This document shows positions 1 through 33,319 of a stretch of 33,319 nt of DNA, piece after piece. Numbering within the stretch: position 1 is the stretch's first letter; every line of letters begins with the position of its first letter. The position numbers and the translations under genes were made by a program. Under the pieces are notes generated by a model. That model had not been told where the DNA came from and searched no databases. It saw only the letters and a list, made by a program, of their open reading frames with translations. The stretch lies in the IMG/VR virus record IMGVR_UViG_3300025889_000500, positions 1-33,319 of that record. One strand, written 5' to 3'. Source of the DNA: a virus. Its lineage: Duplodnaviria > Caudoviricetes.

Positions 1-35
1 AAGACTTTGAAAGAAGACTACTAAGGAGGTAGACT

Positions 36-488
36 ATGGGAACAACTACATTTTCTGGTCCTATTAAGGCTGGAACAATTAAAGATACAACTGGAACTAC
101 TTTAGGTTCAGATGTAAAAAACACTGGTCAAGTTGTAATGTGTCAATCACAAGCAGTAACTCAAGCTGATGGTACAACTAATATTGTAATTCCTGCAAAC
201 TCACAAATCGTAGCTATTGAATTATCAGTAGATGTAATTTGGGATGGAGTAGCAAGTACAGCTGGCATTGGTTGGACTGGTGATGCAACTGCATTAACAG
301 CAGCAACTGCTGTAGCAGGTGGAACATTAGGAATAATTTCTGCAACTGCTGGAGCTGATGCAACTAGAGTTAATAACTGGGCTGATGTTGGAACTACTGA
401 CAGAAGAATTCTTGTAACAAGCACAAACACAGGTGCTGGTGAAGGTTTTATAACTGTTAGATATGTTCAAAACAACAATTTAAGTTAA
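36..488 (+). CDS. Putative virion structural protein (head decoration/fibre-like)
   Basis: 150 aa, T/G/A-rich and beta-like; SD AAGGAGGT at 23-30; lies at the start of the structural module. Confidence 0.55.
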   Translation: MGTTTFSGPIKAGTIKDTTGTTLGSDVKNTGQVVMCQSQAVTQADGTTNIVIPANSQIVAIELSVDVIWDGVASTAGIGWTGDATALTAATAVAGGTLGIISATAGADATRVNNWADVGTTDRRILVTSTNTGAGEGFITVRYVQNNNLS

Positions 489-497
489 TATTGAATT

Positions 498-527
498 AAG
501 GGGGTCTTCTTAGAAGACCCTCTTTAT
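498..527 (+). terminator. Rho-independent terminator-like hairpin
   Basis: Stem GGGTCTTC (502-509) / GAAGACCC (513-520), extendable to 498-524 with one G-U pair, followed by a short T run, just after the stop at 488. Confidence 0.65.
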
Positions 528-537
528 AGGAGATATA

Positions 538-1017
538 ATGTTTGAAAAATTAGAGTCAGTAGGAGAAGCTTTTAGAAATTATTTCAAAAAAGATAAAGAA
601 GAAGATAAAAGAAATACCGTTGAAAAAGTTTATGAGTTTGAAGAAGCTAAAGAAAAATATAAACCAACAGAACAACAACAAAAAGTTGGACAAACAGAAG
701 ATTACGGTACTGAAAGTATTAAAGAAATTTTAAAAACTGAATCTGCAAAAAAAGAAGAAGAAGGTAAATCTAAAGATTTAGATGAAAAATTATCTGATAT
801 AGAAAAGGTTTTAGAAAAATTTAGTGAACAAACTCCACTAGGTTCTGGAAGTCAAATGCCATTTGAGGCAACTACTACTATTGATTTAAATAGACCTATA
901 GATTTTAGAAAAGAAACAGCAAAAGAATATGTTAGTCCGGTTATATCACAACCTACTAGCCAAGATGATAGAATTAAGTTACTATATGCAAATTTAAGAA
1001 AACAAGGATTAATTTAA
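538..1017 (+). CDS. Hypothetical charged (E/K-rich) protein
   Basis: 159 aa ORF with SD AGGAG upstream; no recognisable motif. Confidence 0.6.
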   Translation: MFEKLESVGEAFRNYFKKDKEEDKRNTVEKVYEFEEAKEKYKPTEQQQKVGQTEDYGTESIKEILKTESAKKEEEGKSKDLDEKLSDIEKVLEKFSEQTPLGSGSQMPFEATTTIDLNRPIDFRKETAKEYVSPVISQPTSQDDRIKLLYANLRKQGLI

Positions 1018-1027
1018 GGAGGAAAAT

Positions 1028-1363
1028 ATGGCAGGATCGGATATTAAAGTAGTAAGTGCAAATCAAGCTTCTTTATCTAATACAGCTTCTAATGTAGCTA
1101 TAACAGTTACATTGGTAAATGGACCTACAAGACTTAAAGGTTTTATTGCGGAACCTACTTCTACTGCAGGTGTATTAACTTTTAAAGATGGTGGAACTGA
1201 TATATTTGAAATTAACACAGGAAACGTTGATGCAGGAGCATCTACTTTTCAATTAAATCTTCCAGAAGAAGGTGTTAAATTCAATACAAATTGTCAAGTT
1301 TCTGCAACTATTGCAGGTGCTAATGTATCTACTATTCAAGGTGTTACATTATTTCACGCATAA
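1028..1363 (+). CDS. Putative small virion protein
   Basis: 111 aa, beta-rich; SD AAGGAGG; structural context. Confidence 0.5.
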   Translation: MAGSDIKVVSANQASLSNTASNVAITVTLVNGPTRLKGFIAEPTSTAGVLTFKDGGTDIFEINTGNVDAGASTFQLNLPEEGVKFNTNCQVSATIAGANVSTIQGVTLFHA

Positions 1364-1372
1364 GGAATATTT

Positions 1373-2053
1373 ATGGCAACATCAGGAACAGCAACATTTA
1401 ATTTAACAGTTAATGATGTTATACAAGAAGCATATGATAGAATAGGAGGTGATCCTATTTTAGGTTATGATGTAAGATCAGCTAGACGTAGTTTAAATAT
1501 TATGTTTAGTGATTGGGCTAATCGTGGTTATAATCAATGGACAGTTGAATTAAAAGATTTATCATTAACTCAAGGTACTAATACTTATACACTTGATTAT
1601 GATACAATAGATATTATTAATGCAAATATTTTAGATGGAAGCACTGAATATTCAATGACACGTTTAGGTGTTAATGACTATGCTGCTATATCTAATAAAA
1701 CTTCTCAATCTAGACCTACACAATTTTATTTACAAAGATTAAATACTCCTCAAGTTTTAATTTATCCTACACCTGATCAAGCTTATACATTAAGATATTA
1801 TAGAATGAGAAAGATACAAGATATTACAGCTTCTACAGTTAATGGAGTAGAACAAAATATTGATATACCATTTAGAGCTTTTGAATGTATGTGTGCAGGT
1901 CTTGCTTATTATTTATCTAAAAAAAGAACTGGTATAGATCAAGCAACTAGAGCTGAATTAAAATTAGATTATGAACAAGCGTATGAAAGATTAATAGCAG
2001 GAGATGACTCACCATCTACTAGAATATTACCTAGTACGAGTTATTATAATTAA
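1373..2053 (+). CDS. Putative head-tail adaptor / tail tubular protein
   Basis: Helical N-terminus (IQEAYDR...ARRSLN...WANRG) plus RPTQFY...IYPTPDQAY motif typical of podovirus adaptor-type proteins. Confidence 0.6.
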   Translation: MATSGTATFNLTVNDVIQEAYDRIGGDPILGYDVRSARRSLNIMFSDWANRGYNQWTVELKDLSLTQGTNTYTLDYDTIDIINANILDGSTEYSMTRLGVNDYAAISNKTSQSRPTQFYLQRLNTPQVLIYPTPDQAYTLRYYRMRKIQDITASTVNGVEQNIDIPFRAFECMCAGLAYYLSKKRTGIDQATRAELKLDYEQAYERLIAGDDSPSTRILPSTSYYN

Positions 2054-2436
2054 TGGCTAGATTTGCAGATAGAAGTAATAAACCTCATAGAGCACCACAT
2101 ACTAAATTTTCTGGTGGTAAATATGCTTTAGCTATATCTGATCGTTCGGGTTTAGAATTTCCATATAATGAAATGGTATTTGAATGGAATGGAAGTTTCG
2201 TTCATATATCAGAATTTGAAAAAAAACAACCACAACTAGATTTAACATATTTTACAGATGCTGAATCTTTAGAAAATGCTAGACCTCAAGCTAATTTATC
2301 AGCTACAGGAGGTGTTCCAAATCAAATTACTGTAATATATCCTTCTACATCAGGATCTGTTTCTAATGTAGGTGTTGCACAAGCAAGCACAAATTTGTTA
2401 TCAACTGCTGTAGGAAGTGTTACAGTGTCTACATGA
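2053..2436 (+). CDS. Hypothetical phage protein
   Basis: 127 aa, coupled to the upstream gene (TAATG); GKYALAISDRSG..FPY..EWNG motif familiar from marine phage structural modules. Confidence 0.55.
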   Translation: MARFADRSNKPHRAPHTKFSGGKYALAISDRSGLEFPYNEMVFEWNGSFVHISEFEKKQPQLDLTYFTDAESLENARPQANLSATGGVPNQITVIYPSTSGSVSNVGVAQASTNLLSTAVGSVTVST

Positions 2437-3251
2437 TAGATAAAAAAAAATTAGGAGTTATGATCGCAACTCCTTGCTATGGCGGTCAATTAACAGAATC
2501 ATATTTACACGGTATTTTAAACGCAGTAGGTGAAGCGAGTAAAAGAGGAATACAATTACATTTAAATACTATGGGTAATGAAAGTTTAATTACTAGAGCT
2601 AGAAATACTTTGGTAACTCAATTTTTAGATGCTGATAAAAAAGATCCAAATAAATTTTCGCATTTAATGTTTATAGATAGTGATATAGGTTTTGGTGGAG
2701 AAGCTATAATGAGATTATTAGAAAGTGATTATGACGTAGCTTGTGGAATATATCCTAGAAAATCAGTAGATTGGAATACTGTTAAATCTTATGCTGAAAA
2801 AAATGATTTTGAAAATTTAGAACAAAAAGCTTTAGGGTATAATTTAAACTTTGCAAATCCTTTAAATATAGAAGTTAAAAATGGATTTACTGAAGTATTA
2901 GACGCAGCAACTGGCTTTATGTGTATTAAAAAAGAAGTATTTTATAAAATGATTGAAGCTTATCCTAATCTTAAATATACTTCTGATCAAATAATAAATG
3001 GAGAAAGATTTAGTAGTGACAATTGTTATGCATTTTTTGACTGTATTATTGATGAAAAAAGTAATAGATATCTATCAGAAGATTATGCTTTTTGCAGATT
3101 ATGGCAAAAAATCGGTGGAAAGATATATGCTGATCTACATAGTCCTCTTACGCATTATGGTACATATGCATTTAGAGGTCATGTATGGACTAAGTTTAAA
3201 ATTGAAGGAGTAGAGCCAAATGCCAATGACGTACAGCAGCCTAAAGAATGA
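2433..3251 (+). CDS. GT-A fold glycosyltransferase-like protein
   Basis: IATPCYGG, SLITRARN, DxD motif in FIDSDI, ATGFM, LSEDYAFC and terminal H-G motif. Confidence 0.75.
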   Translation: MIDKKKLGVMIATPCYGGQLTESYLHGILNAVGEASKRGIQLHLNTMGNESLITRARNTLVTQFLDADKKDPNKFSHLMFIDSDIGFGGEAIMRLLESDYDVACGIYPRKSVDWNTVKSYAEKNDFENLEQKALGYNLNFANPLNIEVKNGFTEVLDAATGFMCIKKEVFYKMIEAYPNLKYTSDQIINGERFSSDNCYAFFDCIIDEKSNRYLSEDYAFCRLWQKIGGKIYADLHSPLTHYGTYAFRGHVWTKFKIEGVEPNANDVQQPKE

Positions 3252-3882
3252 TATTCAAGTATGGGCTGAAAATACAGGAACTGATTTTACAGCACAATTA
3301 GATACTTTTATTGGTAATACTCAACAAAAATTATCTAGAGAAATTGATCCTACTGGATTTAATCAAAATGTAACTTCATCTACTTCTATAGGAGATAGAT
3401 TTATAACTCTTCCATCAGCAATTGAACCTATGCTTTTAAATTATTTAAATATAATAGATAGCTCAAGTAATAGAGTATTTTTAGAAATTAAACCATTAGA
3501 ATATTTACAAGAATATTGGCCTGATGCTTCTTTAACTGGTCAACCTAGATATTTTGCTAATTTTGATGATACTACATTATATTTAGCTCCAACACCAGAT
3601 GCTATATATACTATGGAATTAGGTTATCAAGGAAGAATTAATCCATTATCTAATACTAACACTACTAATTGGTATACTGAAAACGCTTCTGATGCTTTAT
3701 TATATGGTTGTTTATCTGAAGCAAATCTCTTTACAAAGAACATGGAAGACTATAATATATATAAACAAAAGTATGTCGAAAGTGTGGCTGCTATTAATAA
3801 CGAAGCTCGTAGAAACAGAAGAACTGACTACAAGTTTCCAGGTAGTCCACTAGGCGAAAACACATTAACTGGAGGACAATAA
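3220..3882 (+). CDS. Putative head-tail adaptor protein (paralogue of 1373-2053)
   Basis: GQPRYF...LAPTPDAIYTMELGY and LLYGCL.EA motifs. Confidence 0.6.
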   Translation: MPMTYSSLKNDIQVWAENTGTDFTAQLDTFIGNTQQKLSREIDPTGFNQNVTSSTSIGDRFITLPSAIEPMLLNYLNIIDSSSNRVFLEIKPLEYLQEYWPDASLTGQPRYFANFDDTTLYLAPTPDAIYTMELGYQGRINPLSNTNTTNWYTENASDALLYGCLSEANLFTKNMEDYNIYKQKYVESVAAINNEARRNRRTDYKFPGSPLGENTLTGGQ

Positions 3883-3884
3883 AT

Positions 3885-4310
3885 ATGGCAATAGAACAAG
3901 CGATAACAGTGTCGTTTAAGCAAGACTTAATGTCGCCTGGCGGAAACTTAGAAGCTCAGACATTAAAATGCGCACTTTACGACAACACTGCAACTTTAGA
4001 CCAAAATACTGCTGCGTATATTACTGCAAATGAAATATCAGATAGCGGTACTAATTACACAACTGGTGGTGCAACACTTACAAATGTTACTATCACTACT
4101 GATGGAACAACTGCAATTTTTGATGCTGATAACGTTACTTTTGCAAACGCAACTATTTCAGCTCAAGCTGCATTAATTTACAATGCAAATAATGCAAATT
4201 CATCAATCGCTGTATTAGATTTTGGTGGAGTTAAAACATCTACCAACGGTACATTTGAGTTACAGTTTCCTAACGCTGACGCTACTAACGGTTTAATCAG
4301 AATAGCATAA
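3885..4310 (+). CDS. Putative tail / tail-fibre-associated structural protein
   Basis: SFKQ.L...KCALY...NE.SG..Y..GG..L...DFGG.K pattern common in marine phage tail modules. Confidence 0.55.
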   Translation: MAIEQAITVSFKQDLMSPGGNLEAQTLKCALYDNTATLDQNTAAYITANEISDSGTNYTTGGATLTNVTITTDGTTAIFDADNVTFANATISAQAALIYNANNANSSIAVLDFGGVKTSTNGTFELQFPNADATNGLIRIA

Positions 4311-4324
4311 GGAGATAAATCCTT

Positions 4325-5308
4325 ATGACTGCTATAGTAGGTTGGAGCAGATTTGAATATAATACAGGTGCATGGAGTACCTCTCCTGACGCTTTAGCAG
4401 TTATTAATGGTATTTCCTCAAACACATTATTAAATAATGCTGTTATAACTGCTTCAGCTCCGTTTAGTATAAACGGATTACTTGCTAATATTGATGCAGG
4501 ACAAGTTAATGCTGGATCATCTGTTTTTTTAGAAACTGGATCTTTTCAAGCTAACACTTTTTCAGGAACTGTTTCTACAGGAGAAGGAAGAGAAGTTACT
4601 ATTTCAACTGCTGGTGAACTTACAGTAGATTTAAATTTAGGTTTTGGTTGGGGAAGAGAAGAATGGAATGTAGGAGCTTGGAACGAAAGTTTAGGTTTTG
4701 TATTTACTGGTAATGGTAATGTATTTGCAACAACTACAGCAGGAGAATTAACTACTACTGCTAATAATATAACTGTTACTGGTACTGCTTCTACTACTAT
4801 TAGTGGTGAACAATTAAATATTTCTCAAGGTGAAGAAACTGTAACAGGTACAGCACCTGTAATCATAACTGGAGAAGAATTATTATCTGCAACTGTTAAT
4901 ACTTTTGCTGTAGCTGCAGGTGGAGCTATAACTATTAATACTCCTACTTTAGAAGCTAATGTAGAACTTAATAATGATGGTATAGTTGTAGGTCTAGCTA
5001 CTTTCTTAAATGTAATTGGATTACCTTTATTATCTGCTAATTTAGGAATAGTTACAACTACTTCTGAAAATATAATACCTATTACTGGAGAAGAATTAAC
5101 AACTACAGCTAATACAATTACTTTAAGTACTGATCAAATATTATCTATGACTGGTAATGGAGTAACTATTACTTTAGCTGATATAGTGCCTAGTTCTGAG
5201 AACTTTATATCTATTCAGGGAAATAGAGCAAATACTAATGTAACAAGTTTAAAATTTTGGGACCCAATTAAAGGTAATATTACCGAAAATTGGACTAATA
5301 TTCACTAG
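4325..5308 (+). CDS. Putative tail/fibre protein with internal repeats
   Basis: T/N/G-rich; repeated GEL/GEEL units and two GW.R.E(Y/W)N.GAW motifs; SD AAGGAG. Confidence 0.55.
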   Translation: MTAIVGWSRFEYNTGAWSTSPDALAVINGISSNTLLNNAVITASAPFSINGLLANIDAGQVNAGSSVFLETGSFQANTFSGTVSTGEGREVTISTAGELTVDLNLGFGWGREEWNVGAWNESLGFVFTGNGNVFATTTAGELTTTANNITVTGTASTTISGEQLNISQGEETVTGTAPVIITGEELLSATVNTFAVAAGGAITINTPTLEANVELNNDGIVVGLATFLNVIGLPLLSANLGIVTTTSENIIPITGEELTTTANTITLSTDQILSMTGNGVTITLADIVPSSENFISIQGNRANTNVTSLKFWDPIKGNITENWTNIH

Positions 5309-5332
5309 ACAAATAATGAGAAATATATATTA

Positions 5333-5361
5333 TTTACATTATTTAAAATATGGAGTATAAA
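5333..5361 (+). promoter_or_regulatory. Candidate sigma70-type promoter
   Basis: TTTACA (5333-5338) -17 nt- TATAAA (5356-5361) in the 58-nt intergenic gap; an alternative TAGACA-16-TATTAT lies at 5306-5333. Confidence 0.4.
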
Positions 5362-5366
5362 AAATT

Positions 5367-6419
5367 ATGCCATCAAGTTTTACATCGAGATTAAAATTAG
5401 AGAGACAAGCTTCTGGAGAAAATTCGGGAACTTGGGGTAATCTTGTAAATTATGTTTTTAATAGAATTGATTCATCAGTAAAAGGTTATCAATCAGTTAG
5501 TGTTGCGGGTTCTTCTAATGTTACTTTAACTTCAAATGTTTCTACATCTAATACAGATGATTCTTCAACAGATGACCAAGTACATAATGCTGTATTAGAA
5601 TTTACAGGTGCTCTTACAGGAGACATTCATGTTTTTACTGATGCTGTAGAAACTAAATATATTGTATTTAATAATACAACTGGTTCACAAACTTTAACTT
5701 TTGGTCCAACTGGCGGAACTGGTGTAACTCTTAAACAAGGTGCTAAAACTATAGTATATACAGATGGAACTACTATGGTTGATGTAATGGCTGATCTAGG
5801 TGATATAGCTATGACATCTGTAACTTCTTCAGGAAATGTTGCGGGTACAAATATAAATGGTTCAGCAGTTATTTCAACTGGAAATGTTTCTGGAACTAAT
5901 TTGATTGCAACATCGGATACAGTAGATATTCAAGGATCTTCTCCTGCAATTATTGCAACAAATGGAACTAATACAGATTTAACACTAACACCAAACGGAT
6001 ATGGTTTAGTAACTTTTAATGGTGGTGGTAAAATTCAACAATTAGCTGAAAAAGTAAATACTTCAGCAACAGCTGCAACAGGAACAATTAATTTTGATGC
6101 AATTGATGGAGCTATTCAAAACTTTACTTCTAATGCTTCTGCTAATTGGACATTTAATTTAAGAGGTAATTCTACAGTTACTTTAGATAGTTTATTAGAT
6201 ACAGGTGAAAGTATAACAGTTGCTCATGTTGTTCCTCAAGGAGCAACTCCTTATTACGCAAATGTAATTCAAATTGATGGTTCAGCTGTAACTCCAAAAT
6301 GGCAAGGAGGAGCACCTACCGCAGGAACTGCAGATAGTACAGATAGTTATACTTATACTGCAATTAAAACTGCAGCTAATACTTATACTGTATTAGCTTC
6401 ATTAACTGCATTTGAATAG
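5367..6419 (+). CDS. Tail fibre / spike-like protein
   Basis: N-terminal L.LE..A.GE..GTWG anchor motif; C-terminal W.GG.APT....D.Y.Y domain; S/T/G-rich. Confidence 0.65.
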   Translation: MPSSFTSRLKLERQASGENSGTWGNLVNYVFNRIDSSVKGYQSVSVAGSSNVTLTSNVSTSNTDDSSTDDQVHNAVLEFTGALTGDIHVFTDAVETKYIVFNNTTGSQTLTFGPTGGTGVTLKQGAKTIVYTDGTTMVDVMADLGDIAMTSVTSSGNVAGTNINGSAVISTGNVSGTNLIATSDTVDIQGSSPAIIATNGTNTDLTLTPNGYGLVTFNGGGKIQQLAEKVNTSATAATGTINFDAIDGAIQNFTSNASANWTFNLRGNSTVTLDSLLDTGESITVAHVVPQGATPYYANVIQIDGSAVTPKWQGGAPTAGTADSTDSYTYTAIKTAANTYTVLASLTAFE

Positions 6420-6431
6420 AAAGGAGTTTAA

Positions 6432-7229
6432 ATGCCAATAATTAGTACATTTGGAGCAGGTTCAGCAAAAGGATATGGACGTGGTGCTGCAGGAGCTAAA
6501 TTTATTGAAGCTACTGGTGGAACAGTAAGCGAAGATGGAGATTTTAAAATTCATAAATTTACAGGACCAGGCACTTTCACAGTTACATCTGCGGGAAATG
6601 ATCTTGGTTCAAATACAGTAGAATATTTAGTTGTTGCTGGTGGAGCTGGAGGCGGTTATGGAAACGGTGGCGGCGGCGGAGGCGGTGCCGGAGGATTTAG
6701 AACAGCTACTGGACTTTCAGTTTCAGAAACAGCTTATCCAATAGAAGTTGGAGGAGGTGGCGGACCAAATAGTGGAACAGGATCACCTTCAACAGCTATA
6801 GGAATAGAATCAGCTCGTGGAGGAAAAGGCGGTGCAACACCTGCGGGACCTTCTGGTGGACCTGGCGGATCTGCTGGAGGTGGAGGATATCCAGGCGGAG
6901 GTGGTGGAACAGGCAATCAACCTCCTGTTAGTCCTCCTCAAGGAAATCCTGGAGGAAATGCTTCTGGTGCAAATGGCGGAGGAGGCGGCGGAGCTGGAGG
7001 ATCAGGATCTCCCTCACGACCTGGAGGACCAGGTACAGCTTCTTCGATAACTGGATCACCTGTAACATATTCAACAGGTGGACTTGGTGGAGTTAATTCA
7101 TCCGGTCCTGGATCTTCTGGCGGTGCAAATACTGGAAATGGAGGAGGTGGTGGTAACGGTGGTCTTTCTCCTGGAGGATCAGGTGGACCAGGTATAGTTG
7201 TTATAAAATATCAATTTCAAGCTTCTTAA
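6432..7229 (+). CDS. Glycine-rich domain virion protein
   Basis: ATGG..IHKFT..G.F, EYLVVAGG.GGG, GGGGAGG and GG.GIVVIKY signatures; long G/P-rich core; SD AAGGAG. Confidence 0.75.
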   Translation: MPIISTFGAGSAKGYGRGAAGAKFIEATGGTVSEDGDFKIHKFTGPGTFTVTSAGNDLGSNTVEYLVVAGGAGGGYGNGGGGGGGAGGFRTATGLSVSETAYPIEVGGGGGPNSGTGSPSTAIGIESARGGKGGATPAGPSGGPGGSAGGGGYPGGGGGTGNQPPVSPPQGNPGGNASGANGGGGGGAGGSGSPSRPGGPGTASSITGSPVTYSTGGLGGVNSSGPGSSGGANTGNGGGGGNGGLSPGGSGGPGIVVIKYQFQAS

Positions 7230-7233
7230 AATT

Positions 7234-7701
7234 ATGGCACATTTTGCAAAAATAAATGAAAATAACGAAGTTTTAAAAGTTTTAACTATAGATAATAAAG
7301 ACGTTCTTAATTCTAATCAAGTAGAAGAAGAATTAATAGGTCAACAATATTTAGAAACTCATAATAATTGGCCAGCACACCTTTGGATTCAAACTTCTTA
7401 TAATACATATGAAAATACTCATAGAAATAATGGAACACCTTTTAGAGGAAATTATGCATGTATAGGTCATACTTGGGATGAAGATAATCAAATTTTTTGG
7501 GCGCCTCAACCATATTCTTCATGGATAAAAGATATTTCTACAGCATCTTGGAAATCTCCAATTGGAGATGCTCCTGCAATGCCTGAAGAACAAGCTTTAC
7601 AAAACGAAGCTAAAACTCATTTATGGTATTACAATTGGAATGAAGATGCATATCAATCAGATAATACACAAGGTTGGGAATTAATAAACGGTTTAGCATA
7701 A
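7234..7701 (+). CDS. Conserved phage protein, usual partner of Gly-rich proteins
   Basis: MAHFAK, WIQTSYN, FRGNYA.IG, PQPY.SW and W.SP motifs. Confidence 0.6.
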   Translation: MAHFAKINENNEVLKVLTIDNKDVLNSNQVEEELIGQQYLETHNNWPAHLWIQTSYNTYENTHRNNGTPFRGNYACIGHTWDEDNQIFWAPQPYSSWIKDISTASWKSPIGDAPAMPEEQALQNEAKTHLWYYNWNEDAYQSDNTQGWELINGLA

Positions 7702-7751
7702 TTTAAAATTTTTGTATAAATATTAATTATTATTTTATACAGATAATAATT

Positions 7752-8252
7752 ATGGAAAAAAACATTTTATCAGAACAAGCCATATATTATGGTAATGTTT
7801 TAATGCCAAAAGGTTTTGAAATTGATCTTAATCAATTAAGAGCTGATATTTTACAATCAGAAATTGAAAAAAAAGATATAAAATTTTCTAAAAATTTTGA
7901 TAAATTAAATACTTTTATTAAAGATCACGTTTGTTTAAAATACGACATTAATTTAATCTATAAATCTACTTGGGGAAATTTTTATCAACCTCACACAATT
8001 ACAGAACCTTTATTACAAGTAAATCCTGTTGATTTAAAACATTCACCTGATTTTGTACTATTGTATGGCGTACAAGTTAAAAACTGTTTTATTAAAATTT
8101 ATTACGATGATAACAGAAGAAAAGGAAGAAGTTGGGAAATAGAATTATTAAATAATATGTTTATAATGTTTCCATCTACAAACATGTACACTATTAGTAA
8201 TAATACAGATAATTTAAATATCGTTAACACAATAGCATACGAATATGTTTAA
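7752..8252 (+). CDS. Degenerate 2OG-Fe(II) oxygenase-like protein
   Basis: DSBH-like pattern (WGNFY, FIMFPS), but no HxD/H and no distal His; first gene of the oxygenase array. Confidence 0.45.
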   Translation: MEKNILSEQAIYYGNVLMPKGFEIDLNQLRADILQSEIEKKDIKFSKNFDKLNTFIKDHVCLKYDINLIYKSTWGNFYQPHTITEPLLQVNPVDLKHSPDFVLLYGVQVKNCFIKIYYDDNRRKGRSWEIELLNNMFIMFPSTNMYTISNNTDNLNIVNTIAYEYV

Positions 8253-8860
8253 TGAAAACTATTAGACCTAGAAAAAATTGGAAATTTAATCCTCAAAATA
8301 TAACTGTATTAGATAATTTTTTTACTGATGAATGTCTTAAAATATTAAGATATAGAGTTCTTTATGGAAAATATTTTGATCAAAAATATGATGGTTATTT
8401 AGCTATTGATTATTTTAAAAATCAAGATTATTTAACTGATTTAATTGTTAAAGAATTAAATAAAAAAATAAAATTACCTCCTTTTCAAAGAGCTTGGAGT
8501 TTTGTTTACAACTATGAAACTAAAGGAGTTAATATTCATTGTGATCCTTCATTAATAAATTTGAATGTTTGGGTATCATCTGATAAAGGTATTAAAGATA
8601 AATCTAAAAATGGATTAAATATTTATAAAATAAAACCACCTAAAAATTGGACAAGAAATGAATGGAATAGTAATTTTACTAAATCATTAAATTATATTAA
8701 ATTAAAAAAAATAAAGCCAATTAAAATTGAATATAAAAGTAATAGGGCTGTTTTTTTTGATGGAGCTTATTTTCATAATTCAAATAATGTATCTATGAAA
8801 AAAAATTTTGAAAATAAAAGAGTAAGTTATACAATGTTATTTGGATCGCAATTACAATGA
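8252..8860 (+). CDS. 2OG-Fe(II) oxygenase superfamily protein
   Basis: IHCD, NLNVW, NRAVFFD..YFH and distal R.S (KRVSY). Confidence 0.75.
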   Translation: MKTIRPRKNWKFNPQNITVLDNFFTDECLKILRYRVLYGKYFDQKYDGYLAIDYFKNQDYLTDLIVKELNKKIKLPPFQRAWSFVYNYETKGVNIHCDPSLINLNVWVSSDKGIKDKSKNGLNIYKIKPPKNWTRNEWNSNFTKSLNYIKLKKIKPIKIEYKSNRAVFFDGAYFHNSNNVSMKKNFENKRVSYTMLFGSQLQ

Positions 8861-9489
8861 ATTTATATAACTACTATTGGTATTTTGAATCTGCTTTAAC
8901 ACCTAGATTTTGTGATGATGTAATTAAATATGGATTATCTCATTCTGAAAGTTTAGGAGTAATAGGTCCATATGATTCTAAAAAATTAACTTCTAAAGAT
9001 ATAAAAGATATAAAAAAGAAAAGAAACTCAGATTTAGTGTGGCTAACAGATAATTGGATTTATAAAGAATTACATCCTTATATTCATATAGCAAATAAAA
9101 ATGCAGGTTGGAATTTTCAGTGGGATAGAACAGAAGCTTGTCAATTTACAAAATATAAACTAAATCAATTTTATGATTGGCATTGTGATTCTTGGGATAG
9201 ACCTTATCAACGAGATAATGTTAATCATCCCGAACATGGTAAAATAAGAAAACTTTCAATAACTTGTCAATTAACAGATGGTTCAGAATATGAAGGAGGC
9301 GAATTAGAATTTGATTTTAGAAATTATTATCCAAGTAATAATGAAAAAAAAATTATAAAGTGTAAAGAAATATTACCTAAAGGTTCTATTATTGTATTTC
9401 CATCGTTTGTATGGCATAGAGTTAAACCAGTAACAAAAGGAGTAAGGTATTCATTAGTGACATGGAACTTAGGATACCCATTTAAATAA
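8857..9489 (+). CDS. 2OG-Fe(II) oxygenase, prolyl-4-hydroxylase/PKHD-like
   Basis: YDWHCD, RKLS, YEGGELEF, FPSFVWHRV.PVTKG.RYSLV.W. Confidence 0.88.
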   Translation: MNLYNYYWYFESALTPRFCDDVIKYGLSHSESLGVIGPYDSKKLTSKDIKDIKKKRNSDLVWLTDNWIYKELHPYIHIANKNAGWNFQWDRTEACQFTKYKLNQFYDWHCDSWDRPYQRDNVNHPEHGKIRKLSITCQLTDGSEYEGGELEFDFRNYYPSNNEKKIIKCKEILPKGSIIVFPSFVWHRVKPVTKGVRYSLVTWNLGYPFK

Positions 9490-9490
9490 T

Positions 9491-10111
9491 ATGTTCAAAA
9501 ATAAAAAATACGCAATTATTCGAAAAGCAATACCAAAAGATTTATGTGTTTTTATTTATAATTGTTTTTTAATGCAAAAACAAGTTTATGATACACTTAA
9601 AAAAAATAGATATTTTTCACCTTTTGAAACAATATTAGGTCATTATGAACACGAAGGAGAATTAGTACCTAATACTTATGCTCATTATGGAAATATAATT
9701 ATGGAAACATTAATGTTAAAATGTCAGCCAGTTATGGAAAAAACAACAGGGTTAAAATTATATCCTGCAAACACATATGCAAGACTTTATAAAAAAGGTG
9801 ATGATTTAAGAAGACACAAAGATAGATTTAGTTGTGAAATATCAACAACAATGTTTATTGGTGGTGATCCTTGGTCAATATATTTAGAGCCATCTGGTAA
9901 AGAAGGAATGAAAGGTATTAAAATAGATTTAAAACCAGGAGATATGTTAGTTTATTCTGGTTGCGAATTAGAACATTGGAGAGAAAAGTTTAAAGGAAAA
10001 CAATGTCTTCAAGTGTTTTTACACTATAATAATTCTAAAACTAAGGGGGCTAAAGATAATATATTTGATACTAGACCTCATTTAGGTTTACCTCATTGGT
10101 TTAAAAAATAA
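9491..10111 (+). CDS. 2OG-Fe(II) oxygenase superfamily protein
   Basis: YARLY, RHKDR.SCEIS.T, PGDM.VY.GC..EHWRE, QVFLHY. Confidence 0.75.
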   Translation: MFKNKKYAIIRKAIPKDLCVFIYNCFLMQKQVYDTLKKNRYFSPFETILGHYEHEGELVPNTYAHYGNIIMETLMLKCQPVMEKTTGLKLYPANTYARLYKKGDDLRRHKDRFSCEISTTMFIGGDPWSIYLEPSGKEGMKGIKIDLKPGDMLVYSGCELEHWREKFKGKQCLQVFLHYNNSKTKGAKDNIFDTRPHLGLPHWFKK

Positions 10112-10116
10112 TTTTT

Positions 10117-10446
10117 TTGAAAGAATTTATAAAACTTTTACATAACCCTGTTTTAGCTACTATTGAACAAAAACAAAAAGAAATATGGGATGTTAAAGGA
10201 AGATTAGAAAATAGTAATCAAATTTTTAAATTTGATATTAGACCATTAAAACCTGTTAAAAATAAATTAGAGAAAATAGGATATTTTAAATCTAAATCTG
10301 ATAAAATGGTTTTTGAAACTGATAATAATTGGATTATATTTGATACTGAAGAATTAAATAATTATGTTAAATCAAGCAATAAAACAGATTTTAATGTAGA
10401 TGAATTACTAGATAATTTAACTTGGAATATAATCTTGTTAAAATAG
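10117..10446 (+). CDS. Hypothetical protein
   Basis: 109 aa ORF (TTG start) filling the gap between genes. Confidence 0.55.
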   Translation: MKEFIKLLHNPVLATIEQKQKEIWDVKGRLENSNQIFKFDIRPLKPVKNKLEKIGYFKSKSDKMVFETDNNWIIFDTEELNNYVKSSNKTDFNVDELLDNLTWNIILLK

Positions 10447-10486
10447 CACTATATTTTTACAATTTTTGTTATATAATTCAAAAATT

Positions 10487-12331
10487 ATGCCATTAACTCA
10501 ATTGAATTTTCAACCTGGTTTAGACACCGAAAACACCGAAACAGGTGCAGAAGGTAGATGGACAGATTGCGACAAGATTAGATTTAGAAAAGGATTACCA
10601 CAAAAAATAGGTGGATGGACTAAATTTAGTCAAGACTATTATGTAGGGAAACCTTCAAGTATAACATCTTGGATAAGTTTAGAAGGATTTCGTTATCAAG
10701 CTTTTGCTGGAGATAAAAAAGTTTATGTATATAGATCAGGAGATAATTTAGATGCTACTCCTATTAGACAATCAAATACTTTAGTTGATGTATTTACTAC
10801 TTCTAATACAAGTTCTAATGTAATAGTAAATCATTCACAACATGGAGCTACTTTAGGTGCTTTTATAACAATATCTAATGTATCAGCAAATGTAGGAGGT
10901 ATTACTACTACTGATTTAGAAAATGAATTTGAAATTGTATCTGTTAATAACGCAGATGCATACACTATAACAACTCCGGGTACAGCTACATCGACAATTA
11001 CTGATACAGCTAATGCTGATATATCTTATCAAATAAATACTGGTCCTACTGTTCAAACTTTTGGATATGGTTGGTCAGCTGGTACATATTCAGAAAGTAC
11101 TTGGAATACAGCACGAACATCAACAGAAGTAACTCTTGATATGAGACAGTGGTCGTTAAATAATTGGGGAGAAGATTTAATTTTAACTCAAAGAGATGGA
11201 GCTACTTATGAATGGAATGAATCAAACGGTATGAGTAGTAATCCTGCTACTGAAATTGCTAATGCTCCTACATCTTCTTCTTTATCAATAGTATCAACAG
11301 AAACTAGGCATTTAATTTGTATGGGAACAGAAACAACTATTGGTGACATATCTACACAAGATAAATTATTTATAAGATGGTCAGATCAAGAAAATTATAA
11401 TTTTTGGGCACCTAACGCAACTAACTCAGCAGGGTCACAAAGAATTGCAGGAGGAAGTGAAATAAGAACAGCTAAACCTGCAAAAGGTACTATTTTAGTA
11501 TGGACAGATACAACATTACATTCAATGTCTTTTATTGGTCCACCTTTTGTATTTGGCTTTCGTCAATTAGGTAATGACTGTGGAGCTATAGGATTAAATA
11601 GTGCTATCGTAATAGATGACGTAGCTTATTGGATGTCAGATGGACAATTCTTTAGATATGCTGGTGCTGTTCAAGAAATACCTTGTCCTATATTAAATCA
11701 TGTATTTGATGATATAAATAAAACTCAATATCAACAAGTTTATGCTGGACAAACTTCTGATTTTTCAGAAGTAATTTGGTATTATTGTTCTGCTAGTTCT
11801 AACTTTATAGATAAATATGTAATATACAATCATGCAGAAAATAGTTGGTATTTTGGTTCTTTATCTAGAAGTACCTATATAGATAATGGTGTAGAATTAA
11901 ATCCTTTAGCTACAGAGTATTTTGCTAACTCTACTGCTAATACTTATAGCACAATATATGGATTAACGGCTGGAAGGTCTTTAATCTATCGTCATGAAGA
12001 TGGAGTAGATGCTGATGGATCGGCGATCACATCTTATATAGAATCAGGTGATGGTGATATTGCAGATGGAGAAAATTTTAGTTTTATTAATAAAGTTATA
12101 CCTGATTTTAAAAATCAAACTGGTAATGCTACTATTACTTTATCAGTAAGAGATTATCCTAATAGTCCTCAAACTACAGGAGAGGTTATAACTGTATCTA
12201 ATACTACACCTTATTATAATTCTAGAATACGAGGTAGACAATCTTCTATTAAAATAGAAAGTGACGAATTAGGTAGTAATTGGCGATTTGGTACATTAAG
12301 AATCAATGTAAGACCAGATGGAAAAAGATAA
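10487..12331 (+). CDS. Tail hub / packaged-DNA stabilisation protein (P22 gp10 / tubular B-like)
   Basis: About 614 aa, beta-rich; RF..G.PQKIGGW, IRWSD.E, WMS..FF.Y, R.RGR and DGKR terminus; ATG at 10487 preferred over TTG at 10466. Confidence 0.7.
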   Translation: MPLTQLNFQPGLDTENTETGAEGRWTDCDKIRFRKGLPQKIGGWTKFSQDYYVGKPSSITSWISLEGFRYQAFAGDKKVYVYRSGDNLDATPIRQSNTLVDVFTTSNTSSNVIVNHSQHGATLGAFITISNVSANVGGITTTDLENEFEIVSVNNADAYTITTPGTATSTITDTANADISYQINTGPTVQTFGYGWSAGTYSESTWNTARTSTEVTLDMRQWSLNNWGEDLILTQRDGATYEWNESNGMSSNPATEIANAPTSSSLSIVSTETRHLICMGTETTIGDISTQDKLFIRWSDQENYNFWAPNATNSAGSQRIAGGSEIRTAKPAKGTILVWTDTTLHSMSFIGPPFVFGFRQLGNDCGAIGLNSAIVIDDVAYWMSDGQFFRYAGAVQEIPCPILNHVFDDINKTQYQQVYAGQTSDFSEVIWYYCSASSNFIDKYVIYNHAENSWYFGSLSRSTYIDNGVELNPLATEYFANSTANTYSTIYGLTAGRSLIYRHEDGVDADGSAITSYIESGDGDIADGENFSFINKVIPDFKNQTGNATITLSVRDYPNSPQTTGEVITVSNTTPYYNSRIRGRQSSIKIESDELGSNWRFGTLRINVRPDGKR

Positions 12332-12773
12332 ATATAAAATTAGACAAGCTCGTATCGATGATGCTGTAAAAATACGAGAATTACTTAAAACTTGGCTTAT
12401 AGAAGCTCCATTTAACTTTGGAAATACTAATAATAAAAAAGCTCTTGAAAATATAATATTTTACATTCGCAATAGTTTTGTTATAGTAGTAGAATATGAA
12501 AATAATATTGTAGGAACTATGGCTGCTACAATAGACGAAACTTGGTATAGTGACAAAAAGTTTTTAAGAACTTTATGGTTACATATACATCCTAAGTATC
12601 GAAATTTTCATATCTTTAAAGCTGTAATGTTAGTTTTTAAAGAATACGCATTAGCTAAACGTTTAACAGCGATATGCGAAGTATTTCAAGGTAAAGACGT
12701 TGAAAGAAAACACAACGCCTTTGTCAAATTAGGATATAAAAATATTGGAGGAACATATATAATCAATGGGTAG
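12318..12773 (+). CDS. GNAT-family acetyltransferase-like protein
   Basis: IRQA..DD, V.E.E..IVG, L.IHPKYR, F.KLGY motifs. Confidence 0.75.
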   Translation: MEKDKYKIRQARIDDAVKIRELLKTWLIEAPFNFGNTNNKKALENIIFYIRNSFVIVVEYENNIVGTMAATIDETWYSDKKFLRTLWLHIHPKYRNFHIFKAVMLVFKEYALAKRLTAICEVFQGKDVERKHNAFVKLGYKNIGGTYIING

Positions 12774-13599
12774 TATCTTTAAACCACAAACAACTGTTGT
12801 TCAAGCACCAAGTCAACAAACTGTTACTTCACAAATTCCTGAATACTTTAAAGAGATTCAAGAAAGAACTTTAAGGAGAGCAGAAGATGTATTTAAAACA
12901 CCTTATTCAGCTTATCAAGGTCAACGTGTAGCTCAACTTACTCCTCAAGAACAACAAGTTGCAAATGTTTTTAGCACACAAATTTTACCACAAGCAGGAC
13001 AGTTAGCTCAAATAGGAGCACAAACTTACGACACTGCTACTATGCAACAATATATGAATCCTTATCAAGAAGCTGTAATTAAATCAACATTATCAGATTT
13101 AGGAGAAGCTTATGGTCAACAACAAAGAGGAATGGCTGCGCAAGCAATTGGTGCAGGAGCTTTTGGTGGATCAAGAGAAGGTGTAGAACGAGTTTTAGGT
13201 AGAGAAAGATATTTAGATCAAGTTGCTGATGTATCAGGTAGATTAAGACAAGCTGGTTTTGAATCAGGTGCACAAAGATTTGCAGCAGATAGAGCAGCAC
13301 AATTACAAGCAGCACAATCTCAATTATCAGGACTTGCTGGAGCAGCTCAAGGTTTAGCTCAATATGGTAGTTTAGCAAGAGGAATAGAACAAGCAGGACT
13401 TGCTGAACAGTATAGAGATTTCATTGAAGAAAGAGAATATCCAGCAGGACAAATTAGACAAATGATTGGTGCATTAGCGGGAGCACCTATAAGAACTTAT
13501 GGAGAAGAACGATCAGGTTTTGTAGGAACACCAGTAGGTGCGCCTAGTACCTTTAGTCAAATAATTGGCGCAGGTCAAGCTCTTGGTGGTTTTTTTTAG
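12766..13599 (+). CDS. Putative DNA ejection / internal virion protein
   Basis: Q/A/G-rich and helical; YMNPY and AGAFGGSR motifs; Gly-hydrophobic C-terminus. Confidence 0.65.
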   Translation: MGSIFKPQTTVVQAPSQQTVTSQIPEYFKEIQERTLRRAEDVFKTPYSAYQGQRVAQLTPQEQQVANVFSTQILPQAGQLAQIGAQTYDTATMQQYMNPYQEAVIKSTLSDLGEAYGQQQRGMAAQAIGAGAFGGSREGVERVLGRERYLDQVADVSGRLRQAGFESGAQRFAADRAAQLQAAQSQLSGLAGAAQGLAQYGSLARGIEQAGLAEQYRDFIEEREYPAGQIRQMIGALAGAPIRTYGEERSGFVGTPVGAPSTFSQIIGAGQALGGFF

Positions 13600-13608
13600 G
13601 AGGTTAAT

Positions 13609-14982
13609 ATGGCGATTGATGAGAAAGACATTGAATCTGTAGCACAACCAGATGCTAGTGCTGCTTATCTTGGAAAAGATCCACAAATAGGAGATGCTTT
13701 TGTTAGAACGTCACTTGACAGTTATCAAGTTGAAGATGCTGCAAATGAAAGACTTGCAAAAGAAACTTTAGATTTAAGAGATGAAAATGAAAAGTTAAAA
13801 GTTGAATTAGGTAATTTATCTAAAGTTGTAAATCCAGAAGATGGCAAAGGTAAAAAAACTGATAAAGGTGGCTTTTCAACATTTATATCTTCTGTAGGTG
13901 ATGCACTTACAAGTTTTACTGAAGGCATTGATAAAAAAATGGAAACTGTTTATGATGACAGAGAAAAAAGAACTAGATTTTTACAGGGTCTTAATACAAT
14001 AATATCAGCATCATCTTTTACACCAATAGGACAAGCTAAATCTCCTGTAGGTATGATTGCCGAGGGTCAGAAAAAAGGATTTTTAGAATCAGAAGCAATA
14101 GGAACAAAAAGAAAATCTTTAGATGTAGAACAAACAAAAGCTCAAGCTTCTCTTTTAAAAGCAATGAAAGATGAACCACCTAGAATAAGAGGAACTGTTG
14201 ATGAAGCAATATTAAAATTATATCCAGATTTTCAATCTAGATTTAGAGATAAACAAAAACAATATGGTGCTTTAGATCAAAGATATATTGAATTATATAA
14301 ATTAGCTCAAAAAGGTTTTGAAGCTCCTACTGGTTTAGTTTCAGAATTTTTAACTCCATTTGAAAAAATATTTTCTGAATTAGGTTTATCTGAAAAATTT
14401 AGAAGTTTAGAAGCAAGTGTATCTAAATATGAACCAGGTCAAGATTTATCTGCTGCTGATAAAGTTGCTTTTAAAGATTTATTCTCTGCTGCAACTAAAC
14501 AAGCTATTGTATCTCAAGTAAAAGATTTATATCCAGCTTCTGATAAAGACATTCAAGTATTATTAAGTACAGTAGGTGATATTGGAACTAATCCTAAAGC
14601 TTTACAAAAACTTGTAGCTGTTCAAAAAGCTTTAATTGAAATTAATAATTTAATACCAAATTATGCTAAAGAAGAAGCATTTACAAATAAAAATATAGAG
14701 TTTGAATCTGTTGCGAATGAAAAAGCTGCAGTTGCTTTAGCAGAACAATTAAAAGATAAAGTAACTGATCAAAGTTTAATTGAATTATTTGGAACTAAAG
14801 ATGATGTTAATCCATTTAGAATTATTAATGCTTATTATTATCAAACACTAGAACCTCAATTTAAAGGAACAACAACTGATTATTTTGATACTTATAAAAA
14901 AACACAAGCTGCCCAAGAAAAAACTATAACTGATATTATTGATACCGAAATTAATAATGAATTAATTAATAAACCTAAATAA
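13609..14982 (+). CDS. Putative internal virion (ejection) protein
   Basis: 457 aa, helical; lies between ejection-type genes; SD AGGAGG. Confidence 0.5.
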   Translation: MAIDEKDIESVAQPDASAAYLGKDPQIGDAFVRTSLDSYQVEDAANERLAKETLDLRDENEKLKVELGNLSKVVNPEDGKGKKTDKGGFSTFISSVGDALTSFTEGIDKKMETVYDDREKRTRFLQGLNTIISASSFTPIGQAKSPVGMIAEGQKKGFLESEAIGTKRKSLDVEQTKAQASLLKAMKDEPPRIRGTVDEAILKLYPDFQSRFRDKQKQYGALDQRYIELYKLAQKGFEAPTGLVSEFLTPFEKIFSELGLSEKFRSLEASVSKYEPGQDLSAADKVAFKDLFSAATKQAIVSQVKDLYPASDKDIQVLLSTVGDIGTNPKALQKLVAVQKALIEINNLIPNYAKEEAFTNKNIEFESVANEKAAVALAEQLKDKVTDQSLIELFGTKDDVNPFRIINAYYYQTLEPQFKGTTTDYFDTYKKTQAAQEKTITDIIDTEINNELINKPK

Positions 14983-14988
14983 TGAAAA

Positions 14989-17900
14989 ATGGCAGAACTT
15001 ACCACTGAACAAAAAAATGTTTATAATAAGCTTATCAGTAATGGACTTGATACAAAAACTGCTGAAGGTTTAGTTACTGGAGCTATTAATAAAGATACTT
15101 ATTTATCAGAATTAAAAACTAAACAAAAACCTAAAACTAAAAAAGATATATTAGCAAGTGAAGGTTACGATTACGATTTAATTCAAAATACATCAAAAAA
15201 AATTAAAGGAGATGAAGAACAATATAATAATTTATATTTAGAAGGTGTAGATGAAGCTCTTGCTTATTACATGCCTTCTAAAGAAGAAACATTTAATTTA
15301 TACGGTATAAGAACTAATAAAGAAGCTCCCTCTGATGTAAGATACAGATTAAGTTTTGGGGCTTCTGATGTACAAGGACAAATTTTTGGAGCTAAAAAAT
15401 TATTAGCAGAAGACCTTGTACAAAATCAAGGCGTTGATAAAGCATTAGTCGATAGATATAAAGATAAAATTAAAGTTAAAAATCAAAGAGTAGGTGAAGG
15501 TAATGATGGTTATAATGGTTTAGTTTTTTCTATACCTGAAGAATTAGGAGGCGATGGTTACTTCTATACTTTTAATAGACCAGGCTTTGATATGTCAGAC
15601 TTACAAGGAATGGCTGGCGATGGTATGGTAATAGCTGCAAGTATAGGAGGAGGAACTGTTGGATCAGCGTTTGGTCCTGGAGGAACTATTGTTGGATCAG
15701 GTCTATCAGCAGGAGCTGCTGAATATTATAGATTATCATTAGGAAGAAAGTATGGTCTTTTTGATTATATGGACGAGGAACAATTTGGTGAATACGCTTT
15801 TACTCAAGCAGCAAAAACTGGAGCTTTTGATGCAGCAGCGACTGCAGCATTTTTACCACTAGCAAAAATAATTAAACAACAAGTATTTATGGCAGGTAAC
15901 GAAAGATTATCTGGAGATACTGTTGGTAAATTTTTAAAAAATGGTGGAAGTCTAGATAAAGAAATGACTACAGCAATAAATGAAGCTAGAACAGTTTTAA
16001 AAAACGCTGGAGTTCCTGATGATATTGCAAATGATTATGTTGCAATCAGTGTAGCTAATGCTATACCTGAAAGTGGTATTATTCCTAAAGGTACTAAAGG
16101 AGATAGAATATATAAAAAGATTTTAAATTCAGTAAATGAAAGAGTTAAAAATAAAGAAGTAGAAAATAAATTATTAAAATATACTACAGGAATAGATGAT
16201 ATTAATGTTAAAACAAGCGATAACATTATTAATAATATAGAAAAAAATGTTAAAAATATAAGAGAAGAAGAATTATTTGTTTCTGATAAAGGTGTTAAAC
16301 AAGCTTTTGCTGAAACTCAAAAATTAAAAGATAATTTATATAAAACATATGAAACAAATCAAATTGATAAAATGGGTATTGTATTCAATGAAGTTAATGA
16401 AAGAATTAACTCAAGATTATCTTTATTACAAAATAGAATAAATAGTTCTGCTAAAAAAAATAACTTAACAGTACAGCTTGATGAAAATGGATCAAGAGTA
16501 TTAAAAAATATTTTTAATGAATACGATTTAACTATAAGAAAAAAAATATCATCTACTCCACCTAAAGGTAAAAAAGAATTAGCACAGTGGAAAAAACAAA
16601 AAACTATAAATGAGTTTGTTAATTTTTTAGAAGAAAACGGTGGACAATTTGGATTAGTAAAAGAACAATTAAAAATATTAAAAGGTGGTGTTACAAGTAT
16701 TGATAATTTAAGTTTTAATAATGCTTTAGCTATTAAAAGAGCTTTACAAAATATAGATATTATAGACGCTGTACCTAAAGGTACTAAAGACGCAATAAGA
16801 AATTTAAAAGGAATATTTAAAGACGCTATTGATGACGCTGTTTCAAAAAGTCCTGAAACTGCAAAATTATATAAAGAATACGATAATTTATTATTTAATT
16901 ATAAAAATAGTTTTTTAGATAAACTTGCTACAGAAATAGGATATGGTCCTAACCCACAAGTAATAAGATCAGCTAGATTAACTGGTACTGGTAAAAGTGT
17001 ATTTAATTCAATTACTGCTAATACAAAAGAAGGATTAAATAACGCTGAACGATTAGGAAATTTAATAGATGGTAAATTTTTAAACTTTAGTCAAAATAAT
17101 AAAATTAAAGGAGCACTATATCAACATTATTTTGATAATGTTATGCCACTAGAAGCAGGTGGTAAAGGTGTTATGACTCATGCTAAATTTATAAGTCAAT
17201 ATGGAGATAACTATAGATTGATATTAGGAGAAGATTTATATCAAAAATTTGCAAAAGATACTGGATCAGCGATGAAAATATATGATGATCTTGTAAAACA
17301 AAATGCTAATATACAAAATATTGTATCTAAAGAATTACCATCTTTAAAAATAGATTTATTAGATAAAGGAACTGGTCAAGCTATTGCAGATGAAATATTT
17401 AAAATTGGAAATAAATACGATATTAAACCTTTAATAACAAGATTATCACGTGAGTCAAATCAATTAACTACAGATATTAGAAAATTATATTTACAAAAAA
17501 TGATGAACGCTGTCAAATCACCTTTAGAAGGAACTAACATCAAAGCTTTAAATGGAAATTTATTAGATGATTTTTTAACTTCTAATAAAGGTGTATTAGA
17601 TAATTTATATGGAAAAGAATTTGTTGAATCATATAGAAGTATAGCTAAAGTTTTAAAACTTGTTCAAGCTCCAGATATTGCAGGTAAAGCTGGAGAAGGA
17701 CTTACAGAAGCTGCTAATAGAGCAGGATTATTTATAGATATATTTGCAGGACCATTAAACCATAAAAGATTAATCGTAAATAGATTAGGTCGTATTTACG
17801 ATGGTATGGATTTAGGAGGAGATAGTTTAGATTTATTAGCAGATTATGCTAAATTTACTCAAGCAATTAAAAATCAATTTTTAGCAGGAAACTATCCTAG

Positions 17901-18279
17901 ATGGTTAGATAATTTAGGTAATAGTAGTAAACCACAACATAAAAGTTTATTTAAAAAAGTTTTACAAGCAGCACAAGGTCCTAGAAAAACATATGATTTT
18001 AAAACTAATCCATTATATGCAAAAGAATATATGGAAGATAAAATTACAGAAAGAGTATCAGGAGAAGACGTACCACCTGGATCACCAGATGTATTTACTC
18101 CTATTGATGCAGTAGTTAATTCGATTATAGGAAAAACTGGAGCAACTGCTCCTAAATATTTAGATAAAAATTTAACACCTAAAATTAAAAAGTTAGTTGA
18201 GATGTTTGTAAAAGGCGGAAAAGCTAAAGATATTAACTTAGAACAAATGGAATTTGAGAAAAAGTTAAAGAAAGAGTAA
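14989..18279 (+). CDS. Large internal virion (ejection) protein
   Basis: 1096 aa, helical, with a glycine-zipper hydrophobic segment (IAASIGGGTVGSAFGPGGTIVGSGLSAGAAE); last gene of the structural module. Confidence 0.6.
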   Translation: MAELTTEQKNVYNKLISNGLDTKTAEGLVTGAINKDTYLSELKTKQKPKTKKDILASEGYDYDLIQNTSKKIKGDEEQYNNLYLEGVDEALAYYMPSKEETFNLYGIRTNKEAPSDVRYRLSFGASDVQGQIFGAKKLLAEDLVQNQGVDKALVDRYKDKIKVKNQRVGEGNDGYNGLVFSIPEELGGDGYFYTFNRPGFDMSDLQGMAGDGMVIAASIGGGTVGSAFGPGGTIVGSGLSAGAAEYYRLSLGRKYGLFDYMDEEQFGEYAFTQAAKTGAFDAAATAAFLPLAKIIKQQVFMAGNERLSGDTVGKFLKNGGSLDKEMTTAINEARTVLKNAGVPDDIANDYVAISVANAIPESGIIPKGTKGDRIYKKILNSVNERVKNKEVENKLLKYTTGIDDINVKTSDNIINNIEKNVKNIREEELFVSDKGVKQAFAETQKLKDNLYKTYETNQIDKMGIVFNEVNERINSRLSLLQNRINSSAKKNNLTVQLDENGSRVLKNIFNEYDLTIRKKISSTPPKGKKELAQWKKQKTINEFVNFLEENGGQFGLVKEQLKILKGGVTSIDNLSFNNALAIKRALQNIDIIDAVPKGTKDAIRNLKGIFKDAIDDAVSKSPETAKLYKEYDNLLFNYKNSFLDKLATEIGYGPNPQVIRSARLTGTGKSVFNSITANTKEGLNNAERLGNLIDGKFLNFSQNNKIKGALYQHYFDNVMPLEAGGKGVMTHAKFISQYGDNYRLILGEDLYQKFAKDTGSAMKIYDDLVKQNANIQNIVSKELPSLKIDLLDKGTGQAIADEIFKIGNKYDIKPLITRLSRESNQLTTDIRKLYLQKMMNAVKSPLEGTNIKALNGNLLDDFLTSNKGVLDNLYGKEFVESYRSIAKVLKLVQAPDIAGKAGEGLTEAANRAGLFIDIFAGPLNHKRLIVNRLGRIYDGMDLGGDSLDLLADYAKFTQAIKNQFLAGNYPRWLDNLGNSSKPQHKSLFKKVLQAAQGPRKTYDFKTNPLYAKEYMEDKITERVSGEDVPPGSPDVFTPIDAVVNSIIGKTGATAPKYLDKNLTPKIKKLVEMFVKGGKAKDINLEQMEFEKKLKKE

Positions 18280-18282
18280 TAC

Positions 18283-18582
18283 GTGATTAATAAAAACAAA
18301 GGTTGTTACGCAGAAAATTTAGCAGTTTGCTGGTTACAAGAAAAAAATTACTTTGTATTTAAAGCTTGTCAAACTCAGTCTGCTGTAGACTTAGTTGCAG
18401 TAGATCCAATTACTTTTAAAACTAGATTATTTGATGTTAAAACAGAGAATAAAAGAAAAGATGGAAGCTCTATATCTAGAGTTCCTAGAATTAAAAATAA
18501 AAATATACAAATAATATTAGTAGATTTAAAAACAAAAAAGTGTAGAATAGTAGAACCAAAACAAGGAGTTGTATGGAGTTAA
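18283..18582 (+). CDS. PD-(D/E)XK nuclease, Holliday junction resolvase (Hjc)-like
   Basis: KG..AE..A..WL, VDLVA, FDVKT; GTG start. Confidence 0.65.
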   Translation: MINKNKGCYAENLAVCWLQEKNYFVFKACQTQSAVDLVAVDPITFKTRLFDVKTENKRKDGSSISRVPRIKNKNIQIILVDLKTKKCRIVEPKQGVVWS

Positions 18583-19016
18583 GAAAAATAACAGATTCAA
18601 TTGTAATACATTGCGCAGCAACTAAACCATCTATGGATATTGGCTATAATGAAATAAGAAAATGGCACGTAAATCAAAATGGTTGGGACGATGTAGGTTA
18701 TCATTTTATAATTAGACGTGATGGTAGATATGAAAAAGCAAGACCTGAAGCTTATTCAGGAGCACACGCACCTTCTCATAATTCTAGAAGTATAGGTATT
18801 TGTTTAGTTGGTGGAATGGCAGAAGATGGTAGTGCTGAAAATAATTTTACTTTAGAACAATTTTTGACTTTAAAAGATGTTATAAATATGTTACTTGGAA
18901 AATATAAAGACATTGTTGAAGTTTTAGGTCATTGTGACGTTCAAGAAAATAAACCAAACTGTCCTGGTTTTAATGTAAAAGAATGGTTATACAAGGAGAA
19001 TATCAATGTGGCTTAA
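18573..19016 (+). CDS. Endolysin, N-acetylmuramoyl-L-alanine amidase (T7 lysozyme-like)
   Basis: IVIHCAAT, GYH, GAHA, SIGICLVGG, GH and CPGF Zn-ligand motifs. Confidence 0.92.
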   Translation: MELRKITDSIVIHCAATKPSMDIGYNEIRKWHVNQNGWDDVGYHFIIRRDGRYEKARPEAYSGAHAPSHNSRSIGICLVGGMAEDGSAENNFTLEQFLTLKDVINMLLGKYKDIVEVLGHCDVQENKPNCPGFNVKEWLYKENINVA

Positions 19017-19395
19017 TATTGCAGCTAAATTAGTTCCAGGAATAGTTAAAACTGGAATGAGTATTGCAGCTAATAGAAGAAGAACAAAAGAATTGGAATC
19101 TGTTGCTGAAATGAAGCATGCAGAAAAGATGGCAAATGGAGAATTGGAATATAAAAAGGAAATTATTGCGTCTAATGATAAAGGCTGGAAGGACGAGTTT
19201 GTGCTCATTTTGGTATCTGCTCCTGTTATTATATTGGTGTGGTCTATTTTTTCTGACGATCCAGAAATTCGTACTAAATTAGACACCTTCTTTGAATACT
19301 TTGGTAATATGCCATTTTGGTATCAAGCATTATTTATTGGAGTGGTATCAGCAATCTACGGTTTGAAAGGAGCCGATATAATTAAAAAGAAATAA
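19006..19395 (+). CDS. Putative holin
   Basis: WKDE motif, two clear hydrophobic segments, basic C-terminus; overlaps the amidase gene. Confidence 0.65.
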   Translation: MWLNIAAKLVPGIVKTGMSIAANRRRTKELESVAEMKHAEKMANGELEYKKEIIASNDKGWKDEFVLILVSAPVIILVWSIFSDDPEIRTKLDTFFEYFGNMPFWYQALFIGVVSAIYGLKGADIIKKK

Positions 19396-19410
19396 TATGG
19401 AGACTGCCAA

Positions 19411-19485
19411 GTGGATTACAGATTTACAGCAATACTTATTATTATTATTTGTCTTCAAGTTTATTTTTGCGCACCAACTAACTAA
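19411..19485 (+). CDS. Small membrane peptide (24 aa, MDYRFTAILIIIICLQVYFCAPTN)
   Basis: Translated by hand; GTG start with GGAGA 7 nt upstream; single hydrophobic stretch; not in the ORF track. Confidence 0.45.
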   Translation: MDYRFTAILIIIICLQVYFCAPTN

Positions 19486-20953
19486 ATAATTCTTTCCATT
19501 CATCACCAGTTATTTGATCAGCAAGTTTCTTTTTATTATCTAAAGTTTTAAGTATCTTTTCATCTATACTTCCAGGTACTACAAAATCTATATATGTAAC
19601 TTTATCTTTCTGACCAATTCTATGTGCTCTATCTTCAGACTGTAATCTAACTTCCATATCGTATGTATTATTAAAATAGATAACTGTTTTAGCATTAGTT
19701 AAAGTTAGACCATAACCACCTGTTCTAGGTTGACCTACAAAGTATTTAATTTTACCAGCTTGAAATTTAGTAACTATTTCTTGTCTTGTTTCTGATTCAG
19801 TTTCGCCATAATAAGTTGCTACATTACTTGCACCATACTTTTTAGCTAGAGCATCATAGATCATTTCTATAGTTCTTCTAAACGTAGCCCATATAATTAC
19901 TCCACCAGTTGTCTCTTCCAGCACGTTCATTAATTCTTCTAGTCTAGGGTTAGTTCCCGGGATGACTTCTTCTCTTCCATCATCATATTTAATAAAACCA
20001 CATAATATCTGTTGTAATCTCAATATTCTTGTGATTATAAGAGGCGCTGTCACTAATTTAGACTGTTCTAGTTCTACTATAGCACGTTTTCTAAGAGTAT
20101 GATATAAACGCTTTTGGTTCACATTAAGCTCTATTTCTCGCTTTTGTCTTAGTTTAGGTGGTAAATCTAAGCATTCTTCTTTAGTTACTCTATAGCTATA
20201 TGGTTTTAAAGTATTTTGTAATTCATCTAATCTTTGATAACTAACAACTTCATCAAAACTATGTGTTGATGTACGTCTTCTACGAAGCACGCAATAAGCA
20301 TTTCTATATGCATAGAAACTAGATTGTAAAATATATTCATCTAGAAAATTAACTTGTGACCATAAGTCTAAAGGACCTTGGGTCACTGGTGTCCCTGTTA
20401 GTATTCTTCTATACTTAGCCATACGACCAAGTTTTAATACTGATTTTGTTCTTCTAGCAGTTCTATGTTTAATAGTTGTACTTTCATCTATACAAAAAAA
20501 AGATTTACTTGTATTTAATAATCGTTGTAAATAATTTTTACCTTTGTCTGTAGATAAAGCTTCTATATTAATAATAAAAAATTTTAACTTTTCTTTTTCA
20601 TTTAAAAAAGAAACAAGTTCATCTATATTTTTTTTAGTCTCAATAGGCGACCATATACACACTTTAGAAAGTTGAACAACATCTTCAGGCATGTGAGTAT
20701 TAAATTCAGAAGCAAGCCAGTTACGATATACACCTTTAGGGGCAGCAATAATAGCAGTATCAATAGACCCTTTCCTAAACAAGTAGGCAATGTTATCAAT
20801 AATAACTTTAGACTTACCAGTACCTTGTTCCATAAATAATGCATAAGCTTCTTTATCTTTACTTTCTAAAAAAGCATCGTATTGATGTTTAAATGGTTTA
20901 GTTTTAAATTTATACTTTATAAAATCATCATCATTAATAAATTGTACTTGCAT
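19478..20953 (-). CDS. SNF2-family (SF2) helicase/ATPase
   Basis: MEQGTGKS, IDEST, LTGTP, GGYGLTL, QSEDRAHRIGQ. Confidence 0.92.
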   Translation of the reverse strand: MQVQFINDDDFIKYKFKTKPFKHQYDAFLESKDKEAYALFMEQGTGKSKVIIDNIAYLFRKGSIDTAIIAAPKGVYRNWLASEFNTHMPEDVVQLSKVCIWSPIETKKNIDELVSFLNEKEKLKFFIINIEALSTDKGKNYLQRLLNTSKSFFCIDESTTIKHRTARRTKSVLKLGRMAKYRRILTGTPVTQGPLDLWSQVNFLDEYILQSSFYAYRNAYCVLRRRRTSTHSFDEVVSYQRLDELQNTLKPYSYRVTKEECLDLPPKLRQKREIELNVNQKRLYHTLRKRAIVELEQSKLVTAPLIITRILRLQQILCGFIKYDDGREEVIPGTNPRLEELMNVLEETTGGVIIWATFRRTIEMIYDALAKKYGASNVATYYGETESETRQEIVTKFQAGKIKYFVGQPRTGGYGLTLTNAKTVIYFNNTYDMEVRLQSEDRAHRIGQKDKVTYIDFVVPGSIDEKILKTLDNKKKLADQITGDEWKELFS

Positions 20954-20979
20954 ATAAAACTTTCTGTTTTCTTTTTTAT

Positions 20980-21012
20980 TTTACTTTTATAAAAGTTTTT
21001 TATATAAGTAAA
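20980..21012. promoter_or_regulatory. Overlapping divergent promoter pair with internal palindrome
   Basis: Plus strand TTTACT(20980-85)-17-TATAAG(21003-08); minus strand TTTACT(21012-07)-17-TAAAAG(20989-84); perfect palindrome ACTTTTATAAAAGT at 20983-20996. Confidence 0.55.
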
Positions 21013-21037
21013 TAGTAAATGAAGAAAGGAGAACTAA

Positions 21038-21370
21038 ATGGGTAAAGTTTATGTAGTACAAGAAAACCCTAACGTGAATGTACTAGCTGCTGGTCGCTTT
21101 GGTGATTTAATTCCATTGTTACCACCTGGACATCAAATAATGTTATCTCCGGCACCTATTATTAGAATGCTTAAATCTAAATTAAAAGATTTTTGTGATG
21201 ACGACTATCTTTTAGCAATGGGTGATCCTGCTGCTATAGCGATAGCATCAATAATAGCAGGTGACGTTAATAACGGCGTTGTAAATATATTAAAGTGGGA
21301 TAGAGAAAATAGAGCTTACTATAATGTATGTTGTGACGTTTTCAATAGAAAGGAGAAAGCAAATGTCTAA
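21038..21370 (+). CDS. Hypothetical phage protein
   Basis: 110 aa; SD AAGGAG; VYVVQE, DYLL..GDP, LKWDR motifs. Confidence 0.7.
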   Translation: MGKVYVVQENPNVNVLAAGRFGDLIPLLPPGHQIMLSPAPIIRMLKSKLKDFCDDDYLLAMGDPAAIAIASIIAGDVNNGVVNILKWDRENRAYYNVCCDVFNRKEKANV

Positions 21371-21947
21371 AGAAACTTGGATATTTGACGAGGTTGAAAA
21401 ACACTCGAAGAAAGAAAAATTACCAAATGTAGGACTAGAAGTAGTTACTAAAATTGGTAATAAACTTGTAGATAAAAATAAACAACTTGCGATAAAAGAA
21501 GAAGAATTAAAAAATCTTAAACTTGAAATTCGTAAGATACAAGAAGAAGAATTACCAGATGCTATGCGAGCATGCAATGGTATGACTAGATTTGATTTGG
21601 AAGATGGCACACAAATCAAAGTTAAAGATGAAATTTTCTGCTCTATTAAAGCTGATAGAAAATCTGACGCTTTAAAATGGTTAGAAAATGAGGGCCATGC
21701 GGAACTAATTAAACATGATGTTAAAGTTAGTTTCCCTAAGGGCAAATACGATCAAGCTGATAAGTTAATTGAGGTATTATCTAAAAATTTTAAAGATATA
21801 CCTTATGACGAAAAGTCTGACGTACACGCTCAAACGCTAAAAGCTTGGGCAAAAGACCAATATAAATTAGGTAAAACATTACCTGAAGATTTATTTAATG
21901 TCTATGAAGCAAGTATAGCAAAAATAAAACTCGGAAAGGAGAAATAA
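21363..21947 (+). CDS. Conserved phage replication-module protein (coiled-coil N-terminus)
   Basis: ATG at 21363 has SD AAGGAG and is preferred over 21324; A..WL...G...LIK and VH.QTLKAW motifs. Confidence 0.65.
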   Translation: MSKETWIFDEVEKHSKKEKLPNVGLEVVTKIGNKLVDKNKQLAIKEEELKNLKLEIRKIQEEELPDAMRACNGMTRFDLEDGTQIKVKDEIFCSIKADRKSDALKWLENEGHAELIKHDVKVSFPKGKYDQADKLIEVLSKNFKDIPYDEKSDVHAQTLKAWAKDQYKLGKTLPEDLFNVYEASIAKIKLGKEK

Positions 21948-21950
21948 ACT

Positions 21951-22730
21951 ATGAGTGATAAACAAGTAGTAAAGAAGTCAAACTCAGAGGTTGCTTTAGG
22001 CGATTTATCTGCAGATTTGATTATTAAATCTGCTGGTCAAGGTTTACAAAATGTCGGTAATGACGATATTACAATTCCTAGATTAGCGATTGTTCAATCA
22101 GGGTCACCTCAACGTAAGAAAAAAGATGAGAAATATATAGAAGGTGCAGACGAAGGTCATATCTTCAATACTGTTTCTAATGAACTATATACAGATGGAT
22201 TAACTATAATTCCATGTGGATATAAAAAATCTTATGTAGAATGGGTACCTAGAGAAAAAGGCGGTGGATTAGTTGCGGTGCACGATTTTAAACCAGATAG
22301 TGCTAAAATTGATCCTACTACTAAAAAAACAATGTTAGGCGAAAATCAATTAGTTGATACCGCTGAACATTTTGTTTTAGTTAAAAATAAAGATACATTT
22401 GAACCAGCTGTTCTTACAATGACTTCTAGTAATTTATCTGTTTCTAGAAAGTGGAATACACTTTTAAAATTGAAACGAATAAATGTTAAAGGTCAAACTG
22501 TAGAACCACCTTCATTTTTATATGAATTTAAATTATCTACTGTTCAAGCAGAGAATGACTTAGGTAGTTGGCATAAATATAAAATAGAAGAAGTAGGTCA
22601 AATTCAAAGTAAAGATATCTTTAAGCAAGCGCAAGCTTTTGCAGATTCAGTTTCTGATGGTAAAGTAAAAGCATCAGATCCTGTAGATACTGAAGTTGCG
22701 ACAGAAAATGGAGAAGACACACCATTCTAA
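21951..22730 (+). CDS. Putative single-stranded DNA-binding protein
   Basis: IPRL.I.Q..SPQ, YVEW.PR; acidic C-terminal tail ending EDTPF. Confidence 0.6.
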   Translation: MSDKQVVKKSNSEVALGDLSADLIIKSAGQGLQNVGNDDITIPRLAIVQSGSPQRKKKDEKYIEGADEGHIFNTVSNELYTDGLTIIPCGYKKSYVEWVPREKGGGLVAVHDFKPDSAKIDPTTKKTMLGENQLVDTAEHFVLVKNKDTFEPAVLTMTSSNLSVSRKWNTLLKLKRINVKGQTVEPPSFLYEFKLSTVQAENDLGSWHKYKIEEVGQIQSKDIFKQAQAFADSVSDGKVKASDPVDTEVATENGEDTPF

Positions 22731-22731
22731 T

Positions 22732-24234
22732 ATGCATAAAGAACTCTTTGATATATTTCCTGGTTTAAATAGAGCTTATGGCCAATTCTTTATAACAGAA
22801 AGAAAAGGCCCTAAGCTAGATGGCTATGGAAAAACTATTAGGGAGAACTATAATGAAAACTTATGGAAAGAACACCTAGACGGTAAAACTGGTCTAGGTG
22901 TTATTCCTATTAACGAAGACAGCAAATGTAAATGGGGTTGTCTTGACGTAGATGATTATTCAGTCAATATAGAAAAAATTTCAAAACAATTTATTAAAAA
23001 AAATTTAATAGTCTGTAGATCAAAATCAGGCGGAGCACATATATTTATTTTTACTAAAAAATTTGTATCAGCAAAATCAATGATAGAAAAATTAAAAGAA
23101 ATACAACAAGCTTTTGGTTTTGTTAAATATGATTTAAGACCTCAACAAACTAAATTATTAGATGAAAAAGATGTAGGAAGTTGGCTTAATATGCCATACT
23201 TTGGAGGTGATGAAACAGATAGATATGCAGTTTATGATGGTAAAGCTTTAACTTTAAAACATTTTATACAATGGGTAAATAAATTTGCAGTAAATAGTTT
23301 AGAAGAAATTGATTTAAGTTTTATAAAAAAAGTAAATAAATCAAATGAAATATTACCAGGAGGACCGCCTTGTTTACAAGATTTGTTATCTCAAGGTGCT
23401 ATAGGTGAAGGTGGTAGAAATAATGGATTATTTAATATTGGAGTTTATTTAAGAAAAAGATTTCCAGATGAATGGCAAGAAAAGTTAGAAGAATATAATG
23501 ATGAACATATTGATCCACCATTAAAACCTAGAGAATTTACATCAGTATTAAATAGTTTAGATAAAAAAACTTATAATTATAAATGTAAAGATAGTCCAAT
23601 TAATTCAGTATGTAATAAAACTAAATGTTTAACATGTGAATTTGGTATTAGCGATGATGGTACTATGCCTGTTTTAAATAGTATTACTAAAATATTAACT
23701 AAACCACCTCAATATTTTTTAACTATTAATGAAAGAAAAATAGGTCCATTAAATAGTAAACAAATTTATAATTTTTTAGATTTTAAAGAAGTAGTATTTG
23801 AACATTTAGATATGTTACTTCCTAAATTAAATGACAAATTATGGGTTGAATCAGTTAATGATTTAATGTCTAGAGTAATACCAGTTGAAGCTTCTGATGA
23901 TTCTAGTAATGAAGGTAGATTATTAGATTTATTAGAAAGATTTTGTACAGGGTCTACATCATCTACAGAATATGAAGATATACTTAGAGGTAAAGCAATT
24001 ATTCAAGATACACATACACAATTTAGAATAAATGATTTTATGGAATTTTTAGATAGACACAGATTTAAAGAATTTAAACTAAATCAAATAACAGCTTATT
24101 TAAAAGATTTAGGTGCTAATCACGAAGGAAAAAAAGTAAAAGGAAAATATATTAATACTTGGTCTATTAAAAATTTCGAAACTCAAAACGAAGAATTTAA
24201 ACAACCAGAAATAGAAAAGGAGGCTTATGAATAA
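22732..24234 (+). CDS. Archaeo-eukaryotic primase-type protein with PriCT-like domain
   Basis: HL.G..GLG, WGCLDVD (DxD), SKSGGAH, NMPY, PPCL, EGGRNN.LF; start uncertain (22696/22708/22732). Confidence 0.8.
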   Translation: MHKELFDIFPGLNRAYGQFFITERKGPKLDGYGKTIRENYNENLWKEHLDGKTGLGVIPINEDSKCKWGCLDVDDYSVNIEKISKQFIKKNLIVCRSKSGGAHIFIFTKKFVSAKSMIEKLKEIQQAFGFVKYDLRPQQTKLLDEKDVGSWLNMPYFGGDETDRYAVYDGKALTLKHFIQWVNKFAVNSLEEIDLSFIKKVNKSNEILPGGPPCLQDLLSQGAIGEGGRNNGLFNIGVYLRKRFPDEWQEKLEEYNDEHIDPPLKPREFTSVLNSLDKKTYNYKCKDSPINSVCNKTKCLTCEFGISDDGTMPVLNSITKILTKPPQYFLTINERKIGPLNSKQIYNFLDFKEVVFEHLDMLLPKLNDKLWVESVNDLMSRVIPVEASDDSSNEGRLLDLLERFCTGSTSSTEYEDILRGKAIIQDTHTQFRINDFMEFLDRHRFKEFKLNQITAYLKDLGANHEGKKVKGKYINTWSIKNFETQNEEFKQPEIEKEAYE

Positions 24235-24439
24235 AGAAAGAGCAATTAACATTTTATTAGAATATGCAATAGAAAGTGCTGAAAAAATTAAATTAAGACA
24301 AGAAGTTGGATTTACTGAAAAAGTAAGTGATGATCTAACTGCAGCAATTTTATTTTTACAACAAGATAGAGATAAAAATAAGGTAGATGCTAAAGTAGAA
24401 ATAAAAGGAGTTCAATTTAATATTAGAAAAGGAGTATAA
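24227..24439 (+). CDS. Hypothetical protein
   Basis: 70 aa; SD AAGGAGG; coupled to both neighbours. Confidence 0.65.
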   Translation: MNKERAINILLEYAIESAEKIKLRQEVGFTEKVSDDLTAAILFLQQDRDKNKVDAKVEIKGVQFNIRKGV

Positions 24440-25242
24440 TGTTATTATTTTTTGATACAGAAACTAATGGATTATGGAGGAGAGATTTAAATCCAGATCA
24501 TGAAGATCAACCTAGACTTGTTAGTTTAGCTTTTCAAATTACAGATGATAATGAAAAGATTGTTGCTCAATACTCAACTAGAATAGAACCTAAAAATAAT
24601 GAATATCCAGAATTTACTATTCCTAAAGAAGCTTCTGATGTTAATGGTATAACAACTAAAGAAGCACAAGATACAGGTATATCAGCTAAATATGCAATGT
24701 CAACTTTAAGTTATTTTATGAGTAAGTGTCATACTATGGTTGCTCACAATTTAGCATTTGATTTACAAATAATTGAGCGTGAATTTAATTTATTAAATTT
24801 TATGTATAAATTACCTAACAACTTACACTGTACAATGATGACTGCTAAAAATGAAATGAAATTAGAAAGTAAGTATGATGATTATAAATTTCCTAAACTA
24901 GAAGAATGTTTTAGTCATTTTTTTCATAGAGGAGTACAAAACTACCATGATGCGTTATTAGATGTACAATTATGTAGAGAGCTTTATTTTCATTTAAGAA
25001 GAAAAGGAGTATTACTACAAACTCATCAAGGTATTCCTAAAGAATTATTAAAAAGAATTGATGGTGAAAAATATAAAAACTTAGTTAAATTTTTACACGA
25101 TATAGATTCAACTAAATTAAATGATTGGGAAAATAATTTTTGTCAATCTTTAATAGAAAAAATGGATAAATTTGATGAACATATTTTAGTATCTACTAAA
25201 CAATATGATGTTCTTAAAAAAATCTATGCCAAGTGTAGTTAA
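24439..25242 (+). CDS. DEDDh 3'-5' exonuclease (DnaQ-like) with C-terminal extension
   Basis: FFDTETNG, AHNLAFD, CTM, HDALLDV. Confidence 0.88.
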   Translation: MLLFFDTETNGLWRRDLNPDHEDQPRLVSLAFQITDDNEKIVAQYSTRIEPKNNEYPEFTIPKEASDVNGITTKEAQDTGISAKYAMSTLSYFMSKCHTMVAHNLAFDLQIIEREFNLLNFMYKLPNNLHCTMMTAKNEMKLESKYDDYKFPKLEECFSHFFHRGVQNYHDALLDVQLCRELYFHLRRKGVLLQTHQGIPKELLKRIDGEKYKNLVKFLHDIDSTKLNDWENNFCQSLIEKMDKFDEHILVSTKQYDVLKKIYAKCS

Positions 25243-25417
25243 ATTTTGTTATAAATGTAAAAATATAGCACACGTTATATATGATAAAAAATACTATTGT
25301 GCAACATGCGGATTAAATGAGCAATTGTCAAACGATAAAAATATTCGGAAGCCCGGGTACAGGGAAAACAACAACGTTGTTAGATATACTAGAGAAAAAA
25401 ATATCAGAAGGATATAA
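25226..25417 (+). CDS. Small zinc-ribbon protein
   Basis: CYKC...CATC; bridges the exonuclease-UvrD gap but overlaps the helicase gene by about 100 nt. Confidence 0.5.
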   Translation: MPSVVKFCYKCKNIAHVIYDKKYYCATCGLNEQLSNDKNIRKPGYRENNNVVRYTREKNIRRI

Positions 25418-26831
25418 TCCTTTACGAATTGGATATTTTTCTTTTACACGTAGAGCAATAAGAGAAGCACGAAGACGTGTCATTAAAAAATTTGAAATAG
25501 ATGAAGACAATCTAGAATATTTTAGAACTATACATAGTCTATGTTATAGGACTTTAAATATAAATAGTGGTCAAGTATTTAAAGGTGAACGTGTAAAAGA
25601 ATTTAGTGAAATTGCTAGAGTAGAACTATCTGGAGTATCTGATGAAGATACTTCAGGATTAGCAATAGGAAGTAAAAAAGGTGATTTACTTTTATTTTGT
25701 GATGAAGTTACAAGATCAAGTGAAAGAAATTTAAAAGATGTATGGAGAGAATTAGAGTGTGATCACTCATTTGAAGAACAAGTTTATTTTTCTACTGCAC
25801 TAGCTAATTTTAAAAAAGAAAAAAAACTTTTAGACTTTACTGATATGTTAGATGTTTTTTTATTAGAAAAAAATATTCCACATTTAGATATTATATTTAT
25901 TGATGAAGCTCAAGATTTAACAACTAAACAATGGAAAGTAATTGATAAATTATCAGAACCCTGTAAGTTTAGATATATAGCAGGTGACGATGATCAAGCT
26001 ATCTATAAATGGGCAGGTGCTGATGTTAAAAAGTTTTTAGATATAGAGGGTAAAGTAGAAGTATTACCAATCAGTTATAGACTTCCTAAAACTATTCATA
26101 AATTAGCTTGCGATATATCTAATAAAATTAGTTTAAGACAAGCGAAAGAATGGGGATGTAGAGAGGACCTTGGATCAGTAAATGAAATTACCACAGTTGA
26201 AGATGTAGATATGTCAAAAGGTGAATGGTTAATTTTAGCTAGATCAGGTTATCAATTAAATAGAGCAGAAGCTTATTGTAAAAGAATGGGTTGGTTTTAT
26301 GAAAAAGGTTATCAAGAATTTAAAACTAATAAATATGTTATTGCAATAAGAGCTTGGATAAAATTAAATAAAAATGAAACAATAAATTTTGATGAATTAA
26401 AAAAATTATATCAATGTTTACAAAGTAAAACACATATTAAAAGAGGTTTTAAAAAATTAGAAGGTATAAATCAAGATATTGATTTTGATTTAAATTATTT
26501 AAAAGAAAATTGTGGATTACTTGCAGAAGGAGATTGGCAAAATGTAATACATGGATTAGACCCTGAAGATATTTTAATGTTTGAATCATTAGAAAAATCA
26601 GGAGATTTATTTAAAAATAAAGCAAGAATTAGATTATCAACAATACATGGAATTAAAGGAGGAGAAAGTGATAATGTAGTTGTTATATCGGATATTTCTT
26701 ACAGGACATGGAGAAAATTAAATGTAGAACCAGATGATGAACATAGAGTTTTTTATGTTGCTGTAACCAGAGCACGCAAAAATTTGTTTATACTGCAGCC
26801 TGAAACGAAGTATAGTTATGAAATTAAATAA
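25317..26831 (+). CDS. UvrD/Rep-family (SF1) helicase
   Basis: GSPGTGKT, TIHS, DEAQD, GDDDQAIY, SYR, STIHGIKGGE, YVAVTRA. Confidence 0.93.
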   Translation: MSNCQTIKIFGSPGTGKTTTLLDILEKKISEGYNPLRIGYFSFTRRAIREARRRVIKKFEIDEDNLEYFRTIHSLCYRTLNINSGQVFKGERVKEFSEIARVELSGVSDEDTSGLAIGSKKGDLLLFCDEVTRSSERNLKDVWRELECDHSFEEQVYFSTALANFKKEKKLLDFTDMLDVFLLEKNIPHLDIIFIDEAQDLTTKQWKVIDKLSEPCKFRYIAGDDDQAIYKWAGADVKKFLDIEGKVEVLPISYRLPKTIHKLACDISNKISLRQAKEWGCREDLGSVNEITTVEDVDMSKGEWLILARSGYQLNRAEAYCKRMGWFYEKGYQEFKTNKYVIAIRAWIKLNKNETINFDELKKLYQCLQSKTHIKRGFKKLEGINQDIDFDLNYLKENCGLLAEGDWQNVIHGLDPEDILMFESLEKSGDLFKNKARIRLSTIHGIKGGESDNVVVISDISYRTWRKLNVEPDDEHRVFYVAVTRARKNLFILQPETKYSYEIK

Positions 26832-26843
26832 AGAAAAAGAATT

Positions 26844-27902
26844 ATGAAAGCATTAGGAACATATATATTTGCAGGAGGTTTTACTTTAGGTGTAAGAAAA
26901 CATTTTGACGTACAAGCACATTTTGAAATGAAACCTGGATTATATAAAAAAACTTTTCAAGCTAATTTTCCAAATATTCCAGTTTATGAAGGTGAAGATG
27001 AATGGCCTAGAAAAAAATATAAAGGTAAAATAGATTTTGTATATTGTAATCCACCATGTGCACCTTGGTCTAATTTAGGAAGCACTCAAAAAGGCGCACA
27101 AGCTTGGCGTAACGACCCTCGTATAGCTTGTTGGAGAAATAGTTTTAATCTATTAAAAGAATTAGAACCTAAAGCAATTGCTATTGAATCAGTACCTAGA
27201 GTTTATTCAATTAATGGTGGAAGACCTATGATTACTGAATTAAGTAAAGAAGCTATTGATTTAGGATATCAAGTAACTCATTTATTAATAGATGGTGGAT
27301 TTACTGGTTTAAATCATAGTAGAAAAAGATTTTTCTTTATAGCAACTAAATATAATTTAAATCCTAATATATTAAACTTTCAGCCATTACCTACAGCTGG
27401 TGAGGTATTAAATCAATTTAAAGAAGAACACGGATCAGACGTAGGTCATTTAATGAAATTAGGTGAAAATGAAAAACCTTATCTTAAACATTGTAAACAA
27501 GGAGAAAGTTTAAGAGTAACTTGGGAAAGATATAATCCACCTGAAACTTGGGTTAGAGGAGGAATGCGTGGAGGAGTTAAAGGTAGACCTCAGTTTATGA
27601 AATGGAGATTAAAAAACGATGCTCATATACCAGTTATTGCAGGAGGATTTTATATTCACCCTACAGAAGATAGATTATTTGGTCATAAAGAATTAGCTTA
27701 TATGGCAGGGTATCCTGTAGATTATAAATGGGAAGGTCCAGCATCTACCATAGGATCACAAATTGCAAGAGGAGTTATGCCACCTGTAGCTGAATATGTA
27801 GCAAGAATAGTTAAAAATAGTATAAGAGATAAAAATAAAAAAGAAGAAGAATTACAAATTGTAGATTTTAGAAAAGAACCTGAACAAGCAAGTTTAATAT
27901 GA
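26844..27902 (+). CDS. Atypical DNA cytosine-C5 methyltransferase-family protein
   Basis: Motif IV NPPC..WS, VI IESV, VIII HSRKR, IX HP.EDR...E...GYP; motifs I (YIFAGG) and X (QIARGV) are divergent. Confidence 0.82.
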   Translation: MKALGTYIFAGGFTLGVRKHFDVQAHFEMKPGLYKKTFQANFPNIPVYEGEDEWPRKKYKGKIDFVYCNPPCAPWSNLGSTQKGAQAWRNDPRIACWRNSFNLLKELEPKAIAIESVPRVYSINGGRPMITELSKEAIDLGYQVTHLLIDGGFTGLNHSRKRFFFIATKYNLNPNILNFQPLPTAGEVLNQFKEEHGSDVGHLMKLGENEKPYLKHCKQGESLRVTWERYNPPETWVRGGMRGGVKGRPQFMKWRLKNDAHIPVIAGGFYIHPTEDRLFGHKELAYMAGYPVDYKWEGPASTIGSQIARGVMPPVAEYVARIVKNSIRDKNKKEEELQIVDFRKEPEQASLI

Positions 27903-28333
27903 CGTATTCAGGAATATTTGATGATATGGATAAAGATACTTTGATAAAAGATATTGATGCTTTTCATAAAAAATTTGGGTTTGAAAAGAACGAAAAAGTT
28001 GGTATACCTGATAATAACGAATTAGTAAATTTTAGAACTTCTTTTTTAATGGAAGAATTAGCAGAGTACACTCAAGCAATTACTAAAAAAGATGCTGCAG
28101 GTGCTTTAGATGCTCTTGTTGATATAGTTTATATAGCTTTAGGTACAGCTTGGTTATTTAATCTTCCATTTGAAAAAGCGTGGAATGAAGTACAAAAAGC
28201 AAATATGAGTAAAATAAGAGCTAAAAGTAAATCTAAAAAAAGAGGTACAGCTTTTGATGTTATTAAACCAAAAAATTGGAAAGCTCCTGATATTGAACAA
28301 ATAATTTATGAAGAAAGAGAAAAAGAAAAATGA
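27899..28333 (+). CDS. MazG-like / all-alpha NTP pyrophosphohydrolase
   Basis: FH.KFG, EELAE, DALVD..Y, V..ANMSK, KP.NW..P. Confidence 0.85.
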   Translation: MTYSGIFDDMDKDTLIKDIDAFHKKFGFEKNEKVGIPDNNELVNFRTSFLMEELAEYTQAITKKDAAGALDALVDIVYIALGTAWLFNLPFEKAWNEVQKANMSKIRAKSKSKKRGTAFDVIKPKNWKAPDIEQIIYEEREKEK

Positions 28334-29361
28334 AAATATTAGTTACAGGATTTAATGCTTTAGCAATTGGTACTGCTAAATCACCATTGAATATTGCAAC
28401 ATCAGCTAGAATACTACCTGAAGTTTTAAGAGAACTTGGACACGAAGTAACTCAAAAAGCAATTATTCCTGGAGAAGATGTATCAATGTATGATAAAGTT
28501 TTTGTATTTGTATTTGGTCCTAATAGTCTTTCAGCTAGATACTGGTATGGTGCGGCATACACCATAATTAAAAGACCTGATGCTATAATCTCCATTGACG
28601 ATTGGCAAACTAAAGATTCAGTAAGTGGTTTTGGTACGTTTAGCCGAGGTCATTGGAGAATATGGAAAAAATTATCTAAAGCAGGTAATCCAGTAGGTAA
28701 AATATATTGGGACGAGGCTCAACCTTATAAGAAAGAAATTGAAGATTTAGTTGATACATTTGCATTTGAAAAATGGCCACATAAACTTTTAATACCAGCA
28801 TATGACGGTGGTAACTACGATGAACTTGGATTAAAAGCAAATGAAATAGTTAATTGGGATCCATCACCTTACACAAATACTTATTTAAAAAATCCGGAAG
28901 AAGGATTATTTGAAAGTCAACCATTACCAGTTGAGAATAAAGAAAAAGCTTGGATACTAGCAAGTTTAGTAAGTAAACAAGGTTGGTTAAAAAAACAAAC
29001 TTTTAATTGGCCAATTAAAACTTTTGGTAATGTAAAAGAAAAACAAACTAGATTAAAAGAACACGAACTATATCAAGAATATAGAAAAGTTTGGGGTATT
29101 ATAAGTCCTCCTCATTATCACACTATGAAAGGTAGTGGTTGGTGGAGAGTAAGATATAAAATGGCTTATGATGCTAAAAGTATTATATTAGCACATCCGG
29201 AAGAAGCTAAAATATTAGGAATAAATATTGATCATAATATTATAGAAAAAGGTAGTAATTTTGAATTAAACGAAATAATTAGTAGTCAGAACGAAATACT
29301 TAAAAATAAATTTTGGACAAAAGAAAGAACGAAAGAATTTTTTAAATGTATGCTAGAATAA
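28330..29361 (+). CDS. GT-B fold protein resembling T4 DNA beta-glucosyltransferase
   Basis: MKI start, LGHEV, DVSMYDKVFV, IDDW, KTFGNVKEKQ and RVRY; 343 aa; colinear with T4 BGT as recalled from memory. Confidence 0.6.
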   Translation: MKILVTGFNALAIGTAKSPLNIATSARILPEVLRELGHEVTQKAIIPGEDVSMYDKVFVFVFGPNSLSARYWYGAAYTIIKRPDAIISIDDWQTKDSVSGFGTFSRGHWRIWKKLSKAGNPVGKIYWDEAQPYKKEIEDLVDTFAFEKWPHKLLIPAYDGGNYDELGLKANEIVNWDPSPYTNTYLKNPEEGLFESQPLPVENKEKAWILASLVSKQGWLKKQTFNWPIKTFGNVKEKQTRLKEHELYQEYRKVWGIISPPHYHTMKGSGWWRVRYKMAYDAKSIILAHPEEAKILGINIDHNIIEKGSNFELNEIISSQNEILKNKFWTKERTKEFFKCMLE

Positions 29362-29918
29362 TAATATTTGAAGGACCAGATGGAGTAGGTAAAACTACTT
29401 TAATAAATCATTTTAAAAAAGAATTTAATAATTCATATTATATGCATTTAAGAGTGCATAAAGATATGAAGTTATGGCATACAGCTAGTATGCGATTAGC
29501 TATTAAAAAGAAAAATCAAGGGAAGTTAGTTTTATTAGATAGACATTGGCCTAGTGAACAATGTTATTCTTATATCTATCGTGATGGTCCTAGTTATAAT
29601 GCTAAATTTATTTATGATAAATTAAAATCAGAAGGTACATTATATGTATGGTGTTTACCAGAAAATATTGAAAAAGTAAAAGCTAATCATAGAATTAATA
29701 GAGAAGAAAGACATGAAGAATATTATGATATTGATAAAGTAGTAGAACTATATGATAATTACTGGCATGGCTTTGAAGATAGACAAAATACTTTATGGGA
29801 ATTAAGTCCATTAAAATTAAGAAATGATTTTATTAGGTACGATATGTTTCAAGAAGGTGATAATTTAGAAAAAGTAACAGAGAAAATAATGGATAGGAGC
29901 TTTGCATTAGGAATATGA
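29346..29918 (+). CDS. dNMP (thymidylate-kinase-like) kinase
   Basis: P-loop EGPDGVGKT; LLDRHWPSE..Y. Confidence 0.8.
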   Translation: MYARIIIFEGPDGVGKTTLINHFKKEFNNSYYMHLRVHKDMKLWHTASMRLAIKKKNQGKLVLLDRHWPSEQCYSYIYRDGPSYNAKFIYDKLKSEGTLYVWCLPENIEKVKANHRINREERHEEYYDIDKVVELYDNYWHGFEDRQNTLWELSPLKLRNDFIRYDMFQEGDNLEKVTEKIMDRSFALGI

Positions 29919-30736
29919 GTGCTTTAAATTTATATTATAAGAAAAAAATATGGGAAATTTATCATAAACCTGAGTTTGTAACTAAACCTAGAGGTTTAAA
30001 AATAGCAGAAGTATTAAATGATAGTTGGATAATTGATATGGATAATCCAATTATTTTAAATGAAGCTAGAAAATTAAGTTACGATTTTATGTTTGGTGAA
30101 GCAGCATGGATGCTTAGTGGTAAAAACGATGTAGCTACAGTATCTAAATATGCTGGTGCTATAAAAAGATTTAGCGATAATGGAATAACTTTTTTTGGAG
30201 CATATGGTCCTAAGATCATTGATCAATTACCTTATGTATTAGATATTTTACAAAATGATAAAGATACAAGACAAGCAGTATTAAATATATGGAGAGAAAA
30301 TCCTAGATCAAGTAAAGATATTCCTTGTACTTTATCTTTACAATTCTTTTTAAGATATGCTAGTGATACATTATGGCTTCATACAACTGCTACAATGAGA
30401 AGTAACGATATTTATTTAGGAACACCTTATGATAGTTTTAATTTTAGTGCTATATCTTTTTATTTAGCATTATTATTAAATGAAAGAGGTATTAATTGTA
30501 AATTAGGTAAATTAAATATACAAGCAGGTAGTCGTCATTTATACGAAACTGATTTTAAAAAAGTAGATAAAATTTTATTAAGTGAAGATATACCTGATTT
30601 TCCATATTTTTCTTTTAATGATTTAATACCTTTATATCACGGTATATCTGATAGATTTATTCCTAATTTAGAACGTGCAGCTAATAGTGGATATAAAGTT
30701 AAATATAAAGTTTTAAAAGACGCTAATGGCATATAG
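29915..30736 (+). CDS. Thymidylate synthase homologue, probable dCMP hydroxymethylase-type
   Basis: EAAW, GAYGP, TRQAV, DIPCT (C138), MRSND...GTPYD (D173), HLYE. Confidence 0.78.
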   Translation: MSALNLYYKKKIWEIYHKPEFVTKPRGLKIAEVLNDSWIIDMDNPIILNEARKLSYDFMFGEAAWMLSGKNDVATVSKYAGAIKRFSDNGITFFGAYGPKIIDQLPYVLDILQNDKDTRQAVLNIWRENPRSSKDIPCTLSLQFFLRYASDTLWLHTTATMRSNDIYLGTPYDSFNFSAISFYLALLLNERGINCKLGKLNIQAGSRHLYETDFKKVDKILLSEDIPDFPYFSFNDLIPLYHGISDRFIPNLERAANSGYKVKYKVLKDANGI

Positions 30737-31214
30737 ACTTCCTAAAGATTGGTATTTTTTAAAGATGGCACATTTAGTTTCAGAACGTGCTACTTGTACA
30801 AGACGTAAAGTAGGTTGTATTTTAATTAATTCTAAAAATCACGTAGTAGCTACAGGTTATAATGGAGTATCATCTGGTCAAGAACATTGTATAGATAACC
30901 CTTGTAAAGGAGCAGAATTAAAATCAGGACAAGGTTTAGAATTATGTGAAGCAATACACGCTGAACAAAATGCATTATTACAATGTAAAGATGTCTACGA
31001 TATAGATACTGTTTTTTGTACAGTAAGTCCTTGCATTCATTGTTTGAAATTATTATTGAATACTTCTACTAAACATATTGTATTTATGGAAAAGTATGTA
31101 GACGCAGATCCATTAGGAGAATACTGGATAAAAAATACATTAGGTAGAGGTGGTTCATGGACTTATATAAATAAGAAAGTTATACTAGATAAATGTTCAA
31201 GTTCTCTGAATTAG
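30726..31214 (+). CDS. dCMP deaminase
   Basis: RATC.RRKVG, TGYNG, HAEQNA, SPCIHC. Confidence 0.92.
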   Translation: MAYRLPKDWYFLKMAHLVSERATCTRRKVGCILINSKNHVVATGYNGVSSGQEHCIDNPCKGAELKSGQGLELCEAIHAEQNALLQCKDVYDIDTVFCTVSPCIHCLKLLLNTSTKHIVFMEKYVDADPLGEYWIKNTLGRGGSWTYINKKVILDKCSSSLN

Positions 31215-33034
31215 AAAAGTCTAGTATCATTGCTATTGATACAGAGACACACGATCCTCGTTTGAAAACTCATGGACCAGGTGGATTTAGAAAAGATGGT
31301 AAGTTAGTTGGAATATCTATAGCAACTGACTCTGGTTATAATGAATATTTTCCAATTGGTCATCAAGCTGGTGGTAATTTAGATAATAATAAAGTTATTG
31401 ATTTTTTAGATAAAATGCTAAAACTCAATAAAACTTACGTTTTTGCTAATGCTATTTATGACATGGAGTGGCTTTATTCACACGATAATAGACTGGCCTT
31501 TACTCGTAGTCATAGAATTTACGATGTACAAGGTATAGAGCATTTAATAGATGAAAATAAATTAAAATATTCATTAGATAGTTTAGCCAAAAGATATTTA
31601 AAAAAATCTAAATATGAAGTTGAATTAGGAAAAGCAGTTTTAGCAGAGTTTGGTAAACGTGCTAAAGTAAAAGAAAGCTTATGGAGATTACACGCAAACT
31701 TTGTATCTGAGTATGCTAAAGAAGACGCATTACTTACTTTACAAATATTTCAAAAACAACAAGAAATAATTGATAAGCAAGAAATAAGAAACATAGTTGA
31801 ATTTGAATCAAGACTTATACCATTACTATTTGAAATTCGTAAGCGAGGAGTAAGAATTAATATTAATAAAGCAGAAGAACTGTATGATATGCTTGAAAAA
31901 AAACAAGTTGAAGTGCAAGAAAGACTAAATAAACTTGGAGGAGATGAAGTTAATGTATGGGCAAACGCTTCATTAAAACAAGCATATGATAAAAATAAGA
32001 TTAATTATAATTACACCGCAAAAGGTATGGCGTCTTTCACTGCAAGTTGGCTTGAAAGTCAAGTGGATGATGTCTCTAAAAGTATCTTAGCAGTTAGAAA
32101 GTTAGACAAGATAAGAAATACATTTATTAAAAATATGATTCTAGAGAAAGCTGTAAGTGGTAGGATACATTGTAATTTTAATCCACATGGAACTGTTACA
32201 GGTAGATTTAGCTCTAACTATCCTAATCTACAACAAGTACCTGCAAAAGACCCTGAACTTGGTCCAATGATCAGAAGTTTATTTATACCAGAAGAAGAAT
32301 CAGAATGGGTTGTATCAGATTATTCTCAACAAGAACCTAGAGTATTAGTCCACTATGCTAGTTTAAAAAATATGAAAACTGCTTTAGCTGCTAGAGATCA
32401 ATTTAATAATAACGATGATACTGACTTTCATCAAATGGTAGCTGATATGGCAAATATACCTAGAAAACAAGCTAAAACTATTAACTTAGGTTTATTTTAT
32501 GGAATGGGTAATAAAAAATTAGCTGCAGAATTAGGACTAGATATGGATGCTGCATATGATCTTTTTAATAAGTATCATTCTAAAGTACCGTTTGTAAAAG
32601 AATTATCTAAACAAGTATCACATGTAGCTAGTACAAGAGGTTATATAAAAACTTTATTAGGACGTAAAAGAAGGTTTGATTTATGGGAACCTAGAGATAG
32701 TTGGGGAGAAAAAGCTGTATCATTATCAGAAGCTTATGAAAAATATCCAAAACAAGAATTAAAAAGAGCAATGACTCATACAGGATTAAACGCTTTAATA
32801 CAAGGAAGCTCTGCGGATATTACAAAAGCAGCAATGTTAAAAATATGGGATAGTGGTTTAATGGACGAGATTGATATTAAATTAACTATACACGATGAAT
32901 TAGATTTTTCTATACCTCATACTAAACAAAAATGTTTAGACGAAGCTATACAAATGATGAAAAATGCTGTAAAACTTAACGTACCATTAAAGGTAGACGT
33001 TGAGAAAGGAGATAGCTGGGGTACAGCAAAATAA
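31193..33034 (+). CDS. polA: Family A DNA polymerase with 3'-5' exonuclease domain
   Basis: IDTET, TGRFSS..PNLQQ, DYSQQEPR (motif A), AKTINLGLFYG (motif B), IHDEL (motif C). Confidence 0.96.
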   Translation: MFKFSELEKSSIIAIDTETHDPRLKTHGPGGFRKDGKLVGISIATDSGYNEYFPIGHQAGGNLDNNKVIDFLDKMLKLNKTYVFANAIYDMEWLYSHDNRLAFTRSHRIYDVQGIEHLIDENKLKYSLDSLAKRYLKKSKYEVELGKAVLAEFGKRAKVKESLWRLHANFVSEYAKEDALLTLQIFQKQQEIIDKQEIRNIVEFESRLIPLLFEIRKRGVRININKAEELYDMLEKKQVEVQERLNKLGGDEVNVWANASLKQAYDKNKINYNYTAKGMASFTASWLESQVDDVSKSILAVRKLDKIRNTFIKNMILEKAVSGRIHCNFNPHGTVTGRFSSNYPNLQQVPAKDPELGPMIRSLFIPEEESEWVVSDYSQQEPRVLVHYASLKNMKTALAARDQFNNNDDTDFHQMVADMANIPRKQAKTINLGLFYGMGNKKLAAELGLDMDAAYDLFNKYHSKVPFVKELSKQVSHVASTRGYIKTLLGRKRRFDLWEPRDSWGEKAVSLSEAYEKYPKQELKRAMTHTGLNALIQGSSADITKAAMLKIWDSGLMDEIDIKLTIHDELDFSIPHTKQKCLDEAIQMMKNAVKLNVPLKVDVEKGDSWGTAK

Positions 33035-33319
33035 ATGAATATTGGTTTTTTAGGATTAGGTAAACTAGGATTACCTGTAGCTCTTGCAATTGAAGATAAA
33101 GGACATAAAGTTATTGGTACAGATATTAATGAAACAACTTTAAGAAATATAAGATTTAAAACACTGAATTATAAAGAAAAAGGTGCTAATGATCTACTAA
33201 AAAATTCTAAATTAGAATTAAAAAATATTAGCGAAATAGTATCTGAATCTGATATAATATTTGTTCCAATTCAAACTCCTCACGAAGAAAAGTATGAAGG
33301 TATAACTAGAATACCAGAT
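33035..33319 (+). CDS. UDP-glucose/GDP-mannose dehydrogenase family, N-terminal part (truncated by window end)
   Basis: Hand translation MNIGFLGLGKLGLPVALAIEDKGHKVIGTDIN...E.G...SDIIFVPIQTP; Rossmann GxGxxG, GxD and TP motifs; starts 1 nt after the polA stop; not in the ORF track. Confidence 0.85.
   Translation, partial: MNIGFLGLGKLGLPVALAIEDKGHKVIGTDINETTLRNIRFKTLNYKEKGANDLLKNSKLELKNISEIVSESDIIFVPIQTPHEEKYEGITRIPD

Follow-up and report, generated by a model that had tools for sequence, protein, structure and literature searches.

A candidate cassette for glycosylated 5-hydroxymethylcytosine DNA, with an atypical cytosine methyltransferase-fold protein, in an HTVC023P-type phage

Which modified base would be made by a phage locus that combines a cytosine methyltransferase-fold gene with a thymidylate synthase (TS) homologue, a glycosyltransferase (GT) and a sugar-nucleotide dehydrogenase? 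The locus lies at 26844-33319 of the viral DNA analysed here (33,319 nt, hereafter the window), in which ORF calling found eight consecutive ORFs on the + strand, with gaps in gene order of -4, -4, -16, -4, -11, -22 and 0 nt. All eight overlapping or abutting genes named in a preliminary description of this DNA are present. With the region directly upstream, they are:

21324..26831, + strand: replication backbone directly upstream of the cassette, with Pam3 gp33/gp34-like genes, AEP primase, exonuclease and UvrD helicase (Pfam and HTVC023P comparison)
26844..27902, + strand: C5-cytosine methyltransferase-fold protein, 352 aa (PF00145, E 5.5e-27)
27899..28333, + strand: MazG/PRA-PH-type NTP pyrophosphohydrolase, 144 aa (PF01503, E 4.5e-13; phrog_671)
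28330..29361, + strand: BGT-like GT-B glycosyltransferase (phrog_14998) by predicted fold, 343 aa, without a Pfam family
29346..29918, + strand: thymidylate-kinase-like P-loop kinase, 190 aa (PF02223, E 4e-7, P-loop only; phrog_761, E 1.8e-15)
29915..30736, + strand: TS homologue with a dCMP hydroxymethylase signature, 273 aa (PF00303, E 1.4e-16)
30726..31214, + strand: dCMP deaminase family protein, 162 aa (PF00383, E 9.8e-21; HAE at 78, PCxxC at 102)
31193..33034, + strand: family A DNA polymerase (PolA) with 3'-5' exonuclease, HTVC023P type, 613 aa (PF00476, E 3.4e-72; PF01612)
33035..33319, + strand: NDP-sugar 6-dehydrogenase of the UDP-glucose/GDP-mannose family, first 95 aa, the gene being cut by the window end (PF03721, E 9e-15)

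The block had been described as a compact operon. The eight-gene block is real, but the + strand run to which it belongs is longer, reaching from 21038, with primase, exonuclease and UvrD ahead of the cassette, to beyond the window end; a scan of the sequence for promoters and terminators gave nothing above shuffles. HTVC023P has homologues of all genes of the upstream backbone (21324..26831) except the exonuclease, and matches 19 of the 43 window ORFs of at least 90 aa (identities 30-78%), among them those for primase, UvrD, SNF2 helicase and PolA. The window PolA is 40-44% identical to those of DSL-LC04, 023Pt_psg01 and HTVC023P. By its shared replication and virion gene set the window phage is of the HTVC023P type, and by the same comparison the cassette is an insertion in that backbone, HTVC023P itself being without it. 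A neighbourhood survey, as the preliminary description had suggested, found the gene order conserved over the covered length of each related IMG/VR locus, with the dCMP deaminase absent from two of them (L045 and L046); the loci counted here and below are not independent, as many come from close strains. The related records are 52-64 kb. The marine setting assumed earlier did not hold, since the best-matching public runs are from freshwater. In RNA runs 5-7% of words matched.

To classify the TS homologue, we used the residue rule that sorts TS-family dCMP and dUMP enzymes (PMC13326640), with T4 gp42, RB69 gp48, Xp12, PaMx74 and one ThyA as the comparison set. Residue comparison equates D135, C138, D165 and D173 of the window enzyme with E. 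coli ThyA 143, 146, 169 and 177. Asp occupies all three diagnostic sites (D135/D165/D173), as in T4 gp42 and MilA; the triplet is N/D/D in Xp12 and PaMx74 (both 5mC makers), E/N/D in RB69 gp48 and L/D/N in ThyA. The best PDB match is MilA CMP 5-hydroxymethylase (E 1.2e-20), and C138, D173 (dCMP) and the acidic D135 agree with the sequence criterion for the T4 gp42/MilA class of dCMP hydroxymethylases. TS genes adjoining the window-type GT family were D/D/D in 66 of the 67 parsed, and in the 67th likewise once aligned; AXL3 and HTVC200P have D/D/D TS genes with no annotated GT close by. From these residues the TS homologue very probably acts as a dCMP hydroxymethylase that converts dCMP to hmdCMP, and the earlier assignment to a dCMP-type TS stands.

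It is very improbable that the enzyme instead makes 5mC, 5-hydroxy-C or hmU and that the T4 analogy is wrong. Such an error would fit the position of the window TS far from T4 gp42 in a TS tree, and the HTVC023P-type pelagiphages covered in the part of PMC9599517 available to us, which share the backbone type and a TS near the DNA polymerase but whose reported TS partner is aG/PT-PPlase1 (thymidine type). It would also fit a statement, in the accessible portion of bioRxiv 10.1101/2024.12.05.627091, that modified dC nucleotides are substrates of some such deaminases. The residues argue otherwise: ThyA and dUMP hydroxymethylases require Asn at 177, which D173 rules out; 5hodCMP synthases of the RB69 gp48 class carry D169N (Asn in RB69 gp48 and Rgz1), which D165 rules out; and the dCMP methylases, represented by the two reference enzymes Xp12 and PaMx74 only, have Asn where the window has D135. 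In addition, the GT requires a hydroxyl acceptor. The glycosylated 5-hydroxycytosine pathways of RB69, DLP3 and RL38JI (PMC13326640) do resemble the window in their kinase-GT-TS triad and phage-made sugar donor, with a homologue of the window GT in the matching Rgz1 cluster, and differ at this same Asp. A second thymidylate synthase was not found, G001 and G004 each having one TS and none of five genomes a ThyX. A TET route to hmC was likewise rejected, with no PF12851 in 9/9 genomes and a positive control in C48C1.

For the MazG-like protein the closest solved structure is DR2231 (E 2.6e-5), and the match to T4 gp56 is not significant (E 0.013); because of this, we can only infer a dCTPase role, the putative substrate being dCTP and/or dUTP. 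The kinase resembles RB69 gp45 (blastp E 6e-6, small database), which is listed apart from the gp1-type dNMP kinase (PMC13326640), and is predicted to be an hmdCMP kinase. The locus had been proposed as a function-for-function equivalent of the T4 glucosyl-hmC pathway (gp42, gp1, gp56, cd and beta-GT). The hydroxymethylase signature, the BGT-type GT-B fold and the kinase, pyrophosphatase and deaminase roles agree with that proposal; counterparts of the gp56 dCTPase and of gp1 are putative. Unlike T4, the window group has a single compact cassette in PolA phages, an RB69 gp45-like kinase, a DR2231-like pyrophosphatase, a GT without sequence similarity to BGT, and both its own NDP-sugar dehydrogenase and a methylase-fold gene. 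Nor does the family A polymerase set the locus apart, as had been thought: dCMP deaminase, TS, PRA-PH and PolA already occur together in modified-cytosine contigs (bioRxiv 10.1101/2024.12.05.627091, in the portion at hand), and a T4-like core with PolA is an already known kind of arrangement.

Sequence searches with the GT gave no significant match to T4 BGT or to any PDB entry. Its model (pLDDT 87, pTM 0.86) has a GT-B fold, for which T4 BGT fills ranks 1-5 in Foldseek (TM 0.56-0.60) and leads in VIA-align (Z 16.8, rmsd 3.6, 277 aligned), with other GT-B enzymes close behind (Z 15.4). The BGT-like character claimed earlier was thus recovered in two structural searches. D91, which is placed after the third strand and conserved in all alignment rows covering the position, is likely the catalytic base and a candidate counterpart of T4 BGT D100, and R273 and R275 are invariant in alignment A1. 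The family also occurs in the TET-GT-mutase cluster of C48C1 and the arabinosylation cluster of Rgz1, adjoins UDP-galactopyranose mutase in FBB1 and DSL-LC01, and is carried with a gp42-type enzyme by Aeromonas phage 25. Judged by its modelled fold, the GT has a high probability of acting on hmC DNA. Because the TS has the D/D/D signature and the best match of the GT is T4 BGT, glycosyl-hmC is the likely product.

The dehydrogenase, whose gene is placed after PolA, bears on the identity of the sugar. Its full-length orthologues (420 aa) are three-domain NDP-sugar dehydrogenases that pass TIGR03026, and the motifs with the catalytic Lys, Asn and Cys are conserved in 24/24; matches to UDP-glucose (E 1e-25) and GDP-mannose (9e-27) dehydrogenases score alike, and the best equivalog matches are UGD types, below cut-off. 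The gene was found in all 24 close relatives that reach past PolA and in 0/13 sister-clade loci. All 12 sister loci with room have an upstream epimerase-family gene, in L038 a UDP-glucuronate decarboxylase (E 2e-87); by these matches the sister clade has a UDP-xylose synthase in place of the dehydrogenase. Because of this distribution, we somewhat favour a uronic acid over glucose as the transferred sugar. The earlier suggestion that a phage-encoded donor enzyme could lead to a base other than glucosyl-hmC therefore gains ground, plain glucose being less likely. A phage UGD has been proposed for DNA modification in SP-15 (PMC5977210, as far as the accessible text goes).

Two further candidates for sugar specificity were set aside. 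NadE follows the dehydrogenase in 21/24 relatives and is absent from 3/24; it passes the ordinary nadE cut-off and is treated as accessory, not as a uronamide-forming enzyme. GT residue 27 is R/K in 23/23 covered dehydrogenase loci and N in 12/12 sister loci, but five further positions split identically in this single clade contrast, making it weak as a donor determinant.

The dehydrogenase could also supply a different glycosyltransferase-like gene (2433-3251) or contribute to surface sugars of the host, and its product could be converted to xylose by a host enzyme. We consider it unlikely that hmC receives a neutral sugar (glucose, or xylose via a host decarboxylase) with dehydrogenase and NadE as auxiliaries and the methylase-fold protein as an ordinary SAM-dependent 5mC enzyme. 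The top structural match of the GT, T4 BGT, is glucose-specific, and the dehydrogenase gene adjoins NadE instead of belonging to the block from methylase to deaminase, both as this account would have it; the split between dehydrogenase and UDP-xylose synthase speaks for a uronic acid.

The methylase half of that account can be judged from the methylase-fold protein itself (model pLDDT 94), which scores 58 against the TIGR00675 cut-off of 101 bits. When compared with canonical C5-methyltransferases (Dcm/HhaI), the PC, E and RxR residues are present, while FxGxG, ENV and the motif X Asn are not matched. The catalytic residues are kept across the family (C72 and E115 each in 118/118, R160 and R162 in 120/120). 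In motif I, Phe or Tyr replaces the first Gly of the SAM-binding glycine loop in 117/117 homologues (Phe9 in the window), although HMMER reads a two-residue deletion there. Motif IV is NPPC, with Asn at the Asn69 position in 118/118; motif VI is ESV in place of ENV, with Ser (Ser116) in 118/118; and position 309, the HhaI Asn304 site, is R/K in 88/116, Gln in 27/116 and Asn in 0/116. An ordinary 5mC enzyme would be consistent with Glu28 (ribose-binding), conserved in 116/117 homologues, and with the Phe position of motif I, which is aromatic in most of them; the lost glycine and the missing Asn at site 309 speak against it. By sequence, the cofactor pocket is remodelled and the catalytic site is intact, which agrees with the earlier remark that this is an odd methyltransferase, and the protein may carry out an undescribed DNA-modifying step.

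This family has more than 120 members. Its gene is present in 30/30 close and 13/13 sister loci with room, and the protein has a higher median identity than TS (81% vs 63%). Among distant loci a TS homologue is adjacent in 25/29, and in four contigs (L057, L058, L059 and L136) the protein is fused to the window GT family. Because a third group of loci with GT, kinase and TS shows the methylase-fold gene in 0/24 over the stretch available for each, and the window GT family occurs in 4/29 distant methylase-fold loci, the two are not obligate partners. The family rather accompanies hmC-type TS with varied partners (BGT-like, AGT-like, class I methyltransferase, radical SAM). A search for close homologues in cultured phages found none above 28% identity; DSL-LC01 and Gordonia phage BlueNGold have more distant versions, altered as well.

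In the PDB, the family profile finds its best sequence match in SpCmoX of Synechococcus phage S-B43 (8YF3, E 2.9e-27; PMC12783734), with which the window protein shares the C5-methyltransferase fold, the catalytic Cys (C72 aligns with C98), the ribose-binding Glu and an Arg substituted for the Asn of motif X (Arg309 aligns with Arg350). The preliminary description had noted neither this Arg nor the fusions with the GT. CmoX R350 binds carboxylate (PMC12783734). Accordingly, the DNA might bear two marks: glycosyl-hmC, made by the TS and the GT, and on the remaining cytosines 5-carboxymethylcytosine or a related acidic group, which a CmoX-like enzyme would add from host-made carboxy-SAM. We regard this as rather improbable, since identity to SpCmoX is 22%, the glycine loop that has Phe in the window is intact in CmoX, the window NPPC does not fit the SPPC motif used as a search criterion for CmoX (PMC12783734), motif VI is ESV, and Gln occupies the Arg site in 27/116 homologues. 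CmoA and/or CmoY neighbours are typical of the CmoX class, though not obligatory; CmoA was found in none of five genomes, neither CmoA nor CmoY matched among 182 sequences, and the class I methyltransferase neighbours of the family gave no CmoA match. Unlike SpCmoX, the window family travels with a TS hydroxymethylase and fuses to glycosyltransferases.

Clusters of C5-MT, TET/5mYOX and GT (bioRxiv 10.1101/2023.12.21.572611 and PMC8256090, as far as available) also place a methyltransferase, a BGT-like GT and a sugar-donor enzyme together, with hexuronic-acid mC made by the TET route among their products. In the window group, in contrast, no TET was found in nine genomes. As its hmC would come from the TS homologue, the methyltransferase lacks an obvious place in the known scheme.

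One such place would be hmC itself: either covalent attack at C6 would expel water or formaldehyde so that a nucleophile can couple, or the protein would just flip bases for a partner transferase. The final base could then be a C5-CH2-X adduct of a new kind. The coupling of thiols to 5hmC is known chemistry. C5-methyltransferases remove the hydroxymethyl of 5hmC without SAM (PMC11347137, in its accessible part), and the family follows hmC-type TS irrespective of partner enzyme. There would nevertheless be competition with the GT for one hydroxyl, and the close clade has no conserved nucleophile-supplying gene; we give this idea little credence.

We slightly favour a scheme in which hmC replaces cytosine, wholly or in part, before replication, an acidic sugar, probably glucuronate, is added on DNA, and the methylase-fold protein puts a group other than an ordinary methyl on the leftover cytosines. 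It rests on genes, their order, residues, predicted folds, co-occurrence and fusions, activities being assigned by homology. After the TS homologue has, very probably, made hmdCMP, the kinase with host NDK would give hmdCTP, the MazG-like protein would deplete dCTP and/or dUTP, the deaminase would supply dUMP for host thymidylate synthesis, and PolA would build hmdCTP into DNA. The dehydrogenase would then provide an NDP-uronic acid, whose sugar the BGT-fold enzyme would move to the hydroxymethyl, probably in beta linkage. Finally, the methylase-fold protein would form a Cys72-C6 adduct on DNA cytosines. Our leading guess for its outcome, a tentative one, is SAM-free hydroxymethylation of leftover cytosines, giving the GT its acceptor; plain methylation has the same modest chance, and carboxymethylation or use of another SAM analogue, and hmC activation or scaffolding, are each less likely. 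The likely purpose of the pathway is shielding from host nucleases.

Extending that guess, the family might be a new DNA cytosine-modifying class that has abandoned SAM methylation, derivatises cytosines, for example by hydroxymethylation, and passes them to a transferase that is fused to it or encoded nearby, with glucuronosyl-hmC arising by joined pre- and post-replicative routes; we propose this only speculatively. If the scheme is true, an abundant freshwater HTVC023P-type phage group protects its DNA through hmC that bears an acidic sugar and is made at the nucleotide level, which would differ from the TET route reported for hexuronic-acid mC (bioRxiv 10.1101/2023.12.21.572611, available part). 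The larger prize is the methylase-fold family, whose genes accompany those of hydroxymethylases across phages of very different kinds. SAM-free cytosine chemistry has been seen as an in vitro side reaction, and natural carboxymethylation is only a recent discovery; if nature also uses an enzyme of some further kind, it would contribute a new DNA base, or a new way to make one, and possibly a labelling or sequencing tool. No description of the cassette was found in the literature searched; the supplements of PMC12783734, PMC13326640 and two preprints could list methylase-fold members.

CpG depletion was considered as a footprint of methylation and rejected. The window CpG ratio is 0.47, yet it is 1.29 across codon junctions, and in distant members of the methylase-fold family it is mostly about 1 or higher. 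The low CpG of the window therefore reflects codon use (AGA 298 vs 57 CGN), not methylation.

The cassette consists of eight ORFs on the + strand, and neighbouring ORFs overlap by 4-22 nt or abut, as the preliminary description had claimed:

26844..window end, + strand: eight-gene cassette
26844..27902, + strand: methylase-like protein (352 aa)
28330..29361, + strand: BGT-like glycosyltransferase, GT (343 aa)

Pfam and PHROGs searches confirmed the labels of the methylase-like, MazG-like, kinase, thymidylate synthase (TS) homologue, deaminase, PolA and dehydrogenase genes, while the 343-aa protein matched only phrog_14998, a family of unknown function. The dehydrogenase ORF is cut at 95 aa by the window end. 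The proposed T4-like hypermodification of cytosine was partly supported, by an hmC-type TS signature, a predicted BGT-like fold, a donor gene that makes plain glucose less likely and an atypical methylase, but not by any significant T4 gp56 likeness of the MazG protein. A T4-like cytosine pathway around PolA is already known as a kind, since genes for TS, deaminase, PRA-PH and PolA occur together in modified-cytosine contigs according to the accessible parts of two reports (bioRxiv 10.1101/2024.12.05.627091; PMC8670742), and the family A polymerase setting is therefore not new. Searches of openly accessible article text found no published description of this cassette or of a methylase-GT fusion.

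The TS homologue had MilA, a CMP 5-hydroxymethylase, as its top solved-structure match (E 1.2e-20). In the accessible text of PMC13326640, Asp177 specifies dCMP, an acidic residue at 143 gives non-methyl products, and D169N gives 5-hydroxy-C. Alignment with reference enzymes placed D135/D165/D173 of the window TS at ThyA positions 143/169/177, identical to the D/D/D of T4 gp42 and of a gp42-like enzyme from Aeromonas phage 25, whereas RB69 gp48 and the Rgz1 TS have E/N/D, the 5mC makers Xp12 and PaMx74 have N/D/D, and one phage ThyA has L/D/N. Among the GT loci, 66 of the 67 parsed TS genes had D/D/D, as did the 67th after alignment; one truncated gene was unreadable. By this signature the TS is of the dCMP type rather than a dUMP methylase, as had been proposed, and its product is likely hmC. 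Because two relatives' genomes (G001 and G004) carry a single TS each and ThyX was not found in any of five relatives, dTMP synthesis would depend on the host. The MazG protein had DR2231, a dUTPase, as its nearest solved structure and no significant likeness to T4 gp56, and the kinase resembled RB69 gp45. Full replacement of C in the phage DNA is plausible from these genes. TS genes with the D/D/D hydroxymethylase signature also occur in the cultured phages HTVC200P (L088:4902-5720) and AXL3 (L087:3611-7645), with no GT annotated nearby; AXL3 also encodes a class I methyltransferase, the kind of enzyme to which the methylase-like protein is fused in loci L155 and L158. These isolates would allow hmC or O-methyl-hmC to be tested.

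The predicted GT model (pLDDT 87) had T4 BGT at Foldseek ranks 1-5 (TM 0.56-0.60), as compared with 0.33-0.50 for other GT-B enzymes among the matches listed. VIA-align also ranked T4 BGT first (Z 16.8, rmsd 3.6, 277 aligned; runner-up Z 15.4), and no sequence-level similarity between the GT and BGT was found. A BGT-like GT-B fold for the 343-aa protein is thus supported by both searches of the predicted model. GT homologues were found in 42 phage records; six neighbourhoods, and a Manatee Spring record as a seventh, were inspected. In four of the six (Aeromonas 25, FBB1, DSL-LC01 and C48C1), the homologue adjoins a gene for UDP-galactopyranose mutase or for a mutase-like protein; in Rgz1 it belongs to an arabinose cluster, and its neighbours in BlueNGold are GT, MazG and methylase-like genes. 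Thus, the GT family is often paired with a phage-made sugar donor. In the Manatee Spring record, genes for TS, MazG and deaminase are ~10 kb from the homologue, and no sugar gene is annotated. In cultured C48C1 (L033:8586-12033), a TET/JBP gene, the GT-family gene and the mutase-like gene follow in a row, a candidate galactofuranosyl-hmC or -hmU cluster. Gordonia phage BlueNGold (L028:10001-16948) and DSL-LC01 (L030:9992-16326) each carry two GT-family paralogues and a methylase-like gene that has diverged further, its motif I being degenerate and its motif X site occupied by Lys; both are cultured candidates for base analysis.

Loci from two GT-based scans, the second limited to the best 80 of 172 confirmed stretches, fell into a close clade (33 loci), a sister clade (16 loci, ~50% identity) and a third group (24 loci, 26-31%), with four more at 30-32%; many are close strains, so that locus counts are not independent events. 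In the close clade, the methylase-like gene was present in all 30 loci with room upstream, and the dehydrogenase in all 24 reaching past PolA. In 21 of those 24 (e.g. L024:15965-16729), the dehydrogenase is followed by NadE, an NAD+ synthetase, which may restore the NAD that the two-NAD oxidation consumes or act against defences that deplete NAD. The sister clade had the methylase-like gene (13/13), an epimerase-family gene upstream in 12/12 loci with room, and a dehydrogenase after PolA in 0/13. The third group had GT, kinase and TS, and the methylase-like gene in 0/24 within the recovered stretch.

The claim of an own sugar-donor enzyme holds: read from full-length relatives, the gene encodes an intact NDP-sugar 6-dehydrogenase. 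Sequence comparison does not fix which nucleotide sugar it acts on. UDP-glucuronate would be the simplest product, because the sister clade carries a UDP-glucuronate-consuming enzyme (the L038 epimerase-family gene matches UDP-glucuronate decarboxylase, E 2e-87). Alternatively, the dehydrogenase could serve a host pathway or the glycosyltransferase-like gene at 2433-3251 (phrog_1574, weakly phrog_34859), which lies in the virion module and is present in HTVC023P too. As far as the accessible parts of these sources go, TET-route clusters are already a known source of hexuronic-acid mC and ~28% of GT-B contigs are accompanied by TS (bioRxiv 10.1101/2023.12.21.572611), and a phage UGD was proposed for SP-15 (PMC5977210).

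The methylase-like protein has a predicted C5-methyltransferase fold (pLDDT 94). Across the best 120 of 155 homologues, the catalytic C72, E115, R160 and R162 showed no variation at covered positions, and E28, which binds the ribose, was kept in 116/117. The MTase is odd, as had been noted, at three sites: in the same homologues the motif I glycine site is Phe/Tyr (117/117), motif VI has Ser (118/118), and the motif X Asn site is R (59), K (29), Q (27) or G (1). The top PDB match of the family profile was 8YF3, the carboxymethyltransferase SpCmoX, whose R350 binds carboxy-SAM (PMC12783734, accessible part). At 22% identity, R309 falls on R350, C72 on C98, E28 on E47 and F9 on G27. However, motif IV is NPPC, CmoA was not found in five of five genomes, and neither CmoA nor CmoY was among 182 sequences; the protein is therefore not CmoX by the criteria in that part of PMC12783734.

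A family-profile scan, limited to the best 80 of 105, yielded 29 distant loci, including two near-duplicate pairs. TS was within the stretch in 25, and 23 of these TS genes had a readable acidic-143/Asp-177 pattern, the other two not being parsed; kinase was present in 20, MazG in 18 and the window-type GT family in only 4. The methylase-like protein is fused to a BGT-like GT in L057, L058, L059 and L136, to an AGT-like GT in L147 (by eye), and to a class I methyltransferase in L155, L158 and L159; in L138 and L139 an AGT-like GT (weak Pfam match) lies next to it, and a radical SAM protein is its partner in L148 and L149. TET was not found in nine of nine genomes. Thus, the methylase-like protein is associated with hmC synthesis, not with one particular sugar. 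Since its fusion partners would act on a hydroxyl, we lean towards a role in which it would add a non-methyl group to leftover cytosines. Plain methylation is about as likely as any single alternative. With formaldehyde, C5-methyltransferases can add a hydroxymethyl group to cytosine. The reverse, removal of that group in the absence of SAM, is cited in PMC11347137 (accessible part). That the family is a non-SAM cytosine-modifying class coupled to glycosylation is plausible but less likely than not.

In many of the long forms (L058:8399-11011, L057, L147, L140, L143, L154), whether or not a transferase is fused, the methylase domain is followed by a small helical domain that has no Pfam match. 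Beside the family, by eye or Pfam, are a kinase, nucleotidyltransferase and BGT-like GT (L157:9572-12422), an aGPT-pyrophosphorylase-like gene (L160:5868-6947), and a HAD hydrolase and transaldolase (L156:9793-11908). Within the cassette of L143 (9610-12258), a phage ORF of 883 aa that has an ADP-ribosyltransferase domain (PF03496) separates the methylase-like gene from MazG. Phages are known to carbamoylate hmC; a close relative has a gene for a NolO-like carbamoyltransferase amid 2OG-Fe(II) oxygenase genes, but far from the cassette (L167:16627-18069, minus orientation of the G001 tail region).

Pelagibacter phage HTVC023P was matched by 19 of the 43 window ORFs of at least 90 aa (30-78% identity), among them SNF2 helicase, primase, UvrD and PolA; of the cassette genes only PolA matched. 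Because two small genes separate UvrD from PolA in HTVC023P, the six-gene block is inserted into an HTVC023P-type backbone. Hypermodification genes are already known in this Podoviridae group, since TS and aG/PT-PPlase1 genes lie near the polymerase in several clades (PMC9599517, accessible part), but their composition differs from that of the window cassette. Related records are 52-64 kb. The best-matching public runs were freshwater metagenomes, and contigs at least 88% alike covered 30/30 bins in three of three runs. After the tail-fibre-like genes, four small genes form a run (window 7752-10111). Three of these share 59-78% identity with genes of HTVC023P, where two carry the annotations 2OG-Fe(II) oxygenase-like and ferrochelatase-like; this likeness, far above that of the replication genes, suggests recent exchange.

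Follow-up and report, generated by a model that had tools for sequence, protein, structure and literature searches.

The window, by which is meant the whole 33,319-nt stretch of DNA that was analysed, contains a tight run of genes in which an uninterrupted open reading frame of 343 aa at 28330..29361 (+) overlaps its neighbours. The remainder of the window consists of podovirus-type structural and replication genes. The genes of the run are, in order:

26844..27902, + strand, C5-cytosine-methyltransferase-fold (C5-MT-like) protein with a catalytic Cys (NPPC), Arg309 at the position of CmoX Arg350 and SAM motif I altered to YIFAGG
27899..28333, + strand, MazG/PRA-PH-like nucleotide pyrophosphohydrolase, predicted to remove dCTP
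28330..29361, + strand, glycosyltransferase of the GT-B fold resembling T4 beta-glucosyltransferase (BGT), PHROG 14998, with predicted catalytic base D91 and conserved E244, R273 and R275
29346..29918, + strand, thymidylate-kinase-like nucleotide kinase, predicted to act on hydroxymethyl-dCMP (hm-dCMP)
29915..30736, + strand, thymidylate synthase (TS) homologue with a dCMP-hydroxymethylase signature, closest solved relative MilA
30726..31214, + strand, dCMP deaminase
31193..33034, + strand, family A DNA polymerase (PolA)
33035..33319, + strand, UDP-glucose/GDP-mannose dehydrogenase family gene (UGDH), start only, at the window end

Elsewhere in the window, a glycosyltransferase-like gene that appears GT-A-like (2433-3251; phrog_1574, weak phrog_34859) lies amid virion genes, and four small genes stand behind the tail fibres (7752-10111), two of which matched PHROGs labelled 2OG-Fe(II) oxygenase or 'ferrochelatase'.

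The preliminary description had read the 343-aa product as a distant BGT. The blocks on which it relied, DVSMYDKVFV, IDDW (D90/D91), IKTFGNVKEKQ and RVRYKMAYDAKSIILAHPEE, were all found in the translation, with the codon of F232 in IKTFGNVKEKQ beginning at 29023 as given, and the T4 BGT blocks that it cited were confirmed in T4 b-gt as translated in GenBank (351 aa). The colinear blocks are present, but in pairwise comparison they do not exceed chance (best BLASTP piece E 0.18; family profile against a single BGT sequence, probability 9.6-25.6). The likeness to GT-B enzymes and BGT was borne out by structure searches and by profile-profile alignment using HHalign. The AF2 model was built from an alignment of 38 sequences (pLDDT 87.7), and two Rossmann-like domains span the whole chain of this predicted model, which is the GT-B arrangement. 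The comparison that had been proposed, AlphaFold plus Foldseek against T4 BGT, ranked T4 BGT (1j39) first with E 8e-7 and TM 0.58, and the other GT-B matches listed were mostly at TM 0.34-0.49. VIA gave BGT (Z 17.8, rmsd 3.7, 281 aligned), then SenB (Z 16.6) and alpha-GT (Z 14.8), and VIA against 48,161 representatives again gave BGT first (Z 16.6, rmsd 3.6, 277 aligned), with glycogen synthase next (Z 15.5). T4 BGT was the top solved structure in three structure searches; because its Z margin over GT-B enzymes that do not act on DNA is about 1, the GT-B assignment is firm and the likeness to BGT only moderate.

HHalign of 121 family members against 40 BGT-family sequences gave a probability of 91.3% (E 9.5e-7) over 112 C-terminal columns, and a second alignment with 157 sequences gave 70.2% across 289 columns. 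As controls, reversing the BGT alignment lowered this to 0.22, and none of the column shuffles exceeded 0.19 (20/20). In the profile alignment D90 corresponds to T99, D91 to D100, R275 to R269 and M278 to E272, which is the register that had been proposed for RVWE against RYKM. The Asp expected at the BGT catalytic position is D91, conserved at 99%, and its pairing with D100 lies in the low-confidence N-terminal part of the alignment. Of the BGT invariant residues, R269 is kept (R275) and E272, which we take to contact the UDP ribose and not the sugar, is lost (M278). The BGT R191/R195 motif (GGSFR) falls in a poorly aligned region, with no clear counterpart in the sequence-profile alignment, and the loop that corresponds to BGT 257-267 is completely different. 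D100 is described as the catalytic base of T4 BGT (bioRxiv 10.1101/2023.12.21.572611).

PF09198 was found neither in the window protein (Pfam, E ≤ 0.05) nor in the 121 family members (E ≤ 0.1), Pfam and NCBIfam gave no match for the window transferase, and PDB sequence searches using the window protein and two family profiles gave no real match. T4 BGT (PF09198; PDB 1j39, 1nzd) and the window family share the full-length GT-B fold, a similar size, an Asp at D100, an Arg at R269 and linkage to a dCMP hydroxymethylase. They are 15-17% identical, and the window family, unlike T4 BGT, has no PF09198 match and no Glu272, but a conserved WWRxR loop, E244, E306 and Q320, adjacent sugar-supply genes and fusions to C5-MT-like domains. 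The 28330..29361 product is placed outside PF09198 but is BGT-like by fold; action of the BGT type is predicted, and the transferase is probably inverting.

PHROG 14998, listed as of unknown function, was the sole library match of the window protein. The profile search returned 850 clusters (50% identity) at a threshold of E ≤ 1e-3, of which 709 also passed E ≤ 1e-10; the best 150 of the 850 were examined. The family is far more diverse than the return of a BGT search (42 proteins against 709 clusters, the search types being different). In 157 aligned sequences, conservation was 99% for D91, 86% for D90, 98% for E244, 99% for R273, 100% for R275, 98% for E306 and 99% for Q320. E244 was considered as a candidate stand-in for ribose or base binding. 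Using tblastn, 43 phage records were found, 42 of which cover at least 80% of the query, and some actinophage records already annotate family members as 'glycosyltransferase'. In a narrow test of bacterial and archaeal genomes using one sub-alignment motif, 7 pattern matches were obtained and 0 were confirmed. Among the publications listed in the literature search, none was seen to name the PHROG 14998 family; a 2013 survey of phage DNA-modifying enzymes by Iyer et al. may already mention it. Two paralogues of the transferase occur in actinophage-type loci (L005:7992-11137, L006:8001-12010, L166-L187), and partial loss of the D91-W92 and WWRxR motifs in the second suggests a second-sugar enzyme or an inactive partner.

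Gene context was assessed in a pool of 210 loci. Besides the window it takes in 7 GenBank records and the IMG/VR loci that four motif scans yielded, two of these scans contributing the best 80 of 172 and the best 80 of 177. The T4 control was removed, as were 16 duplicates, and the 210 loci are neither independent nor unbiased. A TS homologue lies within 10 kb in 153/210 loci, TET/JBP in 15/210 and both in 0/210. Asp occupies the positions of ThyA L143 and N177 in 148 of the 153 TS homologues; 3 of the others are truncated and 2 differ. According to the description in PMC13326640, an acidic residue at L143 with Asp at N177 marks a dCMP hydroxymethylase and D169N a hydroxylase. The window TS homologue (DIPCT / RSND / GTPYD) carries the hydroxymethylase marks, with Asp at both positions and Asp169 retained, and MilA is its closest solved relative at E 1e-20. 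The acceptor is argued mainly from this tie to two unrelated hydroxymethyl-pyrimidine sources, and the transferase is very probably a DNA hydroxymethyl-pyrimidine glycosyltransferase. Its likely role is the inverting glycosylation of hydroxymethylcytosine (hmC) in DNA, with base flipping and a DNA acceptor both predicted.

The acceptor would instead be hydroxymethyluracil (hmU) if the adjacent dCMP deaminase converted hm-dCMP and thymine were replaced in a base-J-like manner. In the window the deaminase gene does come next after the TS homologue, and it is present in 90/210 loci; thymine oxidation is also possible in the TET/JBP-linked members, but the Asp177 signature of 148/153 TS homologues and the many loci with TS and no deaminase make hmU very unlikely. 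T4 also combines hmC with a deaminase. That this GT-B enzyme acts on something other than DNA, such as a free nucleotide, a small molecule, the capsid or the cell surface, is highly improbable: SenB, glycogen synthase and BshA come within 1-2 Z units of BGT, and the nucleotide or DNA level of arabinosylation is not settled in the literature as PMC13326640 presents it, but the two linked hydroxymethyl-pyrimidine sources are unrelated and mutually exclusive, TET/JBP acts on DNA and the transferase is fused to DNA-acting domains. In phage C48C1, TET/JBP, transferase and UDP-galactopyranose mutase genes stand in a row (L004:6586-10033). The same three genes occur in 14 IMG/VR loci, and in these as in C48C1 the acceptor could be hmU or hmC.

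For the donor, the preliminary description had taken the missing Glu as a hint of an acidic sugar. This was ruled out as a sign, since the loss is common to the family, including members beside UDP-galactopyranose mutase; position 278 is variable in the 157 sequences, with Glu outside its five commonest residues. For the window clade an acidic sugar nevertheless stays plausible as donor, because of the UDP-glucose dehydrogenase gene behind the polymerase. Within 10 kb, sugar-supply genes at the 210 loci were UDP-galactopyranose mutase (73), NAD-dependent epimerase family (67) and UGDH (26), with at least one type in 112/210. None of the three lies within 10 kb in 98/210, which would allow for host donors in part of the family, and the variation of the sugar-making neighbours across the family would point to several DNA sugar coats.

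The window clade comprises 23 sequences with UGDH, usually followed by NadE, and UGDH is complete in relatives (420-428 aa). In a sister clade of 12 sequences, at about 50% identity, a UXS-type enzyme takes the place of UGDH; its motifs are presumably those of a UDP-xylose synthase, and its NCBIfam matches were all below the cut-off. UGDH was absent from 4/4 sister-clade genomes of 96-100% completeness, and an epimerase-family gene, not of UXS type, was found in 1/4 genomes of the UGDH clade, the other three being 76-85% complete. Both clades point at UDP-glucuronate (UDP-GlcA); in the window's case the simplest candidate donor is UDP-GlcA itself, followed by UDP-xylose. If the enzyme is a DNA hydroxymethyl-pyrimidine glycosyltransferase, a donor from the UDP-GlcA node is likely. 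Residue 27 is R/K in 23/23 UGDH-clade and N in 12/12 UXS-clade sequences, one of 20 fixed differences, and from these sequences R27 is a candidate carboxylate contact. GDP-mannose or another NDP-sugar is a possible alternative substrate of the dehydrogenase (E 9e-30 vs 6e-25). A hexuronic acid (HexA) on hmC has precedent in the systems described in bioRxiv 10.1101/2023.12.21.572611. NadE (NAD synthetase, above the NCBIfam cut-off) lies directly behind UGDH at L008:15949-16719 and 20 other loci. It may be there to provide NAD+; amidation of a uronic acid is another possible role.

With the same enzyme and acceptor, the donor might be UDP-glucose or another host sugar, and UGDH unrelated to DNA; its product could instead serve the GT-A-like gene at 2433-3251. 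That second glycosyltransferase-like gene, the 38 loci with kinase and TS only and 18 with TS only that have no sugar-supply gene within 10 kb, and the adjacency of UGDH to NadE, a general auxiliary gene, would all fit a host donor. We regard a host donor as rather unlikely, since between the sister clades one UDP-GlcA-node enzyme is swapped for another in the same cluster, and the loop at BGT 257-267 is wholly different.

The upstream C5-MT-like protein (26844-27902) has the C5-MT fold with catalytic Cys, Glu and RxR motifs, YIFAGG at motif I and an Arg replacing Asn in motif X. The best PDB match of its profile was CmoX, narrowly (63 vs 61 bits for HaeIII), and with Foldseek CmoX was only ninth. 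R309 aligns to R350 of CmoX (8yf3), and the column has Arg or Lys in 84/96 aligned neighbours and Gln in 10 of T4-like type. CmoA was found in 0/5 related genomes, 3 of them at least 90% complete, and the C5-MT-like protein is therefore not a clean CmoX; we take CmoA near CmoX to be typical, not universal. CmoX Arg350 is reported to bind carboxy-SAM (PMC12783734). As described there, CmoX of phage S-B43 shares the C5-MT fold, the catalytic Cys and the Arg at position 350, and differs in having SPPC where the window protein has NPPC, in motif I, in CmoA (not found in the 5 genomes) and in its partner, which is an amide ligase and not a glycosyltransferase.

Of the 30 longest proteins scanned, 15 join a C5-MT-like domain to the transferase, 3 of these together with UDG; by profile the fusion is seen in 16/157 representatives, and it occurs in 4/210 loci. 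In three fusions the UDG domain lies between the two, and some relatives carry an intein. Both the fusions and the Arg or Lys at CmoX R350 would suit a two-step unit on DNA in which the CmoX-like neighbour alters a base that then becomes the real acceptor of the transferase. Such an acceptor is very unlikely, since 128/210 loci have no C5-MT-like gene within 10 kb, which also means that it is not needed for the transferase, CmoA was absent in 5/5 genomes searched, and C5 would be blocked if hmC replaces all C. More speculatively, the CmoX-like neighbour, with its cofactor-site Arg and rebuilt SAM motif, and the transferase might together form a two-enzyme unit, fused in many phages, for an undescribed cytosine modification, in which non-methyl chemistry by a C5-MT fold on an hmC genome is coupled to uronic acid, xylose or galactofuranose glycosylation; we think this rather unlikely, and the fused CmoX-like domain is an enzymology question of interest. 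A class I SAM methyltransferase gene stands just before the C5-MT-like gene in 10 loci of the UXS-type clade (L041:7908-8576), and such a domain is fused to the transferase C-terminus in P0101 and P0117, with possible sugar O-methylation.

The reading we favour is that the predicted GT-B enzyme transfers a UDP-glucuronate-derived sugar onto hmC in the phage's own DNA, and it is on balance probable. The analysis itself shows the predicted fold, the residue correspondence, the order of the genes and the linkage across the family, and from them we infer the enzyme steps. The MazG-like enzyme would drain dCTP, the TS homologue would make hm-dCMP, the kinase and PolA would place it into DNA and the dCMP deaminase would feed dTMP synthesis. 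The transferase would then flip the base out of DNA; D91 would take the proton from the 5-hydroxymethyl group, which would attack the donor with inversion, and R273/R275 would hold the donor diphosphate. The donor, either UDP-GlcA or UDP-xylose derived from it, would come from the phage UDP-glucose dehydrogenase using NAD+ provided by NadE, and the DNA sugar would likely protect from host nucleases.

Sugar-modified hmC is an already known kind of system. GT53, GT66 and GT94, as described by Pyle et al. (bioRxiv 10.1101/2023.12.21.572611) and compared here by description, share a BGT-like fold, non-glucose sugars on hmC and partner sugar-supply enzymes, and differ in being TET/C5-MT linked, GT53 adding heptose and GT94 Kdo, with HexA enzymes in the epimerase subclass. 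The arabinosyl/galactosyl 5-hydroxycytosine systems of RB69, DLP3 and RL38J1, in the account of PMC13326640, share a TS homologue, kinase, transferase and phage-made donor (in RL38J1 also UDP-galactopyranose mutase, as in family loci), but carry D169N where the window TS retains Asp169. The transferase family had no sequence match to T4 alpha-GT, Rgz1 gp32, RL38J1 gp215 or RB69 gp46/47, the last two reaching E 0.03-0.2 against the family profile. What is new is the structural test, the family breadth, the donor swapping between clades, the CmoX-like fusion and what is predicted for phages in culture. A large unannotated phage family thereby gains a fold assignment, together with a likely pathway and a residue that is likely catalytic.

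In the cultured Aeromonas phage 25 and Erwinia FBB1, a T4-gp42-like enzyme is present and the transferase gene adjoins UDP-galactopyranose mutase. Pfam detected an alpha- or beta-GT in 0/4 phages tested, these two included, with the T4 control positive. Galactofuranosyl-hmC is predicted for both phages, each of which has a hydroxymethylase and no known glucosyltransferase, and hmC glycosyltransferases with other donors could serve for 5hmC labelling, as BGT does. In Morganella phage Rgz1 (L001:7001-8068) a family member lies inside the arabinosyl-hydroxycytosine (D169N) cluster, between arabinose-5-phosphate isomerase and a nucleotidyltransferase, and is a candidate alternative second arabinosyltransferase.
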